Virus record (IMG/VR): IMGVR_UViG_3300010370_000028
Span: 1 to 64,000 of that record
Strand: one strand, 5' to 3'
DNA from: a virus
Length of the DNA stretch: 64,000 bases
Part shown: one piece after another, positions 1-64,000 of the stretch
Position numbering within the stretch: the stretch's first letter is position 1
Layout: each line of letters begins with the position of its first letter
Notes under the pieces: model-generated
What the model was told of the DNA's origin: nothing
What the model saw: the letters and a program-made list of their open reading frames with translations, nothing else
Database searches by the model: none
Made by a program: the position numbers and the translations under genes

Positions 1-85
1 TGCAATCAGCAATCTCTTATGCTGGCGGCAAGTCTCTCAAAGATATTAGAAAAGCAAAATCAATAAAAGTAACTCATTGGGAAGC

Positions 86-331
86 ATGAAAAGCAAGTTT
101 TTTAAATGTCAATGTCACTGCGGAGTTCTTCATCTAGACTATGATTCTGATTGGGGTCTAGAGATTGCGATGTTTGAGCGTAATGTAGCGCGTTCATGGT
201 GGAATCGTATTCGTTTAGCATGGAAAGCTTTATGCGGTAAGCCATATACAGATATGATTATTCTAAATGAACAACAAATTGCAGATCTTGCTGAGTATTT
301 ATTTGAAGTACAAAACCATAATTTAAAATGA
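86..331 (+). CDS. hypothetical protein
   Basis: ORF in a tightly packed plus-strand run; ATG at 86 preferred over TTG at 77; CxCxC near N-terminus. Confidence 0.7.
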   Translation: MKSKFFKCQCHCGVLHLDYDSDWGLEIAMFERNVARSWWNRIRLAWKALCGKPYTDMIILNEQQIADLAEYLFEVQNHNLK

Positions 332-555
332 ATCATAAAAACACAAGTCCAATAAAAGTAACTGTTGAAGGTGGTCTTAGACCAGATAAAAAAATTGAAT
401 TAACAATTAGTGCTTATGCCGATCTTGAAGAGTGGGTGGAGGTATTTAAAACAATTTTAATTCACCAAACTTACTCCGAAGATACTGTTAAAGAATTATT
501 TGAGGAAGATTTCGAAAAAAACATTTGCGATCATTGTCAAGATGAATTTCAATAA
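328..555 (+). CDS. hypothetical protein
   Basis: ORF overlaps upstream stop; C-terminal CxxC. Confidence 0.7.
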   Translation: MNHKNTSPIKVTVEGGLRPDKKIELTISAYADLEEWVEVFKTILIHQTYSEDTVKELFEEDFEKNICDHCQDEFQ

Positions 556-712
556 TAAAAAAGAAGCAATAGATTTCCTTGAAACAGTTGAGGTTTCTGT
601 TTCTAGTGAAGATGATATTCTAATCCCAAAGAAAAAACTTTTTGAGGATGATGTGCATGATGCAATTGATTATTTGATTGATGAATGTGGATTTGGAATT
701 AAATACATATGA
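542..712 (+). CDS. hypothetical acidic protein
   Basis: ATG at 542 (MNFNNKK) overlaps the end of the previous gene. Confidence 0.65.
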   Translation: MNFNNKKEAIDFLETVEVSVSSEDDILIPKKKLFEDDVHDAIDYLIDECGFGIKYI

Positions 713-918
713 AAGTAAAAGAATTAATCGAAAAACTTCAGCTACACAATCCCGAACAAATTATAGTTGTTTCTGGTTATGAAGGTGGCTATGATGAGAT
801 TGAAGAAGTCAAGGAAATAAAACTCAAATTAAATGTCAACAAAGCTTGGTATTATGGTAATCATGAAAGCGCTATGTTTGATGAAGATTTTGATTGCAAT
901 GCTGTTTATATTGGATAG
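709..918 (+). CDS. hypothetical phage protein
   Basis: ATGA overlap; MKVKELIEKL...GYEGG pattern typical of small phage proteins. Confidence 0.75.
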   Translation: MKVKELIEKLQLHNPEQIIVVSGYEGGYDEIEEVKEIKLKLNVNKAWYYGNHESAMFDEDFDCNAVYIG

Positions 919-927
919 ACTTCCTTT

Positions 928-1467
928 ATGAACATATTTTGCGTAGACAAAAACCCCATAGTCGCTGCACAGCAAATGTGCGATAAGCATATAATTAAAC
1001 AAATTGTCGAGTCAGCACAAATGCTTGCCAACTGTTTTAGTTTATCTCGTCTTGCTCAATCGGATTGTCCTCGTACTGCCAAGGGTACACCTCGTCTACA
1101 TGCATACTCCAAGCATCCGTGTACGTTATGGGCAATGAAATCATCAGAAAATATGCAATGGCTTATTGATCATGCCCTTGCAATGCTAAACGAAAAAATC
1201 TATCGTTACGATTCTGGACATTTCTGCAAAGATTTTTTGGAGTGGTGTGACGCTCATATGGCAGAATCAAATGTTTCTTCTGGTTCTCTTACGGAATTTG
1301 CTATTGCAATCTCACCAGAACAAAAGTGCCGCAAACATCCCAACTTTGATTCTCTTTCTCCAGTAGAAAAATATCGTTTATATTATATCTACGATAAATC
1401 AAGTTTTTGCACATGGAAAAAAAGATCTGCTCCAGAGTGGTTTTCTCTTGACTTGGTTAAGAATTAA
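928..1467 (+). CDS. pyrimidine-dimer DNA glycosylase / endonuclease V-like family protein
   Basis: MNIF..D.NP..AAQ.MCDKH..K..VESAQML, HPCTLW, YRLYY..DK and W.KR..PEW motifs. Confidence 0.75.
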   Translation: MNIFCVDKNPIVAAQQMCDKHIIKQIVESAQMLANCFSLSRLAQSDCPRTAKGTPRLHAYSKHPCTLWAMKSSENMQWLIDHALAMLNEKIYRYDSGHFCKDFLEWCDAHMAESNVSSGSLTEFAIAISPEQKCRKHPNFDSLSPVEKYRLYYIYDKSSFCTWKKRSAPEWFSLDLVKN

Positions 1468-1481
1468 TTTAAGATTGACGC

Positions 1482-1871
1482 ATGAAGATTAGGATTGACA
1501 ACATTGGCGCACAACCTCCGACATATATTGGTAATCCTCCAGAGGATGTAGACAATAGACTTGTTATTGTTAAGTTCTTTCCTAATGAGAAATACGGAAG
1601 ATTACAAGAATATATTGATGTTCTTGGGTGGGAGAATGATGGTGACTATATCAGAAAAAATATGTGTAGCATTCACAAAAACTGCTTTGAAGGCAAAGAA
1701 AATAACATAGTGATTGCTGATCTCACCTATAGCACTAAAGAAGAAGACACATTCTTAGAGACTGTAGGTGAACGAGTGCTAGATCTATCTCTAGAAGATC
1801 GTGAAACTTTTTTTGAGGTATACGCTATCGCGGCAAAAAGACTAACTAAAAAATGTAAACAAGATGACTAA
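1482..1871 (+). CDS. hypothetical protein
   Basis: ORF; TTGACT-N17-TAAGAT promoter ends a few nt before the ATG. Confidence 0.75.
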   Translation: MKIRIDNIGAQPPTYIGNPPEDVDNRLVIVKFFPNEKYGRLQEYIDVLGWENDGDYIRKNMCSIHKNCFEGKENNIVIADLTYSTKEEDTFLETVGERVLDLSLEDRETFFEVYAIAAKRLTKKCKQDD

Positions 1872-2094
1872 AACACCAGAAACAGATGCAAATCAAATCT
1901 TTCTAGGATTCAATCCAGATGAAGGTGACTATTTTGTGCCAGCAGAAATTGCTCGGCAATTAGAACAACAACGCGACAGGCTGGCGGAGGCAATACTAAA
2001 ACACAGAGATGAGCTTGAACTGACATCTGGTGACTCCGTTGACAGAATTTTATGGAACACCCTCGCCGCTGTGAAAGGAGACAATAATGAGTGA
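1864..2094 (+). CDS. hypothetical protein (TPxTD...ARQLE family)
   Basis: ORF; similar N-terminus to the next gene. Confidence 0.7.
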   Translation: MTKTPETDANQIFLGFNPDEGDYFVPAEIARQLEQQRDRLAEAILKHRDELELTSGDSVDRILWNTLAAVKGDNNE

Positions 2095-2545
2095 TACACC
2101 AAGAACAGATGATGAATGTTATTATCCAAATTATGACAAAGTGGACGCAGACTTCGCTCGCAAGCTTGAGCGCGAGCTTGCCGCCGTGACTGAGGAGCGC
2201 GACTGGTACAAAGCCGCCTGTGACAAATACAGCGAAGATGAGGTCATCAATACATTATGTAGCTTAAAGGAGCAACGTGATGACGCAATCGTAGAAGCGA
2301 CCAATGCAGTCAATGATATTATCAGTGTGCGATGGAAACTAAAACAAGCAGAAGAGACTGCTGAACGCTATCGACTCGACGCTAATCGTTTCGAAGCAGA
2401 GGTTATGATGCTAAAGGAAAAACTCAAAGAGTATGATGATACACTAACCGTTTGCACCGATAGCTTCTCATGCAAGACATTTGTGCCGCAAAAGTGGGAA
2501 CTGCCTCCCTACGATGAGGAGGGTAAAGGAACTCAGATACAATAA
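2087..2545 (+). CDS. coiled-coil hypothetical protein (TPRTD...FARKLERE family)
   Basis: ORF with heptad pattern. Confidence 0.75.
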   Translation: MSDTPRTDDECYYPNYDKVDADFARKLERELAAVTEERDWYKAACDKYSEDEVINTLCSLKEQRDDAIVEATNAVNDIISVRWKLKQAEETAERYRLDANRFEAEVMMLKEKLKEYDDTLTVCTDSFSCKTFVPQKWELPPYDEEGKGTQIQ

Positions 2546-2549
2546 GGAC

Positions 2550-2705
2550 ATGCAAGAAGAGATTGATCGACTCATTAGTTGGTATAAGGATGAAATTGCT
2601 AAACTCGAAACTGATAGGCATTCGAATCCTGTTGTGCTGGCTCGTATTGAAGCATACCAAGAGTTTATCTTTGATCTTCAATCACTCACTCCAAACCAAG
2701 ACTAA
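2550..2705 (+). CDS. hypothetical protein
   Basis: ATG at 2550 follows a TACAAT box. Confidence 0.6.
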   Translation: MQEEIDRLISWYKDEIAKLETDRHSNPVVLARIEAYQEFIFDLQSLTPNQD

Positions 2706-2735
2706 GTAAAGGAACTCCAATAGAATAAACACACA

Positions 2736-2876
2736 ATGAAAGACATGATATACAGACTCATTGATGGTACAAAACTGTTTACTAAACCTTTGCGTCCAAT
2801 TATTGGTGTCTTGTATGTCATATGCGTAGTGGTACTATCACCAATTTGGTTAATTCTTAAAAGAGTACCAAAATAA
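2736..2876 (+). CDS. small membrane protein
   Basis: 46-aa ORF below the track cutoff; hydrophobic IIGVLYVICVVVLSPIWLIL. Confidence 0.55.
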   Translation: MKDMIYRLIDGTKLFTKPLRPIIGVLYVICVVVLSPIWLILKRVPK

Positions 2877-2887
2877 GTTAAACTAAA

Positions 2888-3016
2888 ATGAGTAGTTCAG
2901 CAAAGAGTAAAGGAAGTGTGCCAACCGTTCAATGGTGGAAACACTTGCGCAAATACTGGAAACGTGTTCAGAATAAACGTGTACGTGCTGATGGGAAAAA
3001 ACAAACACAAGAATAA
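2888..3016 (+). CDS. small basic protein
   Basis: 42-aa ORF MSSSAKSKG...WWKHLRKYWKR fills the gap. Confidence 0.55.
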   Translation: MSSSAKSKGSVPTVQWWKHLRKYWKRVQNKRVRADGKKQTQE

Positions 3017-3020
3017 AACA

Positions 3021-3209
3021 ATGAGCGACATTAAAAAAAGCGAAAAAAGAATTAAGTATCTTGAAAAGAAACTTGCTTCATACAAAGAACTCTTTGAAGA
3101 AAGCAAAGAAATAATCAATAAACAAAGACTAGATGTTATTCGTGAACAAGCTTGGCGAATAAGTTTTCGGAAACTGATGCAGGAGGCAGTTGAAGATGAT
3201 GATTTTTAA
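3021..3209 (+). CDS. coiled-coil hypothetical protein
   Basis: start reassigned to ATG 3021 (MSDIKK). Confidence 0.65.
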   Translation: MSDIKKSEKRIKYLEKKLASYKELFEESKEIINKQRLDVIREQAWRISFRKLMQEAVEDDDF

Positions 3210-3229
3210 CATTTTTAAATAATTAAAAT

Positions 3230-3847
3230 ATGAAAAAATACTCAATAACATTTAGTGGTCACGGCACAGAAACTGTTTTCGTTGACTTAGATAAAGAAAC
3301 ATTCGATTACTGGCAAAACAAAGAAGAGCAAGACGAAGACTTTAGTCTTGTAGATTACTTGTGCAATCCAGAAGATTACCAAGACATTCTAAAAGAACAT
3401 AACTTTTTAATTGATGAAAATGGTGAACCATTGTATTGGGATGACCACGAAAAGATCTTTTATACTCTTCATTCCCCCGATTTGGAATCCTGTTATCTTA
3501 TCATTGAAGAAATCAAAGAAGATGAACCTAATGAAGAAATTGTAAACGAAGAATTTAAAAAGTTTATAGAAAAGCACGAAGATTCAATTGATTACCAAGA
3601 TTGTGGCGTTAAGTATGAAGATACTCCAGATTATATTCTGCAATGTGATTCTTATCAAAAGGGAAGTGTTTTTGCTACAACCTTTGAAGCTGAAGACTTT
3701 GATCCAAAATTGTTAAAAATTGTTGCTGAAGAAGCACCAAATGGTTTATATTATTTTTCAAGCGTATCTTATAACGACGAAGAACTTTATAACGAAGATT
3801 TCTTTACTAGGGGTAAGGGTATGAATGCTGATCTATTCGAAAAGTAA
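3230..3847 (+). CDS. highly acidic hypothetical protein
   Basis: 205-aa ORF, very D/E rich. Confidence 0.8.
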   Translation: MKKYSITFSGHGTETVFVDLDKETFDYWQNKEEQDEDFSLVDYLCNPEDYQDILKEHNFLIDENGEPLYWDDHEKIFYTLHSPDLESCYLIIEEIKEDEPNEEIVNEEFKKFIEKHEDSIDYQDCGVKYEDTPDYILQCDSYQKGSVFATTFEAEDFDPKLLKIVAEEAPNGLYYFSSVSYNDEELYNEDFFTRGKGMNADLFEK

Positions 3848-3852
3848 ATGAT

Positions 3853-3948
3853 ATGAAACTAATTATTGCGTGTGTTTTATTATTTTTGGCGATTGGATAT
3901 ATTTATTATATTTATAAATGCCTGTCAGATGACTATGAAAATTATTGA
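3853..3948 (+). CDS. small membrane peptide
   Basis: 31-aa ORF with a hydrophobic N-terminal half. Confidence 0.45.
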   Translation: MKLIIACVLLFLAIGYIYYIYKCLSDDYENY

Positions 3949-3951
3949 ATC

Positions 3952-4128
3952 ATGACTAGAGAAGAATTTCTTTTTGAGCTTTATCAAATTTCTGATTATC
4001 CAGAAAATTGGCTTGACAAACCTAATGTTGTATTCAATAATCAATTCCCGCGAGACATGATGAATACAGAAGAAGGTCTTGCTAAACTTGAAGAAATGAT
4101 TAAATTCCTAAAAAAAGAAACATTTTAA
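3952..4128 (+). CDS. stand-alone Xre/MbcA/ParS antitoxin C-terminal-like domain protein
   Basis: 58-aa ORF not in the track; NWLDKPNVVFNNQFPRDMMNTEEGLAKLEEMI fits the WL..PN..L....P..LL.T..G...V pattern. Confidence 0.55.
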   Translation: MTREEFLFELYQISDYPENWLDKPNVVFNNQFPRDMMNTEEGLAKLEEMIKFLKKETF

Positions 4129-4130
4129 TT

Positions 4131-4589
4131 ATGCACAGACAATTTCTAGCAGTAAGAGAAACAACCCGCAATGTTGAAGCGGGAGATAATACACTCCGTC
4201 TTGCAATGGCAAAGAAGGTTTTGGATGATAATAAGGTTATAATTGCCGCTTATGGTTATGAAGGTGGTGGTTGTTATTCAGATTATTATGCTGTTTTGCA
4301 ACTTGATGAGTATGGTGAATCTGTAGAAGCTATTCTTGAAAGACACATTGGTGAGCCAGAGGATACAGAATATTATGATCAATATGAACAATTAAATGAG
4401 TATATCGCAAAATATTGTTATTACGATGAAGATACACCGTTTCTAAAACCAGAATGTGTAGAAGATTCTGAATACGATAAGGAAACAGGAATTTATGACC
4501 ACGAATGGGATTGGGATGATGAGGTTCATCTTGCTGTAAGCCAAGATTGGCAGATTTTTTATCTTTGGAAAAATGAAGATAACGATTGA
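4131..4589 (+). CDS. acidic hypothetical protein
   Basis: 152-aa ORF, D/E/Y rich. Confidence 0.75.
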   Translation: MHRQFLAVRETTRNVEAGDNTLRLAMAKKVLDDNKVIIAAYGYEGGGCYSDYYAVLQLDEYGESVEAILERHIGEPEDTEYYDQYEQLNEYIAKYCYYDEDTPFLKPECVEDSEYDKETGIYDHEWDWDDEVHLAVSQDWQIFYLWKNEDND

Positions 4590-4619
4590 CACAAACTGAA
4601 TCTATGCTATGATTTGATC

Positions 4620-4778
4620 ATGAAAGAGAAAGACCCGCTCTTAAAGTTAATTGAAGATTGGACTGGTAGAGAAGAAACTTCAGCTAAAATTATTCTTGGT
4701 TTTATTAGTTTTTTCTGTATTTCCCTTTTGATTTTTAGTTTTTATATGGTTTCTGAGTTATTTAAATTGATTTTTTAA
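4620..4778 (+). CDS. small membrane protein
   Basis: 52-aa ORF with C-terminal TM segment; TTGACA...TATGAT promoter just upstream. Confidence 0.55.
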   Translation: MKEKDPLLKLIEDWTGREETSAKIILGFISFFCISLLIFSFYMVSELFKLIF

Positions 4779-4779
4779 T

Positions 4780-5046
4780 ATGAAAGAGTTCCCCAATGGA
4801 TTTACTTCGTGGCAAGAGACTCACTATGAAGTCGTTGCCGCTATTACTAACGAAATTGCTGATGATCATTACAGCGAATTTCGTGATGACTTGGTTCACA
4901 AAACCTTGAGAGAGAATGGTCATGGTGGTCTTTACGAACTTGCTGAAGATCTTACTGATGAATTTGAATTACTCAATAAAGGTCGTGAGTGGGATGGTGA
5001 ATTTTTTGAAGAAATAGAAAGGTTTCTTGATGAAAAATTTAGATAA
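4780..5046 (+). CDS. hypothetical protein
   Basis: ORF, packed operon. Confidence 0.75.
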   Translation: MKEFPNGFTSWQETHYEVVAAITNEIADDHYSEFRDDLVHKTLRENGHGGLYELAEDLTDEFELLNKGREWDGEFFEEIERFLDEKFR

Positions 5047-5233
5047 TACATCTGTATCTTTTCTTAAAGATGTCGTGAGTGATCCTACCGCTACAGATAG
5101 TCAGTTAAGAGTGTATATTCTTGCGGCAATTACTAAAATTGAAGATTTGGAAGATAAAAATCAAAATCTTTCTTGTAAAGTTCGTGAGCTTGAAATGTCT
5201 TTGGATAATTTAAGAGCGGCAGTAATGAGATAA
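5027..5233 (+). CDS. coiled-coil hypothetical protein
   Basis: ORF. Confidence 0.65.
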   Translation: MMKNLDNTSVSFLKDVVSDPTATDSQLRVYILAAITKIEDLEDKNQNLSCKVRELEMSLDNLRAAVMR

Positions 5234-5234
5234 C

Positions 5235-5354
5235 ATGAAAAATTTTGATCCATTGCCAATTATTGTTTTACTTGTTCTTTTGAGTGCAGTATGCGTAATC
5301 ATGGTATTCACAACTTTAATTAAAGCGGCTATGGATTTTTTCTCTTTTCTTTAA
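5235..5354 (+). CDS. small membrane peptide
   Basis: 39-aa hydrophobic ORF filling the gap. Confidence 0.5.
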   Translation: MKNFDPLPIIVLLVLLSAVCVIMVFTTLIKAAMDFFSFL

Positions 5355-5356
5355 CT

Positions 5357-5635
5357 ATGAAGCTACTCACTGAATACAGCAAACACAAGTATGACTTTAC
5401 TATTAAACATAGAGAAGAAAATCTTGCGATTGCATATGGAAAACATAGAATCCATGACCATGATAATTGGGAAGTAATTAGAATCCGTAGTCACAATGGA
5501 CTACAAATGGGAGAAAACTTTGTTCCTCCAGCAGAATTTGGACCTTCAGATAGAGAATGGGGTGTTCATGGGTTCACTGCACTAAATGAAACCCACGCTT
5601 TTGACATTTTTAATAAATTAAAATCCAACCAATAA
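5357..5635 (+). CDS. hypothetical phage protein
   Basis: ORF with WEV...E..PS..EWG..G.T pattern. Confidence 0.75.
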   Translation: MKLLTEYSKHKYDFTIKHREENLAIAYGKHRIHDHDNWEVIRIRSHNGLQMGENFVPPAEFGPSDREWGVHGFTALNETHAFDIFNKLKSNQ

Positions 5636-5639
5636 TATT

Positions 5640-6116
5640 ATGGGACTTGACATGTACTTGCTAAAAACTAAAAAGACTAAACATTCGGTTAAAGAAATCC
5701 TCAAACTTGATAGATACGATCTTAAACCAGAGGATGAAGATGTTAAAGACTTTTTGCCGCTTTATAAGTCTAGCTTTATTGAAGGAAACCATTCTCTCTT
5801 TGAGGAAGTAGCTTACTGGCGCAAATTTAATGCCCTTCATAGTTGGTTTGTGACTAATGTCCAAATTGGGGTAGATGATTGCGGCACATATGAAGTCACT
5901 CAAGATCATATTGATGATCTGCTTCAAACACTTGAGGATACTTTGGCATACAGAGATCCAAGTGATATGATGCCAGTTAGCGGGTTCTTTTTTGGTAGTA
6001 CCATGATTGATGAGTTTTATTGGGAAAAAATGGAAGATGCCTACGATAAGATTTATAATATCTCAACAACCTTTGATTGGGAGAAAGAGAGATTGTTTTA
6101 TGTGTCTAGTTGGTAA
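5640..6116 (+). CDS. conserved phage protein (MGLDMY...YWRK.N..H.WF family)
   Basis: recognisable MGLDMYL, YWRKFNALHSWFV, GFFFGS and Y.SSW motifs; function unknown. Confidence 0.8.
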   Translation: MGLDMYLLKTKKTKHSVKEILKLDRYDLKPEDEDVKDFLPLYKSSFIEGNHSLFEEVAYWRKFNALHSWFVTNVQIGVDDCGTYEVTQDHIDDLLQTLEDTLAYRDPSDMMPVSGFFFGSTMIDEFYWEKMEDAYDKIYNISTTFDWEKERLFYVSSW

Positions 6117-6775
6117 TGGATCAGTTAATACCCCATATGATTGGTGGAGAAAGGTGGATTTTACATCTTATCTTTTATAGAATACCAAAGAATGCGAGTA
6201 CATCAATGATGGATCATCTTGGACCATTTAATTTAATAAAAAAACATGAAGAAAAATTTCATGAAATAGCGGATAAAAAAGTATATCGTAATTTCTTTGA
6301 CCCAACACACGCCAAACCAAACGAGGCATATAAAGTATTTAGACATGAATTAAGAAACTATTTTTCTTTTTGTGTTGTAAGAAATCCTTGGGACAGAGCA
6401 GTTTCAATGTATTCCTTTGCTTTAAAAGAAAAGATAATGTTTTTATATGGTTTAGATGAAGACTTAACTTTTGAAGAATTCTGTCAACATCTTAATGATA
6501 GAAGAGATGATTATTCATTCATAGCTACTCATAAACAAGTAGAATGGACAAGAGGATATTACCCTCCAAAAGTTATTTTGCGGTTTGAGAACTTAAAAGA
6601 AGAATTTCGCGGCATGTTAGAAGAATATAATATCCAACATATAAGCCCAGATATTCCTCATAAGAATAGTACCAAACACTCTCATTATAAAGATTACTAT
6701 ACCCCAGAAACAAAAAAGATAATTGCTAATGTTTTTGAGGAGGATATAGATACTTTCAAATATACTTTTAGTTAA
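6116..6775 (+). CDS. sulfotransferase family 2 protein
   Basis: RIPKNASTS (5'-PSB loop), VRNPWDRAVSMY (3'-PB), RFENL, YKDYY and EDI..F.Y.F. Confidence 0.85.
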   Translation: MDQLIPHMIGGERWILHLIFYRIPKNASTSMMDHLGPFNLIKKHEEKFHEIADKKVYRNFFDPTHAKPNEAYKVFRHELRNYFSFCVVRNPWDRAVSMYSFALKEKIMFLYGLDEDLTFEEFCQHLNDRRDDYSFIATHKQVEWTRGYYPPKVILRFENLKEEFRGMLEEYNIQHISPDIPHKNSTKHSHYKDYYTPETKKIIANVFEEDIDTFKYTFS

Positions 6776-6777
6776 AT

Positions 6778-7287
6778 ATGGAACAAGAAATTTGGAAAGA
6801 TATTGAAGGTTACGAGGGATTATATAAGATTTCTTCGTTTGGTAATGTATTTTCTGTTAAGAGGAATAGGCTTTTATCAGAACAAATTGATAAAGATGGA
6901 TACAAATATGTTATTTTAAGTAAAAATAGTAAACCAAAATATTTTATTATTTCTAGAGTTGTAGCTACCCATTTTATTTCAAACCCCGAAAATAAACCAC
7001 AGGTAGATCATATTGATCGTGATCCATTAAATAATCATGTTTCTAATTTGAGATGGGCAACTAAAAATGAAAACAGTAGAAACATATCAAGCCACAAATA
7101 TAGTACTAGTAAATATAAAGGCGTTAGTTTTGATAAGTGGCATAGAAAATGGCGTGTTCAATTAAAAATTAATACTAAAAATAAACATTTAGGTTATTTT
7201 ACTTGTGAAAAAGAAGCGGCACTAGCTTATAATAAAAAAGCAAAAGAAGTCTTTGGTGAATTTGCGAATCTTAATGATATAGAATAA
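6778..7287 (+). CDS. NUMOD4-HNH-AP2 homing endonuclease
   Basis: EIWKDIEGYEGLYKISSFG (NUMOD4), VDHIDRDPLNNHVSNLRW (HNH), SKYKGVS...HLGYF...AALAYN (AP2). Confidence 0.9.
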   Translation: MEQEIWKDIEGYEGLYKISSFGNVFSVKRNRLLSEQIDKDGYKYVILSKNSKPKYFIISRVVATHFISNPENKPQVDHIDRDPLNNHVSNLRWATKNENSRNISSHKYSTSKYKGVSFDKWHRKWRVQLKINTKNKHLGYFTCEKEAALAYNKKAKEVFGEFANLNDIE

Positions 7288-7290
7288 GAT

Positions 7291-7593
7291 TTATTTCGCG
7301 GCAAGTAAATATTGATGCTTCAACACCCAAGGGATAATCAATCCTTCAACACACCTAACATAAGCTTCCTCATCATTGTTTTCCATATAGGCAACTCCAG
7401 ATAATCTAAAGATCATGTGAGTGACCTCATGAACGAGGGTTTGATAAAAGAATTCTGAACCTTTATCGACTGCTTCCTTTTTGATTTTAATGATTAATAA
7501 GTCATTGTCACACTCACCCCAATCTTCAAGATCTTCCTCATAGATAACCTCAACTTGCCTCCCAAGAACATCTAAAGACTTCGGTAATTGCAT
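7291..7593 (-). CDS. small HExxH zinc metallopeptidase-like protein
   Basis: TLVHEVTH plus a downstream E; GTGTAA motif upstream at 7604-7609. Confidence 0.7.
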   Translation of the reverse strand: MQLPKSLDVLGRQVEVIYEEDLEDWGECDNDLLIIKIKKEAVDKGSEFFYQTLVHEVTHMIFRLSGVAYMENNDEEAYVRCVEGLIIPWVLKHQYLLAAK

Positions 7594-8069
7594 ACACATT
7601 ATATTACACCCCCAAAATGATAATTACAAACGAATTTGTGAATAAATAATGCTTTGTGAGTTATTTCAAACGTATTTGATACATATAAATACCTTGTTTA
7701 AGAGAATACAAAGCAACCTGTTAGCACATATAGAAACAGGGGAGAAAAAACACACAATTTCTACCTATAAATACACCCAAAAACACCCTAGTACACACCA
7801 GTTTTTTTGATTATTTTTGAGGTGGTTTTTAGAACCCCGAATACCCGAAAAACCCTTATTTTATAAGGGTTTCTCTCACCTCCCCCATACACCTTATACT
7901 ATATAAACATAATAGATAACAACAACAAAAACAAAAGCTTTAATTGACAAGGAATAAAGAGATGAGATTTTGGAGGGTGAAGTACCCGATTTAAAAATAT
8001 TTTTAATTCAAATTTCACATTTTTTCAAAAAAGCCTTGTTTTATAAGGTATTCCTGTTATACTACTACT

Positions 8070-8303
8070 ATGAAATTCGTTATGACGTGGATTTTTACGA
8101 TGGTTTTGGCGGTGATTATCGCCCCGATAGTGGCGTTTTTAATCGCCTTCATTACTTTCTTTTCATCGTTTCTGGCGTTTATTGCGGGTGTGAACAGTGG
8201 ACTTATGAGGCTAAAATACCCCAATAATACTCAACCAGCACAGAAAGAAGATGTGTGGGATCGTCATGTAAAAAAACTACAAGAAAAAGAACAACAAAAA
8301 TAA
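8070..8303 (+). CDS. membrane protein
   Basis: long hydrophobic N-terminus; TATACT box ends 6 nt before the ATG. Confidence 0.65.
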   Translation: MKFVMTWIFTMVLAVIIAPIVAFLIAFITFFSSFLAFIAGVNSGLMRLKYPNNTQPAQKEDVWDRHVKKLQEKEQQK

Positions 8304-8554
8304 CGCTGAATAAATCGAGCGTATTACGAATGAAAACGAACTAAATATACTTATTTTTTAAGGCCGAATTGATAATGAGGCGCGATCTATGACGATCCAT
8401 TTACCGAAGGCTTCCACACTCTTCCTACTATCAATTACGAACGATAAAGTCCTAAATAATTAGTTATATTTGGCGTTGATTATTGTGGCGCAACCCACTC
8501 ACACTATATATTACACCTAAACTACAAATTTTTCTAATCGAAATAAACAAAATT

Positions 8555-8743
8555 ATGAATGAAGAAATTACAAATAACGAAGTTACAAATAATAATGAGC
8601 TAAATAATGCAGTACCGCAATTGACTCCACAAGAAATTAAAAGACAAATAAAGATCTTTAGGAATATGATTCGTGGTAATCGCGGCAAGCATAGTAGACA
8701 GCGCCAAAATAATGGTGCGTTTGGAAAGTCGAAACGCAAATAA
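8555..8743 (+). CDS. small basic protein
   Basis: ATG 8555; acidic N-terminus, R/K-rich C-terminus; overlaps CAAATA repeats. Confidence 0.45.
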   Translation: MNEEITNNEVTNNNELNNAVPQLTPQEIKRQIKIFRNMIRGNRGKHSRQRQNNGAFGKSKRK

Positions 8744-9064
8744 GTTAGTTACAAATAATAAAGTTACAAATAAACAACCCCCAAATAAATGCGCGGACTA
8801 TTAATTATTCTGTTGTGGATTTTATCGTTCTTTTTGTTTTCATGGACTATGGATATCGTCATGGCTCCAGATAAAATGCATTGGCTACAAAAAATGATTT
8901 CTTTTTATGGGTTCTACTTAATTGGTAAACTTAGGGATTTTTAATGATTTTTAATTCTTTTCACTGATTCTCATTTAATCTCACGATTTTATTTGTTTTT
9001 TCAGCCCCGAATTTTTTTCATAAAAAAGTGTTGACTCACGTTCTGATTATTGTATAATGCCCCC

Positions 9065-9307
9065 ATGCAAAAGCAAACAAAACAAAGAGGCAGACCCAAG
9101 GGTAGTAATTCATTCGTAAAGCTGAAGCTTTCTGATTTGATTTCTATCGTTGGTGCTGATGGTATCGTGCCTGTATCTAAAATATGGTTGCGCGAAAAAA
9201 ATATTGACATCGTGGAGAATGTGTCTAAAATCAGACTCGCCGCCGCAGAAGAACCTGTAGCGCCAGAGGAAAAGATTGAATTCGCAATCACCTCGTTTGA
9301 AGACTAA
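9065..9307 (+). CDS. AT-hook-like small DNA-binding protein
   Basis: QRGRPKGS motif; leaderless promoter TTGACT...TATAAT-gccccc-ATG. Confidence 0.65.
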   Translation: MQKQTKQRGRPKGSNSFVKLKLSDLISIVGADGIVPVSKIWLREKNIDIVENVSKIRLAAAEEPVAPEEKIEFAITSFED

Positions 9308-9327
9308 TCCCTAACACACAAAACAAA

Positions 9328-10227
9328 ATGTTTGACTCCCTCATCGGTCAAGACCACATTAAAAAGCAACTCCAGTTCTATGCTGAGTCCCACAAGGCAA
9401 CTGGAACCAGTCCCTTCCTTATGTTCAATGGAGCAAAGGGTTTGGGAAAGACAGAATTCGCAAAGCAGTATGCCAAGCAACTAAAGAAACCATTGCTTGA
9501 GATCAACTGCTCTACTATTAAGAACAACCAGCAGTTCTTCGAACAAATCTTCATGCCTGTTATCATGGATAACGAATTGACGATTTTGTTTGATGAGGCT
9601 CACGCATTGCCCAAGGATCTTGTCATGGCATTCCTTACGGTGTTCAATGTTGAAAGCGCAAAATCAAAACGCTTTGAGTGGCGGGAGAATACATTCGAAT
9701 TCAACTTCGAAAAGCAAACTTATATTTTTGCGACTACTGAGTTGGATAAACTATTCCCTCCGTTTAAGGATCGTCTTACCATAATTGACTTCAAACCATA
9801 TGAAGCAAATGAGTTGGGTAGCATCCTCAAGGGTCGTTTGGATTGGGTCGAATTCAAGGATAACATTGTAGACGACATCTCCAGAACTCTTCGCGGCAAT
9901 GCTCGCAGTGCAGTTAAACGCGCAAAAGAAATTGAGATGTACTGTGAAAGCAGAAACACCAAGAACTTCGGCGCAAAACAATGGAATGAATTGTGTGATC
10001 TAGTTGGTATCAAGGCTTATGGTCTTACCAATACTGAGATTGAGATCCTGCACACTCTCAAGACTCGTGGTGATTGCACCTTGGGAATGTTGAGTGCGGC
10101 AACTGGTTTGTCAAGAACTGCTATTCAACGAGACGCAGAAACTTATTTGCTTCGTAAAGCCCTTATCAAAATCGAGGGTACAAGAAAGATTACGCCAGAG
10201 GGGACGAAAGTGCTGGCGTGTGTGTGA
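9328..10227 (+). CDS. ruvB: Holliday junction branch migration helicase RuvB-like
   Basis: IGQDHIK, G.KGLGKT Walker A, LFDEAH Walker B, ATT sensor 1, P..DR finger, RG.AR.A sensor 2, C-terminal wHTH (E.YLL...LI....R.IT..G). Confidence 0.85.
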   Translation: MFDSLIGQDHIKKQLQFYAESHKATGTSPFLMFNGAKGLGKTEFAKQYAKQLKKPLLEINCSTIKNNQQFFEQIFMPVIMDNELTILFDEAHALPKDLVMAFLTVFNVESAKSKRFEWRENTFEFNFEKQTYIFATTELDKLFPPFKDRLTIIDFKPYEANELGSILKGRLDWVEFKDNIVDDISRTLRGNARSAVKRAKEIEMYCESRNTKNFGAKQWNELCDLVGIKAYGLTNTEIEILHTLKTRGDCTLGMLSAATGLSRTAIQRDAETYLLRKALIKIEGTRKITPEGTKVLACV

Positions 10228-10236
10228 TGGGGAAAA

Positions 10237-10271
10237 GGGGAGGGGGAATTTTTTCCTCCTCCCCAACTTTT
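10237..10271 (+). terminator. putative intrinsic terminator after ruvB
   Basis: GGGGAGGGGGAA/TTCCTCCTCCCC stem followed by a short T run. Confidence 0.5.
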
Positions 10272-10311
10272 CTGTTGACAATATCGGCTCACACTTATAC
10301 TCTTTCCCCAC

Positions 10312-10911
10312 ATGATTACTCCAACCTCAATCACAAACTACAACCGCACTGAAGCAGAGTTAGAAGAATTCCTTCTGTTCTCTATTATGGTGGCGGGTAA
10401 GAACTCACAACAAACTGCAAAGAAGTTAGACTCCTTTCTTTTTGCAACAATGGGTCTTATTTCACCTCTAGACTGGATTAATAATTTGGTCAAGATAAAA
10501 GAAAATAAGATTTCCTCCACAGATCCTTTAATGACCTGTATGAAGAACCATAAGCTGGGGCAATATAATAGATTGTTTTCTGCTTTTACTGGTATTCTCC
10601 AATTCAAGGGTAGACTGAGTTCTATGACAGTACAAGAACTTGAATCTGTAAAAGGTATTGGGCCTAAGACCGCACGATTCTTTTTGTTACATTCGCGCCC
10701 CAATCAAGAGATTGCGGTACTCGATACTCACATCCTTCATTGGATGCGTGACAATGGTATACAAGCACCAAAGACTACACCGTCTGGTGAAAAATATTTG
10801 AAGTTTGAGAAAATGTTTATTGACATTGCCAAGAAAAATGGTATCTCTATTGCAGATCTCGACCTTCGAATCTGGACAGCATATTCCTCCAAGAAAAAAA
10901 CACTAGCATGA
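10312..10911 (+). CDS. HhH-GPD DNA glycosylase, Ogg (8-oxoguanine)-like
   Basis: VKGIGPKTARFFL HhH with catalytic-position Lys and AVLDTHIL Asp motif; own TTGACA...TACTCT promoter. Confidence 0.75.
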   Translation: MITPTSITNYNRTEAELEEFLLFSIMVAGKNSQQTAKKLDSFLFATMGLISPLDWINNLVKIKENKISSTDPLMTCMKNHKLGQYNRLFSAFTGILQFKGRLSSMTVQELESVKGIGPKTARFFLLHSRPNQEIAVLDTHILHWMRDNGIQAPKTTPSGEKYLKFEKMFIDIAKKNGISIADLDLRIWTAYSSKKKTLA

Positions 10912-11318
10912 ATCCCCTACAATACATCATATCAACAAACGGTCTTGGCATCGCAATCGGCATCTGCGGTGACAAGCAACTCGCACTACAAGATGCCACA
11001 CTAGCCGAAAATATCTATGGATCAAATCACAACGACTCTTTGTTTAACCATTTGCTTTATATGCCTAGCGTTGAGGCGTTTAGAAAATTCCTAATCGTAA
11101 AAGAATATTTCTGTGTTTGGGATGAACACTTTGCCCGAAACAAGGGTACTGGTAGTCGTGCCAAAGGTAATGTCATGCAATTCACTCGCCGCGCAATTAA
11201 ACGCGCAAAACTAATCATGGAATCTCAAGTCACCTATGAGAACTTCATGCAAAAAATCAGCAACCGTAATCAAGAATACATGCTTGGTGGATACCAAGAC
11301 GAACAAGAAGAAGAATAA
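10908..11318 (+). CDS. hypothetical protein
   Basis: ORF overlapping previous stop. Confidence 0.7.
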   Translation: MNPLQYIISTNGLGIAIGICGDKQLALQDATLAENIYGSNHNDSLFNHLLYMPSVEAFRKFLIVKEYFCVWDEHFARNKGTGSRAKGNVMQFTRRAIKRAKLIMESQVTYENFMQKISNRNQEYMLGGYQDEQEEE

Positions 11319-11319
11319 T

Positions 11320-11538
11320 ATGAAAGAATATATTAAACAACTTGCCCCAAAATTCGAAGACATGGAATCCGTTGTTGATTCTTGTTGCCACGAGTTAATT
11401 CACGAAATTAATGTTGCTTATGAAAAACTTGGCAAAGATAATCTTTGGGAGTTGACAGATAAGTTCCTAGAGTTTCAACGTCTCCTTCATATACAACTCA
11501 AAGAGATCTGTCCAGATTATAACTTTCGGAACTTCTAA
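11320..11538 (+). CDS. hypothetical protein
   Basis: start reassigned to ATG 11320 (MKEYIK). Confidence 0.65.
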   Translation: MKEYIKQLAPKFEDMESVVDSCCHELIHEINVAYEKLGKDNLWELTDKFLEFQRLLHIQLKEICPDYNFRNF

Positions 11539-11546
11539 TAATAATT

Positions 11547-11621
11547 GGGTCGTTAGTTAAATGGATATAACAAGAAACTTCTAATTTTTAGTTGATGGTT
11601 CGATTCCATCACGACCTACCA
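11547..11621 (+). tRNA. tRNA-Arg(TCT)
   Basis: acceptor GGGTCGT/ACGACCT, anticodon loop CTTCTAA, T arm GATGG-TTCGATT-CCATC, encoded CCA. Confidence 0.9.
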
Positions 11622-11646
11622 CTCTAATAAATAATAAATAAATAAC

Positions 11647-11898
11647 ATGTTTACATTCCTTAATCCAAAAAGACGAGTCGTAGTTGAGCATAATATCATG
11701 TCTAACATTGATGGTGAGAAATTTGATCCTATAGTGATTGATGGTAATCATTGGGGCGCAGATTTTGATCTTTACAATGGTGATACTTTGATCCATGATG
11801 ATGGTGAGTATGCTGGAATCCCAGTTACCTTCCACCAAACTTTCCTAGAAACACGCTTGACAGACGAGCAATTACTCCGTAAATATAAAAACCAATGA
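11647..11898 (+). CDS. hypothetical protein
   Basis: ORF. Confidence 0.7.
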   Translation: MFTFLNPKRRVVVEHNIMSNIDGEKFDPIVIDGNHWGADFDLYNGDTLIHDDGEYAGIPVTFHQTFLETRLTDEQLLRKYKNQ

Positions 11899-12131
11899 AA
11901 CTAATCGTTACAGAAGAAGACCTCATCCTTGATACCGAACAAGGAACTTATACAATGAAACGCGCCCATGAAGAAGATGAGTGGCATGCGATAACTGAAT
12001 TTGTTGATTTAAACTTTTACTATGAATCGTATGACGATAGATACCATGCCGCAATCTATCTTGTTCTCGATGGACAAACCCAAACAGATACAGCATGTGA
12101 AATCGAAGTAGAATATGCTTGCCTCAAATAA
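11895..12131 (+). CDS. hypothetical acidic protein
   Basis: ORF overlapping previous stop. Confidence 0.7.
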   Translation: MKLIVTEEDLILDTEQGTYTMKRAHEEDEWHAITEFVDLNFYYESYDDRYHAAIYLVLDGQTQTDTACEIEVEYACLK

Positions 12132-12132
12132 C

Positions 12133-12294
12133 ATGCTAGTACAACTGATGTCAAATGAAGATCTCATTAAGGAATACGAACTCCTTAATAACTTAATATA
12201 CGAACTTCAATCATACAACTACTCTCACATGCTACGAATACAAGAAGTAGCTAATGAAATAGAACACAGAGGACTAGAAATATACCAATACTAA
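12133..12294 (+). CDS. hypothetical protein
   Basis: 53-aa ORF directly after the previous stop. Confidence 0.55.
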   Translation: MLVQLMSNEDLIKEYELLNNLIYELQSYNYSHMLRIQEVANEIEHRGLEIYQY

Positions 12295-12463
12295 ATATGG
12301 AAGACAAGAAAGTAAATACAGGGTTTTGGATATTAGTCTACTGTGTAATATATGTTCTTATAGAAATGGCAAAAAAATAATGACCAAATAATAAAACGCC
12401 AAATAACAAATTAGCAAATAATAATAAGCTTAATAATAACTATTAGGCATATAGAGGGTGTCG

Positions 12464-12510
12464 AAACTTATGTTGCGGCGACCCCTACGGGGTCCAATCG
12501 CTGTAAGTTT
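12464..12510 (-). repeat. 47-bp hairpin element copy 1 (inverted relative to copies 2-11)
   Basis: AAACTTA-tgttgcggc-GACCCC-TAC-GGGGTC-caatcgctg-TAAGTTT. Confidence 0.95.
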
Positions 12511-12517
12511 TTGGACC

Positions 12518-12712
12518 TTATTTGATTTCGTAGCGGTCAACAACCTCAAGCGTCTCTGCATCGAGATGGACAACCATTCCATGCCTACCCTTTACAAGTG
12601 CGCGTTCTTCCGTTTGCTTGTCGATGTTTGTTTCCTTCCAGCTTGGGGGTAGTCCTTTCGAGTGAACGATGATGTAGGACTTATTAAGGAATTCCATTTT
12701 GTATGCTCTCAT
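12518..12712 (-). CDS. hypothetical protein
   Basis: ORF ending 7 nt from repeat copy 1. Confidence 0.7.
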   Translation of the reverse strand: MRAYKMEFLNKSYIIVHSKGLPPSWKETNIDKQTEERALVKGRHGMVVHLDAETLEVVDRYEIK

Positions 12713-12713
12713 A

Positions 12714-13082
12714 TTATTTTTGTGCTAGGATTTGTCTGCCAACGATGACAGCGTATTTTGCTTTGTCAATTGTTTCTTTTGAAACGGTTTCATAGAACTT
12801 TCCGATTTCTAGATACGGGTTGTAAGAAACCAAGACTCTTGGTTGAATCTTTGAGCCTGTCAGTAAGACAAGATCACCCTCTACAAACGCATGAACATTT
12901 TTCTTTCTTTCGCGCAGGACTCTTTGACGACCCGCTTCTGAAACTTTGAAGGTGACATTCTCAAGAGTGACCTTGCTGGCATGAAGCCAAACACGCCAGC
13001 CCTTTGGAGTCTTTTCTTGGACGGAGAGTTGTTTTCTATGTAGGTTAAAGTAAACCCTAACTTTTTTGTTGGTCGGTTGCAT
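12714..13082 (-). CDS. conserved phage hypothetical protein
   Basis: VYFNLH...F.VS.AGRQRVLRE.KKNVHAFV.G...YNPY pattern; TTGACA-N17-TAAACT promoter at about 13166-13194. Confidence 0.8.
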   Translation of the reverse strand: MQPTNKKVRVYFNLHRKQLSVQEKTPKGWRVWLHASKVTLENVTFKVSEAGRQRVLRERKKNVHAFVEGDLVLLTGSKIQPRVLVSYNPYLEIGKFYETVSKETIDKAKYAVIVGRQILAQK

Positions 13083-13222
13083 GATGTGAGTGGTGTTGAG
13101 GTTGCCGCTCTTGTCGGGCGAGCGGCGAGCCGTCTGTCGATATTCTTTGTACTTTTACTTGGGAAGAGTTTATCCCAATCATCCGATATGTCAAATTTTT
13201 TTTTGTTATTTTTTTGAATTAA

Positions 13223-13269
13223 AAACTTATACCCAGCGGACCCCGAAGGGGTCGCGGCGATGTAAGTTT
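13223..13269 (+). repeat. 47-bp hairpin element copy 2
   Basis: AAACTTA-tacccagcg-GACCCC-GAA-GGGGTC-gcggcgatg-TAAGTTT. Confidence 0.95.
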
Positions 13270-13305
13270 TGGTCACGAAATTTGTTTCATTACCAAACGC
13301 CTATA

Positions 13306-13509
13306 TCACCACAAATTATTTTCGTCAATCAGTTGTTCCGTTCTGTCTACAAATTCTTGAATCAAACCCATCGGGATTTCAAACCTTGGACAAACATAGC
13401 CATCAAAAACGAGATGCAATGCCACATCGACAATTTTCTTTTCTTCGATTGTCGCGTGGACTAGGTAAAGTCCGTATTCAGTTTCGAGGGTAGTGCGAAA
13501 GATGTTCAT
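13306..13509 (-). CDS. hypothetical protein
   Basis: start reassigned to MNIFRTT, after a TTGACA...TAGCTT promoter. Confidence 0.6.
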   Translation of the reverse strand: MNIFRTTLETEYGLYLVHATIEEKKIVDVALHLVFDGYVCPRFEIPMGLIQEFVDRTEQLIDENNLW

Positions 13510-13567
13510 CGACTTCGACAAGCTAACAGAAAGAATGCGATTGTCAAGAGTAAAAAGATTTCCATGT

Positions 13568-14266
13568 TCATGCGGGTTCAAGAACAAAGCCCGTTTCGTC
13601 TTTCTTGGCAAGACCTTTTTCTTTGAGGCCGACAATTTTTCCCTTGCCATCGAGAAAGCGGAGGTCGGTTTCATCACCGTCAATGACTGCATGACCATAG
13701 TATTCATTCGGCAAAGACTTGCGGAAAACCATTGCGACATTGCCACCCGAACGGAGAAAGGCAAGAGCGATTGCGCCATTGGTTTCGGAGCGTGAAAAGG
13801 TTAAGTGATAGTTGCTTGGCATCTCACCATTGACAAAACTAGTCATGCGCTCCGCGCTTTTCGTGTAGTCGTAGAATTGCACACTTGGAAAAGCGGTGAA
13901 AACATTTTGCCCGTTGAATTTGATTTTTTCCCAAGGCAGGTCGCTTGTGAGATTCAAGCGAAAGCAAGGTGTCATGCCCTTCTTGGTTGCGGACTTCATC
14001 GACTTGGCAATTTCTTTCCAAAGATTGGCTAGGAATGCTTGCTTGTCATGGAAGAACAAAAGTGTTTTTGCGATTCGTGCGCGTTGAACGGACGACATTG
14101 CGCCACGCCCAGCGGTATTAAGGCAAGCGGCAGCGCAACCCTTGCTTGCGTCTTTGCAAACATTAAAGCCCGAAAGGTTAGCGGGTGCAAGGTGCAAGCC
14201 ATAGGTGATGAAACCTTTTTTCTCCCCCTTGCGTGTTTTGGCGTTTCCTGTGTTGAGTAGTGACAT
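13568..14266 (-). CDS. GP88 (gene product 88) family protein
   Basis: C..AS.GC...CLNTAGRG, RLN.TSD..WE, QFYDYTK, NYHLTFSRSE, DGDE.DLRFLD and VGLK.KG motifs; leaderless promoter. Confidence 0.8.
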   Translation of the reverse strand: MSLLNTGNAKTRKGEKKGFITYGLHLAPANLSGFNVCKDASKGCAAACLNTAGRGAMSSVQRARIAKTLLFFHDKQAFLANLWKEIAKSMKSATKKGMTPCFRLNLTSDLPWEKIKFNGQNVFTAFPSVQFYDYTKSAERMTSFVNGEMPSNYHLTFSRSETNGAIALAFLRSGGNVAMVFRKSLPNEYYGHAVIDGDETDLRFLDGKGKIVGLKEKGLAKKDETGFVLEPA

Positions 14267-14399
14267 GGGCAAAGTGTATCATCTCAGGGGAGCATGGCAA
14301 GAGATTTTTTGCAGATTTTTTTGCTTGACAGTTGCAATTTATAAAGTGGCAAATACGTATTTCGTAAATATACTTCAGCCATAACCCATTAAGCCTCAA

Positions 14400-14446
14400 A
14401 AACTTACACCCATCGGACCCCGAAGGGGTCGCCGCCATGTAAGTTT
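14400..14446 (+). repeat. 47-bp hairpin element copy 3
   Basis: AAACTTA-cacccatcg-GACCCC-GAA-GGGGTC-gccgccatg-TAAGTTT. Confidence 0.95.
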
Positions 14447-14455
14447 TTTGTAGAC

Positions 14456-14487
14456 AAAAAGAAACCCCCGCCCTTTCGGGCGAGGGT
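14456..14487 (-). terminator. putative terminator of the DUF932 gene
   Basis: CGCCC-TTTC-GGGCG hairpin with an A tract on its left (T tract on minus). Confidence 0.55.
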
Positions 14488-14501
14488 CGTTTGCTTTGCG
14501 C

Positions 14502-15305
14502 TTACGCTCCAACGACAACGAGAGGTTCCATTTCGTCTTCAACCTCGACAGCATCGGCGAGGTCAATTTCCGCTTTGATCGTCGGGCTATGTCCCGCGAT
14601 GCGGTCGAAAACAGATTGAGCGGTCATCGTGCGAAACGGCAACTTGGACAGATCACCGCCCTTGAGGTTTTCGGTGATGGAGTTGTAAAGCGTCCACAAA
14701 GTGCCGCCCTTGAACTCGTCGTGGCGAGGGTTGCGGAACTCTTGAACAGCGGCGTAAATGTCACGCGATGGAAACGCTTTCGCGTCTACAAGGTCGATGA
14801 GCAAGTCAGCGGCACGATCACGCGAGATTTCGGTCTGCTTGTAAAGCTCGATGCGCTTGCCCATATCATTCCAGTGCGAGACAACGCGAGCGACTGCATC
14901 GGAAAGAACGCGAGGCAAGTCAGCGAGGATGTTCGTGGTGTGACGACGAGCGAGCTTGATGTCGGACGAGAAGCAAAGATTCTCGCAAACCATCATGCGA
15001 TTACCCACGCAAATGCTCGCGGCAAAGGACTTGTCATGAGCGTTGCGGAGTCCAAGCACGATTTGACGATCCGCGCCAGTAATGTCCGCGCCCTTGAGAG
15101 CAAACCCGCCAAAGTAGCGTTGACCGCCACGCGCAAGCGAATGTTCTTCAAGCGAAACGCCAAGCCCTGCACGATTGATTGCCTCACGAGTCATTTCGAC
15201 AAGCGAGAAATGCGGGATGGGTTGGAAGCGGTCGGACGCTTCGGGAGTCTCAACGCCCATGAGTTGTTCGGCGTTCACTTTGTTTTTTGCGATGATCAAT
15301 GACAT
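14502..15305 (-). CDS. DUF932 domain protein
   Basis: PIPH, LGLRNAHDKS, G.R..VC.N, RRHT and TLW.LYN..TE motifs. Confidence 0.8.
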   Translation of the reverse strand: MSLIIAKNKVNAEQLMGVETPEASDRFQPIPHFSLVEMTREAINRAGLGVSLEEHSLARGGQRYFGGFALKGADITGADRQIVLGLRNAHDKSFAASICVGNRMMVCENLCFSSDIKLARRHTTNILADLPRVLSDAVARVVSHWNDMGKRIELYKQTEISRDRAADLLIDLVDAKAFPSRDIYAAVQEFRNPRHDEFKGGTLWTLYNSITENLKGGDLSKLPFRTMTAQSVFDRIAGHSPTIKAEIDLADAVEVEDEMEPLVVVGA

Positions 15306-15457
15306 ATTGTTTTTTTTTCTATTGGTTGGAGTTGTTGCGCCGTCAGTGGCGACAAAGGAAAGATAGCAAAAACCGCGAACTTGTCCACACTTTTTTGATT
15401 ATTTTTGTGCTTTTTATTTTCGAGCCAGGTGACATTTCGTAAGTGATTGAGGATCAA

Positions 15458-15504
15458 AAACTTACACCACCAAGACCCCTTCGGGGTCGCCGCCATGTAA
15501 GTTT
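15458..15504 (+). repeat. 47-bp hairpin element copy 4
   Basis: AAACTTA-caccaccaa-GACCCC-TTC-GGGGTC-gccgccatg-TAAGTTT. Confidence 0.95.
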
Positions 15505-15555
15505 TCTAGCCATAAGTTAGGAAGGGATCGCATTTTGCGACCCCTTCCCGTTATG

Positions 15556-15837
15556 TCAACACGCTACCCTTGCGAAACTTCTGATTGGATGATCGCCATT
15601 CACTTGATGTAGAAAGTCGATTGTCGGTGAGCCGCCGAATTTGTTTTGGTAGGCTTTAAGAAATGCCCCCAAGTCGCAGTCTTCTTCAAGGTAGAAGTTG
15701 TCTGCATCTTGGTAGCTGTATCGACTCAACTTAACTCCAAGGGCTTCGACTTCTTTCTTGGGGACTTCAAGCCATCCATGTCCAGAGTCGGTGTGGAGTT
15801 TAAGAACTAGTTTTTGGGGTGTGGTTGTTGCGGTCAT
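15556..15837 (-). CDS. conserved phage hypothetical protein
   Basis: D.GHGWL.V...S.YSY...YLEEDCD motif; hairpin at about 15520-15549 downstream. Confidence 0.8.
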   Translation of the reverse strand: MTATTTPQKLVLKLHTDSGHGWLEVPKKEVEALGVKLSRYSYQDADNFYLEEDCDLGAFLKAYQNKFGGSPTIDFLHQVNGDHPIRSFARVAC

Positions 15838-15988
15838 GCTGTTATTACTTCGTGGGAGAGAGGTTGGATCATTTTGATGAGGAAGTCAATTACTTTTTTC
15901 GGTTGCTCATTAAGAAGAGGATGAGAGCCATGCCGATTATCCATGCGATATTCAATGTGTCCATTGTGGATGATAAAAACAAGATGTT

Positions 15989-16297
15989 TCATTTTGTGTA
16001 TTTAGTTGTAAACGCTACGATGTCTTCGGCAAGATTGTTGATCAATTCTTCAACAAAGGCAAGACCATTTCCTTCGTCCATTGGATGCAGGTCGATTTTA
16101 GTCATTGGTTGCCAGACATCAATCATTTCTTGATCTTCCTGCCTAGCTTCTTCGCTGTCTTCATCAGCAAGCAAAGCAAGAGCAAGCCTTTCAGCATTCC
16201 AATCTTGAGGCCACTTGGAAAGGAAGTGACCAGCGGCAAGGAGGTATGCATCATTGTGCATGGGGATTCGTGTGTCGAGTGGGGCGTATTCGTTCAT
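15989..16297 (-). CDS. acidic hypothetical protein
   Basis: ORF in the minus-strand run. Confidence 0.7.
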   Translation of the reverse strand: MNEYAPLDTRIPMHNDAYLLAAGHFLSKWPQDWNAERLALALLADEDSEEARQEDQEMIDVWQPMTKIDLHPMDEGNGLAFVEELINNLAEDIVAFTTKYTK

Positions 16298-16306
16298 GGG
16301 GAAAGG

Positions 16307-16471
16307 TTAGTTGTCTTGGTTGTGTTCGTCAAGAATTTCTTGCAATGCTTTTTCTAGTTCTTGAGCCATTTCGCTATCATTGCCAGAGGATTCGTATGCG
16401 TATTCGATTGCTTGTTCAGCAACGCATTTGAGTTGGTCAATTGTGTTTAGTAGTTTTTCGATTGTGGTCAT
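16307..16471 (-). CDS. small acidic helical protein
   Basis: 54-aa ORF MTTIEKLLNTIDQL...; below the track cutoff. Confidence 0.6.
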   Translation of the reverse strand: MTTIEKLLNTIDQLKCVAEQAIEYAYESSGNDSEMAQELEKALQEILDEHNQDN

Positions 16472-16482
16472 GTGTTTGGGGG

Positions 16483-16824
16483 TTAGTTTGTTGGGATGAA
16501 TCTACGAGCAGGAATGCAAAGTGTCAAGCACCATTTTTTCCAATTCTCACCATGAAAGTCATTGCGGCCATTCTTTTTGTATGTGCCAAAGAGATTGATT
16601 CTTTCGGTTATGTCAAGAGCGTGTGCAAGCTCATGCAGGAAAACTTCTTGGAAGAGAGAGAACCTCGAAAGGATTTGGCGCGAGAGTTCTATCTTCTTTG
16701 ATTGAACGCGATAGCAACCCAATCTTTTTTTTGTGTTTGTCCATTCAACAGGCATTGATTCCAATTTGTATTGGCGCAATGTCAAGCGAATGTATTGTTC
16801 GGCTTCTTGTTTTGTGACTTGCAT
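16483..16824 (-). CDS. SprT-like zinc metalloprotease
   Basis: RLG.Y...IELS, LHELAHA and HG..WK motifs. Confidence 0.8.
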   Translation of the reverse strand: MQVTKQEAEQYIRLTLRQYKLESMPVEWTNTKKRLGCYRVQSKKIELSRQILSRFSLFQEVFLHELAHALDITERINLFGTYKKNGRNDFHGENWKKWCLTLCIPARRFIPTN

Positions 16825-16882
16825 AGTGACAGGGACAAAGTATCCAAAAACAAAGCATTGTCAAGAGATTTTTTAACCATTA

Positions 16883-16929
16883 AAACTTATGTCTTGCGGA
16901 CCCCGTAGGGGTCGCGGTGCTGTAAGTTT
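16883..16929 (+). repeat. 47-bp hairpin element copy 5
   Basis: AAACTTA-tgtcttgcg-GACCCC-GTA-GGGGTC-gcggtgctg-TAAGTTT. Confidence 0.95.
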
Positions 16930-16946
16930 TGCACCACGACTATTTT

Positions 16947-17432
16947 TTAGGTGTCAGCAGGAATTTCTTCGTCTTGGTCGTATTCGACAAAGTTAAAGTT
17001 TTCTTTTGCAAACTCCAAGACATCTTCGGCATCAACACCACGATCATCAACTTCACCTTTGGAGATGATAGCAGTCCCAGCGAACCAGCAACCGCTCTCA
17101 AAGTAGTCAAGCGTGAACTCGTCATGCGGAAACATTTCAGACAAGGCGGCGATGATTTCAATCGGTGGACTCCAAGCAGTCATGAATTGAGCTTGAAAGT
17201 CGGAATCTTCAGAGATGAGTTGATCGGCAACATCGCGTTGCTCTTCTTCACTCAAGTCCCATTTCGTTCCCCAGTTCTCAAGTCTCCATTGATACCATCC
17301 GCCGTTTTCACCAAGCAATTCTGGAGGTGTGGGTTTGATCTTCTCGAAAGAAAGACCATTTTCTTTTAGGTAGTTCTCCAATTCTGGAGAGCAGTCGGCA
17401 ATGTTTAGGATATTTTCGCACCAATTTGGCAT
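16947..17432 (-). CDS. YubB/Api92-like (DUF1281-related) ferredoxin-like fold protein
   Basis: MPNWC.N, WY.WR..NWGTKWD, F.TAWSPP and Y.E.G..FAG motifs. Confidence 0.75.
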   Translation of the reverse strand: MPNWCENILNIADCSPELENYLKENGLSFEKIKPTPPELLGENGGWYQWRLENWGTKWDLSEEEQRDVADQLISEDSDFQAQFMTAWSPPIEIIAALSEMFPHDEFTLDYFESGCWFAGTAIISKGEVDDRGVDAEDVLEFAKENFNFVEYDQDEEIPADT

Positions 17433-17470
17433 ATCAGTAGTGTATGTTAGTTTTTTATTAGTGTTTGGTT

Positions 17471-17641
17471 TTACATACAAGAAACAAATTCTTGATCGAC
17501 CTCGAAACTTCCTTCAAGATAGTCTCCATCTTTTGGAAGCGGCAAGTCTTCTGCAAGTTCGATTGCTTCTTGTAATGAATCGGCTTCAATTTCGTGTTGG
17601 CCAATCATAGACCAAACAACAGGGATTTTGTATTTAGGCAT
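17471..17641 (-). CDS. hypothetical protein
   Basis: start reassigned to MPKYKIPV; IEA.SL.EA pattern; leaderless promoter. Confidence 0.7.
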   Translation of the reverse strand: MPKYKIPVVWSMIGQHEIEADSLQEAIELAEDLPLPKDGDYLEGSFEVDQEFVSCM

Positions 17642-17672
17642 GGCAGTAGTGTGGGTTAGTTGTTGGGGTTTG

Positions 17673-17924
17673 TCAATAGGTTTTTGCAAGTAGAACAAGC
17701 GGCTTCAATGTGATCGGCCTTGTATTAACATAAAAGAAAAAACCATATTCCAAAACCTCAATGTCGCCATCGACTTGGGCAAGTGAAACATAGTCGTCGC
17801 CATGATTGTCGGCAACGAATGGGCCTACATCATCATGCCCGATAAAGTAAAGCGTATCGTTTAGATCGACAGCATAAGCGTCACTGAGTGCTTCGTGGAG
17901 TTGTTCAAGTGTGGTTGTTTGCAT
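17673..17924 (-). CDS. hypothetical protein
   Basis: ORF with leaderless TTGACT...CACACT promoter. Confidence 0.7.
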   Translation of the reverse strand: MQTTTLEQLHEALSDAYAVDLNDTLYFIGHDDVGPFVADNHGDDYVSLAQVDGDIEVLEYGFFFYVNTRPITLKPLVLLAKTY

Positions 17925-17950
17925 GGCAGTAGTGTGTATTATTTTTGGGG

Positions 17951-18142
17951 TTAGTCAACAAAGAAATTAAAGAACATCCACCCCCGCTTTCTTAAAAGAT
18001 AATCAAATGGGTTTTCAATTCCATCGGGGATTTGAGTATCAATTTCAACTTGTTCTTCCGTTGGGTTTATCACAATGCCTCGTGTTCCATCAACAATGAA
18101 AACAATTGGTTTGTCTTCAATGACAATTGTTTTTGTTTGCAT
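17951..18142 (-). CDS. hypothetical protein
   Basis: ORF with leaderless TTGACA...CAAACT promoter. Confidence 0.65.
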   Translation of the reverse strand: MQTKTIVIEDKPIVFIVDGTRGIVINPTEEQVEIDTQIPDGIENPFDYLLRKRGWMFFNFFVD

Positions 18143-18156
18143 GGGTGTAGTTTGGT

Positions 18157-18366
18157 TTAGTATTCAGCAGTGTCAAGAAGAAATTCGGGGATGTTTTCTT
18201 CTTTAAGGTTTTTATCTTCTTCAGTTATTATGAAGTTCCCGACATAGTTGTGTTTGTATGCTTCCATCAAATCTTCATACAAAGCACCAATGGCATGATC
18301 CACCATTTCCTCATTGTCCAAGTCAACGACATACTCCAAAGAGATTTTTGCTTTTCCAAGTCTCAT
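18157..18366 (-). CDS. acidic hypothetical protein
   Basis: start reassigned to MRLGKAK. Confidence 0.65.
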   Translation of the reverse strand: MRLGKAKISLEYVVDLDNEEMVDHAIGALYEDLMEAYKHNYVGNFIITEEDKNLKEENIPEFLLDTAEY

Positions 18367-18385
18367 TTTTTTTGTGTGGTTAGGG

Positions 18386-18526
18386 TTAGTCAACAAGAAA
18401 TCTGCGTTTCCATTGTGCATCTTGCACCTGCTTGTCAAGCCAAGATTGTTGTTCAAAGATACGCGCACCATAAACGGATTTGCGATTGCGTGTGAATAGC
18501 GATAGGATGTGGTTAATTAGTTGCAT
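18386..18526 (-). CDS. hypothetical protein
   Basis: 46-aa ORF MQLINHILSLF... directly after a TTGACA-N17-TAAGTT promoter. Confidence 0.6.
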   Translation of the reverse strand: MQLINHILSLFTRNRKSVYGARIFEQQSWLDKQVQDAQWKRRFLVD

Positions 18527-18677
18527 GGGGGAAACTTATCAAAAAGATGTGAGATGTCAAATTTTATTTTCAGAATAAACTGCAATTTTCTTCTTGACAA
18601 ATCAACACTAGCAAATAGCAAATGGCAAAATACTTAATACTAAATAGAATGTGTGTGCGCGTAAAAACAAGAATGAA

Positions 18678-18724
18678 AAACTTATACCTTGCGGACCCCT
18701 ACGGGGTCGCTGCCATGTAAGTTT
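18678..18724 (+). repeat. 47-bp hairpin element copy 6
   Basis: AAACTTA-taccttgcg-GACCCC-TAC-GGGGTC-gctgccatg-TAAGTTT. Confidence 0.95.
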
Positions 18725-18729
18725 TGCGG

Positions 18730-18903
18730 CTAGTTGAATATTTTATCTTGATCCCAGCAGTATTCAGCTACGCCAGCATCGTATCCTAAACGATACAAGT
18801 GACGATCCATGTCGTCTGTGAATGTATTGTTTTCAACTCCAACGGTGAACCCATCATAGAATCCCAGTTGGTAGGCTTTTTGTTTTTCTAGTTCTTCTTT
18901 CAT
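18730..18903 (-). CDS. hypothetical protein
   Basis: start MKEELEK; duplicated Y.LG[FY].[DA]G motif. Confidence 0.65.
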   Translation of the reverse strand: MKEELEKQKAYQLGFYDGFTVGVENNTFTDDMDRHLYRLGYDAGVAEYCWDQDKIFN

Positions 18904-18907
18904 TTTT

Positions 18908-19168
18908 TTAGTGTGCGGCAAGACAATGTGGGCAAACAGATTCAACATAGATCATGGATTCAAAAGTATTTGAATTGTGGCGAATGTAGTCTGTTGAACC
19001 ATATTCAACAAAGAAGTTCAGTTGGTGGTGCTTCATTAAGGTAAAGAATCCAGACTCAAACTCGACCTCTACATGATCGCCCTTGTTTATTATGCGAGAA
19101 ATTATTTCTTCATTCTCATAACCTGGCGAACCGTGTTTGACTTTTGCTCCTATGAGTAGTTTGTGCAT
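18908..19168 (-). CDS. hypothetical protein
   Basis: ORF with C-terminal CPHC. Confidence 0.65.
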   Translation of the reverse strand: MHKLLIGAKVKHGSPGYENEEIISRIINKGDHVEVEFESGFFTLMKHHQLNFFVEYGSTDYIRHNSNTFESMIYVESVCPHCLAAH

Positions 19169-19194
19169 TTTGTTTTTGTGTGTGTAGTTGAAAG

Positions 19195-19295
19195 GGTGTC
19201 CCCCGCTAGGAGTCGAACCTAGTCTCTCAGTCTATCTGCCAAACTATTCGCGCTTCGTTCGGCACTAGTGTCTGACGGGCCAATACTTCGGGGGC
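19195..19295 (-). ncRNA. tRNA-like / tmRNA-TLD-like small RNA
   Basis: acceptor-like CCCCCG/CGGGGG, T arm CTAGG-TTCGACT-CCTAG, no D stem, long interrupted hairpin in place of an anticodon arm. Confidence 0.6.
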
Positions 19296-19304
19296 GTTGG
19301 AAAG

Positions 19305-19514
19305 TTATGCGCGTGAGATGCGCCTGTCAACAAGATTTTTGAATTTTCTTTGCAGGACATCTGCCGCCTCGTCTCTGTCGATGAACATGGCAACAGCCAT
19401 TTCGTGATTCGTGAAGCAGATCATTGGCTTTCTGTTTTTTCTCTTTGGGATGCTCAAGTCAAAGAGTGAGGTTTTGTAGGTGTTGTTGTGTGATGTTCTT
19501 TGGATGGTGGTCAT
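19305..19514 (-). CDS. hypothetical basic protein
   Basis: ORF with near-leaderless TTGACA...TACTCT promoter. Confidence 0.7.
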   Translation of the reverse strand: MTTIQRTSHNNTYKTSLFDLSIPKRKNRKPMICFTNHEMAVAMFIDRDEAADVLQRKFKNLVDRRISRA

Positions 19515-19537
19515 GGCGGGGAAAGAGTAAGATTTTT

Positions 19538-19693
19538 TTATGCTTCTGTCAAATTTTTTTCTTCTAGGATTGCTTCAAGGGAAGAAATTTCTTCTTCGAT
19601 TCTTTCGCAACCTTCCCAGTCTGAAAATTCTTCGCAGAGTTCCATTTGGCGGCGGAGGTTGTCGATGGCGATGATTAGTGATGTGGTGGACAT
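19538..19693 (-). CDS. UVR (UvrB/UvrC coiled-coil) motif-like mini-protein
   Basis: 51-aa ORF not in the track; IDNLRRQMELCEEFSDWEGCERIEEEISSL; leaderless promoter. Confidence 0.55.
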   Translation of the reverse strand: MSTTSLIIAIDNLRRQMELCEEFSDWEGCERIEEEISSLEAILEEKNLTEA

Positions 19694-19835
19694 GTTCAGA
19701 GAGTATCACAGACCGATTTTTCTACAAGAAAAAAATGTTTCACTAGCTACAATTTTTCTGTTGACAAATAGCAAATAGCAAAATCCTTAATACTAAATAG
19801 ATGCGCGGATTGGTGCGCAACTCATTGAGTTTCAA

Positions 19836-19882
19836 AAACTTACAGCTATCGGACCCCGTAGGGGTCGCGGCGGTGTAAGTTA
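19836..19882 (+). repeat. 47-bp hairpin element copy 7
   Basis: AAACTTA-cagctatcg-GACCCC-GTA-GGGGTC-gcggcggtg-TAAGTTA. Confidence 0.95.
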
Positions 19883-19947
19883 TTCATTTTCAAGCGGTTA
19901 TGATCGCGCCCCCACCACAGAGGCGCGATCTTTATCCACTCACAAAA

Positions 19948-20112
19948 TTATTCTTGCAGTGCGCTTTTGAAACACGCCGCCCATGTCAAGGCAAGACAGA
20001 TCCAAAAGACGCAAAAGTTGAGATCTTCGGGGACAATTCCAAAAGCCCTCACGAAAGAAAAAATTGCAATGTGAGCAACTGAAAAGAATAAGCAAAGAAC
20101 AGCAGATTTCAT
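19948..20112 (-). CDS. small two-TM membrane protein
   Basis: 54-aa hydrophobic ORF MKSAVLCLFFSVAH... Confidence 0.55.
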   Translation of the reverse strand: MKSAVLCLFFSVAHIAIFSFVRAFGIVPEDLNFCVFWICLALTWAACFKSALQE

Positions 20113-20116
20113 TTTA

Positions 20117-20395
20117 TTAAGGGGCAAAGGTTTTTTCGATTTTTCCGCATTTGAAATGACGGACAGCTTCTGGCTTAAAGCTAAACCAGCCTTGATTGTT
20201 TCGATTGATTGCAGAAAAGTATCCTGCGGCTTTCAATCCATCAGTTCCAGCAGAACCAGTTCCTTTTATCAAGCCAATGTATTTGTCCTTGGCATTGATT
20301 TGGCGAATCGTGCCATCTTTCTTTTGAAAGGTGATCGAAAAGAATTTTCCTTTCGTGGCGGCGATCAATTGTGCGATTTCGTTTTCCGTGGTCAT
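20117..20395 (-). CDS. WYL-like SH3-barrel phage protein
   Basis: FF.ITF.KKDGT.R..N and C-terminal GW.SF motifs. Confidence 0.65.
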   Translation of the reverse strand: MTTENEIAQLIAATKGKFFSITFQKKDGTIRQINAKDKYIGLIKGTGSAGTDGLKAAGYFSAINRNNQGWFSFKPEAVRHFKCGKIEKTFAP

Positions 20396-20409
20396 GTTTT
20401 TTGTGTTGG

Positions 20410-20544
20410 TTATTGTTGTGAGAACATTTCCCGTTCCATCTCGTCGATTTCTTCGGGGGTCATTGTGGCTTCGATTTCATACACAGCCTCGAACATGGCG
20501 AGCAGTTCAAGGGAGTCGGCGTGGGCGAGTTGGTCAATGGACAT
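20410..20544 (-). CDS. small acidic protein
   Basis: 44-aa ORF MSIDQLAHADSLE...; leaderless promoter. Confidence 0.6.
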   Translation of the reverse strand: MSIDQLAHADSLELLAMFEAVYEIEATMTPEEIDEMEREMFSQQ

Positions 20545-20585
20545 AAGAGAAAGTTATTTGATTTTGAAAGAATAGCAAGAAAAAT

Positions 20586-20783
20586 TCAACCGATTTTCAA
20601 ATTTTCCACTTCGTTGGATGCGACATAGTTGACATCGCCGCAGTATGGGTCGCGGTAAATGATGACGAATGCGCCATCGCGGGTGTTGGTATCGGTGACG
20701 CTTCCTGTCAACTTCATCCCGCAATAGGTGAATTCGACAAAGGTGTTCGTGCGTGGGCGAGTGGTGTTGGTTGTGTTGGACAT
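20586..20783 (-). CDS. hypothetical protein (paralogue of 22866..23072)
   Basis: shared MSNTT..PRTN...GS.T....DG....Y....CGD. Confidence 0.7.
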   Translation of the reverse strand: MSNTTNTTRPRTNTFVEFTYCGMKLTGSVTDTNTRDGAFVIIYRDPYCGDVNYVASNEVENLKIG

Positions 20784-20889
20784 GTAAGAAAATTATCACA
20801 GCTAACTTGAAACGCAACAAAAAAAACAAAAATCTTTTTCGCCTAGTTGCATTTTTTTTCTTGACTTTTCATAACTCGTTGAGGCTCAA

Positions 20890-20936
20890 AAACTTACACC
20901 TATCGGACCCCTTCGGGGTCGCCGTGATGTAAGTTT
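20890..20936 (+). repeat. 47-bp hairpin element copy 8
   Basis: AAACTTA-cacctatcg-GACCCC-TTC-GGGGTC-gccgtgatg-TAAGTTT. Confidence 0.95.
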
Positions 20937-20954
20937 CACGACAACCCCTTTCTC

Positions 20955-21140
20955 TCACATCCACTCTTCCCAAAATTCCTGCTCAGTGATCTCGCGCACG
21001 ATAGCGCGACGAGCGCGTGACCGCCACCGCTCGCCATAGGCATCCTGCAGGGCAGACTCGCGTGTGGGGCCATGCCCAAGAAGGCAAGAGCCAAGGTGGA
21101 TAGCGGACGGGGCAACAACAATGTAGTATGTGGTGGACAT
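20955..21140 (-). CDS. hypothetical protein
   Basis: start reassigned to MSTTYY; leaderless TTGTGC...TATCTT promoter. Confidence 0.65.
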   Translation of the reverse strand: MSTTYYIVVAPSAIHLGSCLLGHGPTRESALQDAYGERWRSRARRAIVREITEQEFWEEWM

Positions 21141-21270
21141 GGGGAAAAGATAACTCAAACACCCAAAAGCACAAGAAAAAAAAGATTTTTTTTTCGTAAA
21201 AAGTTACAATTTTCTTCTTGACAAATACAATTGGGGGGGCTATGGGGGGGACGCGCAGCGTCCCATTGAA

Positions 21271-21317
21271 AAACTTATGCGTTGCGGACCCCGAAGGGGT
21301 CGCCGCGATGTAAGTTC
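21271..21317 (+). repeat. 47-bp hairpin element copy 9
   Basis: AAACTTA-tgcgttgcg-GACCCC-GAA-GGGGTC-gccgcgatg-TAAGTTC. Confidence 0.95.
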
Positions 21318-21337
21318 TTGACTTTCAACGGCTTATG

Positions 21338-21371
21338 AAAGCGGCGGGGGCTTTCGCCCCCGCTTTTTTTT
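21338..21371. terminator. GC hairpin terminator
   Basis: GCGGGGGC-TTTC-GCCCCCGC followed by a T tract; the same hairpin recurs at 23673-23692. Confidence 0.65.
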
Positions 21372-21375
21372 GAAT

Positions 21376-21711
21376 TTAACCCTTGACAAAACCTTGCCAA
21401 GACTTCTTGACAATTTCTTGACCATCGACACGAGCGGCGGCAGAGGCTTTGGAAAGTTCAATGAACTTGGCAACTGCCTTTTTTTCGGCAGAGGTCATTT
21501 GAGCAAGAGCGGCTTCGTCATCAGCCCTCGACCTTGAAGCTCCAGCTTTGGCGATGATTTCAGTTCCGACAACTTCAATTTTCACATTGAAGACATAGGA
21601 GTGACCATCAGCTTCTGCTCCCATAGCTTCGGCAATCTTGGCGATGGTATCAGTTCCGCGAACGGGAATTGTGACTTTTTCGGTGGTGGTGGTATGTGTG
21701 GCAGTTTTCAT
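21376..21711 (-). CDS. hypothetical protein (paralogue of 23703..24035)
   Basis: full-length colinear similarity, e.g. AMGA.ADGH.Y.FN, E.KAVAKF, W.G.VKG. Confidence 0.8.
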   Translation of the reverse strand: MKTATHTTTTEKVTIPVRGTDTIAKIAEAMGAEADGHSYVFNVKIEVVGTEIIAKAGASRSRADDEAALAQMTSAEKKAVAKFIELSKASAAARVDGQEIVKKSWQGFVKG

Positions 21712-21882
21712 ATTTGATGTGTCGCGTTCATCAGCGACAAGAGAAAGTTAGCATCAGAGCGGAAAACCTCAAGAAAAAAAACAAAAATCTTTTTTGCCCA
21801 ACCGCAATTTTTTTCTTGACAAATAGAATGGGGGGGCTATTGGGGGGGCTGAAGGGCAGATTCATAACTCATTGAAAATCAA

Positions 21883-21929
21883 AAACTTACACCTATCGGA
21901 CCCCTTCGGGGTCGCCGTGATGTAAGTTT
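21883..21929 (+). repeat. 47-bp hairpin element copy 10 (identical to copy 8)
   Basis: same 47 nt as 20890-20936; similarity extends into cacgac.acccct. Confidence 0.95.
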
Positions 21930-21947
21930 CACGACGACCCCTCACCA

Positions 21948-22028
21948 CTACATTTGCGCCGATATTATGGCAACCACAAGCCAAATCGCGGCATTTATTC
22001 CAATCAAAATTCCAAGTAGTTCTTTCAT
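21948..22028 (-). CDS. 26-aa membrane peptide
   Basis: MKELLGILIGINAAIWLVVAIISAQM; AAGGA upstream. Confidence 0.5.
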   Translation of the reverse strand: MKELLGILIGINAAIWLVVAIISAQM

Positions 22029-22032
22029 GTTT

Positions 22033-22149
22033 TTATCCTTCCTTTTCGATGTGTTCAAGATAATCCGCGAGCGCAAGTTCGGCGGCTTCCGCGAGGGTCG
22101 CGGCATATTCTTCGGGGCTGACTTCGGTGGCATAGTAGGTGTCGGACAT
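22033..22149 (-). CDS. 38-aa acidic helical peptide
   Basis: MSDTYYATEVSPEEYAATLAEAAELALADYLEHIEKEG; leaderless TTGCGT...TATCTT promoter. Confidence 0.6.
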   Translation of the reverse strand: MSDTYYATEVSPEEYAATLAEAAELALADYLEHIEKEG

Positions 22150-22256
22150 GAGAGAAAGATAGCAGGGGGTTCAGATAACGCAACAAAAAAAGTGTTTTTT
22201 ATTTATTTTTTTTATGTGTTTTTTTTCTTTACTTTTTGCAACTCGTTGAGCGTAAG

Positions 22257-22303
22257 AAACTTATGTCATGCGGACCCCGAAGGGGTCGCGGCGGTGTAAG
22301 TTA
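22257..22303 (+). repeat. 47-bp hairpin element copy 11
   Basis: AAACTTA-tgtcatgcg-GACCCC-GAA-GGGGTC-gcggcggtg-TAAGTTA. Confidence 0.95.
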
Positions 22304-22425
22304 TTCATTTCCAACGACTTACAGCGGCAGCTCAAGTGTAGTTATTCCATGCACTATGCGCCATGCTACTAGGAGCGTAGTAGCAAAGCACACAGCAGGG
22401 GCGAGGATGTCGAAGAGTTCGTCAC

Positions 22426-22650
22426 TCATATCGCCATGCCCTCCTCTTCTAGAAACTCCATCGCCGCCTCTTGTGCGTAGTCGAGTAGTTCACTCATGGG
22501 TGTCATGTTATCTGCTTCCTCGATCATCTCCTCAAGTGTGTCGATGTGATCGCATAGCAATGCGGTATCTGGTAGATCATCGAGAGACAAGCCGACAATG
22601 GCGTAGACTTGTGCGTTGATCATCTTTCGTGCTTTATTTCGTGCGCTCAT
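22426..22650 (-). CDS. acidic helical protein
   Basis: ORF preceded by an (AC)n leader. Confidence 0.7.
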   Translation of the reverse strand: MSARNKARKMINAQVYAIVGLSLDDLPDTALLCDHIDTLEEMIEEADNMTPMSELLDYAQEAAMEFLEEEGMAI

Positions 22651-22661
22651 GTGTGTGTGTG

Positions 22662-22841
22662 TTAGTTATGCTTAACATAGGATTGAAGATGCGCGAGGCA
22701 GTAGCAAGTCAACCCAAAGGTGACAAAGCAGATTGCATCAATGGTAGGGCTTTCACCTCCGTAGAGCATGAAGGCAATGAGGCTGAACAAGGGTGACATG
22801 GTGATGATGCCAGAGCCAAGGATAATGAATGCGTGTTTCAT
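22662..22841 (-). CDS. small two-TM membrane protein
   Basis: 59-aa ORF MKHAFIILGSGII...; (AC)n leader. Confidence 0.55.
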   Translation of the reverse strand: MKHAFIILGSGIITMSPLFSLIAFMLYGGESPTIDAICFVTFGLTCYCLAHLQSYVKHN

Positions 22842-22865
22842 GTGTGTGTGTTTGTGTGTGTTTGT

Positions 22866-23072
22866 TTAGTCAAGAGTCACTTTGATACCCTCGCTGTTCG
22901 TGCTTGTCCAGCAGTTATCGCCGCAAATGTTTTTGTAGAACACTTGCCAACTGCCGTCTTTGCATTGGCGACCAGTAAATGATCCGTAGTATCTTCCGAA
23001 TCCATCGTCAACGATGGCGAGTTGATTCGTGCGAGGGATGAAGTTGTCGGGGAGTGTAGTGGTGTTGGACAT
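22866..23072 (-). CDS. hypothetical protein (paralogue of 20586..20783)
   Basis: leaderless TTGCAC...TAACTT promoter; shared motifs. Confidence 0.7.
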   Translation of the reverse strand: MSNTTTLPDNFIPRTNQLAIVDDGFGRYYGSFTGRQCKDGSWQVFYKNICGDNCWTSTNSEGIKVTLD

Positions 23073-23240
23073 GGGAGAAAGTTATCAGATGATGTGGAGA
23101 GTGCAACAAAAAAAACATTTATTTTTTTTACAGAACTGCAATTTTTTTCTTGACAAATAGATATGCGGGGGGGTTTGGGGGGGACGCAAATAGCAAACTG
23201 CAAAATAGCAAATAGCAAATTATCAAATAGCAAATAGGTG

Positions 23241-23344
23241 GGGCGCAGGTCGGGGGCGCAGGGCGCAGGTCGGGGGCGCAGGGCGCAGGTCGGGGGCGCA
23301 GGGCGCAGGTCGGGGGCGCAGGGCGCAGGTCGGGGGCGCAGGTC
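23241..23344 (+). repeat. G-rich 20-bp tandem repeat x5
   Basis: (GGGCGCAGGTCGGGGGCGCA)5 plus GGTC. Confidence 0.95.
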
Positions 23345-23428
23345 AATAGTGTTCGCTTGAACATTGCAAGGGTGGGGTCTGGGCGTAAGTTTGGGCGGGG
23401 CGGTTTCCCGCCCCGCTTGTGCCTTGGG

Positions 23429-23650
23429 TCATGCTTTGCGCCACGAGCGCAAAACTTGCGCGACATATTCCCTTGGCACTTCGACCGCTTCGGACTTTTC
23501 AGGCAGGAAAAGCCGTGCGCCTTTGGTCAACTTTTCGCCAAAGTTGAAAGCGTAGGTGTAGGTGTGAATGATGAACCCATCGCAAAAGTGCGATGAATGG
23601 AAAAAAGGACGGAGTTCCGATTGTTTGCCTTTTAAGGTCTTGATTTTCAT
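23429..23650 (-). CDS. hypothetical protein
   Basis: start reassigned to MKIKTLKG; followed by a GCGGGGCGG/CCGCCCCGC hairpin. Confidence 0.65.
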   Translation of the reverse strand: MKIKTLKGKQSELRPFFHSSHFCDGFIIHTYTYAFNFGEKLTKGARLFLPEKSEAVEVPREYVAQVLRSWRKA

Positions 23651-23702
23651 GAGTCTGATTTTTTTAAGGTTGCGCGGGGGCTTTCGCCCCCGCTTGTGAT
23701 GT

Positions 23703-24035
23703 TTAGCCTTTGACGATTCCCGCCCATGTCGTGCGCGTGGCAGTTTGTCCGTCCGTCCGTTGCATGGCGTTTGCCTTGCAAAGATCTTGGAACTTGGCGA
23801 CTGCTTTCCGTTCCGCTGGCGTGAGGCTGACAAGGGCCGATTCCTTGTCCGCGTTTGAAACGCTGGCCGATGCTTTCGTGGTGATTTCCTCACCTACGAT
23901 TTCAACCGATAGGTTGAAAGTGTAGGCGTGTCCGTCTGCTTGTGCGCCCATAGCAAGAGCGATTTCGGCGAGTGTGCTTGTTCCCTTTACTGGCAGGGAA
24001 ACGGCCTTCGTGGTGGTGGCGGTGGTGGTTGCCAT
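23703..24035 (-). CDS. hypothetical protein (paralogue of 21376..21711), first gene of the early array
   Basis: leaderless TTGACT-N17-TAACTT promoter ending 6 nt before the ATG. Confidence 0.8.
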   Translation of the reverse strand: MATTTATTTKAVSLPVKGTSTLAEIALAMGAQADGHAYTFNLSVEIVGEEITTKASASVSNADKESALVSLTPAERKAVAKFQDLCKANAMQRTDGQTATRTTWAGIVKG

Positions 24036-24041
24036 GCGAGA

Positions 24042-24069
24042 AAGTTAGCACGGCACGGCATGGAGTCAA
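24042..24069 (-). promoter_or_regulatory. sigma70-type early promoter (representative of many in 13-24 kb)
   Basis: TTGACT...TGCTAACTT with upstream A/T tracts (UP-element-like). Confidence 0.7.
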
Positions 24070-24312
24070 CATCGAAACGAAAAAAAAAGATTTTTTTTTC
24101 TGAAAGATTTTCGCGAAATGTGTTGACAAGGTGCGACCCTCCCCCATTTCTCGAAAAAAGTGGACGAAATTTTGACAGCGCAGTGGGGGGGCTACTCTTC
24201 CTCAATCTCCCCACGTCCAATCCACATACCCCTCCCCCCATTTGTCGAAAACGCCAGCGATTTATCAAACCACACTAATACTCAACATAAAAAAAAATCC
24301 CAGCCCTAAAAA

Positions 24313-24318
24313 GTGTAA
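24313..24318 (+). promoter_or_regulatory. putative late promoter motif GTGTAA
   Basis: recurs just upstream of late genes at 25585, 26324, 31598, 37975, 43668, 57010 (+) and 41577, 7604 (-). Confidence 0.65.
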
Positions 24319-24326
24319 GTATAATC

Positions 24327-25565
24327 ATGGCAGCGGTTTCGTATAGTGACATAAGAGTAAAAATAGATGATTACGACTTATTAGCAAAATCATTAACAAT
24401 CAATGGATCAAATAATCTTTCCGTCAATAGAGTCTTAAATGATTTTCAAGAAACTCAATTTGATGGATATGGAATAAATGGTTTTGCAAATTATAACATT
24501 AATATTTCATTCTATGCTGAAACAGCTACATCTGGAACTAAGTTTTGTTTAGAAGACTTGACTGGCAATGTTGATGCTGAAATAAAGATTTTAGGAACCA
24601 ATAGTTTTAAACAATGCTACTTGCAAAGTTTAAATGTTAATATTCAACCTTTTACCCCAGTTGTTGTTGATGCTTCTTTTGTTTGTTATGAGCCACCTAG
24701 TGTTTTTGATATAGATGGAATTAATACTTTAAAACTTACCCCAGGTTTCTTTTTAAATGATAGTGAATTTTATGTTATAAACAAAGAGTCTGGTATTACA
24801 TGGGCTAATGCAAATAGAGAAGCATCTGGCATGGGTGGACGTTTGGCTATTTTAGATTCTGCGGAAAAAAACAATAGAGTACCTCAACATGATGGAGCAA
24901 TGTGGATTGGTGCTAATGATAGTGGTACAGAGGGTACATGGAAATGGCTTAATGGTGTTACATTTTGGACAGGCACTAGGAGTACTGGTGGACCTTTTAA
25001 TAATGCTTATAATAATTGGGGTGGTGGACAACCAGATAATGCTTTATTCAATATTTCTGGAGAAGATTATTTACAAAGACTTCCAAATGGACAGTGGAAT
25101 GATGTAGTCAACGATCCTTCTTTATATACAGATGTTAGTACTTGGTGGTTTACTAGAGGTTATATTTTAGAATATACTGGCGGCTCAATTTATAAAGATA
25201 GTCTTATTTATGGACATACAGTTACAACTGTCAGTGGCGAATTCATTTCAGATGAAAATAAACAACAAATATCATATGGAGTAATATGTGAAAGAACACC
25301 AAGATACATGCTTGGCGAAACTATCCCAAGTAGAGTGTTTTTAGATAAGGTTGAAAAAGAACTCACAATTAAATCAACTCAAGTAGATAGTTTTGTTGAT
25401 TATGATGGATATGAAGATTCTTTTTATGTTTATCTAACCGATAAGAATGGAAGATCCGCTTCTACAATTTCATTCCCAACCGCGACTGTTGTATCTCAAA
25501 ATTTCTCTACTCAACAAGATGGTTTTTGCTTAACAGAAATAAAAGCAAAAGAGATTATTTTATAA
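24327..25565 (+). CDS. tail-tube-like virion protein with inserted C-type lectin domain
   Basis: TW..A......GGRLA, WIG..D...EG.W.W, NW..GQPDN and WND motifs; flanks resemble the 38532 and 52657 proteins. Confidence 0.7.
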   Translation: MAAVSYSDIRVKIDDYDLLAKSLTINGSNNLSVNRVLNDFQETQFDGYGINGFANYNINISFYAETATSGTKFCLEDLTGNVDAEIKILGTNSFKQCYLQSLNVNIQPFTPVVVDASFVCYEPPSVFDIDGINTLKLTPGFFLNDSEFYVINKESGITWANANREASGMGGRLAILDSAEKNNRVPQHDGAMWIGANDSGTEGTWKWLNGVTFWTGTRSTGGPFNNAYNNWGGGQPDNALFNISGEDYLQRLPNGQWNDVVNDPSLYTDVSTWWFTRGYILEYTGGSIYKDSLIYGHTVTTVSGEFISDENKQQISYGVICERTPRYMLGETIPSRVFLDKVEKELTIKSTQVDSFVDYDGYEDSFYVYLTDKNGRSASTISFPTATVVSQNFSTQQDGFCLTEIKAKEIIL

Positions 25566-25600
25566 TTAAAAATACCCCCATTTAGTGTAAATATATCTGA

Positions 25601-26329
25601 ATGGCAAAGAAAAAAACCGACTTGTCGGGTTCTCTTGAGATTCGTCCTCAATTAGAACATAGCATTAAACTAAAACCCCGTAAATTTAAGTTTACTCCAA
25701 AGCAGCAAAAGTTTTTGGATATGGTCTTAGACCCCCAAAACCCAATCATATTTGTATCGGGTCCAGCAGGAAGTTCTAAAACATATATGTCGTTATATGC
25801 GGCTATCCAAATGATGATTAAAGATAAAGAGCGCGAATTACTTTATGTTCGTAGTATTATCGAAAGCGCTGACCAAGGATTAGGTAGTTTACCTGGAGAT
25901 GTAGCAGAAAAGTTTGATCCATTCCTTATTCCTCTTTACGATAAGCTTGATGAAATCATTGTACCACAAGATGTAGTATGGTTGAAAGGTCAAGGCAAGA
26001 TTGGTGCTATACCAATTAACTTTCTTCGCGGTGCAAACTGGACAGATAAGATTGTTGTTGCAGATGAAGCGCAGAACTTTACATTTAAAGAACTTACAAC
26101 TTTAATTACTCGCGTTGGAGAAGGAACAAAACTTATTATTTGCGGCGACTTCATGCAAAGTGATATTAATGGCCGTTCTGGTTTCTCACCGATGTTTAGA
26201 ATCTTTGATGATGAAGAAAGTAAATCAAAAGGCGTGTGTACTTTCTGTTTTAATGAGTCAGACATTGTACGCAGTGAAATTTTGAAATTTTTAATCTCAA
26301 GATTACAAAAAGCAGAAAAAAATGTGTAA
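25601..26329 (+). CDS. phoH: PhoH-like ATPase
   Basis: GPAGSSKT, LPGD..EK..P, FLRG, DEAQN, TRVGE, GD..QSD and DIVRS motifs. Confidence 0.92.
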   Translation: MAKKKTDLSGSLEIRPQLEHSIKLKPRKFKFTPKQQKFLDMVLDPQNPIIFVSGPAGSSKTYMSLYAAIQMMIKDKERELLYVRSIIESADQGLGSLPGDVAEKFDPFLIPLYDKLDEIIVPQDVVWLKGQGKIGAIPINFLRGANWTDKIVVADEAQNFTFKELTTLITRVGEGTKLIICGDFMQSDINGRSGFSPMFRIFDDEESKSKGVCTFCFNESDIVRSEILKFLISRLQKAEKNV

Positions 26330-26431
26330 ATAAAATCAGACAAGACCTGCCAAAGCGCACAGCTAAATGTAATTGCAAAAAAATAAGGGCGGTTGTATCT
26401 TGTCTACTTTTTGTCCCCACAAGCCTAAGCC

Positions 26432-26698
26432 ATGACTCAAAAAACCAAAACTACAATTACAGAAGCTGCAACCGCATTAAAATGGGTCTTGCCAATACTT
26501 TTCGGGATTGTTATTTTGTGGCTTAATAGTAGATATGCAACAGTTGAAGCTTTTGATGTTTTAGAAAATAAAGTTTTAATAATACAATCCTCAAATAAAG
26601 AAAATGAGGCTGATTTAAATAAAAAAATAGAAATAATTAACACAAAGCTTGAATATATACTAACGGACGTTAAAGAAATTAAACAAAAAGTCAAATGA
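26432..26698 (+). CDS. single-TM coiled-coil protein (possible holin-like)
   Basis: WVLPILFGIVILWL TM followed by a heptad repeat. Confidence 0.55.
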   Translation: MTQKTKTTITEAATALKWVLPILFGIVILWLNSRYATVEAFDVLENKVLIIQSSNKENEADLNKKIEIINTKLEYILTDVKEIKQKVK

Positions 26699-27054
26699 GT
26701 CAAATATTCTGTTCAAGCTGCGGGACCAAACATCAATATACATACTCTCAACCAAAATTCTGTTCCAACTGTGGTCAGTCTTTTGGAGCTTCTTTCTTGC
26801 CACCAAAAAAGCAAGTAACTAGCGCCAAGTATGATATTGATGAAGAGGATGAAGAAGACGATGGTGAAAACACTAACGTTCAACATGTTCCTAATATTCG
26901 AAATCTACAAGTAGACATCGAAAAAGAAGAGGGAAATAATCAATTTACTCTTGGTTCTTTATTTGGCCAAGGTAATGCGGGTGTTTCGAGGAGGAGTCGC
27001 CGTTCCAAAACGGTAGATGATTTTATTAGCGAAAAATCTACCAGTGGGGAATAA
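26695..27054 (+). CDS. zinc-ribbon protein
   Basis: FCSSCG...KFCSNCG followed by an acidic tract. Confidence 0.75.
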   Translation: MSQIFCSSCGTKHQYTYSQPKFCSNCGQSFGASFLPPKKQVTSAKYDIDEEDEEDDGENTNVQHVPNIRNLQVDIEKEEGNNQFTLGSLFGQGNAGVSRRSRRSKTVDDFISEKSTSGE

Positions 27055-27733
27055 AAAATATAAATATGAAGATTATTCCGATGTCATTGATGCTACTATA
27101 AGAAAGTTTAGGTCTAAGTGGCAATTAAATGCAATCAATTGGTTTGATTTCTCCGATGTAGAGCAGATTATTAAGATTCACATCCACAAAAAGTGGGATA
27201 TGTGGGATCAATCACTTCCTCTTGAGCCTTGGATAGCAAGAATAGCTTCTAATCAAATTAAAAACATAATTAGAAACAATTATACTAATTATGTTAAACC
27301 TTGTATGCAGTGCAAGTTTAACATGGGTGATAACCTTTGTTCTTGGACTCGCAGTGGTAATCAAAATGCAACCTGCGATATGTATGCAAAATGGTCTAAG
27401 CAAAAGAAAGCGGGGTATGGTATTAAATTGCCTGTTGCTTTAGAAAATCATTTAAAAGAAATAGATTCCCAACCAGACACATCAATTCATTTTGATTCAG
27501 CAATAGAAAGATTAAACGAATTATTAAAAGCCAAATTAAGTGAACAACACTATACTGTTTACATAATGTTATTTTTCGAAGAAAAGCCCGAAGAAGAGGT
27601 TGCTAAGTATATGGGTTATAAAACAAATGAAAAAAACAGAAAGGCTGGATACAAACAAATAAAAAATCTTAAAAAAATGCTTAGGGAAAAAGCTGAAGAA
27701 ATAATTAGAGATAATGATATTATAATAGAATAA
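27044..27733 (+). CDS. phage sigma-70/ECF-like sigma factor with Cys4 linker
   Basis: region 2 (D..Q.I......W..WD...LEPWI.RIA.NQ.KN..R), CxxC-x8-C-x11-C, region 4 HTH (LSE.......L.F.E.....EVAKYMG); GTG start at 27044 likely. Confidence 0.7.
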   Translation: MGNKKYKYEDYSDVIDATIRKFRSKWQLNAINWFDFSDVEQIIKIHIHKKWDMWDQSLPLEPWIARIASNQIKNIIRNNYTNYVKPCMQCKFNMGDNLCSWTRSGNQNATCDMYAKWSKQKKAGYGIKLPVALENHLKEIDSQPDTSIHFDSAIERLNELLKAKLSEQHYTVYIMLFFEEKPEEEVAKYMGYKTNEKNRKAGYKQIKNLKKMLREKAEEIIRDNDIIIE

Positions 27734-27735
27734 CA

Positions 27736-28785
27736 ATGTTAACTGAATTACAAAAACAGCAAGTTGTCGAGATCTACAAATCTACTTCTGATTTGAATGA
27801 GATCACTCGTCGCGTTTTCGATAACCCAGACATTGACGGCAGAAGTAAAGAGGGGCGCTTAATTAGACAGTTTATGATTGAGAGTAAGCTCAAATTTAAA
27901 ACTGCTAGACGAGAAAAGAAAGAAGGTATCGAGTTTACTGAAGAACAAAAAGATTTTATTATTAAACAAGGTAATGATGGGTTATCTTCTTTAAAGATTG
28001 CCGAAATTGTTTTCCCAAAGAAAGAAGTTAAACCACTTTCTCTTGAACAGAGAGCCGTTCTCGATATCCTCAGAGAAGCTAATCCAGACTATACACCATC
28101 TCAAGATACTGATGCCTCACTCAGCAGTTACGTTGCCCCCAAGTCTACTGGGCGCATCGTCAAGAAGATCAACGATGCCACTGGGTTATTTTTGGAAGAA
28201 GATAAGTTAAATAGGCAACATAAGAATTGCGTAGATAGGTTGGGGATAAACCTTAATAATTCTAGATTTGTTAAAATTGTCAATAACTATACATCTAAAG
28301 ATGATCGTGAGTTATTTGAGCAAGAATTTATTCGTTTAACTTGGGATAAACCAGATTTAACAGCAGATGAAATTAATTTATACATGAACGTCTGCAAAGA
28401 AGTTATTAATTTAGAAGTTGTAAGTAAACACCTTAATAAGCTCAATGATTTGTTTGATATTGCAAACGATCAAGAAGAAATGAGTATAAGATTGGCAGAA
28501 ATTATTAAAGCTAAAAGCTCTGAATATCATCAGTGCGAAGGTCGAATCGAAAATCTTACAAAAAAATTACAGGGAGATCGTTCTGAACGAATGAAGAATA
28601 AGCATAAGGAAAATGCATCTATTCTTTCTTTGGTTCAATTTTTCCAAGATGAAGAAGAACGAAAAAATATGGTAAGAATGGCTGAGATGCAAAAAGAAGT
28701 CATTCAACAAGAAGCTCACAGACTTGAAGGCATGTCCGAATGGAAAGCAAGGGTTTTAGGTATTTCTCAAGAAGATGTCATTTAA
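27736..28785 (+). CDS. HTH/coiled-coil protein, candidate terminase small subunit
   Basis: FTEEQK.FI......LS...IA HTH-like segment, long coiled coil, position upstream of TerL. Confidence 0.45.
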   Translation: MLTELQKQQVVEIYKSTSDLNEITRRVFDNPDIDGRSKEGRLIRQFMIESKLKFKTARREKKEGIEFTEEQKDFIIKQGNDGLSSLKIAEIVFPKKEVKPLSLEQRAVLDILREANPDYTPSQDTDASLSSYVAPKSTGRIVKKINDATGLFLEEDKLNRQHKNCVDRLGINLNNSRFVKIVNNYTSKDDRELFEQEFIRLTWDKPDLTADEINLYMNVCKEVINLEVVSKHLNKLNDLFDIANDQEEMSIRLAEIIKAKSSEYHQCEGRIENLTKKLQGDRSERMKNKHKENASILSLVQFFQDEEERKNMVRMAEMQKEVIQQEAHRLEGMSEWKARVLGISQEDVI

Positions 28786-29713
28786 GTGTAAAGAGTGCGG
28801 ACAGGAGTTCCCTGCCCTAAAAAGCCTTCATACGCATATCAAAAAGCATGATATGCTGTTGGGTGAGTATTATGTTAAAAACTATCAGCGTAGAAATAAA
28901 TTAACTGGCGATTTAATGCAGTTTAAAAACTACGACGAATACTTTGAAAAAGATTTTAGCAATCGTGATCAATTATTAAAATGGTGTGACTCTGCTCCAT
29001 TCTCAGAAGTTTCTGATTATATAATTAAAATTTTAAAAGATCGCATAGAAAAAAAAGAATTAAAATACGCACCAAACTCAATAGAGTTATATACTAACCA
29101 ACTCCCATCAATAGATGTTTATAAAAAATTCTATGGAAGTTATACTGATGCTTGTAAAAAATGTTTAGTCGAACCAATGTTTGGCGGTAAATTCCCAAAA
29201 GAATTTCATAATGATTACTCAAAAATTAAAATTTTTATAGATACAAGAGAGCAAAAGCCACTTCCTTTTAAAAATTTTGAGAAATTAAAACTAGATGTTG
29301 GTGATTATGCCGTTGGTGGCGAGCATTATAGCTATACTTATGTAGATAGAAAGTCTTATGATGATTTTTGCAATACAATGGGTAATGGTTATGAAAGATT
29401 TCGTAGAGAATTAGAAAGATGTAGAAGTCTTGGGTCTTATTTATTTGTTGTTGTAGAAACAGATTTATACAAGATGGAAAAAAAGAATATCTTTACTCCA
29501 CAAAAAGTAAATTTAAAATATGTTTTCCATAATATGAGAACAATACAGCACGATTTTAGAGACTGCTGCCAGTTTGTATTTAGTGGAAATAGAAGTAATA
29601 GCACTCTCCTTATTCCAAAGCTTTTGGTTTTAGGTAAAAAAGTCTGGAATACAGATATACAATATTTCTTAGATTCTGGCGTAATGAATTATTTTGAAAG
29701 GAAAAAATCATGA
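28775..29713 (+). CDS. C2H2 zinc finger plus ERCC4/XPF-family nuclease
   Basis: CKEC...LHTHIKKH; IDTREQ, L.VGDY, DRKS..D, RF..EL.R and VVVE motifs. Confidence 0.8.
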   Translation: MSFKCKECGQEFPALKSLHTHIKKHDMLLGEYYVKNYQRRNKLTGDLMQFKNYDEYFEKDFSNRDQLLKWCDSAPFSEVSDYIIKILKDRIEKKELKYAPNSIELYTNQLPSIDVYKKFYGSYTDACKKCLVEPMFGGKFPKEFHNDYSKIKIFIDTREQKPLPFKNFEKLKLDVGDYAVGGEHYSYTYVDRKSYDDFCNTMGNGYERFRRELERCRSLGSYLFVVVETDLYKMEKKNIFTPQKVNLKYVFHNMRTIQHDFRDCCQFVFSGNRSNSTLLIPKLLVLGKKVWNTDIQYFLDSGVMNYFERKKS

Positions 29714-31569
29714 GTTGGGAAGCTGGTAATCAAAAATTAAATAAAAAATTTAAAAACATTAATCAAGAGATACTTGATACAAAAGGTTTTATTGACGAGA
29801 AGAAAGCTAAAATTTTATTATATAAATTTTTAAAAGAAAACCCATCTTTCTCTTCTGAATTAATTACAGGTGTTTCATTATTCCCGTTCCAACATATGGC
29901 AATTAAAGCTATGATGGAAACTGATTACTTTTTGGGTATCTGGTCCCGTGGTATGAGTAAATCTTTCTCTACCGCAATCTTTGCTATTCTAGATGCGATT
30001 TTAAATCAAGGCGTACATATTGGAATCATTAGTAAATCATTCAGGCAGTCTAAAATGATTTTCCGTAAGATTGAAGAGATTTCTCGAAGCCCTAAAGCTG
30101 GATTCCTTTCTCAATGCATTAATAGAATATCAAAAACAAATGATGAATGGGTAATTGAAATTGGTAGAAGCAAGATAACAGCCCTGCCACTTGGCGATGG
30201 TGAAAAACTCCGTGGTTTCCGTTTCCAGAGAATGATTATTGACGAGCTTCTTCTGATGCCAGAAAAGATTTTAAATGAAGTTATTCTTCCATTCCTTTCT
30301 GTTGTAGAAAACCCAACTGAAAGACAAAAGCTTTATGATTTAGAAACTACTTTGATTCAACAAGGTAAGATGTCTGAAGAAGAGCGTTATAGATGGCCAA
30401 ATAACAAAATTATTGGATTATCTTCAGCAAGTTATAAATTCGAATATCTTTATAAACTATATCAACAATATGAATCATTAATTTTTAATAATGCTGAAAA
30501 AGATAATGCCCATAGAGTTATTATGCATTTTAGCTACGATTGCGCACCAGATCAACTTTATGACCAAAACTTAATTAATCAAGCTAAAGCTACAATGAGT
30601 CAGTCTCAGTTTGATCGTGAGTTTGGTGCTGTATTTACTGACGATAGCTCTGGTTACTTTAAGGTAAGCAAAATGGCGCTTTGCACCATACCTGATGGAG
30701 AAGGTCAAAGCGTAGAGGTTGTAGGCGATCCTACGGCTCAATATATACTAGCATTTGACCCGTCTTGGTCAGAAAGTGAAGGATCTGACGACTTCTCCAT
30801 GCAATTATTAAAAATTAATCCAGAAAAAAGAAATGGAACAGTAGTTCATAGCTATGCCCTTTCTGGAACTAATTTGAAAAAGCATATTGAGTATATGCAT
30901 TATTTATTAACTCATTTTAATGTTGTTTCAATTGTAGGTGACTATAACGGAGGCGTTCAGTTTATTAATTCTTGTAATGAAAGTGAAATATTTAAAAAAG
31001 CTGGGATTAAATTAGATACATTTGATGCCGATTTCGATAATCCGCAAGAATACGATAAGGCTTTGAGAGATGCAAGAAATCAATATAATGTATCTACTAG
31101 AAGAATAGTTAACTTAAGGAAACCAAGTTCTGCTTGGATTAGATATGCCAATGAATCGTTACAGGCAGCATTTGATCACAAGAGAATATGGTTTGCTGGA
31201 GCGGCAATGGATGAAGCTTATAATAAACAAAGGTTAGCTAATATACCAATTCAAACATTAAAATTCTCAAGGCATGATGATGAAAAAGAATCTGGCGCTA
31301 GACAAATTGATTTTATTGAACAATTAAAAGACAATATTGAACTTATTAAAGTACAATGCGCACTTATTCAAGTAAATACTTCAGCTCAAGGTACGCAAAG
31401 TTTTGACTTACCAATGAATCTAAAAAAGCAAAGAGGGGCTGATAAAGCAAGAAAAGACTCTTATTCTACGTTAGTTTTAGGCAACTGGATGATGCAAACT
31501 TATTTTGATATGATTAACCTTCAAGAGCAGAATATTCAAGCCACATTCGTCCCAATGTTTATTAATTAA
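29710..31569 (+). CDS. terL: terminase large subunit
   Basis: Q motif (LFPFQ), SRGMSKS Walker A, RGFR..MIIDE Walker B, LSSA, FDREFGA.F, LAFDP nuclease Asp, KD.YS. Confidence 0.85.
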   Translation: MSWEAGNQKLNKKFKNINQEILDTKGFIDEKKAKILLYKFLKENPSFSSELITGVSLFPFQHMAIKAMMETDYFLGIWSRGMSKSFSTAIFAILDAILNQGVHIGIISKSFRQSKMIFRKIEEISRSPKAGFLSQCINRISKTNDEWVIEIGRSKITALPLGDGEKLRGFRFQRMIIDELLLMPEKILNEVILPFLSVVENPTERQKLYDLETTLIQQGKMSEEERYRWPNNKIIGLSSASYKFEYLYKLYQQYESLIFNNAEKDNAHRVIMHFSYDCAPDQLYDQNLINQAKATMSQSQFDREFGAVFTDDSSGYFKVSKMALCTIPDGEGQSVEVVGDPTAQYILAFDPSWSESEGSDDFSMQLLKINPEKRNGTVVHSYALSGTNLKKHIEYMHYLLTHFNVVSIVGDYNGGVQFINSCNESEIFKKAGIKLDTFDADFDNPQEYDKALRDARNQYNVSTRRIVNLRKPSSAWIRYANESLQAAFDHKRIWFAGAAMDEAYNKQRLANIPIQTLKFSRHDDEKESGARQIDFIEQLKDNIELIKVQCALIQVNTSAQGTQSFDLPMNLKKQRGADKARKDSYSTLVLGNWMMQTYFDMINLQEQNIQATFVPMFIN

Positions 31570-31615
31570 CTTTTAAAGTTAACTTTTTGACATTTCGGTG
31601 TAAAATAGTAAAAGT

Positions 31616-33628
31616 ATGAGCGGCTCAAAAAGACAGTATAATAAAAAATCAGATTATTGGACTAAATTTAAAAAAGTAGAAGCTTCCATAAGTAACGTCA
31701 TACCACAAACACAAAATTATGAGCCGCAGTTATGTGGTGAGCCATTTTATGTATCAGACGCTACAGCAAATACTAAAGAATTGATTTTTAGTAAAGCTTC
31801 CTATTCTCGTAGAAGCGGAGAAAGTCCTACTGGTTCTAGAAAAAATGTATCTGCGATGACTCCAACCACAGATAGGTTTGGGAGCATTAGAAATGGTTTA
31901 CTTCCATATAATTACGCTATGGATGGCGTTAATGTTCGTGAAGCTATTGAACTTTGCCAAAAGGCTTATGCTAATGTTGCTGTTTTTAGAAACGCTATAG
32001 ATATCATGTCTGAGTTTGCTAATACAGAAATTTATCTTGAAGGCGGCACTCAAAAAAGCAGAGAATTTTTTACAGAATGGTTTAAAAAGATTAAATTATG
32101 GAACTTAAGCGACCAATATTTTAGAGAATATTATAGAAGTGGCAATATCTTTTTATATAGAGTTGATGGTAAGTTTAAAACAGATGATTTTGCCAAATTA
32201 GTTAATCAAATTGGTATCTTGGGCAATAATAAAATACCACTTAAGTATATTTTACTTAATCCTTTTGATATTGTCGCAAAGAGAAGTTCTACTTTTGCCG
32301 TTGGCGCATACGAAAAGATTTTATCAGAATATGAATTAGCTAGATTGCAAAATCCAGTTACAGAAGAAGATAAGGAAATTTTAGATGCAATGCCATCTTC
32401 TGTTAAAAAAGATATTAAAAAAGGGGCATATTATACAGATGGATTAAAGATTGAACTTGATCCAAAAAGATTAACTTATTCATTTTATAAAAAACAAGAT
32501 TATGAACCATTTGCGGTTCCATTTGGATATCCAGTTCTTGAGGATATTAATGCTAAAATGGAGCTTAAGAAAATGGATCAAGCAATTACTCGTACTGTAG
32601 AAAACGTTATTTTGTTAATTACTATGGGCGCTGAACCAGATAAAGGCGGCATTAATGCTCAAAACTTATCTGCAATGCAAAGTTTATTTAAAAATGAAAG
32701 CGTTGGAAGAGTATTAGTTTCAGACTATACAACAAAAGCAGAATTTGTTATACCAGATTTAGGAAAAGTTTTAGGTTCTGAAAAATATAAAGTTTTAAAT
32801 GAAGATATTAAACAAGGTCTTCAAAACATTGTTATTGGTGAAGAAAAATATAGCGCTACAGAAGTTAAAGCTCAAATATTTATTGATAGATTAAAAGAAT
32901 CTAGAAATGCATTCTTAAATGATTTCTTACAAGTCGAAATTAATAGAATAGCTAAAGAATTAGGATTTAGATCGTTTCCAACAGCAAAGTTTAGAGATAT
33001 TGATATGAGAGATCAAACTCAACTTATGCGCATTACAACAAGGCTTATGGAGCTTGGTGTTCTTACTCCACAACAAGGTATGGATATGTTCCATACTGGT
33101 CAATTCCCAAAAGCAAAAGATATTTCGCCAGCGCAAAATACATTTAATGAAGAGAGAAAAGATGGTTACTATAACCCATTAGTTGGTGGCGTTCCATTGA
33201 TTTCTCCAGGTGGAGAAGATGGTGAACAAGTTCAAAAAAATACTACTAATAAAGTAGCTGGAAGACCAGAAGGTACAACTGGAATTCCTTTAGTAAAAGG
33301 AAATTATTCAGTAAAAGATATTCAATCAGTAGTAAATAAAATTGAAAAAACACGCGCTACTATTTCAACTAGTTTAAAGAAAAAACTTAATATCAAGAAG
33401 TTTAATGAACAACAACAAGACATGTTGAATAAGTTATGTGAAGCTGTTGTAGTTTCAAGTGATATAGAAACTTGGGAATCAATAGCAAATTCCTGTGTAA
33501 ATAATTTTGATAATATCGCTTCATTAAATACTATGCCAGATATTTTATCTATATTGGCAGAACATCAATTAGAAGATGATTACTCAGCAGCAATTTTATA
33601 CCATTCTCAAAAAATAAATGAAAATTAA
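31616..33628 (+). CDS. portal protein
   Basis: follows TerL; AY.N..VFRNAID.M.EF and REYYRSGN.F.Y motifs; typical size. Confidence 0.7.
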   Translation: MSGSKRQYNKKSDYWTKFKKVEASISNVIPQTQNYEPQLCGEPFYVSDATANTKELIFSKASYSRRSGESPTGSRKNVSAMTPTTDRFGSIRNGLLPYNYAMDGVNVREAIELCQKAYANVAVFRNAIDIMSEFANTEIYLEGGTQKSREFFTEWFKKIKLWNLSDQYFREYYRSGNIFLYRVDGKFKTDDFAKLVNQIGILGNNKIPLKYILLNPFDIVAKRSSTFAVGAYEKILSEYELARLQNPVTEEDKEILDAMPSSVKKDIKKGAYYTDGLKIELDPKRLTYSFYKKQDYEPFAVPFGYPVLEDINAKMELKKMDQAITRTVENVILLITMGAEPDKGGINAQNLSAMQSLFKNESVGRVLVSDYTTKAEFVIPDLGKVLGSEKYKVLNEDIKQGLQNIVIGEEKYSATEVKAQIFIDRLKESRNAFLNDFLQVEINRIAKELGFRSFPTAKFRDIDMRDQTQLMRITTRLMELGVLTPQQGMDMFHTGQFPKAKDISPAQNTFNEERKDGYYNPLVGGVPLISPGGEDGEQVQKNTTNKVAGRPEGTTGIPLVKGNYSVKDIQSVVNKIEKTRATISTSLKKKLNIKKFNEQQQDMLNKLCEAVVVSSDIETWESIANSCVNNFDNIASLNTMPDILSILAEHQLEDDYSAAILYHSQKINEN

Positions 33629-34034
33629 TCCAGAAGACATCAAAGTGCCACTTGAAAAAATAGTGGAAGTTAAAAACGGAGAAATCCAAGTATCTCTTGC
33701 TAAAATGGCAGACAAAAAAGCTGCAGTATATAAATCATTTATGAGTGCATGTGCATCAGATGATAAAGCTCTTGTTGATACAACTGATATGGATGATGAA
33801 TCAACTATGAAAGCTTGCATGGTTCAATTTGATAAAATGCAAGGTATGCTTATGGAAGAAAGTGATTCTGGAGAATTAACTCCTGCTCAGAAAAAACTTC
33901 CATCAGCACTTCAAAAAGCTCTTCTTGAAAAAATGGACAAGCCTTCAGATCCTGCTTCTCATGAAAATCAAGAAACAGAAGAAGAAGAAAAAATGGAAGA
34001 GGGCGAAGATGATGAAGAAGAAAAAGAAGGTTAA
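33618..34034 (+). CDS. acidic head-associated hypothetical protein
   Basis: between portal and protease; E-rich tail. Confidence 0.65.
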   Translation: MKINPEDIKVPLEKIVEVKNGEIQVSLAKMADKKAAVYKSFMSACASDDKALVDTTDMDDESTMKACMVQFDKMQGMLMEESDSGELTPAQKKLPSALQKALLEKMDKPSDPASHENQETEEEEKMEEGEDDEEEKEG

Positions 34035-34043
34035 TTTTTAAAT

Positions 34044-35618
34044 ATGAAGTATAAATACACCACAAAATTTGAAGCCCCAATATATTCTTGCGCGATTGGT
34101 GATGAAACATTTATTTCTAAAGCGTCTTTAGAGAATTTAAAACCATTAATTCCACAAGATATAGATTTCTCAGAAAATATTGATTTGCTTGCTGTTGCTT
34201 TTAATGCTGCTGTAGTAAATAAATTCAATAAAAATGATGATGGCATGGATACAGAAACTGCCACGAGGGTAGTTAAAAACTTTATTCATAAACCAACAAA
34301 TATTGAACATGAAAAAAGCAAAATTGTAGGACATATCGTATCTGCTGGATTTAGCGAATATGGTAATGACAACAAAATGCTTTCAGTTGAAGAGATTAAA
34401 GATCGTTTAGATCCATTTAATATTTCCCTTGGAGCAGTTGTTTATAAATATGCAAACAAAGATTTTGCGAAGTTAATAGAAAGGTCTGTAGATCCAGAAG
34501 ATTCTTTATATCAACATATATCTACAAGTTGGGAAGTTGGTTTTAGTGATTATGTAATTGCCGTTGGCGGTAATGATTTAAAAGATGCAGAGATTATTAA
34601 GAACCCAAAACATTTTGAAGAAATGAGAGCTAAACTTAGAGCTTATGGTGGTTCTGGTAAATTAGATGATGGATCAAAAGTTTATAGATTATTAAGAGGT
34701 GATATTTATCCTCTTGGTATTGGGTTTACAACTACTCCTGCCGCAGATGTTAAGGGTCTTTATTCTTCACAAGATGATTCTACTAACGTAGAAATAAAAG
34801 ATAAAAGAGATAAAAAAACATACTTTCAAATTAAAAAACCTGAATTAACTGAAAAAGTTGAGTCAAAAATTTCACAAAATAAAAATATTAATGTAAAAAA
34901 CAAAAAAGAAATCATTATGGATATTGAACAAGTACTTTCCGAATTGAAGGATCTTCTCATTGAAAAGAAATTTTCTGAAGAAGCAGTTGCTAATATGACC
35001 AGCACATTTGCTGATGCTATTAAGCAAAAAGATACAGAATACCGCGAATCTCTTACTAAAGCTGATGAAGAAAAAGAAGCTTTAGCAAAAGAGAGAGAAG
35101 AACTCAAGGCTTCTATGGAAGAAGTTCGCAAGCAACTTGCTGATGCAAGTGAAAAGCTTGCTGAATTTGAAGCTTCCAAAAAGGCTGATGAAGCACTTGC
35201 TCGTTTCAACGCTCGCATGGAATCTGTTGATCAATCATACGACCTTGATGATGAAGATCGTCAACTTTTAGCTCAAGAGTTAAAAGAAATCGGTGAAACA
35301 GAAGAAGCATTTGCTTCATTCCAAAACAAACTTTCCATCATGTGGAAGCATAAGAACAAAGAAGCTAAGGCAGCTATCGAAAAATCAATCCAAGATAAGA
35401 TTGATGAAGAAGTTGCTAAGAAACTTGCTAAAATGCAAGAGTCAAAGGCTTCAATCGAACCAGAATCAGAAGAAGAAGTAATTAAAGAGGCTATTGAAAA
35501 CTCAGAAGTTGCAGAAGCTGGAATTTCCAGTTCAAATGAAGAGTCTTCTCGCCAACCTGCTTCACTCCGTGACAAGTTCGCATCAGCTTTCAATCGTGAA
35601 AATATCATTATTTCCTAA
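34044..35618 (+). CDS. prohead protease / scaffold fusion
   Basis: N.N.DG, KP.NIEH...IVG and S.SWE motifs, then a long coiled coil. Confidence 0.7.
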   Translation: MKYKYTTKFEAPIYSCAIGDETFISKASLENLKPLIPQDIDFSENIDLLAVAFNAAVVNKFNKNDDGMDTETATRVVKNFIHKPTNIEHEKSKIVGHIVSAGFSEYGNDNKMLSVEEIKDRLDPFNISLGAVVYKYANKDFAKLIERSVDPEDSLYQHISTSWEVGFSDYVIAVGGNDLKDAEIIKNPKHFEEMRAKLRAYGGSGKLDDGSKVYRLLRGDIYPLGIGFTTTPAADVKGLYSSQDDSTNVEIKDKRDKKTYFQIKKPELTEKVESKISQNKNINVKNKKEIIMDIEQVLSELKDLLIEKKFSEEAVANMTSTFADAIKQKDTEYRESLTKADEEKEALAKEREELKASMEEVRKQLADASEKLAEFEASKKADEALARFNARMESVDQSYDLDDEDRQLLAQELKEIGETEEAFASFQNKLSIMWKHKNKEAKAAIEKSIQDKIDEEVAKKLAKMQESKASIEPESEEEVIKEAIENSEVAEAGISSSNEESSRQPASLRDKFASAFNRENIIIS

Positions 35619-35650
35619 TTAAAAAAACAATCTAACAAACAAAAAAACAT

Positions 35651-36286
35651 ATGGCACTTAGAACATTACCATTCAGACAATACAGTGACAACGATGTTAT
35701 TAACATGTTCGCTCTTGGCGATACCTATGTTAATGAAAGCGTAACTGGTTCAAGCTATGGAGATGCTGGAGTTTTCGTAACAGTTGACTCAGCAAACCTT
35801 AACCTTGATACAATTACCTATGATAGCACATACGATTCCTATCTTGGTAAAACCAATTATCCATTCGTTGGAGCTAATCAATATCCAAAGGTCAGCCTTA
35901 CAGTTAAGCCAGCCGCTTCAGGTTCAGCTTGCTTTGGTATGACACTTCGTCAAACCGCAAAATTCGACGAAAACGGCGAAAAACTCCTCTATTACCCACA
36001 AAAAGCTGAAGAGCTTATGTGCGTACTTCCAGGACAATCCGTTCCAGTTGCTACTCGCGGAGTATTCACTTTAACAAGCACAGCTTATGATGGCTCACTC
36101 ACAGTTGGTGGTGGTGTAAAACTCTCCACAACTAGCGGTAAGCTCACAGGCTGCACAGTTACCGACACCGCAAAAGTTGGTTTAGTTATTGCTACTGGCT
36201 CACGTGTTGCAGCTACAGCAATCGATCAATTCGCAGGTGCTGCTGGATCAACAGGAACCTATGCAATCATTGGTCTTGGATTATAA
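35651..36286 (+). CDS. capsid decoration/cement protein
   Basis: directly upstream of the MCP; G/T/A rich; strongly biased codons. Confidence 0.6.
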   Translation: MALRTLPFRQYSDNDVINMFALGDTYVNESVTGSSYGDAGVFVTVDSANLNLDTITYDSTYDSYLGKTNYPFVGANQYPKVSLTVKPAASGSACFGMTLRQTAKFDENGEKLLYYPQKAEELMCVLPGQSVPVATRGVFTLTSTAYDGSLTVGGGVKLSTTSGKLTGCTVTDTAKVGLVIATGSRVAATAIDQFAGAAGSTGTYAIIGLGL

Positions 36287-36315
36287 TTTAACCCCTTAAT
36301 AAAAGAAGAAAAACT

Positions 36316-37437
36316 ATGAAAATTACTTTAAAAAGAACTCCAGAACAAGTCGAGTTAATTAAGGCTATGGCTTCAAAGAACCGTGCGGTTGCAGTTGAAG
36401 CTCAGGTTGCACTTGCTGAATTCATCGGACCAGTATTGGCTGAGGTTATCAACAACGCTCCTACCCTTAGTAACTTATTCACAAGCCTTCAGTTTAATGC
36501 TGATGACAATCCAAGCATTCCGCTTGATCTCTATTATGACATCACAGCTGAAGACTATATCACTGTTTACAGCCAAAGCGTAGCTGGTGGTCTTCCACAG
36601 AACCAAGTTCTCCCAACTGTTTCTGAAATGAAGATCGCTACATATACTCTTGACTCAGCACTTAGCTTTGACAAGCGTTATGCTGCTAAGAGCCGCATGG
36701 ATGTAGTTAGCAAGACCTTTACTCGTATGGCTCAAGAAATCCTTCTTAAGCAAGAGAAGACCTCTGCTAACCTTATCCTTAGCGCACTTGCTGCTGCTCA
36801 AACAAATGGTAAGCAACACGTACAACGCGCCAATACAAATGGCCGTTTCCTTCTTGCTGACCTTAACGAACTCTTCACCCTTTCCAAGAGAATCAATACC
36901 TCATGGCTCAAGGGAACTCCAGAAGCACGTGGTGGACGTGGTATCACTGACCTCATTGTTTCTCCAGAAGTTGTTCAAGAGCTTCGTGCAATGGCTTACA
37001 ATCCAATCAACACTGTTGGAAGCAAGACTGATATTCCAGCTACCGATGAAATGAGAACAGCTGTTTATAACAACGCAGGTATTCCTGAGTTTTATGGAGT
37101 TGCTATCATGGAAATCAATGAGCTTGGCCGTGGTCAGCGTTTCAACACAATCTTTGATAACGTTTCTTCACAAAGCTACACAACCGCCGCTGGTGGCAGC
37201 TCCGCTGCATTCAATGGTGCTAATGAAGAAATCATCATTGGTCTTGACCGTGGACGTGAGTCCCTTATCCGTGCAGTTGCCGTTGATTCTGAGAATGGTT
37301 CTGAATTCAGCCTTACCGCTGATGACCAGTACAGCATCCGTCAGAACAAGATCGGTTACTTCGGTTCACTTGAAGAAGGACGTATGGTTCTTGACAATCG
37401 CGCTCTCGTTGGCAAGATTGTTTCTGGCCTCGCTTAA
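36316..37437 (+). CDS. major capsid protein
   Basis: position, size, strong codon bias, D(L)IVSPE and G....G..I motifs, followed by a terminator. Confidence 0.8.
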   Translation: MKITLKRTPEQVELIKAMASKNRAVAVEAQVALAEFIGPVLAEVINNAPTLSNLFTSLQFNADDNPSIPLDLYYDITAEDYITVYSQSVAGGLPQNQVLPTVSEMKIATYTLDSALSFDKRYAAKSRMDVVSKTFTRMAQEILLKQEKTSANLILSALAAAQTNGKQHVQRANTNGRFLLADLNELFTLSKRINTSWLKGTPEARGGRGITDLIVSPEVVQELRAMAYNPINTVGSKTDIPATDEMRTAVYNNAGIPEFYGVAIMEINELGRGQRFNTIFDNVSSQSYTTAAGGSSAAFNGANEEIIIGLDRGRESLIRAVAVDSENGSEFSLTADDQYSIRQNKIGYFGSLEEGRMVLDNRALVGKIVSGLA

Positions 37438-37453
37438 TTCAAGCTATAAATTT

Positions 37454-37487
37454 AAGAGTCACCCTGAAAGGGGTGACTCTTTTTTTT
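37454..37487 (+). terminator. intrinsic terminator after the MCP
   Basis: AAGAGTCACCC-TGAAAG-GGGTGACTCTT followed by a T run. Confidence 0.85.
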
Positions 37488-37521
37488 GTTTAAATTTCCA
37501 GTATTAATGGTATAATATAGT

Positions 37522-37974
37522 ATGGCTAGAAAAAAGAAAATTGAAATTACTAATGGCTTGGAACAAGTAAACGATGTAGCTGTTGGTTCAACAGAAAAGA
37601 AAACATTAGTTCAAGAAATAGATGAAATGAGAGCTTCTGGTAAGGTGGGAACTCCAGAATTTGTTGGTAAAATGAGGGAACTTGAGATCCTATTGGGAGT
37701 ATCAGAGATTAGTCCATTTGGTACAAATGAACTTGAAGTATTTGAAGCGAATTTAAGAGAAATGTCTCTATCTGAAATGCAAAAGGTTGCCCAAAAGGTT
37801 GGGCTTAATCCGTTTCACGACCAAGTAACATTAAAAAATATTTTAATTAAAGAGTTTAAAGCATCCACGAGAAATAGCCGCAGAAACATTATGCCTACCA
37901 TGATGGAGAGCTTTAAAATTGATCCAAATAATCCAAAACACAAGGAATTACTTAAAATACTTAATGATATTTAA
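37522..37974 (+). CDS. hypothetical protein
   Basis: ORF; TGGTATAAT box immediately upstream. Confidence 0.7.
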   Translation: MARKKKIEITNGLEQVNDVAVGSTEKKTLVQEIDEMRASGKVGTPEFVGKMRELEILLGVSEISPFGTNELEVFEANLREMSLSEMQKVAQKVGLNPFHDQVTLKNILIKEFKASTRNSRRNIMPTMMESFKIDPNNPKHKELLKILNDI

Positions 37975-37988
37975 GTGTAATATAAAGT

Positions 37989-38450
37989 ATGAGTGTAATT
38001 GCGGACTTATCTTTAAAAATATTTCAGACAGAATTTGATAGTGATACTGGCATTATGCCACGTTCTCATATCTCAGGATGGTTAGATGCTAACCTTGGAC
38101 AATTAAATACATTATTAAATACTTCTTATAGTGGTTCAGATGCAGAGCTTGATTTAGAATCTCAAGCTATTTATAAAGAGCTATATTTAGCTAGTTATTA
38201 TAGAAAGCAATCTAGAAACGCATTAAGGGGTTTGGTTGATTCTAATGGTGGTGGTGGAGACATATTGAGCCTTAGAGATGGCAATAGCTCTGTTACATTC
38301 ACCAATAAAAATGAAGTGGCAAAGGTCTATAAAAGCATGGCTGATGACGCTGAAGTGCGTTTAAATCAACTTGTTGCAAAGTATAATATATATCAATCAC
38401 AACCGCTTCAATTGGGTGGTATTGAAACTAATTTAGATATTTATTATTGA
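37989..38450 (+). CDS. putative head-tail adaptor
   Basis: size and position; helical N-terminus plus S.RDG..SV.F strand motif. Confidence 0.5.
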   Translation: MSVIADLSLKIFQTEFDSDTGIMPRSHISGWLDANLGQLNTLLNTSYSGSDAELDLESQAIYKELYLASYYRKQSRNALRGLVDSNGGGGDILSLRDGNSSVTFTNKNEVAKVYKSMADDAEVRLNQLVAKYNIYQSQPLQLGGIETNLDIYY

Positions 38451-38471
38451 TTTTTTATTTAAATTTATATA

Positions 38472-38504
38472 TAAAAAAAGAGGCTGATTTCTCAGCCTCT
38501 TTTT
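38472..38504. terminator. bidirectional terminator
   Basis: AAAAAGAGGCTGA-TTTC-TCAGCCTCTTTTT between convergent genes. Confidence 0.85.
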
Positions 38505-38531
38505 ATTTATTAGGGTTTTATATTAGCTGTA

Positions 38532-39632
38532 TTAGCTAAAGATTGTGTTAGTGAAACTACCGCTCATTTGGATACCATTTGAAGTATCGTTAGCGCCACC
38601 GATTTGAGTAGTGAATGTTAAGTCAACTGTTTTATTAGCACCAATTGAGCTTGAAAGACCAAGTGAATCAAGTTGAGCGCGTTTTACAGTATATTTAACG
38701 GCTGGAGTTGATGTACCTGGCTTATTAACAGTAATTGTGATATCTTGTTTTGGATTAGCTTCAACAAGATCAACAAGGCTTCCTTGGCTTGTTTCACTTT
38801 GTACACCATTAACAGTAAGAGTTGCTGTAATTGGGAAGTCAACAGTACGAACGAATGCAAATTTTGAACCAAGTCTTTCAATTGGAGTACGTCCAAGTGG
38901 AAGAGAAAGGCTTGCGCTTTGTAAGTGAAGCTGACTTAATTCTGTTGCACCACCAACACCAGTTCCAGTAAAGCTACCAAACGAAATGGTAACATCTCCT
39001 GGACGTAAGGCATTAACAATGTTAGTTCCAGTATTACCATTTGGATTGGCGAGAAGAATTGAGGTTCCAACTTTAGTTCCATCTGCTTGGTTGATTGCTG
39101 CGTTAGTACCACTGTTTGTTCCAGAAATTGTGAAAGCATTCATATTTGAACCTTCCATTGAAGCTGAAACAGTTGGAATATTTCCTACTGATAAGTCAAC
39201 GGTATAATCAGTAAGGTAAGCGTTACCAATACCGATTACAGATTTTCCAGCAAGACTAGATTCTGAATTTAAGTCTGCACCTTCGCTTGTGGTTACGATG
39301 TAAAAGTTTTGACCGCTTCCGTCTGTTAATTGTCCAGATGGGAATTGGCTTGCAGCTTGACTTCCAGTTGAGACGTAGAATCCAAGAGCGGATTCGTTGG
39401 CTCCATCTGTTAAATAGTATGAAAAGTCAAGGGAAACTGTTGGTGATTCAAGAACGATTGAGTCAATACGAGCCAATTCACCGAATTGGTTAACATCTTG
39501 ACGAGCAATGTTGAAATTATAGTTTGCGCTCTGAACTCTGTCTAATTGATAGTGCTTACCACTTGCTGTTGAAGTAGCTTGTTGACTAACATAAAGACCT
39601 TCTGATTGATAAATTACTCTGTTTCTAGGCAT
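38532..39632 (-). CDS. major tail tube protein
   Basis: RVQS.N......R.DV..FG motif; S/T/G-rich beta protein; biased codons; next to neck genes. Confidence 0.65.
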   Translation of the reverse strand: MPRNRVIYQSEGLYVSQQATSTASGKHYQLDRVQSANYNFNIARQDVNQFGELARIDSIVLESPTVSLDFSYYLTDGANESALGFYVSTGSQAASQFPSGQLTDGSGQNFYIVTTSEGADLNSESSLAGKSVIGIGNAYLTDYTVDLSVGNIPTVSASMEGSNMNAFTISGTNSGTNAAINQADGTKVGTSILLANPNGNTGTNIVNALRPGDVTISFGSFTGTGVGGATELSQLHLQSASLSLPLGRTPIERLGSKFAFVRTVDFPITATLTVNGVQSETSQGSLVDLVEANPKQDITITVNKPGTSTPAVKYTVKRAQLDSLGLSSSIGANKTVDLTFTTQIGGANDTSNGIQMSGSFTNTIFS

Positions 39633-39684
39633 AATATTTAGTTTATTAGTTTTACATTTTAATTTTTAAAATGAGAAATTATTT

Positions 39685-40533
39685 TTAGGATCTAGGATAT
39701 CTTTGCTGATGCATCTCAAAATCAATGAATCCAATATATAAATCATTAGCTAAAGTTTTGCGAGCTTTGTCTGTTAATTTAGAGGTAACAACTTCTTCGA
39801 CAAAGAATAATGGGTTATTTTGATTTTCATTTTTTAATGTTTCATATGAATATGAGCCATTTTTAAGATCACCATATTCTGTTAATGGGTGTCCAGTAAA
39901 TGGTATATTCGTAATTACTTCGTTTTGAGAATCTGCAAAAATTGATAATACTCCATCTAATTGATAGGCATTTTCAGCCATAACAACAGCTTTCATGGAT
40001 ATTTTTGTAGTATCTTCGCCGCCGAAAGCAAATGGTTGGTTATTAATTGATTGGCTAGATAAGAATATAGCTGGAACAACCTGATCGTATGGTTGCACAT
40101 AGCTTTGAGTAGAACTGAAAACTCTTGGATTTGAGTTGTATTTTTTGTCAACCAAAAGATCTTCTTCGCCTTCATTAGTAAAGTATATATTAAAATCTTT
40201 TACTGCAAAACTTCCTGTTATATTAGCTGTATTAGCAGCTCCACTAACTAAAGCTCTACCATTTTCAAAATCAAGCATTAAATTATTACTGCGAGAAGTA
40301 AATGTATTGTTAATCCATACCCCACTTGGCACATCAGCTCCAGCAATAGAACTATCAGTTACCCATTGTTTATATGGGCTTCCAAAGGCTTTATATCTAC
40401 CATCAAGACGATCATCTGCATAATAGTAGAATTTACCAGTTTTATTTGAATAAGCTTGCCCTTTCTTTAGTAAGTAATTATCAAACCAAAGAAAAAATGA
40501 AGTAGTTGCCCTATGTTGGAATTGTTCGATCAT
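39685..40533 (-). CDS. putative tail terminator/completion protein
   Basis: position; PAIF.......PF.FGG motif. Confidence 0.45.
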   Translation of the reverse strand: MIEQFQHRATTSFFLWFDNYLLKKGQAYSNKTGKFYYYADDRLDGRYKAFGSPYKQWVTDSSIAGADVPSGVWINNTFTSRSNNLMLDFENGRALVSGAANTANITGSFAVKDFNIYFTNEGEEDLLVDKKYNSNPRVFSSTQSYVQPYDQVVPAIFLSSQSINNQPFAFGGEDTTKISMKAVVMAENAYQLDGVLSIFADSQNEVITNIPFTGHPLTEYGDLKNGSYSYETLKNENQNNPLFFVEEVVTSKLTDKARKTLANDLYIGFIDFEMHQQRYPRS

Positions 40534-41110
40534 ATAAATTAGTTATTTGTTTTTTGTATTTTGTTAATAATGCTGATATATATTTAGTATTTTTAAATTT
40601 GCCTACATTTATTTTACCATCTACCTGAACAGCTTCTCCAGATCTACTTTTAGGACTATCTATAAATAAATAGTATCCTAAACCAGATATACCAGATTCT
40701 ATTCCTTTTGCCCAACTACGACCAGTTGCCCACGGCATTGGGGTTACAGCAAATATATCTTTTGGTTCTGGGAAATTAATAGTAAATAAACTGCCAGAAT
40801 CTATATTTTTGGTAAAATATACTTCCATTGATTCAAATATATTTAATATATCTTTGATTGGATCTGTTCCATCAAAAAATCCAATAAATGAAAATAAGTT
40901 TCCTTGACCACCAAGAGTACCACTTGTATTGGATGCATTAGGTCCGTCTTGAATTTCTTTTGTAACAGGATGATTTAAAAATTCTTGAATTAATTGATTT
41001 TTAATTATTAAAAATTCTTTTCTCACTATCATTTCAAATTCTTTTCTAAGTAATTTTGGTGATTGTGAGTTAATTATTTTCTGAACATCTGCTGGAAGTC
41101 GTTTCGCCAT
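40511..41110 (-). CDS. putative neck protein
   Basis: position; GNL.SFIG and W...IE.G motifs. Confidence 0.45.
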   Translation of the reverse strand: MAKRLPADVQKIINSQSPKLLRKEFEMIVRKEFLIIKNQLIQEFLNHPVTKEIQDGPNASNTSGTLGGQGNLFSFIGFFDGTDPIKDILNIFESMEVYFTKNIDSGSLFTINFPEPKDIFAVTPMPWATGRSWAKGIESGISGLGYYLFIDSPKSRSGEAVQVDGKINVGKFKNTKYISALLTKYKKQITNLYDRTIPT

Positions 41111-41568
41111 TATTCATCAATTGGTGTTAAAAAGAATTCATAGTATTGATTTGAAAATAATCCCATTGGATTACCATCACTTCTAATTGAGAAAGTTATA
41201 CCGTCAAATTCTACTTTTCTAGCTTCTTTAATATAATTATAACCATCTGGATCTACTACAATTTTAACAGAACCTTGGGGCATTATAATTTTATTTTGGG
41301 AGCCTTTATTAGAAGAACTATCAGCAAAATGTTCTTCTTCTAATTTTAAATAATAAATTCTCGCCATAAATGTAGAAGATACAGTTTCGTATTCTACGCT
41401 TGTAGTCGCTCCAATATTTCCATAAATTGAATTATACTGAGGAGAGCTGGATATAGCTATCTTTTTGGCATTTTTATATACTGTGATTTCTCTAGAGAAT
41501 GTATCATGCAAATCAGCTAAAGCTGAAATGACTTTATTTTGTCTAGATAAATTAATTAAGCTTGGCAT
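41110..41568 (-). CDS. putative head-closure (stopper) protein
   Basis: size, beta-rich, position; GTGTAA motif upstream. Confidence 0.5.
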   Translation of the reverse strand: MPSLINLSRQNKVISALADLHDTFSREITVYKNAKKIAISSSPQYNSIYGNIGATTSVEYETVSSTFMARIYYLKLEEEHFADSSSNKGSQNKIIMPQGSVKIVVDPDGYNYIKEARKVEFDGITFSIRSDGNPMGLFSNQYYEFFLTPIDE

Positions 41569-41613
41569 ATTGAAATTTACACTTTTTTATTTATTATTTA
41601 TTAAGGTATAAGG

Positions 41614-41901
41614 ATGAATGCTAAAAATTCTTTAGAAAAAAAGTCAAAACAGTCAATTACGGCTATTTTTAAACAGATGTTAATGATGATCGAGGATATG
41701 AAACAAGATCACGACTATCATTATAAAAAATTATATGATAATATTCCAGAAGAATATCACTCCGTAATTTCAGCTGCAAATCATTTTGACGAATCAAAAT
41801 TGGCTTATATTCGCAAAAGAATATTAGATCAGGGAAATGAGTGTTTAAGGAATTTTTCTGATGAAATTAATAATTATACTGTAAGTTTTGTTTTTAAATA
41901 A
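41614..41901 (+). CDS. hypothetical protein
   Basis: ORF. Confidence 0.7.
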   Translation: MNAKNSLEKKSKQSITAIFKQMLMMIEDMKQDHDYHYKKLYDNIPEEYHSVISAANHFDESKLAYIRKRILDQGNECLRNFSDEINNYTVSFVFK

Positions 41902-41918
41902 TATAATAGAAAAATAAT

Positions 41919-42674
41919 ATGGAATTCAAAGAATTATATAGTTTCACAGTCGATAAGGAAGTAGAGAAAACAATTGAATCTACTAAAAAGGATAAGAAAA
42001 CAGGGGAAGAAATTACTACCAAGAAAAAGGTAAAGGAAAAAGTACCCGTTTCAATTCGTTTAAAAAGACCTTCACGCAGAGAATTGGAAGAAGCTGAATT
42101 AGAGTTCAGTGTTGAAATGAGTCGCTGCGTTAAAAAGGGTATTTTAACAAAAGCTATGCTTGCCAAAAAGTATAGTGACACTGGTGGCTTGATGAGTGAA
42201 GATGCCGCTGGTTCATTAGTCGATGCTTATAAAAAGATTTTTGATTTACAAAATGAATATTCCCGTCTTGAAATTATTCAAGATAAATCTGATAAACAAA
42301 AGACTAGGGTTGAAGAAATTACAAAAGAACTCGCCGCAACTCGCCGTGAAATTGTAGAATTTGAATCAAACTATCAATCTCTTTTCGATCATACTGCTGA
42401 TGTTAAAGCTCAGAATCGTTTGATTTTATGGTATGTTATCATGCTTACTTATATTCAAGAAGAAGAAGATGAAAATCCAAAACCATATTTCGGGGCTGGT
42501 GATTTTGATCAAAAAATTGAAGAATATTATAAAAGAGAAGAATCTGATGATAGTCTTTATTTTTTAATTACTAAGAAGGCTGCGACTATTTTAGCTTTCT
42601 GGTTCTTTAATCAAGCTTCCGACAAAGAATCATTTGATGGTTTAATGGAGAAACTTGAAAAGAATGAAGTGTGA
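41919..42674 (+). CDS. putative tail assembly chaperone
   Basis: upstream of the tape measure; LKRPSR motif; coiled coil. Confidence 0.5.
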   Translation: MEFKELYSFTVDKEVEKTIESTKKDKKTGEEITTKKKVKEKVPVSIRLKRPSRRELEEAELEFSVEMSRCVKKGILTKAMLAKKYSDTGGLMSEDAAGSLVDAYKKIFDLQNEYSRLEIIQDKSDKQKTRVEEITKELAATRREIVEFESNYQSLFDHTADVKAQNRLILWYVIMLTYIQEEEDENPKPYFGAGDFDQKIEEYYKREESDDSLYFLITKKAATILAFWFFNQASDKESFDGLMEKLEKNEV

Positions 42675-43657
42675 GTGAAGAAGAATATATAGCCATTGTT
42701 GGTGAAATATTTGATGGGTATACTGAGTTTTACTTTAAAGGTGAACCAGTATACCTAAAACATTTTTCTATTAGAGATCAAAGGTATATTCATAAATACT
42801 ATAATAAATATAAAAACATTGCAGTTAATAAGGGTATACCAACTGAGGAAGAAGCTTTAAAGCGATTAAAAGAAGATGATTTGTGGTCTAATGATGATGA
42901 TTATAAAATATCATCTTTAGAACTTGAAGTCGATAATTTAAAAGACTCTTTATTAAATACTATTCTTCCTTCACAAAAAAAAGCTTTACAAGAAACAATA
43001 AACGAGAGGCAAAAAGAGTTAAATATTTTAAAAATTAAAAGAAAAGAAGTGGTTGGTACTACTGCCGAAGATTTTGCTAATTCTAGAGCTAATGAAGAGT
43101 TTATTAGATATATTTTATTTAAAGACCAAGAATTAAAACAACATTTATTTACTGAAGAAGAGTTTGGAAATTTAGATGATAAAGACATCACCGCTTTGAT
43201 TAAACAAAACTCAAGTTGTTCTAGTAGATTAAATGAAGAATTAATTCAAGAAAGTGTATTAAGAGATTTTTTTAATATGTATCTTTCTCAAACTGAAGAT
43301 GTTTCATCTTTTTATGGAAAACCAATTATACATCTTTCTGTTTATCAACTAAAGTTAGCATTATATGCTAGAGTATTTTATAATATATTCCAATATAATG
43401 ACGATATTCCAAATGGAATTAAAAAAGATCCATCTGCTTTATTAAGATTTGCAGAAAGTAAACGTAGCGGTGGTAACAATAAAGTTTTATCAAAGATAAA
43501 AGATAAAGATTCTGGAGCAACAACTCTTTTTGGTGCAACAAAAGAAGATTTGCAAGAGGTAATACCAGATGCACCAACGATTTCATTATCAGATCATATT
43601 AAAAATAGTGGAGGTACTTTAAGTATGGATGATATGATTAAATTAATGGGAGAATAG
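42671..43657 (+). CDS. putative tail assembly chaperone 2
   Basis: GTGA overlap; immediately precedes the tape measure. Confidence 0.45.
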   Translation: MSEEEYIAIVGEIFDGYTEFYFKGEPVYLKHFSIRDQRYIHKYYNKYKNIAVNKGIPTEEEALKRLKEDDLWSNDDDYKISSLELEVDNLKDSLLNTILPSQKKALQETINERQKELNILKIKRKEVVGTTAEDFANSRANEEFIRYILFKDQELKQHLFTEEEFGNLDDKDITALIKQNSSCSSRLNEELIQESVLRDFFNMYLSQTEDVSSFYGKPIIHLSVYQLKLALYARVFYNIFQYNDDIPNGIKKDPSALLRFAESKRSGGNNKVLSKIKDKDSGATTLFGATKEDLQEVIPDAPTISLSDHIKNSGGTLSMDDMIKLMGE

Positions 43658-43694
43658 TATTTTTTATGTGTAAATATTCCTAAAGGAATAAGGA

Positions 43695-46600
43695 ATGCCA
43701 CTACAAGTACCAGTAACTCAAACAGGATTAGAAGCGAGCATTATAGCGGCAGCTAAAAAAGCTGGCAGGAACTTAAATATAAATCTAGGTACTAATACTA
43801 GAAGTATTAGCGCCTTATCTCAACCACTTGGAAGAATTACTGGTCAGGCTGATGAATTTACAAAATCAATGGAAGCCGCAAATGCTCGTGTATTTGCTTT
43901 CGGTGCTTCAGTTGGTATTATTAATGGAGTAACTAAAGCTTTTGGAGCATTAGTTAGAAATACAATTGAGGTTGAAAGATCTCTTGTAGAAATTAATACA
44001 GTTTTGGGAGCGAGTAGCGACTCTTTACAAAAATTTGGTAATAAACTTTTTGATGTAGCTAAAAGTACTGGTCAAACTTTTGATATTGTTGCCAAAGGTG
44101 CATTAGAACTTGCAAGACAAGGTTTAAGTACAGAAGAAACTTTAAAAAGAATTAATGATGCACTTATTCTTTCAAGACTTTCTGGTTTAGATGCACAACA
44201 ATCTGTTGAAGGTTTAACAGCGGCATTTAACTCATTTAAAGAAACTGGAATTACAACATCTCAAATTCTTAACAAATTAGTTGTTGTTTCTCAAAAATAT
44301 TCTGTTTCAGAAAGAGATTTAATTGAAGGTCTTAAAAGATCTGCGTCTGTTGCGGATCAAGCTGGTGTTTCTTTTGATGAATTAGTTGGTATTATTACAA
44401 CCGTTCAAGAAAGAACTGCTCGTGGTGGTGCTGTTATTGGTAACGCATTTAAAACAATTTTTGCTCGCATACAAGATAGAGGAGCATTAGAAGATTTGCG
44501 TAGTTTTGGTATAGAAATTCAAGATGTACAAGGAAAAATTTTACCAGCAACACAAATTTTACAAAACTTAGCTGGAGAATTCAATAAATTAACTCAAGTA
44601 GAACAGGCAGATCTTGCCAAAAAACTTGGCGGTGTCTATCAGTTATCAAACTTATTAGCTGCAGTTAAAGATTTATCAAGTGAGCAGTCTAAGTATGTTG
44701 ATATTGTTAAACTTTCAGCTGGAGCAACTGATGAAGCTTATAAGAAAAATGCTGCATTAAATGAAACTCTTGCTACTTTAATTAATAAAGTTACTCTTAG
44801 CGCACAACAACTTGGTGCAACTTTAGGAGAAATTGGTATTGCTGATGGCTTAAAGAAGTTATTAGATTTTGTTAATTATATTTTTGAAGGTTTCCAAAAA
44901 ATCCTTGGAGAAGAAAGTGCATTAGGAACTTTATTTAAAGGGTTAGCAAAGGGAATTGGAAGTGTTTTAGCTGGTCCTGGTTTAGCAATATTTGCAGCTA
45001 TTATTGGAAAACTTTCTATACAATTAGCTGGGTTTGGTGTTGAAGCTTTAAAGTCCTTCTTTAAAATAACCTCCACTTCAAAAGAACTTCAAAATATACA
45101 AGGTGCTATTACAAGCACTTTATTAAATAATAAACAAATACAACAACAAATTTTAAATCTTGAAGGCAATAGGGTTGCTCAAGCACAATTTATAAGTACA
45201 GCTTTAAATGAGCAACTTAAAACAATGCAGAGAATGCAAAGCATTGCAGCATCTATAACTCCAGATGTTTATGCAGCAACATCTGGCGCTCGAAAAAGTG
45301 CGTCAAAAAATGTAGCTGGTGCAGCTGGTGGTTATATGCCAGCAGTTGCTGGAGAAGCTTCAGATATTCGTCGTGGTGTTGGTGGGGCAAGAGCTGGTGA
45401 TAAACCAGTAGTAATTCCAAATTTTGCATTTGGTGGCGGCAAGAAAGGAACTATGGTTGCTCATACTGGTGAGTATATTGTTCCTAATTTTGCAAGAGGT
45501 GGGTCTGCTATCTTTAATAGAGATATGATTGCATCAATGGGTCTTCCATCTGGCGCTAAAAAGATTGGTGCTGCTGGAGGATTTATTCCAAATTTTGCTG
45601 AATGGTATGATAGTTCAACTAAAAAAGTAGTAACTTCAACAGATTATCCAAAAACTCCAGGGAATTGGACAAAAATTGCCAGTAATTCCCAAACCTATAG
45701 AAAATATGCAGATACTTTAGAAAATTATAAACTTCCTAATGTTGACTTTTATCTGTTCCCAGATGGAACGGGTGGTCGTGGAGCTACAGTTAGAGGCGCT
45801 CTTGGTAGAAGTAAATCTAAAGCAGTTGAGAATATTGAAAAACAACAGCAAAAAGTTGAAAAATCTGGGTTTTTTAATTTAAATGCAGATCAGCTAGGCG
45901 GAATCCTTCTTGTTTCGCCTAGATTTGGTAAAGGAGTCGGTAGTTTAGATACATCAATGCAAATTGCAGAAATACCGATCTTTAATCAAGGCAAATTCCA
46001 AGTTGATAAAAATAAATATATTAATTTAAAAGGAGTTAAGACATCTAATACTCCAAGCGGAAGAGATTTACAAGGATTACAGGGAGATATAAGTCAATTA
46101 TTCGCAGGTGGAATTGTAGATCTTGCTTATAGATTATATGGAAGCACTTTTGATCCAGCAAGCGCTGGAGAGTTTACTCAAAAATTAAAATCTTTAGATA
46201 GTTCAAATAAACAACAATTAATACCACAGGCTGCACAAGGAGATTTATTTGAGGCTGCTGGTAAAGTTGCCCTTAATAGTTTTAGCAATTTAGAATCTTT
46301 ATTTGGTTCTGCAGAACAAAATAGACCGTTTGATTTTCAAAATCCAGCTGCATTACAAAAAATGTTTGGAGTTAGTGTTTTAAGAGGGGAAGCGAAAAGA
46401 GGGGGAGAAAAAAACTTTTCGTCATCCAAACAAGTATCTGGTATTATTAAGAAAGTTTTTAATGATCCAGAATATTCTCCAAAAGCATTAGACGCTTTAA
46501 AAGCTCAAGGAGCTTTTAGTGCAGAGATGCAAAAACAGAAAAAAGAAGAAGAAATTTCTAATGCTGTAAGTGGTTTTGTTCCTAATTTTGCAAAAATTTT

Positions 46601-49600
46601 TGATTTAGTTAAAAATTTCAGTAGTACTTTATCACCTAAATTAAAACTTTCAAAATCTTCAGATAATAGATTAAATGAAAATGATTCAGTTAATTTAATT
46701 GGTAATAGATTTAATAAATTGTTTGTACCAAAAAAAGATGGTGAAAATGGAGAAAGATATGAAAAAAGGGTTTTAAGCGAATTAGGTTATACCTCATCAA
46801 TAGGTTTAAATTTTAAAGGTAATTCTGCAATTGATGGATATAAAAATGCTACCTCACTTGTAGAAGTGAAAAGTGGATTTTATAATGAACAAGATACTAA
46901 ACTTAAATTTTTAAGAGCATTAGCAGAAAATTATGGAACAAATAATCAATTAGATATATGGACTAGCAATATTGATGACTTTAAAGTTAATGGATTATTA
47001 GTTCATTCTGATGAATCTGACATAAGTAATAAAAGTAAACCATCACAACTACGAAAAGATTTTCAAATGTCTGACGCTTTAAGAGCGAATAAATACAATC
47101 GCTTAAAAAGATTTTCTAAAGGCTATATTCCTAATTTTGTAAGTCAAAAATATATATTAAATACTCTTGCTAGAATAAAAGCTGGGACAAGTGGTTTCTC
47201 AAAACAAGAACAAGAGACATTCTTAAATAAATTCGGCGCAAAATCTACTGGTAAAAAAATCTCTCTTAGAGAAGTTTATGATAAATTAGATGGAGAAGTT
47301 GGAATTGCTCAATTAATTGATAAAGCCTATTCTGCCGCTGGACTTACAGCGTCTAACGAAGAAGTTTATAGAATGTTTGAAAAACAAACTAAAGCAAATC
47401 CTTATCTATTAAGATCTTTAGTTTCAAAAAAAGGCTTTGTTCCTAACTTCGCAGATCCACTTAAAGAAGCTATAGGTCGTGAAATGTCTGCTGGTGTTCC
47501 AGCTTCACAAATTTATGTAGACCAAAATTCATCATTAAAGAATCCAATGAATCCAATGGGATTAATGGTTGCTAATCGTCGTGATGAACCATCTGGTGGT
47601 ATGCAAGGAATTAATCGCGCTAGAAAAGAAGGCGCTAATCCAATGATGTATGGTGCAGCTGGAGGATTTGTTCCTAATTATGCATCAATTCCAGCAATGC
47701 CAACAATGGGATCAGTGGGTAGTTCATCTGTTGCAAATAAATTTAACGCAGCTTTAAATAAAGCCACCTTAGAATTACAAAATGGTTCTACGACTATTAA
47801 TCAAGTTATTGCTGAATTAGGTAAAATAAGACCGACAGCTACAAAACTAACTGCAAATGCGCAAGCATTAGCTCAAAAATATCAAGAAGAGCTTTTACAA
47901 AGGCAACAAGCAGTTGCTACAAGAATCTTAGAGTCTAATGCTGGCAAAAAATTAGCAGCTCAATTAGATAAAGTTTATATTGAATATAATAAAAGCCAAA
48001 AATCAGCGGCAGATTTAGATGCTGCACAAAAAAAAGCAGCAGCAATATTACAAAAAACAAGTTTAAGTCAATCAAGTCAAAGAGCAATAGTTTCTTCCAC
48101 TGGTTCGTTGGCTGGATCTAGATTAACAGCGCAACCTCAAGCTACTGGAGATTTGTTAACTAAAATGTTTGGTTTGCAAACAGCATTAAGTCTTTTAACT
48201 GGTGCTACTTCTGATACAGAAAATGCTTTTGCTACAGCTGCTAATGCGATTACAAGTGTAGCTTCTAGTTTTACATCTGTTTATTTAGTATTTGAAGGTT
48301 TAAAAGGTGCTGGTGGTAAACTTGGAAGTCTTTTTGGAGCTTTAGGTGGTAAACTTGGTATTTATGCAGCTGGTGCATATGCACTTTATGAAGGTTGGCA
48401 GATTCTTGCTAAAAACCTAGATTCAACAAATAGCTCAATTAATAATGCTTCTTACGCAATGGAAGGTCTTGCAAAAGCGGCATCTGGAGCAACAGTTAAT
48501 TATGGGACATTATCAGAATCACAAAAGAAAAGAATTAAAACATCAAGAGAAGGATTAATTGAAGGAGGAAAATTGTATGAAAAGGTAACGTATGATGCAA
48601 AAGGAGAACTTAAAAATCGTGCGTTAATGAAAGCCTCTTTTGAAGGATATAGCGATGAGTTGGAAACACAATTTGAAGGCGCAATAGACCAAGCTTTAGC
48701 TGTAGGTGTTTCATATGATGTAATGTTCAATAAATTTAACGCAGCTGCAAAATCTGCAAATAAAATTACAGCCGAAGAAGTTGAAGGTATGATAAATGAG
48801 TTTAAAATTTTAGCTGAAGAAATAGCTAAAGTAAAACCAACAGATTTTCTTAAAAATGCTGGTATATTTGAGGGTGGAAAAAATGCAGAATTTGCTAAAA
48901 AATTTCAAAACTATACTTCTGATCAATTAGAAGAACAATTAAAATTATTTAATGAAAAAGGAAAAGGTAAAGGAACTACACAGCTACAAGAACTTATTAC
49001 GCAATACACCCCAATTAGAGGTTTAACAGCTCAAAAAGATTTTGCTAGAGCAGCTTATCAACAACAAAAAGAGGCTGCAAAAGTTCAAGAAGAAAGCATT
49101 AAAACAGCAACAGAAAGTGCAAGTCTTTCATTATTAAAACAACAGTTAGAAAACAGGATAGCTTACAAAAAAGCTTTATTTGAAGCTTCAAGTGCTGAAG
49201 AATACTCTTTAGAGCTTCAAAAAGAAATGTTATCAGTTAGTGAAAAAGATAGAACATTAGCTGATTATAAATTACAAAGTTTACAAGCCGCCAAAAAACT
49301 AACATCAGAACAAGCTGATGCGACTATTGGTATTTTAAAAGATTCAGAATTAATTCAGAAAAAATTACAAGCCGCTGGAGTTGCTGATAAAATTGATCCA
49401 GAAAAATTCAAACAATTAACTTCTGCCGCAGAAGAAGTCGGAGATGCAATTCTAAAGCAAGGTGGATACACTGATGAAGTTAAAACTAAATTACAGGCAT
49501 TATTAACACCTTTAAATTTAACAGCTGAACAGCAAAAATTAATTCGTGATACAGTTCAAGAAACAAATGATCAATTAGCAAAACAAGCTGCTTTACAAAA

Positions 49601-52600
49601 TAAATTAAATGCTCAATCTAATTTACAAAAAGCAACTTTAGAAGCTATAAATTTCATTACTCAAAAAAGATCTGAAGCAATTACTAATCAATATGATAAG
49701 CAGTTAAAAGCAAATGAATTGGAAAAAAGAAGAATTGATTTAGAAAAAGAAGCGGGTATATTACAATTAGAACGTAGAAAAATTGGCGGCGGCGCTGGAA
49801 GTAATTTAGGTGTTGATAGAGAAATTGCTCAATTAGAAAAAAATGCAATAAAATTAAAATTTGATATTGATCAAAAAGATTTAATAAATCAAGTAAGAAA
49901 AGCACTTGCTGAAGCGGCATTAAGTGCGGGGTTAACGCCAACTGAAGTAGAAAATCTAAATTTACAAAATGTAACAACTAAAGAACAGGCTGTAGATAAA
50001 GCTAAAGAAATTGAAGACATTGAAACAGAAATAAAAATAAAAAAATTAATAGCAGCTCAAGAAGAATTTAAAAAAACTATTTTAGCTTCCAATTACTTTA
50101 AAAATCAAGTAACGAGTGCGGCAGATATATTTCTTCAAAAAATTCAAGAAGCTTTTCCTGGGGCTAAAACTTCATTTGTAACTCAAGACGACTTAAACCA
50201 ATATGTACAAAATTTAAATAAAGGGGATGCAGGTGGGGCGCAAACGCTTCCCCCAACTGTTGTTACACCTGAAGAAGATTTAATAGCAAAAGGACAAGCG
50301 GAAATTGATGCTTTACTTGCAAACAGAAAAACGGGAGATTCTTCTTTTGTTGGTGATGTTGAAAGATTGTTTGATGAAAATCAAAAGATTAAATATCTTG
50401 AATTTCAAAATGCTCTTACAGAAATAGATAATCGTCTTTTAGCTGCTGGAGGATCTTTAACTACATTTGCTAATTTAGTAAGAGATGTATTCAGTAATTT
50501 GCCAGAAAATATTGCTCAAAATCAATTTGCAATGTTAACTGCAACAGATACTCAGTCCATCATAGGAAATGCTGTAGAAGCAAGAAGAAATGCTATATTA
50601 GCGCAGGGACCAAAAGATGAAACAACTATTGTCAAAGCCGCTGACGCTACAGCAATTTATGAAAAAGAACTTGAGATCAAAAAAGCAATCACTGCCGCAG
50701 ATAAAATTAACGGCGAATTTGAATTGCAAAAATTAAAAGAAATTCTTCCACTTAGATTAGAATTATTAAAAGCTGAAACAAATGAAGAAAGAGAAGCTAT
50801 AATTGATAGAATCATAGCAAAGGAAAAACAAAGACTCCCAATTCTTCAAAGAATAAAAGCCGAATTTTCTTCTACCGCAGAACAAAGAACTGCAGAACTT
50901 GAAGATTCTGTTGTAAATGCTTCTGTTCAATTTAGAGATAATATAGTTGAAGGAATATCACAAGCTATTGAAGGAGGTTCAAGTTTAAAAGATATATTAT
51001 TAAATGCTGCTCTTGAATTTACTAGAGAAATAACAAAAGCATCTTTAAAAAATGCTCTTGGTTCAATAGGAAATTTATTTAATTTCGGAGGAGTTGGAAA
51101 ATATGCCTCTGGTGGTATGATTAATGGAGGTTCTGGATCAAAAGATGATGTTCCAGCAATGTTAATGGGTGGAGAGTTTGTTGTAAATAAAAAAGCTGTA
51201 CAAAAATATGGACCAGACTTTTTACATGCAATTAATAATGGCACATTAGGTGGATACGCTAAAGGTGGCGGTGTTAAAAAATTTACTGATCAAACAGGTG
51301 AGGGTGGATATTTCTTACCAGGTTTATATGGTAATGAATCAGTTGCTAGTCAACAAGGTTTATTTGATTTTGCAACACAAAATTATACATCTGGAGCTAG
51401 AGATGTAATTTCTTCTGGAGAAAATTATGCATCAATTAATTTAGAAACGGAAAGTTTTAGATTAACTCAAAGAGGAAGAGAGAATAATCCAATGTTTGCT
51501 GCCACTCAATCAGCAAAAGAGCAAGCATTAGGATTAGTTTTTCAAGAAGCTGAAAACTGGGAAAAATATCGTGAGGCGGTAGAAGAAGCAAAAAGACAGG
51601 AAAAAGAAAGACAAAAAGCAATTCGAAAACAATTATTAATATCTGCAGCAATGGCTGTTGGTAGTGCTGTAGCTGGACCAGTTCTTGGTGCTGCTGCATC
51701 TGGATTTAAAGCTGCATTTGGAGCTTCATCTGCCGCTAATAATGGATTTTTAACAAATCTTGGCGCTGGACTTAAGGGTATATTTACTGGTGGTCAATTA
51801 GCAGGAAGCACCCTGACTCAAAATGTTGGAGGTTTAAATAATTTATTTGCTAGTCTTGGTAAAGGACTAACTGGTAATTTTGCAGAAGCTGGAAATCTTT
51901 TTAAATTATCACAAATAGGAAGCGCCGATCAACTACAAAAAGCTTTTGCTGGGAGTATTACATCTAAAAGTAATTTTTCTAATTATTTAACAGATAATGG
52001 GTATATTCCACAAGCCTCTATTGTTAACGAGGGAGGAATTGGTATTAATGGAACTAACAATTGGTTTTCCAATATTTTTGGTGGGGTGAAAAGATTTTTA
52101 GGCTTGGGTCAGGGTAGAGATATAGATGAAAATGGGTTTGAGTCAACAGCTATTGATAATCCAGCTGTGGGTATGAGTAGACAAGAATTGCTTGAATTAA
52201 CTCAAGACCCATTAATGAGAGATATTTATAATCAAAATCCAGCTGAATGGAAAAGGCGAGCGACTGGTGGAATTATTCCTTCAACCTCTGGTATAGATAC
52301 TGTTCCAGCAATGCTTTCTGGCGGTGAGTTTATTATGAATAGAGCCGCTACTCAAAACATTGGTTCTGGTAATTTACAAGCGTTAAATTCTGGTGGAGGT
52401 TCTGTTGTAACTGAGGAAAAAACAGAAGAATTAAATGATAAATTAATTTCTAAATTAGATGAGTTAATACAAGCGAGTATATCAAAAAGTTCAGTTGGAG
52501 AAATTAATATAAATGTTGATAGTAGCGGTAAATCTAAAGAATCAAGCTCTAATGTTGAAAGCGGTGGACAAAGCCAACAACTTGCAAGAAGTATTAGAGA

Positions 52601-52655
52601 TATGGTTGTAAAAGTTATTCAAGATGAACAAAGATTAGGAGGATTATTAAGATAA
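43695..52655 (+). CDS. tail tape measure protein with internal cargo domains
   Basis: TP901-type core (ELARQG, G..IGNAFKTIFAR), two A.GG...D.VPAML.GGEF motifs, internal PNFA repeats. Confidence 0.9.
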   Translation: MPLQVPVTQTGLEASIIAAAKKAGRNLNINLGTNTRSISALSQPLGRITGQADEFTKSMEAANARVFAFGASVGIINGVTKAFGALVRNTIEVERSLVEINTVLGASSDSLQKFGNKLFDVAKSTGQTFDIVAKGALELARQGLSTEETLKRINDALILSRLSGLDAQQSVEGLTAAFNSFKETGITTSQILNKLVVVSQKYSVSERDLIEGLKRSASVADQAGVSFDELVGIITTVQERTARGGAVIGNAFKTIFARIQDRGALEDLRSFGIEIQDVQGKILPATQILQNLAGEFNKLTQVEQADLAKKLGGVYQLSNLLAAVKDLSSEQSKYVDIVKLSAGATDEAYKKNAALNETLATLINKVTLSAQQLGATLGEIGIADGLKKLLDFVNYIFEGFQKILGEESALGTLFKGLAKGIGSVLAGPGLAIFAAIIGKLSIQLAGFGVEALKSFFKITSTSKELQNIQGAITSTLLNNKQIQQQILNLEGNRVAQAQFISTALNEQLKTMQRMQSIAASITPDVYAATSGARKSASKNVAGAAGGYMPAVAGEASDIRRGVGGARAGDKPVVIPNFAFGGGKKGTMVAHTGEYIVPNFARGGSAIFNRDMIASMGLPSGAKKIGAAGGFIPNFAEWYDSSTKKVVTSTDYPKTPGNWTKIASNSQTYRKYADTLENYKLPNVDFYLFPDGTGGRGATVRGALGRSKSKAVENIEKQQQKVEKSGFFNLNADQLGGILLVSPRFGKGVGSLDTSMQIAEIPIFNQGKFQVDKNKYINLKGVKTSNTPSGRDLQGLQGDISQLFAGGIVDLAYRLYGSTFDPASAGEFTQKLKSLDSSNKQQLIPQAAQGDLFEAAGKVALNSFSNLESLFGSAEQNRPFDFQNPAALQKMFGVSVLRGEAKRGGEKNFSSSKQVSGIIKKVFNDPEYSPKALDALKAQGAFSAEMQKQKKEEEISNAVSGFVPNFAKIFDLVKNFSSTLSPKLKLSKSSDNRLNENDSVNLIGNRFNKLFVPKKDGENGERYEKRVLSELGYTSSIGLNFKGNSAIDGYKNATSLVEVKSGFYNEQDTKLKFLRALAENYGTNNQLDIWTSNIDDFKVNGLLVHSDESDISNKSKPSQLRKDFQMSDALRANKYNRLKRFSKGYIPNFVSQKYILNTLARIKAGTSGFSKQEQETFLNKFGAKSTGKKISLREVYDKLDGEVGIAQLIDKAYSAAGLTASNEEVYRMFEKQTKANPYLLRSLVSKKGFVPNFADPLKEAIGREMSAGVPASQIYVDQNSSLKNPMNPMGLMVANRRDEPSGGMQGINRARKEGANPMMYGAAGGFVPNYASIPAMPTMGSVGSSSVANKFNAALNKATLELQNGSTTINQVIAELGKIRPTATKLTANAQALAQKYQEELLQRQQAVATRILESNAGKKLAAQLDKVYIEYNKSQKSAADLDAAQKKAAAILQKTSLSQSSQRAIVSSTGSLAGSRLTAQPQATGDLLTKMFGLQTALSLLTGATSDTENAFATAANAITSVASSFTSVYLVFEGLKGAGGKLGSLFGALGGKLGIYAAGAYALYEGWQILAKNLDSTNSSINNASYAMEGLAKAASGATVNYGTLSESQKKRIKTSREGLIEGGKLYEKVTYDAKGELKNRALMKASFEGYSDELETQFEGAIDQALAVGVSYDVMFNKFNAAAKSANKITAEEVEGMINEFKILAEEIAKVKPTDFLKNAGIFEGGKNAEFAKKFQNYTSDQLEEQLKLFNEKGKGKGTTQLQELITQYTPIRGLTAQKDFARAAYQQQKEAAKVQEESIKTATESASLSLLKQQLENRIAYKKALFEASSAEEYSLELQKEMLSVSEKDRTLADYKLQSLQAAKKLTSEQADATIGILKDSELIQKKLQAAGVADKIDPEKFKQLTSAAEEVGDAILKQGGYTDEVKTKLQALLTPLNLTAEQQKLIRDTVQETNDQLAKQAALQNKLNAQSNLQKATLEAINFITQKRSEAITNQYDKQLKANELEKRRIDLEKEAGILQLERRKIGGGAGSNLGVDREIAQLEKNAIKLKFDIDQKDLINQVRKALAEAALSAGLTPTEVENLNLQNVTTKEQAVDKAKEIEDIETEIKIKKLIAAQEEFKKTILASNYFKNQVTSAADIFLQKIQEAFPGAKTSFVTQDDLNQYVQNLNKGDAGGAQTLPPTVVTPEEDLIAKGQAEIDALLANRKTGDSSFVGDVERLFDENQKIKYLEFQNALTEIDNRLLAAGGSLTTFANLVRDVFSNLPENIAQNQFAMLTATDTQSIIGNAVEARRNAILAQGPKDETTIVKAADATAIYEKELEIKKAITAADKINGEFELQKLKEILPLRLELLKAETNEEREAIIDRIIAKEKQRLPILQRIKAEFSSTAEQRTAELEDSVVNASVQFRDNIVEGISQAIEGGSSLKDILLNAALEFTREITKASLKNALGSIGNLFNFGGVGKYASGGMINGGSGSKDDVPAMLMGGEFVVNKKAVQKYGPDFLHAINNGTLGGYAKGGGVKKFTDQTGEGGYFLPGLYGNESVASQQGLFDFATQNYTSGARDVISSGENYASINLETESFRLTQRGRENNPMFAATQSAKEQALGLVFQEAENWEKYREAVEEAKRQEKERQKAIRKQLLISAAMAVGSAVAGPVLGAAASGFKAAFGASSAANNGFLTNLGAGLKGIFTGGQLAGSTLTQNVGGLNNLFASLGKGLTGNFAEAGNLFKLSQIGSADQLQKAFAGSITSKSNFSNYLTDNGYIPQASIVNEGGIGINGTNNWFSNIFGGVKRFLGLGQGRDIDENGFESTAIDNPAVGMSRQELLELTQDPLMRDIYNQNPAEWKRRATGGIIPSTSGIDTVPAMLSGGEFIMNRAATQNIGSGNLQALNSGGGSVVTEEKTEELNDKLISKLDELIQASISKSSVGEININVDSSGKSKESSSNVESGGQSQQLARSIRDMVVKVIQDEQRLGGLLR

Positions 52656-52656
52656 A

Positions 52657-53445
52657 ATGTTTGGTTCTATTGATAATTATGAAAATGAATTTTTTGTCAA
52701 TGGGCAAAAAGTTTTAGGTGTTGAATCGATTGATTTAAGTTATTCAAATAATCCAGTTGTAGAGAATTTTTTAGGAACTAGAAAAGGATTAACTATAATC
52801 AATGGACCGACATCTCAAAAAATATCCATAAATAGATATTTAATATATAATGATCCTTTTTTATCTTTTACTGGTTCTAATTCGTTTTCTGGCAGTATTA
52901 ATTATGAAAATAAATATTATGGTTTTAATAGCGGCTTCTTAGATGATTATTCAATTAGTTGTGCAGTTGGGAGTATTCCAAAGATTAATTTAAATGCAAC
53001 AATATATGATGAATTAACTACTGGTAAAAATAGTAGAGGATCTATTGCATCACCATCAATTTATATACCAAATCAAGGATCTATATCTATAACATGCGAT
53101 GGATCTTCAACAAATCGAGTTGTTGGTTTTGATTATGCAATTAAAGTATTTAGAACTCCTGTTTATAGTATTGGTTCAAAATTTGTTAATCAAGTAATTT
53201 CGACACCAAATATCCAATTTGCTTCATCTGTTCAAATTGATTTAGATGATTTATTTTTAAGAAGTGGTTTTGATTTTATTTCAGATAGACAAAATAAAAA
53301 TTTATCTTTTTCTATAAAATCTAGAGACGGTTTAACAACTTTACAATCTTTAGTTATGCCAAATGCTTCTCTTGTTGGAGAGTCTTTATCTAATAATGTT
53401 GATGGTGGTATAAAATTAACACTTAATTATATTGGACATATATGA
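52657..53445 (+). CDS. tail-tube-like tail tip (distal tail-like) protein
   Basis: follows the TMP; LDDYSI...VG.IP and RTPVY.IGSKF match tail tube motifs. Confidence 0.55.
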   Translation: MFGSIDNYENEFFVNGQKVLGVESIDLSYSNNPVVENFLGTRKGLTIINGPTSQKISINRYLIYNDPFLSFTGSNSFSGSINYENKYYGFNSGFLDDYSISCAVGSIPKINLNATIYDELTTGKNSRGSIASPSIYIPNQGSISITCDGSSTNRVVGFDYAIKVFRTPVYSIGSKFVNQVISTPNIQFASSVQIDLDDLFLRSGFDFISDRQNKNLSFSIKSRDGLTTLQSLVMPNASLVGESLSNNVDGGIKLTLNYIGHI

Positions 53446-55004
53446 GTAATTATTTAAATAATTCAGTTAAATTTTCTAAGAATACTGATGCAATATTAGT
53501 TGAAAATGATGCTATAGCTTTAAATGGAGAAAAACAAGCTTCTAAATTTTCTAATACACCATCTAAAGGTTCTAAGTTCACTCCATCTTCTTCATTAACT
53601 TTAGTAGATGGCAAATTTTATTGTAGGTCTATTTTTGTCAAAGCGAATGATATAAGTGGTTTAAATGCGACAATTATTCCATTTGTCTTCTCAAGCACTT
53701 TAGGAAGTAGTGGTGCTAGATGGGTATTTTTTAATATTAAAACTAAAACCATTAGTTATTCAAATTCATTAGATCCTGGTTGTTATGCAAATTATAGAGA
53801 ATATGATAATGGATGGATAAGATTGTGGGTAACATTTGAAAAAACTTCTACAAGAATAATTTCTCAAGATTATTACATTGGTGGCTATGGAAATACTTCT
53901 GCATTACATTCCTTTTGGGTTTGGGGCGCTCAATTTGAAGATGTTGCAACATTATATTCTGAGCCAAGTGATTATGAAGCTGTAGGAGTTAAATCAACTT
54001 CAACTTTTTATAATAGAGATAGTAATATAAAATTGAATTTATCTGATAAAATTGATGATTCAGATAGTTTATCTTCATATTATACTCCTGTTTATGGCTC
54101 TAGGGTAACATTTGAGTCTAGATTAAATTCATATGAAACAACAGATGGATATTATAATGTAATACCTCTTTCAATAAATAATTTAAAAGCTACATTTGAT
54201 TTGAGATTTGATTTGAATGAATTTGAATCACAAAGATTAATTGATTTTATAGAATCTAAACAGGGAATAAGAGCTTTTGAGTTTTCTGATGCAAGTGATT
54301 TTTATGCACCTTTAATTGGGTTTTGTAGTGAATATTCAGTAAATCATATGAATAAAAATCATTATGAAGTTGCTGTAAGATTTGAAGTAGATCAAGTTCC
54401 ATCTTTATTAAATTGGAAAAATGGATCATTTATAAATTATGAAATTGGTACTTGGGTAGAAAATACTGATTATGAAAAATACGATATACTTTATTTTGAT
54501 ATAAATGATTTTGATTCAACCCAGCAAGTTATTGGCGTTAATCCAGATGGAATTAATAAATTAAATAAATTTTATTATGCTGCTTATGATCATAACTCAT
54601 TATTAGGAGTTGATAGTCAACCAACTGATGAAATATCTCCTTGGAGACAGGATTTTTTCTTTGAGCCAGATATTGGTTTGCAAAACGATGTTCAATTATC
54701 AATTTTAAAAAATGAGTTTAAAAATTCTTTTGTTCAAAGAGTTAAAACAAAAAAACATATAGGAGCTATTAATTTAAATTATAAATTTACTAATATAACA
54801 ACCAAAAAAGCATTAGCTATTTTACACTTTTTAGAAAATAAAGGCGGTTATAGAAGATTTAGACTAGATATGAAATCTATTTATAATAAACCAAAGGTTT
54901 TTTATTGCCCATCATGGACGCACACTTGGAAATCTTTTAACTCTCATGATATTGAAGTTCGATTAATAGAAGATCCAATAGGAATAATTTCAAAGAAAAA
55001 CTAA
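53442..55004 (+). CDS. minor tail protein with N-terminal WGAQxE domain
   Basis: duplicated ...FIE.K.G...F / ...FLE.KGG...F halves; GW.R.W and WGAQFE motifs. Confidence 0.6.
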   Translation: MSNYLNNSVKFSKNTDAILVENDAIALNGEKQASKFSNTPSKGSKFTPSSSLTLVDGKFYCRSIFVKANDISGLNATIIPFVFSSTLGSSGARWVFFNIKTKTISYSNSLDPGCYANYREYDNGWIRLWVTFEKTSTRIISQDYYIGGYGNTSALHSFWVWGAQFEDVATLYSEPSDYEAVGVKSTSTFYNRDSNIKLNLSDKIDDSDSLSSYYTPVYGSRVTFESRLNSYETTDGYYNVIPLSINNLKATFDLRFDLNEFESQRLIDFIESKQGIRAFEFSDASDFYAPLIGFCSEYSVNHMNKNHYEVAVRFEVDQVPSLLNWKNGSFINYEIGTWVENTDYEKYDILYFDINDFDSTQQVIGVNPDGINKLNKFYYAAYDHNSLLGVDSQPTDEISPWRQDFFFEPDIGLQNDVQLSILKNEFKNSFVQRVKTKKHIGAINLNYKFTNITTKKALAILHFLENKGGYRRFRLDMKSIYNKPKVFYCPSWTHTWKSFNSHDIEVRLIEDPIGIISKKN

Positions 55005-55008
55005 TACC

Positions 55009-57003
55009 ATGCCAAAACAAATATTAAAAAGCAACTCAGCATTCGTTGGTATTGGTAATCCATTATCAACTCCTAAAACTATACAAAGAACTAATTTAGT
55101 TTTCCCAAGTGAAGGATTTGATTCATGGAGTTTGATAAATGGTGCTACAATTTCTGCAACAGATCAAGATGGGCCTTTTAATATAAAAACAGCAGAAAAA
55201 ATAACATTATCAGCTACACAAAATAGTAGATTTGAAAAACAAACTGCAATTTCATCTGCTGGTTCTTATGTATTTTCTATTTGGTTAAGAGCTGATTCTC
55301 CAGTTAGTGTACATATTGGTCTTACTTGGGCAAATAAATTAATAAATGTCACTACTGAATGGCAAAGATTCTTTTATACTGCAAATTTAAGTGCTGGAAG
55401 TGCATATCCACAAGTACATAAAAATAATACAGATCCAGCATTTTCGCTTTATGCCTGGGGCGCTCAAGTTGAAAGAGGAACCTTTCCAACAAATTATATA
55501 AAAACATCAACTGTTACAAATACAGTAACTGAAGCAATTGATGAATTAAGATTATTTACACTTACTCAAAATTGTAATTTTGGAGTATCAAATGATCACT
55601 TAAAATTAAAACAAATAGGGTCTGATGGATATGCAGTAAATGAAGTTTTTCAAGCGCCAAAAGTTAACTTAACTTTAGACTATTTACATTCTCCATATTT
55701 AAATAATGAATTACTTTTGGGTTTTAATGGAAGTGGAGATCTTTATCAGAATGCTCTTTCTAGCTTCAACTCGAAAAGAAATAATTTTTATTTAGTAGTT
55801 GATAATAGAGACATTAAAGAAGGTTTTGATGAAGTAAAAAGAATAGATCCTTTAAATATTGATTTTAGTGGTTTTAGTATTTTTTCTTTTGGCGACTGTT
55901 ATTTAACAAATTATTCACTCAATTTTCAAATAGGCCAAATTCCATCAGTTAGTACAACTTTTGCTTGTTCTAATATGAAAATAGATACTTTAGTTGATTC
56001 TGAAAAATTTGAAATAGTCACTGGGAGTTTTACGTGGAGTGGTGCTAGAACTGATGCAGAATCAAGAGGTGGAAGATTAGCTATTTTAAATACAGAAGAA
56101 AAACAAAATAAAGTGCCAGAATATTCAAGTTCTGCATTATGGATTGGTGCAACTGATTCTGGAGTTGAAGGAACTTGGAGATGGATTGATGGAACGCTTC
56201 TTAATGATGGGTATACTAATTGGAAAATTTATGAACCAAATAATGCTGGTGGTGATGAAAATTATGCGATGAGATATAATAGCACTAATTCTTATCAATG
56301 GAATGATGGTCCAAACTCAGGATTACTTGGATATATAATTGAATACGGAATTGCAGAAACTAAAAATCAAATTAATATTCCATCTGTAACAACTCCTGGA
56401 ATTTTAAATTTAGCTGATTCTTATTTTACTTTGACCTCTGGTTTTGTTGCAAGCAACCCAGAAGAAAAAAATGAATTTAATATACCAGTCACATCCCCAA
56501 TGCATAGTGAATTTATTCTTGATGACTTGCAGGTTGGAGGTATTAAATTAGAGTCTTATAATAAGCCATTATTACAATCTCTATCAATAGACATAGATTT
56601 ATCTAGAAATGACCTATATGGATTAGGTAATAACTATGTTTATGATAGAAAAATCAGCTATCCAATTAATGCTAAAATAGATATGTCTGTATTAGTTTCT
56701 GGGGTAGATGATGGATTTATTAGTGGAATTCTTCAAAATCAACAAGTTTATGGATTTACAATAAATTGTATAAATACTAAAAACTATATAACTGGTTCTT
56801 ATAAATTTAATAATTGTAGATTAAATAATTTTAATTATTCAATGCCATTAAACAATGTAATGACATTTAATGCTTCTTTTGACTGCACAATTAGAAATGA
56901 TGCTGGATTCTTAATGAGAAGAGTAACTGATGCTATTGGGAATTATTATCAAGATTTCGATACAATTTGGAACAACTTGTCTATAAATTGGGAATCTGTT
57001 TGA
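55009..57003 (+). CDS. tail-tube-like protein with WGAQxE and C-type lectin inserts
   Basis: tube-like motifs; EWQRF..WGAQVE; WIGATD...EPN...WND. Confidence 0.7.
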   Translation: MPKQILKSNSAFVGIGNPLSTPKTIQRTNLVFPSEGFDSWSLINGATISATDQDGPFNIKTAEKITLSATQNSRFEKQTAISSAGSYVFSIWLRADSPVSVHIGLTWANKLINVTTEWQRFFYTANLSAGSAYPQVHKNNTDPAFSLYAWGAQVERGTFPTNYIKTSTVTNTVTEAIDELRLFTLTQNCNFGVSNDHLKLKQIGSDGYAVNEVFQAPKVNLTLDYLHSPYLNNELLLGFNGSGDLYQNALSSFNSKRNNFYLVVDNRDIKEGFDEVKRIDPLNIDFSGFSIFSFGDCYLTNYSLNFQIGQIPSVSTTFACSNMKIDTLVDSEKFEIVTGSFTWSGARTDAESRGGRLAILNTEEKQNKVPEYSSSALWIGATDSGVEGTWRWIDGTLLNDGYTNWKIYEPNNAGGDENYAMRYNSTNSYQWNDGPNSGLLGYIIEYGIAETKNQINIPSVTTPGILNLADSYFTLTSGFVASNPEEKNEFNIPVTSPMHSEFILDDLQVGGIKLESYNKPLLQSLSIDIDLSRNDLYGLGNNYVYDRKISYPINAKIDMSVLVSGVDDGFISGILQNQQVYGFTINCINTKNYITGSYKFNNCRLNNFNYSMPLNNVMTFNASFDCTIRNDAGFLMRRVTDAIGNYYQDFDTIWNNLSINWESV

Positions 57004-57029
57004 AATAAAGTGTAAAAAATAATGAAAAT

Positions 57030-60000
57030 ATGGATCTACAAGGGAAAAAGTTAAGTGATACTTATAAGTATTTATTATCAGTTGGGCCAATCGATTCTAG
57101 TACATCAATAACACTGGGTAATGGCGCTCCTATTCCTTGGAGTGCAAATGGTATTGTTGTGACAGGCAATACAGCTCAAACAATAGGTGGAGCTAAAACT
57201 TTTAATGGTACTCTAACCATCCCATCAACGCTTAATTTTAGTTCGAATGGTTCAATTGTTAAAACTGGAAATCATGCTGTTACATTAACAACTTCTTCAG
57301 CTTCTAATATAACATTTTCAAGCGCTACAGCTAGAACATATACTATAGCAGATCCAGGAGCAAATGCTTCTTTTGTAATGACAGAGGGGGCGCAAACTAT
57401 AAATGGCGCTAAAACTTTTAATGGAGATACTAAAATATTAGCAGATGTCGAAGTAGGATTAAATGCAACGGCTACTAATTTATTTGGAACTGGAGCTTCA
57501 ACAAATAAATTTGGTGATAAAGCTATAACCTCTAATGCATTTGGAAATGATGTAACTGGTAATTCTTCTTTTAATGATTTTGGAAAAGCATCTAGATCTA
57601 ATAATTTTGGAGAAAATGCTTTTATAAATATTTTTGGAAAAAATAATAGTGGTTATAATGCATTTGGTATAGGAATAAGTGGAAGCACTGCATACAACGC
57701 TTTTGGTTCTGGTTTAATAAGTGGCGCTCAAAATTATTTTGGTTCAAATTCTAAAAATCATTTTGGTAAAGATGGTGAAAATTATTTTTATTCTGGATTA
57801 TTTGCTGGTCCAGTTACTTTACCAGCAACTGTTGCATATACTTCTGCTGGAAGTATAGTTAAATCTGGTAATCATCCATTAGGATTAATAACGACATCTG
57901 GAACAACTGGAACATTTCCAACTGGAAATATTAATATTGCTGCGCTAGAGGGTCAGCAAACTTTTATTGGAGAAAAAACATTTTCAAGTGGAATAAATAT
58001 TACTAAAACAACAGATCAATTAGTTTTAGGGGGTGCGACAAAATTAACAATTAGTTCAACAGCTCCAGCAAATAATAGAAAATATACGATTCCAGATGCT
58101 GGTAAAGATGTTAGTTTTATATTAAGTAGTGGTACTCAAACTATTGAGGGGACAACAACATTTACTTCTACAGTTAATGCAAGTATTACTGGCAATGCTG
58201 GTTCAGCAACCAATGCCGTTTATGTAACTGGTGATCAATCAATTAATGGAACAAAGAGCTTTACAACACGTCCAACTGTTAATGGATCTGGTGTTCTTTT
58301 GGTTGGTGAATCTGTGGCTAGTGCTACAACTCCTTATAGTTTAATTTTTGGTACTGGTTTAAAATTAAGTAATGGAACTACACCAGCAAGTTGGAACGGT
58401 AATCAGGATAAAACTATTGAAGTTGACACTACCTATATTGCATCTTTAACTGGTAATCAAACGCTTAATGGTATTAAGACATTTTCAACTGGGCAGATTA
58501 TTGAATCTAGCACAAATCACATTACATTAAAAACTGGTAGTGCTGGTAATTCAATTTTTATTACAGTACCGTCAATTTCTGCAAATCATACGTATACAAT
58601 ACCAGATATTGGTTCTTCTGCAGCATTTGTGTTAACAAGTGGGTCGCAAACTATTGGAGGATTAAAAACATTTACAGCTGGACAAACTATACAATCTACT
58701 TCTAATCAAATCACATTAAAAACTGGTAGCGCTGGTAATTCTATAGCAATTACAGCGCCAATAATTTCTGGAAATAGGACTTATACAATGCCAGATGTAA
58801 GTGGAAACGCTGAATTTGTAATGACTACAGGTTTCCAAGCAATTGGTGGTGTTAAAAACTTCACTTCTCGTCCAACAGTTAATGGAGCAAGTATTTTACT
58901 TGCAGGAGACACCTCTGTTTTCTCAAAAGTTGAAGCTCCAAATCTTGTTTATAATACTGGAAATCAAATTATAAATGGAAGAAAACAATTTACAAACTTC
59001 TCTATTGCAGGTCCATTTGAAAATGATGTTGATGCTGATTTTAATGGTTTATTATCTTCTAAAGGAGTTTATTGTATAAATGATGGTTCTATTAGATCTG
59101 CAGTTGAAATACCATCATTAGATATCGTTTATGAAACAGGAGCCACATCATTAACTCCTAGAATTGGTCCAACACCATTTTTTTCAAGACAACAGTTTGA
59201 TACAAGTGGTACTTATATGGATAAAGATGGATATCTTAAATATGCTACTGGAAATCAACCAAGATTTGATTATGCGGTAAGTAAAAACTTATATTATGGA
59301 AGTAATAGTTTATTTAATTTTTGGAGATATCCAGAATTTAATGCGGGTTTTACTGAAAAATCTATAGTCAGTGCGCCAAATGAAATAAATCCTTTAAAAT
59401 CGCAAAAGGATGTTCAAAAATATGTTGATATAACTGGATCTGGAGTTGCAACTCAATATACAATTAGAAGAGATCAGATATTATATAGTGGAATAGATTA
59501 TACAATGTCTGTATTTGCAAAACCAATAAATAATAATTTTATAAAATTTTTAGCACCAAATAATTTTATTTTATTTAATTTGTCAAATAATTCAATATCT
59601 GGAATGGGGAATGTGGGAATACTTGGATCTGGAATAGATAACACTTATGGAAATGGTTGGTCACGTTTATGGATGTCTTTTAAATATAGCGGTTTAAACT
59701 CATCTCAAGTCACTCAAATAACTTCTTCTGATATTACTGGGGCTACATCAAAAATCGTAAATACTACAGCAGTCGATGCATTTTATTTATGGGGACCACA
59801 GTTAGAACAAAATGCAAAACCAACTTCATATGAAACATCTTTTGGCATACCTAGTGTACAATCACCTGGTTATGAAGGTATAACTTCAAAAGGATTACTC
59901 TTAGAAAGAAGATCAAGTAATTTAGTTTTATATTCTAATAATTTTACTGGTGGACAAGCAAATAATAGCTTTTCTAATGGTAGTATAGTTTTAACTGGTG

Positions 60001-61034
60001 GACCTTGGCCAGATGGTTCTGGAGTTAATTATTCTGGTGCTGTTTATGTTGAAAATAATACAAATTCTATTCATAATGTTTATAGACATCAAATATCAGG
60101 TATTACGGGTGGAACTAATTATACAACATCTATATTTTTAAAACAACCAATTAATGGAAGAAGATATGTTTTAGGTATATTTTCAGGATCTGGTATTCCA
60201 GATACAAGAGTTTCAATTGATTTAGATAGTGGTATAAGTGGTGGTAGAACAACAGTAGTTCCTGGTTATACAGCTCCATCATTTTATACTGGAATAAAAT
60301 ATCCTAATAATTGGTATAGGCTTGTTATAAGTCAAACAGCGACTAGTACTGTATCAGAAGGTGGTAATTGTTCATTTTGGTCAACAACGGGTTTTGGAGA
60401 AAATACTGGAGCTATTCCAGGTTTAAATGGACCAGCATTTCAAATATTTGGTCATCAAACAGAATCTTTATCTAGAGGAATAGCTACAAGTTATAAACCA
60501 ACTAATGGAATAACTGGTAGACTTGAGCCAGATTACTGTAGAATAGAAGGAGATGATTTTTCTGGTTTCTTTAATGAGCGACAAGGAACATTCTTTTTGG
60601 AAGCTGAGGTTTTAGAAAATGACACTGCAAATTTATATGGAATGCTTGCTATAGAAGGTTCTAATAGACAATCTGGACTTTATTCAGTTTATTGGACTCC
60701 GCCAACCAAAAAGTTTAGTATTGATTATGATACAGCTCCACCAAACTATCATAATTCAGCTTTGTTCCAAATTACAACAGGAACTACATCTGGAGTTAAA
60801 GAGTTTTTTGCAACATCATCATATAAGGAAAATAATTTTGCAGCTTCATTTTATAATCAAAGTATTTTGACAGATACAACTGGAAAATTAGGTATGCTTC
60901 CTATGGATAAAGTTGTTTTTGGTGCTAATGGATATTCTGCTGGGCCAAGTTATTCAAACATGTACTTAAAAAGATTCTCATATTGGCCACTTCAATTTCA
61001 AAATAACAAATTAACAGGATTATATAGATACTAA
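57030..61034 (+). CDS. tail fibre protein
   Basis: many G.QTI.G.KTF repeats, N.FG repeats, PRFDY and GLLLE..S.NL motifs. Confidence 0.8.
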   Translation: MDLQGKKLSDTYKYLLSVGPIDSSTSITLGNGAPIPWSANGIVVTGNTAQTIGGAKTFNGTLTIPSTLNFSSNGSIVKTGNHAVTLTTSSASNITFSSATARTYTIADPGANASFVMTEGAQTINGAKTFNGDTKILADVEVGLNATATNLFGTGASTNKFGDKAITSNAFGNDVTGNSSFNDFGKASRSNNFGENAFINIFGKNNSGYNAFGIGISGSTAYNAFGSGLISGAQNYFGSNSKNHFGKDGENYFYSGLFAGPVTLPATVAYTSAGSIVKSGNHPLGLITTSGTTGTFPTGNINIAALEGQQTFIGEKTFSSGINITKTTDQLVLGGATKLTISSTAPANNRKYTIPDAGKDVSFILSSGTQTIEGTTTFTSTVNASITGNAGSATNAVYVTGDQSINGTKSFTTRPTVNGSGVLLVGESVASATTPYSLIFGTGLKLSNGTTPASWNGNQDKTIEVDTTYIASLTGNQTLNGIKTFSTGQIIESSTNHITLKTGSAGNSIFITVPSISANHTYTIPDIGSSAAFVLTSGSQTIGGLKTFTAGQTIQSTSNQITLKTGSAGNSIAITAPIISGNRTYTMPDVSGNAEFVMTTGFQAIGGVKNFTSRPTVNGASILLAGDTSVFSKVEAPNLVYNTGNQIINGRKQFTNFSIAGPFENDVDADFNGLLSSKGVYCINDGSIRSAVEIPSLDIVYETGATSLTPRIGPTPFFSRQQFDTSGTYMDKDGYLKYATGNQPRFDYAVSKNLYYGSNSLFNFWRYPEFNAGFTEKSIVSAPNEINPLKSQKDVQKYVDITGSGVATQYTIRRDQILYSGIDYTMSVFAKPINNNFIKFLAPNNFILFNLSNNSISGMGNVGILGSGIDNTYGNGWSRLWMSFKYSGLNSSQVTQITSSDITGATSKIVNTTAVDAFYLWGPQLEQNAKPTSYETSFGIPSVQSPGYEGITSKGLLLERRSSNLVLYSNNFTGGQANNSFSNGSIVLTGGPWPDGSGVNYSGAVYVENNTNSIHNVYRHQISGITGGTNYTTSIFLKQPINGRRYVLGIFSGSGIPDTRVSIDLDSGISGGRTTVVPGYTAPSFYTGIKYPNNWYRLVISQTATSTVSEGGNCSFWSTTGFGENTGAIPGLNGPAFQIFGHQTESLSRGIATSYKPTNGITGRLEPDYCRIEGDDFSGFFNERQGTFFLEAEVLENDTANLYGMLAIEGSNRQSGLYSVYWTPPTKKFSIDYDTAPPNYHNSALFQITTGTTSGVKEFFATSSYKENNFAASFYNQSILTDTTGKLGMLPMDKVVFGANGYSAGPSYSNMYLKRFSYWPLQFQNNKLTGLYRY

Positions 61035-61036
61035 TT

Positions 61037-63133
61037 ATGGCAGACGGAGATCAAAATGCAACATATATTTTAAATGCGCAAAACCAATTTGCGCTTTTTC
61101 CAGGTATAGGTTTAACATCAAATGGTGGAGCTTATGATGGTTCTGTCGAAAGATACTTTGATGTAGATACATCTTTATTCTTATCCTTAAGTGGCGAACA
61201 AACAATAGAAGGACAAAAAACTTTTGTACTTAATCCACTTATAGGTGAAGCAGAAACTGTTTTAACATCTGGAGATCAGACGATTAGTGGTCTTAAAACT
61301 TTTACAGATCGTCCTTATGTAAGTGGTATTCCAGTTATTTTAAGTGGTGATGCTGCTGGCGTAGCTACTCCTAATGATTTAACATTTGGTTTTGGTATAC
61401 AATCAAGCGGTGACATTTTCAATGGAAGTTCTGCTAAAATAATAGCTATAAATCCAAATGAAATTGTATCTATTACTGGAATAGAAGAAATAAGTGGACA
61501 AAAAACATTTACATTAACACCAAAAGTTGGTAGTGGAATTGTTATATTAAATACTGGAGAACAAACATTAAGTGGAAAACTTATTATTAATAATGAATTA
61601 ATTCACTCTGGTTCATTAAATATAGGTAGAACTGGTAATAGTAATTATTTTGGTACTTCCGCTGTTTTAAATGAATTTGGGCCTTCTGGTAATATAAATA
61701 ATTTTGGAAACCTTTCTGTATTAAATTCATTTGGTAATAGTACAACAACTAATGAATTTGGAACACTTTCTGTTAATAAATTTGGAGAAAGTGGTATTAA
61801 TACTTTTTACTCTGGAACATTTACTGGACAAACCGTTTTTGAAAATAATATTATAATTGGCGAGGGCCAACCAGTAATGAATACTGGCAGTGAAGTAATT
61901 AGTGGTCTTAAAACATTTTTAAATGATTTAACTATTTCTGGAGATTTAATTTTAGGAGATAATAATACAGTTATTGATACTCAAGTTCATACGTTAATTG
62001 GAGGATCTGGTAATTATTCAAGCGGGAATGCTTCAGTAGTTTTAGGTGGTAGAAATAATACTTTAAATGGAGATTACTCATTGATAGCAGTAGGGGAAGA
62101 TAATACGCTATCTGGAAGCAGATCTTTAATTTTAAATGGAATTTTAAATAATATAACTGGAAACGATAATATTATTCTTGGTGGTACTGGTAATAAAATT
62201 GGTAGTGGTATTTTCTCATCTATAATAAATGGTTATAATAATACCATCTACGATTCAAATTCATTCATTGGAAATGGAAATAGAAATGTTATAAGTGGAT
62301 CTGATAATTTTATCGGCGGTGGTTATGAACACGGTATTACTGGAAGTAATAATTTTATTGGTTTCGGTTATGGTAATTTAATAACTGGAACTGATTCGGT
62401 TATTGCTGGGGGCGCGTATAATATATCATATGGTGATAGAGGAAGTGTTTTGGGTGGATTTAATAATCAAATTTTAGAATCGACTAATTCTTCAATTGGA
62501 GGTGGAAATATTAATAAAATACAAGACGGATACAATACAACTATTGCTGGTGGTTCTAGTAATGAAATTATATCTGGTGATGCATCATTTATTGGTGGTG
62601 GATTAATTAATAAAATAAACTCACCAGAATCAGTTATATGTGGTGGGACTTATAATGAAATAAATGCAATTTCATCTATTATAGTTGGCGGTTTTGAGAA
62701 TTTAATTAATACAGATTGTTCTTATACTTTTATTGGTGGTGGTAATAACAATTCTATAGAAAGTGGATCGTATTCGCTTATTAATGGTGGATATTATAAT
62801 GAAATTTCAGGTTCAAATTCTTCAATTTTAGGAGGAGATCAAAATAAAATTTATTCTAATTATTCTAATGCTATAGGTAGAAGAGTTAATATTTCATCTG
62901 AACATTTGGGAGCAACAGTTATTGCAGATGGACAAGAAAGAGATCACTATTCAAGAGGCGCACACACTTTAACTCTAGACTTCTTTAATGGTGTTTACTT
63001 GAGATTACCACAATTTACTGGATCATCATCACAAACAGGAAATCGTGGAGAACTAGCAGTTAGTGGCGATTATTTATATATATGTACTGGAAGTGAATCT
63101 GGATGGGGAAGAATACAATTAAGTAGTTTTTAA
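61037..63133 (+). CDS. tail fibre / beta-helix adhesin-like protein
   Basis: QTISG.KTF repeats, long S.I.GG..N.I repeat run, C-terminal G..GE.....DYLYIC....W.R motif. Confidence 0.8.
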   Translation: MADGDQNATYILNAQNQFALFPGIGLTSNGGAYDGSVERYFDVDTSLFLSLSGEQTIEGQKTFVLNPLIGEAETVLTSGDQTISGLKTFTDRPYVSGIPVILSGDAAGVATPNDLTFGFGIQSSGDIFNGSSAKIIAINPNEIVSITGIEEISGQKTFTLTPKVGSGIVILNTGEQTLSGKLIINNELIHSGSLNIGRTGNSNYFGTSAVLNEFGPSGNINNFGNLSVLNSFGNSTTTNEFGTLSVNKFGESGINTFYSGTFTGQTVFENNIIIGEGQPVMNTGSEVISGLKTFLNDLTISGDLILGDNNTVIDTQVHTLIGGSGNYSSGNASVVLGGRNNTLNGDYSLIAVGEDNTLSGSRSLILNGILNNITGNDNIILGGTGNKIGSGIFSSIINGYNNTIYDSNSFIGNGNRNVISGSDNFIGGGYEHGITGSNNFIGFGYGNLITGTDSVIAGGAYNISYGDRGSVLGGFNNQILESTNSSIGGGNINKIQDGYNTTIAGGSSNEIISGDASFIGGGLINKINSPESVICGGTYNEINAISSIIVGGFENLINTDCSYTFIGGGNNNSIESGSYSLINGGYYNEISGSNSSILGGDQNKIYSNYSNAIGRRVNISSEHLGATVIADGQERDHYSRGAHTLTLDFFNGVYLRLPQFTGSSSQTGNRGELAVSGDYLYICTGSESGWGRIQLSSF

Positions 63134-63519
63134 TTATAATCAATTTTAACATTTTTGCTTTCAAAAGATTTCATTTGTTCTGGATGCTTTGCTCCTTTAC
63201 GCTCTTTTGAATAATTTTCAAAGTATTTTTCTTTAATTGGATCTTTGCCTCCAGCTAACTCTGCACGTTTATTGCTCATTTCAGCACTTCTATCTAATAG
63301 GTCGCCATATGTGCCTTTTTTGGTTCCTGTTTTTTCAGTAAACTGTTTCGCGCTAAATGGATCTATCTGAGAGTCGATGGATGCACATGGTGAATAGAAA
63401 ACTCTAATCCAGTCATCTTCATCTCCATTTTCGCCAAAATATTCATGCTTTTCACTCATAGACTGAACAATATCTCTATGTTCATCTGTTGATTTTCTTC
63501 TGTATGTATAAATTGGCAT
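63130..63519 (-). CDS. FmdB-like protein (cysteines absent)
   Basis: MPIYTY......E...I.Q.M N-terminus and W.RVF..P. Confidence 0.5.
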   Translation of the reverse strand: MPIYTYRRKSTDEHRDIVQSMSEKHEYFGENGDEDDWIRVFYSPCASIDSQIDPFSAKQFTEKTGTKKGTYGDLLDRSAEMSNKRAELAGGKDPIKEKYFENYSKERKGAKHPEQMKSFESKNVKIDYN

Positions 63520-63530
63520 ATATATTACTA

Positions 63531-63568
63531 TAAAAAAAACAGGTGAAAATTCAATTCCACCTGTTTTC
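63531..63568 (-). terminator. putative terminator after the Hsp20 gene
   Basis: AAAACAGGTG...CACCTGTTTT inverted repeat with an A tract. Confidence 0.55.
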
Positions 63569-63590
63569 TATTTTGGATTTTGCTTTGATA

Positions 63591-63911
63591 TTATGCTATT
63601 TCTATCTCTAAGCTATCGGTTACTGATTTCTTAGGAAGAGTTAATTTAAGCAATCCATTTTTATATTCCGATTTAATGTGATTAATCGAAACGCAATTAT
63701 TAAGATTAATAGATAAGTTTTTAGACCTCTCTTCGTTCTTAGCCTTAATCTTAAGGATTTCATCTGTAGCTGTAATTTTGATATCAGATTTATCATATCC
63801 AGCCAATTCCACTTCGGCAGTATAAACATCCCCAATATCTTTAATGAAAGATTTTGGATATGAGTATGAGCTGCCTAATGTTGAAAATAATGTATCGTAT
63901 AATGTATTCAT
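63591..63911 (-). CDS. small heat shock protein (Hsp20/alpha-crystallin)
   Basis: ELAG..K.DI.I......L.I and I...YKNGLL.LTLPK motifs. Confidence 0.85.
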   Translation of the reverse strand: MNTLYDTLFSTLGSSYSYPKSFIKDIGDVYTAEVELAGYDKSDIKITATDEILKIKAKNEERSKNLSINLNNCVSINHIKSEYKNGLLKLTLPKKSVTDSLEIEIA

Positions 63912-64000
63912 AGACTTTTGCTATATCAGAAATTATGCCAAGCATTAAACCCCAAAAATACTGGACAAAATTGCACTAGCTGTATGCTCATATGTCATAT

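Follow-up and report, generated by a model that had tools for sequence, protein, structure and literature searches.

An 83-bp double palindrome as a candidate boundary module between early transcription units of uncultured freshwater phages

The window, i.e., the entire 64,000-nt stretch of viral DNA analysed here, contains an island at 12.3–24.3 kb whose GC content (0.45) stands above that of the remaining sequence (0.33–0.36). Within this island, minus-strand early genes form an array that is punctuated by eleven copies of a palindromic 47-bp element (Table 1), all of which had been listed in an earlier note made from the sequence alone. The element pattern, with up to three mismatches, returned 22 matches, corresponding to the same eleven sites read on both strands, with none in 100 shuffles and none expected by chance. 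As the note had stated, there are no copies elsewhere: the central GACCCC-N3-GGGGTC, searched window-wide with up to one mismatch, occurs 11 times, always inside a copy. The length of 47 bp is indeed invariant, and a loose search (ACTTA-N31-35-TAAGT) of 63 sources gave two unrelated matches but no member of the family differing in length or centre. The shared terminal TAAGTT(T) holds for most copies, but those at 19836 and 22257 end in TAAGTTA and that at 21271 in TAAGTTC. The loop triplet takes four forms: GAA, GTA, TTC, and TAC.

Table 1. Element copies and sigma70-type promoters of the early-gene array
Feature	Position	Strand	Remarks
Element copy 1, terminal copy	12464..12510	+	inverted; transcript-sense form on plus strand
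Element copy 2	13223..13269	-	core of composite ~13205-13287
Element copy 3	14400..14446	-	pattern match
Element copy 4	15458..15504	-	pattern match
Element copy 5	16883..16929	-	copy and promoter absent from relative L004, one indel unit
Element copy 6	18678..18724	-	pattern match
Element copy 7	19836..19882	-	pattern match
Element copy 8	20890..20936	-	47 bp identical to copy 10
Element copy 9	21271..21317	-	pattern match
Element copy 10	21883..21929	-	47 bp identical to copy 8
Element copy 11	22257..22303	-	first copy along direction of early transcription
Sigma70-type promoter, gp82 unit	13167..13194	-	TTGACA-16-TAAACT; -35 starts 52 nt after copy 2 loop centre
Sigma70-type promoter, GP88 unit	14273..14300	-	TTGCCA-16-TACACT; -35 starts 123 nt after copy 3 loop centre
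Promoter-like site, DUF932 unit	15360..15387	-	TGGACA-16-TATCTT
Promoter, SprT-like unit	16837..16864	-	TTGACA-16-TACTTT; 42 nt after copy 5 loop centre
Promoter, leaderless start	18533..18560	-	TTGACA-16-TAAGTT; 141 nt after copy 6 loop centre
Promoter	19700..19727	-	TTGTAG-16-TACTCT; 132 nt after copy 7 loop centre
Promoter	20790..20817	-	TTGCGT-16-TAATTT; 96 nt after copy 8 loop centre
Promoter	21147..21174	-	TTGTGC-16-TATCTT; 120 nt after copy 9 loop centre
Promoter	21745..21772	-	TTGAGG-16-TAACTT; 134 nt after copy 10 loop centre
Promoter	22156..22183	-	TTGCGT-16-TATCTT; 97 nt after copy 11 loop centre

The layout proposed earlier, in which an element separates the 3' end of a minus-strand unit from the promoter of the next, is borne out, with the sigma70-type promoters found after the elements supporting the idea that these delimit promoter-plus-gene units. 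The distance from element to promoter is variable (42–141 nt), with no helical phasing between the two (Rayleigh p of 0.33 for the CTTGTCAAG motif and 0.06 for the -35). The mRNAs predicted from these host-type promoters would be mostly leaderless; in the GP88 unit, the ATG lies 6 nt after the -10. A simple terminator scan flagged none of the 11 copies as terminator-like, in keeping with the suggestion that the element is not just a terminator. Just upstream of copy 3 in the sense direction lies a canonical terminator hairpin (14488-14463); strong canonical terminators on the gene strand of the island number only one, making read-through likely.

Closer inspection of the flanks reveals that the 47 bp sit at the centre of a larger composite of 83 bp. 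Further copies of an 11-bp box lie ~11 nt outside each arm of the core, such that two imperfect 25-bp palindromes of TCAACGACTTA-type boxes bracket the GACCCC-N3-GGGGTC stem-loop. In sense order, the composite reads P1 (box-N3-box), N7, GACCCC-GWA/TWC-GGGGTC, N7, and P2 (box-N3-box), with a P1–P2 gap of 33 nt (CR-N7, GACCCC-N3-GGGGTC, N7-YG), a 58-bp period, and an overall length of 83 bp. The box consensus is TCAACGACTTA, with TCAAAAACTTA and TCAAYGAGTTA as the window forms, and boxes B1–B4 surround the core in the 108 unique 95-nt composites collected from the window and 58 related loci. This anatomy and its conservation are direct observations, as are the distribution of the element and the lack of known recombinases described below. 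So is the orientation rule: the element follows gene direction in every array, and the asymmetric inner arms identify copy 1 as inverted relative to the other ten, at the point where the minus-strand array meets plus-strand genes transcribed toward it.

Such a rule could be explained at the level of RNA, with read-through transcripts folding the composite into a long interrupted hairpin that would act as an RNase III-type processing site, stabilise 3' ends, or attenuate transcription from one early message to the next; the R sites of the T7 early region are comparable processing sites. We regard this as possible but rather unlikely. Orientation tied to the direction of transcription, with the terminal copy inverted where plus-strand transcription enters, is consistent with it, as are the scarcity of strong gene-strand terminators and the T-rich sense flank (directly 3' of the stem, T accounts for 172/546 positions in sense versus 30/546 in antisense). 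Predicted sense-RNA folds of five examples range from -24.8 to -47.3 kcal/mol (z of -1.5 to -8.6), with 0/200 shuffles folding as well in four of the five, and in lineage A the G-U wobbles preserve pairing between boxes on the sense strand only. On the other hand, the boxes vary independently and compensatory changes are absent from 82 unique elements: positions 4/44 display nine uncompensated changes and no compensated one, while the mirrored positions 9/39 read A-C in 26, G-T in 26, A-T in 25, and G-C in 5. No favoured pairing scheme was found among the four boxes, lineage D retains its boxes despite having lost pairing between the two inner arms, and there is no Rfam family match. Of the 78 unique elements in sense orientation, 50 have a TWC loop and 28 a GWA loop, i.e., GWA on one strand or the other, with no other triplet in 157 oriented copies, which speaks against a constraint acting on one RNA strand alone. 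The cultured Stenotrophomonas phage DLP6, moreover, carries the same box as direct, non-pairing repeats, and the "outer stem" is thus a sequence box rather than an RNA stem. The same evidence weakens the earlier picture of single-stranded DNA folding as stem, bubble, and stem, insofar as the outer arms are concerned.

A loop constraint that is symmetric between strands would also suit an extruded DNA hairpin or cruciform, acting as an N4-type hairpin promoter, a priming signal, or a structure-specific nuclease target. The 6-bp GC stem is closed by a C-GWA-G triloop, which is a very stable DNA mini-hairpin motif; the 47-mers fold as DNA at -10.6 to -11.8 kcal/mol (z of about -3 to -3.8), and an ERCC4-domain nuclease gene lies at 28775-29713. 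Even so, this explanation is improbable, as every unit already has a sigma70 promoter and the spacer, while GC-rich in most sister families, has a different sequence there. The virion RNA polymerase suggested as a search target was not seen; the 2986-aa tape measure protein matches only PF10145 and is without a D-x-D-x-D motif. A separate and very improbable explanation is that the element carries the one-box late promoter GTGTAA of the phage, facing outward at its ends and recognised by the phage's own sigma factor. This GTGTAA stands 4–21 nt before many late-gene ATGs and precedes the same backbone genes in other lineages, a sigma gene is located 3–5 kb away, and the element ends read [GAC]TGTAAGT (on the plus, antisense-facing strand in 10/10 co-oriented copies, on the gene strand in 5/10). 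Nevertheless, about a third to 44% of boxes family-wide have C in place of the critical T, positions 9/39 read A 53/G 25 and T 44/C 34 across 78 elements, and the DLP6 box is oriented the opposite way relative to transcription.

Beyond the window, the same element punctuates early-gene arrays in four viral contigs and 54 metagenome stretches; across this large group of uncultured freshwater phages, it borders each of the early transcription units. The box palindrome P alone was counted in at least 119 viral stretches, where most copies pair up across a GC-rich spacer. In 80 such stretches, 77/104 P matches have a partner P 8–44 nt away and the spacers between paired P are 80% GC, with a class of 25–28-nt spacers also present; just 11/69 unique P–P spacers contain GACCCC-N3-GGGGTC. 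Per genome, copies are confined to a single array, with all eight in an 85-kb relative (G001) lying within 40930-48841 and all ten in a complete 133.8-kb relative (G021) within 64148-73767. This confinement to one 10-kb array, the fixed orientation, the lack of a target-site duplication at the one element-only indel, and the failure to find a transposase render a selfish miniature inverted-repeat element spreading on its own exceedingly improbable, despite copies that are palindromic, intergenic, and numerous.

The earlier note had also raised cassette shuffling, for which the outcome is mixed. Units do change neighbours between lineages (e.g., the DUF932 gene forms a single-gene, element-flanked unit in every array where it was called, next to differing neighbours), but the breaks lie mostly away from the elements. 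Inside arrays, 51/249 distinct synteny-break ends fall within 50 bp of an element centre versus 10.9% of random positions, a ~1.9-fold enrichment that leaves ~80% of break ends elsewhere. One cassette, lying between copies 6 and 7, differs between L004 and the window by replacement, and homology continues through the full element on either side of it, which is what homologous exchange would produce. A site-specific recombination site, integron-like or other, served by a dedicated enzyme for cassette excision and insertion, would accommodate the swapped neighbours, the enrichment, and the bounded replacement, yet is highly improbable given that continuous homology, the ~80% of breaks away from elements, and the absence of attC features. 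Element and promoter are moreover gained or lost together (copy 5). Neither a tyrosine/serine recombinase nor a Y1 HUH enzyme was found in G021 or G001 (PF00589, PF00239, and PF01797 had no match), and the same domains are absent from the 40 window ORFs scanned with Pfam, in agreement with the earlier remark that no recombinase is visible in the window.

The best explanation, which we hold at roughly even confidence, is that the element is a protein-docking and insulating boundary module, PeSL-like in kind, placed before early promoters. The four box copies would be read as double-stranded DNA by a putative sequence-specific, probably DNA-bending protein, while the GC stem-loop with its T-rich sense 3' flank would damp or mark read-through from the upstream unit; together, boxes and stem-loop would insulate early units from one another and prepare the promoter that follows. 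With about ten repeats per genome, the module would also offer a patch for ordinary homologous recombination, which may allow whole units to be gained, lost, and re-ordered over evolutionary time, as described for the PeSLs of T4-type phages. That a protein binds, which protein it is, and whether transcription is affected are here inferred from sequence patterns. Host IHF is the only candidate that can be named, on the grounds that its core motif TCAA-N4-TTR is present in the box. The docking protein would then be a host factor rather than phage-encoded; an HU/IHF gene of phage origin was found in none of G001, G002, and the complete G021. Against the boundary reading, sense RNA folds stably, and at least the centre may act as RNA.

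IHF-assisted early promoters, such as lambda pL and Mu Pe, thus form a first comparison, with WATCAANNNNTTR as the IHF consensus. Like these, the boxes lie upstream of strong early promoters, and the strict consensus fits 12/12 DLP6 boxes and 88/432 family boxes. However, the island of the window has a single strict match (0.1/kb, versus 0.2/kb elsewhere in the window), and its boxes are palindromic, closely packed, and without a fixed promoter phase; where two boxes lie 3 bp or 25 bp apart, there is no room for an IHF-sized footprint on each. With integron attC sites, the element shares an imperfect palindrome, unpaired inner arms, and a location 3' of gene units in an array. It differs in its fixed 47 bp, in lacking the RYYYAAC/GTTRRRY core-site layout, in units that carry their own promoters, in breaks not confined to the element, and in that an integrase was not found; the attC-like reading has accordingly lost ground.

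The resemblance to DLP6 is more literal. Its genome has 27 boxes on the plus strand and three on the minus strand (none with a reversed-pattern control), with the plus-strand boxes forming direct pairs 25–26 bp apart, save for one box alone. Direct repeats cannot pair with each other. At all six sites inspected, a GC hairpin with a T run and a TATAAT-like -10 follow the pair, at gaps of 33, 43, 44, 44, 54, and 54 nt, i.e., in helical steps. Paired PHIRE "phage promoters" have been described for DLP6 (PMC5349666), and from its position and number that motif would be this box. Both systems have the identical 11-bp box TCAACGACTTA in pairs, by a GC hairpin, ahead of the sigma70-type promoters with which gene clusters begin. 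In DLP6, these are direct repeats 25 bp apart, genome-wide, and helically phased to the -10, whereas those of the window family are inverted pairs flanking the hairpin, restricted to one array, and unphased. Gene content common to the window, six related arrays, and DLP6 is limited, by tblastn, to PhoH, a DenV-like glycosylase, and a sulfotransferase, which favours a host factor over a phage one.

The PeSLs of T4-type phages, to which the earlier note had already pointed, are the nearest published analogue. PeSLs combine a stem-loop with a strong sigma70 promoter where small early genes adjoin in a plastic region; they are repeated many times per genome and are associated with indels and replacements between relatives via homologous exchange (Arbiol et al. 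2010, PMC2839356; Comeau et al. 2014, PMC4122927). A PeSL, as described there, is a promoter plus a variable G/C stem-loop terminator, whereas the window family has a rigid, sequence-invariant 83-bp double palindrome that fails a simple terminator scan and stands apart from its promoter, and the window phage is long-tailed with its own sigma factor rather than a T4-type myovirus. What the two share is a multi-copy, indel-associated composite of stem-loop and sigma70 promoter at early-gene borders, which in the window family is gained or lost as one unit.

The pattern AAACTTA-N9-GACCCC-N3-GGGGTC-N9-TAAGTT occurs at 11 sites in the window, exactly where the earlier note had placed its hairpin element, and a pattern search finds it nowhere else in the 64 kb; 100 shuffles of the window returned 0 matches to the full pattern. 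Every copy is 47 bp long, bearing out the claim of invariant length, and all 11 occurrences of GACCCC-N3-GGGGTC in the window lie inside element copies. These copies are found in a minus-strand island of early genes with a GC content of 0.45, versus 0.33-0.36 in the rest of the window, the recognizable genes of which belong to the L5 gp82, GP88, DUF932, SprT-like and DUF1281_C families. The phage is long-tailed, with a 2986-aa tape measure (PF10145), a large terminase, tail proteins and a clamp loader. No close cultured relative emerged: in megablast against a cultured-phage collection, neither the island nor the neighbouring 10 kb had a match, and blastn of a 96-nt composite gave Gordonia phages only, via chance 33-nt matches.

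Positions of the element copies and of associated features in the window and in related phage genomes (G) and loci (L)
Feature	Sequence	Position	Strand or remark
47-bp element, copies 1-11	window	12464, 13223, 14400, 15458, 16883, 18678, 19836, 20890, 21271, 21883, 22257	copy 1 inverted
Early-gene island	window	12.3-24.3 kb	minus
Early units, six with short -10 to ATG gap	window	13167-22183	minus
CTTGTCAAG-type palindrome, examples	window	21230-21222, 21820-21812, 18600-18592	minus
TTATTTGGCG-like repeats	window	12380-12460	minus-strand reading
TTATTTGGCG-like repeats	L023	~8070-8140	
TTATTTGGCG-like repeats	L032		minus-strand view, past last element
TTATTTGGCG-like repeats	L019		array end
Paired full elements	L032	2348/2444, 7064/7160	
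Paired full elements	L059	1124/1220	
Paired full elements	G021	64148/64244	
Element array, all 10 copies	G021	64148-73767	
GTGTAA boxes	window	24313, 25587, 31598, 37975, 41577, 43668, 57010, others	41577 minus
NUMOD4-HNH-AP2 gene	window	6778-7287	
Sigma-like gene	window	27017-27733	
C2H2-ERCC4 gene	window	28775-29713	
Contig junction	window	12511 to 22255	opposite strands

Viewed along the gene strand, copies 2-11 each sit after the end of one unit and before the next, and all 10 co-oriented copies are followed downstream by an A/T-rich tract and then a sigma70-type promoter (TTGnnn-16-TAnnnT). In six units only 6-12 nt separate the end of the -10 from the ATG (exactly 6 nt in five, 12 nt in one), so most early messages would be leaderless or nearly so. 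The suggestion that the element is a transcription signal organizing early units is supported in outline; we give about even weight to the reading that it is a composite boundary module placed at the borders of these units.

The 47-bp element is the core of a larger composite. A further copy of an 11-bp box lies ~11 nt outside each of its arms, such that the apparent "outer stem" in fact consists of the inner boxes of a pair of 25-bp palindromes (boxes B1-B4). The complete unit of related lineages is TAAGTCGTTGA-N3-TCAACGACTTA, CR-N7, GACCCC-N3-GGGGTC, N7-YG, TAAGTYGTTGA-N3-TCAACGRYTTA; it measures 83 bp with a period of 58 bp, and is the variant with a 33-nt gap between palindromes. The outer boxes are degenerate in the window (TCAAYGAGTTA) and still recognizable downstream of most copies, while the element ends read AAACTTA...TAAGTTT there and CGACTTA...TAAGTCG in other lineages. 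The window elements share the layout of a double-palindrome boundary family, in which a GC-rich spacer is flanked by two 25-bp box palindromes and the whole lies between early transcription units. In some relatives, full elements are also found in pairs 96 bp apart, the second with different inner arms.

Do these boxes act as a stem or as a sequence? The earlier note had proposed that single-stranded DNA would fold as stem, bubble and stem, a reading that found little support for the outer arms. At the mirrored positions 9/39 of 82 unique elements, A-C stands in 26, G-T in 26, A-T in 25 and G-C in 5, so selection does not maintain pairing at these positions; at 4/44, 9 changes are uncompensated and 0 compensated. 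One lineage (D) has kept the boxes and lost the complementarity of the two inner arms, and a covariation analysis of hairpin schemes among the four boxes gave no clear scheme. The same box is present in the cultured Stenotrophomonas phage DLP6, with 27 occurrences on the plus strand and 3 on the minus strand of its record (control, 0). In the DLP6 paper (PMC5349666), terminators starting with TCAACGACTTA are listed, and 25 "phage promoters" from PHIRE are described, 22 of these in groups of two. Apart from one solitary copy, the plus-strand boxes form direct pairs spaced by 25-26 bp; at 6/6 sites examined, a GC hairpin with a T run comes next after the pair, then a TATAAT-like -10, and the gaps of 33, 43, 44, 44, 54 and 54 nt rise by one helical turn at a time. 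A blastn search with this box pair returned DLP6 itself only. As direct repeats are unable to pair as a stem, the box must act through its sequence; most simply, a protein would bind it as double-stranded DNA ahead of early promoters.

As for the protein, no HU/IHF gene was detected in the related phage genomes G001, G002 and G021 (the latter complete at 133.8 kb). A tblastn search for a regulator shared with DLP6, covering 64 kb of the phage, six related arrays and DLP6, recovered only PhoH, a DenV-like glycosylase and a sulfotransferase, in a comparison that would miss remote homologues. Together these results favour a host factor as the putative binder. Within the boundary-module reading, IHF is the only named candidate and a tentative one, less probable than not. 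All 12 DLP6 boxes at the six sites match the IHF consensus WATCAANNNNTTR strictly; however, the fit is poor in the window, the island of which holds 1 strict and 17 relaxed (TCAA-N4-TTR) matches, with 88 strict matches among 432 boxes of the family. Helical phasing between element and promoter is likewise absent in the window, where the loop centre lies 42, 52, 94, 96, 97, 120, 123, 132, 134 or 141 nt from the -35, and in the family (Rayleigh p 0.33 and 0.06). A second protein site is probably represented by a 9-bp palindrome of the CTTGTCAAG type downstream of box B4, present in 67/108 distinct downstream regions of the family at preferred distances of 46, 64, 82 and 93 nt from the loop centre; in the window it lies 40-49 nt upstream of the -35.

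The centre of the composite has constraints of its own. The 6-bp stem is unchanged in all copies of the fetched arrays, with one 7-bp-stem variant in the wider scan, and the loop takes the forms GAA, GTA, TTC and TAC only (TWC 50, GWA 28 in sense orientation; n=78 unique elements). Across 42 distinct orthologous pairs, the loop is the same in 36, differs at the central A/T in 5 and is flipped in 1; flips are thus rare, and loop flipping as a fast process was rejected. What is conserved is thus G-W-A, read on one strand or the other. The main rival explanation, i.e., that the element, and especially its centre, works as RNA (an attenuator, processing site or 3' hairpin), would struggle here, as such a constraint is hard to explain by a single RNA strand. 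This rival is nonetheless retained given the polarity of the element and its predicted RNA folds. Element orientation tracks gene direction in every array, T residues directly 3' of the stem number 172/546 on the sense strand versus 30/546 on the antisense strand, and sense RNAs are predicted to fold stably. The inner arms are also asymmetric, with a conserved difference between sides that shows copy 1 to lie in the opposite orientation to copies 2-11; the terminal copy faces incoming plus-strand transcription in the window lineage and lineage C, though not in lineage B. The earlier doubt that the element is just a terminator is supported as regards a canonical terminator, with 0/11 copies flagged by a simple terminator scan despite the stable predicted folds, and no Rfam 15 covariance model matched any element in 11000-25000 at E <= 1.

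The exact element was found in arrays of 4 IMG/VR contigs (8, 3, 6 and 4 copies in the whole records; reversed-pattern control, 0), and a shortened pattern retrieved 54 metagenome stretches. Against 185,579 bacterial and archaeal genomes, the shortened pattern gave 3 single, unrelated-looking hits only. These (L060-L062), with flanks unlike the family, and L048, of the same kind as L061, were excluded from the 82-element set and from the orientation counts, in which 157 of the 166 gathered copies were oriented (78 unique sequences). The arrays occupy the same genomic place beside conserved backbone genes, including a sigma-factor gene. Searched for by itself with a degenerate pattern, the box palindrome was found in at least 119 viral stretches; in the 80 of these loci analysed (L065-L144), a partner palindrome lies 8-44 nt away for 77/104 palindrome hits, with spacers falling into classes of 16-17, 25, 27-28 and 33 nt. 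These spacers are 80% GC and contain the GACCCC hairpin in only 11/69 unique cases. The window element is thus one variant, with the 33-nt gap, of a much wider double-palindrome family, of which the analysis also recovered a 78-bp sister class. A Sigma70_r2 match was obtained in 19/26 box-bearing viral records searched. In every lineage checked, the array has a GC content 7-14 points above its own backbone (0.45/0.33 in the window; 0.44-0.46/0.31 in L002 and L005; 0.47/0.40 in L010), and GP88 is 84% identical between lineages, versus 43-76% for backbone proteins of the same lineages.

Several neighbouring features were recorded along the way. The sigma-like gene of the window matches Sigma70_r2 at 18.8 bits, and its counterpart in G001 at 24.3 bits. 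The start codons of virion and other late genes have a GTGTAA box 4-21 nt ahead of them, and the box also stands upstream of the same backbone genes in other lineages; the idea that the element ends are such a late promoter was set aside. In several lineages, a TTATTTGGCG-like word is repeated three to five times in direct orientation just past the last element of the array; the repeats resemble iterons and may serve as an origin or as an array for a regulator. A free-standing gene resembling NUMOD4-HNH-AP2 homing endonucleases is also present, as is a gene with a C2H2 zinc finger and an ERCC4 nuclease domain just before the large terminase. The product of the latter is probably a structure-specific (debranching) nuclease, and such an enzyme could cut extruded palindromes.

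Cargo families are common to the arrays of four lineages in differing orders, and DUF932 is a single-gene unit with flanking elements in every array where it was called. The cassette reordering anticipated among relatives is partly seen, as unit order differs between lineages; the breaks, however, are not confined to elements. The 150 gaps found among 29 loci yielded 249 distinct break ends within arrays; 51 of these lie no more than 50 bp from an element centre (random positions, 10.9%), and ~80% are elsewhere. Short Logan contigs from four DNA runs, which break at the repeats, show some joints at elements and others elsewhere and are given no weight here. Copies 6 and 7 flank one cassette that has been replaced between the window and L004; homology spans the whole element on both sides, and element plus promoter form a single indel unit, both missing together from L004. 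Tyrosine recombinases, serine recombinases and Y1 transposases were absent from G001, G002 and complete G021 in profile searches, extending the earlier failure to see a recombinase in the window. Homology through the element, the joint indel unit, scattered breaks and the lack of a recombinase fit a model in which a repeated patch serves for homologous exchange, like that of promoter-early stem-loops (PeSLs) of T4-type phages, and the integron and shuffling-signal reading of the earlier note is for the most part unsupported. One freshwater metagenome contig (run X4) links the right edge of inverted copy 1 to sequence next to copy 11 in opposite strand orientation, although its shorter side spans just 34 nt; this single contig has the junction expected for inversion between copies 1 and 11. 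We consider it very improbable that the composite is the site of a dedicated protein, perhaps reading an extruded C-GWA-G hairpin, that actively moves promoter-plus-gene units between phages. If true, lytic phages would possess a gene-cassette system needing no known recombinase family, and a very large clade of sigma-encoding phages would draw on the high-GC early array as a common pool of exchangeable genes.

A widespread group of uncultured freshwater phages of ~125-150 kb carries a rigid, sequence-conserved, putative control element at every early transcription unit. The elements also offer a precise landmark for annotating early/host-takeover regions in metagenomic phages and allow the shuffling of early, anti-defence-like genes (DUF932, SprT-like, GP88) to be tracked. 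With DLP6 and its Stenotrophomonas host in culture, the box binder and its effect on early promoters are directly testable.

Compared with known systems, the element departs from integron attC sites, which have core sites R'' (RYYYAAC) and R' (GTTRRRY) at their two ends, variable length, promoterless cassettes and an integron integrase (a tyrosine recombinase) acting on them. Here, no 7-mer of this form has the AAC/GTT triplets at its inner edge, length is always 47 bp, the 10 co-oriented copies precede promoters, and PF00589 had 0 matches in G001, G002 and complete G021 and none among the window ORFs scanned in Pfam; an integron-like system is at odds with the break ends, the lack of a known recombinase in relatives and homology through the whole element. 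Intrinsic terminators, in which a T run comes straight after a GC-rich stem, differ as well, with nine bases separating the GC stem from TAAGTTT here. In N4-type hairpin promoters, a virion RNA polymerase reads a 5-7-bp stem with a 3-nt loop, a shape that the element fits; no RNA polymerase domain was found in the tape measure or the scanned ORFs of the window, which covers only about half of the genome, and the tape measure was discarded as a virion RNA polymerase, having only PF10145 and no D-x-D-x-D motif. Literature searches, which brought up only the DLP6 and PeSL papers, gave no description of the element beyond "predicted promoters in groups of two". The closest likeness is to PeSLs, which combine a stem-loop with a sigma70-type early promoter and A/T-rich upstream region, as do 10/10 units here. 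The PeSL stem-loop is an effective terminator; 0/11 window elements fit a hairpin-plus-T-run scan, yet their 3' flank is T-enriched on the sense strand. PeSLs also bound indels and replacements, to be compared with the 51/249 break ends near elements here. The element is best read as a variant of PeSL-like composite regulatory cassettes, and the double-palindrome family to which it belongs is essentially undescribed.

Follow-up and report, generated by a model that had tools for sequence, protein, structure and literature searches.

Tape measure proteins (TMPs) of phages are known to carry cell-wall enzymes as cargo. The locus described here raises the question of whether a TMP may also hold an exchangeable set of other folded domains. 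It lies in a 64,000-nucleotide stretch of viral DNA (positions 1 to 64,000 of IMG/VR record IMGVR_UViG_3300010370_000028, hereafter the window), in which a short peptide recurs within a single TMP gene and divides part of its product into segments.

A giant tape measure protein

The gene is a single unbroken open reading frame (ORF), identified from its sequence matches as encoding a giant TP901-type TMP of an uncultured freshwater phage. The PhageMin_Tail domain scored 112.5 bits (Pfam cut-off 33.2), and ten PHROG families, each named 'tail length tape measure protein', matched the N-terminal part. An eleventh PHROG match, phrog_35029, is of unknown function and falls near the C-terminus. The gene occurs in a tail-gene setting, with a terminase upstream (29710-31566) and downstream ORFs matching phrog_14 (minor tail protein) and phrog_5939 (tail protein). 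Two hydrophobic stretches (Kyte-Doolittle, 19-residue window, mean >1.5), one directly before the array and one at aa 2646-2667, may have a membrane role. The features of the gene outside the array are as follows.

43695..52655, + strand: TMP gene, 2986 aa (PF10145 and PHROG TMP families)
44055..44633, + strand: PhageMin_Tail domain (PF10145), aa 121-313, Pfam match with E 3e-32
44946..45041, + strand: hydrophobic stretch, aa 418-449
51150..51250, + strand: first C-terminal VPAML..GGEF..N block, aa 2486 onward
52302..52400, + strand: second C-terminal VPAML..GGEF..N block, aa 2870 onward (phrog_35029 at aa 2841-2903)

A conserved peptide fences the cassettes

Between the N-terminal TMP domain and the long C-terminal part sits a cassette array, in which each cassette is closed by a conserved peptide that reads, from the sequences, (A-A-G-G)-[FY]-[IV]-P-N-[FY]-A. 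The preliminary description had placed copies of this motif within the TMP, and all were found at the positions claimed: seven [IV]PN[FY][AV] copies, every one in the frame of the ORF, with none elsewhere in a six-frame search of the whole window. Copies 3 to 7 have the longer form G[FY][IV]PN[FY][AV], and copies 1 and 2 the shorter [IV]PNFA.

45414..45428, + strand: motif copy 1, IPNFA (the match of a low-depth contig from run X1 starts at 45414)
45480..45494, + strand: motif copy 2, VPNFA (motif search)
45579..45599, + strand: motif copy 3, GFIPNFA (many loci have homology blocks that stop here)
46572..46592, + strand: motif copy 4, GFVPNFA (left boundary of the segment 2 indel)
47121..47141, + strand: motif copy 5, GYIPNFV (right boundary of the segment 2 indel)
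47433..47453, + strand: motif copy 6, GFVPNFA (motif search; BLASTN block ends)
47664..47684, + strand: motif copy 7, GFVPNYA (array end; sharp mosaic breakpoint)

For a protein of this length, chance would give about 0.02 copies, as calculated from the residue composition of 211 full-length relatives; over the whole set 4.3 would be expected, and 1115 were observed. At the DNA level, 203 copies from 40 ORFs were encoded by 100 distinct 15-mers. Synonymous codons thus vary freely within the motif, and selection therefore acts on the peptide rather than on the DNA; this variation also counts against a recombination joint as the sole role of the motif.

The lengths proposed for the four segments between the longer copies (324, 176, 97 and 70 aa) were reproduced exactly.

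45495..45584, + strand: conserved 30-aa block between motif copies 2 and 3, present in 162 relatives
45600..46571, + strand: segment 1, 324 aa, near-universal alpha/beta module (AlphaFold2 model)
46593..47120, + strand: segment 2, 176 aa, accessory PD-(D/E)xK-like module (AlphaFold2 model and fold lists)
47142..47432, + strand: segment 3, 97 aa, accessory module, in 34 of 211 full-length relatives
47454..47663, + strand: segment 4, 70 aa (terminal module, about 70-72 aa), in 176 of 211 full-length relatives

No module of the array matched a known family in the Pfam and PHROG scans, which included the arrays of relatives; for segment 3 specifically, neither database gave a match. Segment 4 was the most conserved module (45 invariant columns in 9 sequences) and was almost always the last of the array.

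Modules are exchanged at the peptide

Homologous proteins were numerous (689 among 8000 scored, at E <= 1e-3), with lengths of 1663-4358 aa among the 120 of them that were listed. The family comprised 820 representatives at 50% identity and, in the searches made, was encountered in uncultured phages only, mostly from freshwater; no published description of a motif-fenced TMP family was found in the literature. Polymorphic content between the motif copies, as anticipated in the preliminary description, was evident on comparing these TMPs, with 117 distinct motif-fenced module orders among the 211 full-length relatives. The frame of the array is fixed and consists of a pair of short blocks, segment 1 (nearly universal, its family being present in 173 of 211) and the terminal module, while the accessory modules, segments 2 and 3 among them, are gained, lost, swapped and reordered with breakpoints in the motif. 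The segment 2 family, for instance, was present in 21 of the 211 proteins, preceding the segment 1 family in 12, following it in 5 and occurring without it in 4.

The motif had also been proposed as a recombination joint, and its use as a breakpoint was visible directly in the DNA. The IMG/VR contig L009, 98.4% identical to the window over 45321-46590 and 96.1% over 47126-47683, is without segment 2 owing to a 549-nt deletion with both ends inside motif copies; the crossover falls within TTCCTAATTTTG, common to copies 4 and 5. Contigs from two other freshwater metagenomes of different studies (runs X3 and X4) likewise joined 46576 to 47126 without segment 2, and forms with and without the module both reached contig depths of about 14-17. 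Loose contig ends were found in metagenome runs at 45414, 45598, 47442 and 47683/47684, the last in runs X3, X4 and X6. Protein identity to the L009 TMP was 93-100% before motif copy 7 and 14-47% after it. In BLASTN comparisons with 55 loci, 94 of 116 unique block ends lay within 12 nt of a motif (10% expected), these ends not being mutually independent because the loci are related.

Segment 2 carries a candidate nuclease site

The array segments had been described as unlike typical tape-measure sequence, and the two longest were indeed predicted to be separately folding, mixed alpha/beta domains and not a helical ruler. One PD-(D/E)xK-like nuclease domain had been proposed in each of them, a claim that was supported for segment 2 by its invariant site and fold-search lists. 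The strings GERYE, AIDG and VEVKSG were confirmed, and the candidate catalytic residues, in the order E..D..ExK, did not vary in any of the 16 sequences aligned.

46761..46871, + strand: candidate active site of segment 2, E57, D81, E91 and K93 (alignment and AlphaFold2 model)

In the AlphaFold2 model (pLDDT 94.3, pTM 0.90), E57 lies in helix 53-64, D81 immediately before strand 82-85, and E91 and K93 in strand 88-93, followed by helix 99-112 and strand 129-138. Compared with the alpha-beta-beta-beta-alpha-beta core of the superfamily, the first core strand is a two-residue bridge only. Fold-search lists consisted almost entirely of restriction-endonuclease-fold nucleases, and the similarity to VRR-nuc/FAN1, archaeal Hjc, CdiA-CT and Tox-REase toxins was weak but consistent (all Z 4.1 or less), with E, D and ExK similarly ordered and spaced and a like succession of secondary-structure elements. 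Segment 2 differs from these nucleases in an additional N-terminal region of helix and hairpin (aa 1-44), in its occurrence inside TMPs only and in the lack of a sequence-family match: no Pfam, PHROG or PDB-profile match was obtained, Pfam scans of each of the 16 aligned members singly gave no nuclease family, and Foldseek returned no match at E <= 1e-3. Taken together, sequence and model indicate that segment 2 is probably a divergent PD-(D/E)xK (restriction-endonuclease-fold) domain with a complete predicted E/D/ExK site.

A lead from the ESM Atlas pointed to Tox-REase-7 (score 0.85). Membership in this family (PF15649) was not supported, as there was no Pfam match and it was not among the 8 families listed for the 16 members at E <= 1.

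Segment 2 was more AT-rich, as first noticed (GC 0.25 vs 0.334 for the whole gene). The difference in third-position GC was small (0.091 vs 0.115-0.157), and the AT-richness is therefore mostly a matter of amino-acid composition and constitutes weak evidence for a foreign origin.

Cargo, peg or filler

The explanation that we favor, taken as a whole with a probability of about 0.55, is a giant TMP with a cassette array of separately folding modules, each closed by the conserved peptide and exchangeable at it, one of which (segment 2) is probably a nuclease-fold domain. TMPs exit the tail during infection, so the modules could be virion-borne cargo with a role in the host cell, or at it, while the DNA is entering. 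Acting on nucleic acid, segment 2 might nick or degrade host DNA, for example, or counter a defence. For this putative cargo role, with segment 2 acting on nucleic acid, we set the odds slightly below even, and only tentatively do we regard the motif as a putative processing site at which cleavage frees the modules.

Against such a role, modules of 180-330 aa, if folded and present in several copies of the TMP, would be difficult to accommodate in the lumen of a tail tube. They would need to be stored unfolded, or located elsewhere than in the lumen.

A rather unlikely alternative is that the peptide serves as a structural peg, which keeps the TMP chain in register or docks it to the tube lumen, a chaperone or the tip complex, while the modules stay linked and work inside the virion. 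Modules might, for example, plug the tube, or a nuclease-fold domain might hold the leading DNA end as a DNA binder. Conservation of the peptide at the protein level fits any recognising partner and not a protease alone, and the near-invariant terminal module of about 72 aa is as expected of a structural element. Protease or peptidase domains were found neither in the TMP (Pfam) nor in the 20 neighbouring ORFs scanned, which speaks for a peg and against cleavage at the motif; no peptidase family was detected in the arrays of seven relatives either. Motif copy 2 with the 30-aa block also resembles the two C-terminal VPAML..GGEF..N blocks, but weakly (81 of 2000 shuffles reached the local alignment score of 34, and 12 of 2000 that of 38). 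A peg, however, would have no need of the full invariant site of segment 2, and the loss of a whole 183-aa module between near-identical phages would be odd for a fixed internal structure.

The second half of the nuclease claim concerned segment 1, modeled as a mixed alpha/beta domain with a pLDDT of 91.5. The strings QGDLFE, RPFDF and GEAKRG were confirmed here as well, and E218, D245, K266 and K285 were kept in 27 of 27 aligned sequences (17-60% identity to that of the window), position 264 being D or E; no conserved His was found in this alignment.

46251..46454, + strand: invariant polar residues of segment 1, E218, D245, E264, K266 and K285 (alignment)

These residues follow the motif order of the superfamily and, with the alpha/beta model, would suit a pair of nuclease-fold domains, one in each segment. 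Against this, none of four structure searches (Foldseek against the PDB, a wide VIA-align search, VIA-align on the Foldseek list, and BFVD) matched segment 1 to a nuclease fold, and this part of the claim was left unconfirmed. Matches to the helical hairpin 151-205 took up the wide search, which therefore scarcely covered the remainder of the domain. In the model, helix 249-256 is placed between D245 and the ExK strand, the two strands near the motif residues are very short, and the profiles of segments 1 and 2 showed no similarity (hhalign probability 0.2). We therefore consider it unlikely that segment 1 is a second nuclease, and thus that both segments are; on sequence and model, it appears to be a conserved enzyme-like or binding module. 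No free-standing homologue of segment 1 or segment 2 was found, and hence no independent hint of their function.

That the modules are non-catalytic filler or decoys, tuning TMP length or absorbing TMP-sensing defences, with the motif marking tolerated in-frame exchange, would agree with the absence of known-family matches and with their coming and going in near-identical phages without loss of the phage, but is very unlikely given catalytic-type residues invariant in segments 1 and 2 across about 20-55% identical sequences, confident globular predictions for both, and a delimiter selected at the peptide level.

Asn-dependent maturation cleavage operates in some animal-virus capsids and in type III secretion switch proteins. 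By analogy, P-N-[FY]-A could be a putative self-cutting site, where the Asn cyclises and the chain breaks after it; the TMP would be a protease-free, self-processing polyprotein that, once ejected, releases a changeable enzyme kit (with at least one nuclease) into the host ahead of the DNA, and the peptide would render any new module plug-and-play by recombination. We hold this improbable.

Comparison with known systems

The TMP gp96 of Thermus phage P23-45 (5002 aa) has a virion RNA polymerase as its N-terminal part and was proposed by its authors to act at the entry pore during genome entry (PMC10770324). It is likewise a giant TMP with a folded nucleic-acid enzyme (here segment 2, as predicted). 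It holds a single N-terminal enzyme without delimiter repeats or cassette shuffling, whereas the present array is internal, multi-modular and fenced by a conserved peptide.

Polyvalent proteins are strings of unrelated conflict-type domains, predicted to accompany the DNA and to be processed into units by cleavage (Iyer et al. 2017, PMC5512222). The array would resemble them in having several distinct folded modules in one protein, of which only one (segment 2) has a tentative assignment. Polyvalent proteins are mostly head-packaged or delivered by conjugation, and according to the paper about 36% contain an embedded zincin-like MPTase hub; 'tape measure' occurs 0 times in its text (PMC5512222). 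The present system differs in having a TMP as carrier, fences of one peptide and no peptidase found.

Muralytic TMPs (with lysozyme, GH19, VanY or SLT domains) also hold enzymes inside the TMP. Such a Pfam domain was absent from the TMP of the window and present in relatives; in 3 of 3 relatives examined it was located at aa 1680-2572, far past the array and not fenced by the motif.

In actinobacterial contractile injection systems, Sle1-type TMP-related effectors have exchangeable domains ejected by a tail-like machine (PMC13277306). These proteins carry one variable C-terminal domain each and belong to a bacterial nanomachine, in contrast to the multi-cassette array in a phage TMP.

Significance

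The array would represent a general, evolvable way of loading a tail with extra proteins, in which natural populations differ by whole modules at the peptide. It poses a physical puzzle, namely how folded domains of 20-35 kDa would pass in or with the tail tube. If the modules are delivered, the system would form a phage equivalent to the known sets of polymorphic toxins and effectors and, because no module matches Pfam, a source of new enzyme families. It may also offer a natural scaffold for engineering phages that bring chosen proteins into bacteria.

The tape measure gene and its surroundings

The array lies within one gene encoding the tape measure protein (TMP), in which seven copies of the motif [IV]PN[FY][AV] fence four segments:

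43695-52655, + strand: TMP gene, single 8961-nt ORF, 2986 aa
45600-46571, + strand: segment 1, between motif copies 3 and 4
46593-47120, + strand: segment 2, between motif copies 4 and 5
47142-47432, + strand: segment 3
47454-47663, + strand: segment 4, of the 72-aa terminal module family

PhageMin_Tail (PF10145) was detected at aa 121-313 (112.5 bits against a Pfam cut-off of 33.2), and the N-terminal 500-600 residues matched ten PHROG families, every one named 'tail length tape measure protein'; an eleventh match, to a family of unknown function, lay at aa 2841-2903. Terminase is encoded upstream (29710-31566), and minor tail and tail proteins downstream. On these annotations, the ORF product is assigned as a phage TMP within a virion gene block.

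The ORF directly upstream of the terminase (28775-29710) matched an ERCC4-type nuclease PHROG (E 1.4e-11). Other genes noted are PhoH-like (25601-26329) and sigma-factor-like (27017-27733), and the sole tRNA detected in the window is tRNA-Arg (TCT) at 11547-11621. Within the TMP, two strongly hydrophobic stretches, 44946-45041 (aa 418-449) and 51630-51695 (aa 2646-2667), border the array and the long C-terminal portion, and are possible candidates for membrane-inserting segments after ejection.

Motif, segments and composition

The motif begins at TMP aa 574, 596, 631, 962, 1145, 1249 and 1326, the last five copies with G[FY] directly before it, and the other frames of the 64-kb window contain none. 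Chance alone, at the family's amino-acid composition, would give 0.02 copies per protein of this length. The nucleotide positions and segment lengths (324, 176, 97 and 70 aa) in the preliminary description were reproduced by script, and the AT-richness that it noticed in segment 2 is real (GC 0.25 against 0.334 for the whole gene). Third-position GC differed little (0.091 in segment 2 against 0.115-0.157), so the AT-richness mostly reflects amino-acid content, and a recent import of segment 2 judged from its low GC was rejected.

Two C-terminal VPAML..GGEF..N blocks, at aa 2486 (51150-51250) and aa 2870 (52302-52400), resemble motif copy 2 and the 30-aa block that follows it (45480-45584; VPNFA.GGSAIFNR...). 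They scored 34 and 38 in local alignment; among 2000 shuffles, 81 and 12, respectively, scored at least as high. The delimiter of the array may derive from an older, VPAML-type TMP element.

Distribution of modules in the family

Of 8000 proteins scored in a word-indexed search with TMP aa 546-1340, 689 reached E <= 1e-3; the 120 of these that were listed measured 1663-4358 aa, and 116 of the 120 carried PF10145 (precomputed annotation). An exhaustive search yielded 820 representatives at 50% identity, including 647 with E <= 1e-10. Retrieved proteins were cut at the motif and the pieces clustered into module families by BLASTP, the census being restricted to the 211 proteins longer than 1800 aa. 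Motif copies ranged from 0 to 13 per protein (most commonly 5), and 117 distinct module orders were displayed. The families of segment 1 (173 of 211) and of segment 4 (176 of 211, almost always last in the array) were widespread, while those of segment 3 (34) and segment 2 (21) were sporadic. Where present, the segment 2 family preceded the segment 1 module in 12 proteins and followed it in 5; the other 4 had no member of the segment 1 family. From these occurrences and orders, the array consists of a fixed frame plus optional cassettes.

The array of one relative (contig L013, 65.8 kb) contains the 72-aa terminal module twice, in mid-array and at the end, as do several long relatives, e.g., one with 13 motif copies; such arrays look as if two had been joined in tandem. 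An apparent kinship of the segment 1 family with two other module families, from pairwise hhalign of all families, was rejected. The matches fell in columns past the end of the window's segment 1 and arose because some cluster members contained two modules merged across a degenerate motif that had been missed, so no paralogy was drawn.

This TMP family was found in metagenomes only (42 IMG/VR loci; aquatic and freshwater runs). Among GenBank phages (INPHARED, 50,697 records), neither the gene (megablast) nor the 790-aa array (tblastn) had a match. In one-genome-per-species bacteria and archaea queried with the 72-aa module alignment, none of 16 pattern matches was confirmed, and thus no prophage or host was found there.

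Exchange of modules at the motif

The motif had been proposed as a recombination joint, and breakpoints do fall there. The IMG/VR contig of one relative, L009, is 98.4% identical to the window over 45321-46590 and 96.1% over 47126-47683, and lacks exactly 549 nt, i.e., segment 2 plus one motif copy. In a three-way alignment, L009 agreed with the window's left junction through GGTTTT and, from ATTCCTAATTTTGTA on, with its right junction, placing the crossover inside 12 nt common to motif copies 4 and 5. At the protein level, identity between the two TMPs was 93-100% at aa 541-1320 and 14-47% from aa 1321, the site of motif copy 7, to about aa 2460. When the gene was compared with 55 loci by BLASTN, 94 of 116 unique block ends at 45450-47800 were no more than 12 nt from a motif, against an expected 10% (nominal binomial p = 2e-72, the ends not being independent since the loci are related).

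The same deletion form was recovered from public metagenome runs. Contigs from X3 and X4 (freshwater, other samples and studies; depth about 14) join 46576 to 47126, and run contigs begin or stop fitting at 45414, 45598, 47442 and 47683/47684. X1, possibly the source of the window, was the only run to show the complete form bearing segment 2. Runs X7-X24 (shares < 0.2) and X2 (a possible source, with all sampled words present) were left out of this comparison, and uncovered parts of the stretch in X3, X4 and X6 were counted as absent only where a contig joined across.

Just before the array, a patch of 60 aa (45135-45314, aa 481-540) shares 30% identity with the L009 TMP at equal length, in surroundings otherwise 72-100% identical. 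Contigs from X4 and X6 carry the same diverged, equal-length block at 45067-45321 ('skips 253'). The patch is best described as a small replaced stretch.

Recombination is not the whole role of the motif, however, because the peptide is conserved while its codons are not. Among 40 distinct TMP ORFs, 203 motif copies were encoded by 100 different 15-mers, with every synonymous codon for Pro, Asn, Phe and Ala in use. The conserved element is the peptide (consensus A-A-G-G-[FY]-[IV]-P-N-[FY]-A), presumably read as protein by some factor or endowed with its own chemistry. Module exchange there may mean no more than that in-frame swaps are viable at this site, with 10-15 nt of microhomology perhaps assisting.

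Predicted nature of segments 1 and 2

Both segments had been described as PD-(D/E)xK nuclease-like, a claim that is probable for segment 2 and, as to the fold, unlikely for segment 1. The alignment of the segment 2 family (A1; 16 members, 20-55% identical to the window's copy) displayed invariant E57, S78, D81, G82, E91, K93, G95, K105, R108, E112, N113 and D128 (numbered within the segment). The AlphaFold2 model built with A1 (pLDDT 94.3, pTM 0.90) placed E57 in helix 53-64 and D81 just ahead of strand 82-85; strand 88-93 contains both E91 and K93, and helix 99-112 and strand 129-138 come next. Fold lists were uniformly nuclease-like, at low Z (4.1 or less), and Foldseek against PDB gave nothing at E <= 1e-3. 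The ESM Atlas pointed to Tox-REase-7 (0.85, a lead only). Segment 2 is predicted to be PD-(D/E)xK-like and probably an active nuclease (about three chances in four).

Membership of a described family was not detected. Pfam and PHROGs on segments 1-4, and Pfam on the arrays of seven relatives and on every member of A1 and of A2 (the segment 1 family alignment), gave sub-threshold chance matches only, with no nuclease family for A1. The best PDB sequence-profile matches (E 0.7 for A1, 0.33 for A2) were unrelated proteins. A free-standing homologue of segment 2 was absent among 5538 candidates searched with A1, and the single A2 match was a fragment (532-aa protein on a 1678-nt contig). In IMG/VR, the single segment 2 sequence gave 35 pattern matches, none confirmed, while A1 recovered 8 loci.

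In segment 1, the E..D..(D/E)xK residues are kept across the 27 members of A2 (17-60% identity to the window's copy): G214, E218, D245, K266 and K285 never vary, D or E occupies position 264, and F217, F235 and F246 vary hardly at all. Such a set of residues is suggestive of an active or binding site. The model (pLDDT 91.5, pTM 0.76) has an alpha/beta structure that includes a long helical hairpin (157-201), but no nuclease fold was matched, either in PDB by Foldseek (none at E <= 1e-3) or in BFVD (E >= 0.12), and hhalign found no relation to segment 2 (probability 0.2). A second PD-(D/E)xK nuclease here is unlikely. BFVD rows named 'peptidase', 'zincin' and 'SprT-like' (E 0.2-2.3, TM about 0.1) were rejected, given these weak scores and the lack of a conserved His in A2.

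Proposed cargo and processing

GH19, phage lysozyme, VanY or SLT domains are present in some relatives. The TMPs of P0010, P0023 and P0093, three such relatives, have GH19, phage lysozyme or VanY in their C-terminal half and not within the motif array, whereas the TMP of the window lacks these domains. Muralytic-type domains lay at aa 1680-2572 in all three relatives scanned, far beyond arrays ending at aa 1402, 1541 and 960, which argues that the array modules are not the usual muralytic cargo. The C-terminal half is a second variable cargo site, without motif fencing.

Polyvalent proteins are predicted to be cleaved into separate units (PMC5512222, partial text), and by analogy the delimiter would be a processing site. 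No protease was found in the TMP, the arrays of seven relatives or the scanned neighbouring ORFs, so a host enzyme would cut, or the chain would cut itself, or no cutting takes place. The chief alternative casts the conserved peptide as a structural peg.

TMP-borne enzymes and polyvalent proteins are the known kinds nearest to the array. Full-text literature searches turned up no description of a motif-fenced TMP array, although the supplements of PMC5512222, outside that scope, could include TMP-borne cases. In contractile injection systems, TMP-related effectors undergo domain swapping (PMC13277306, partial text), showing that TMP-derived platforms with exchangeable functional domains are also found elsewhere. 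The window contributes a near-isogenic pair whose indel maps to the motif, recurrence of this deletion form in independent metagenomes, and a high-confidence model of one module with uniformly nuclease-like fold lists.

The window encodes a TMP cassette array with a peptide-level delimiter, natural module exchange at this delimiter and one nuclease-like cassette. TMPs leave the tail at infection. Together with the precedent of P23-45 gp96, in which a virion RNA polymerase is fused to the TMP (PMC10770324, partial text), this suggests that the array modules would be cargo acting at or in the host cell during genome entry.
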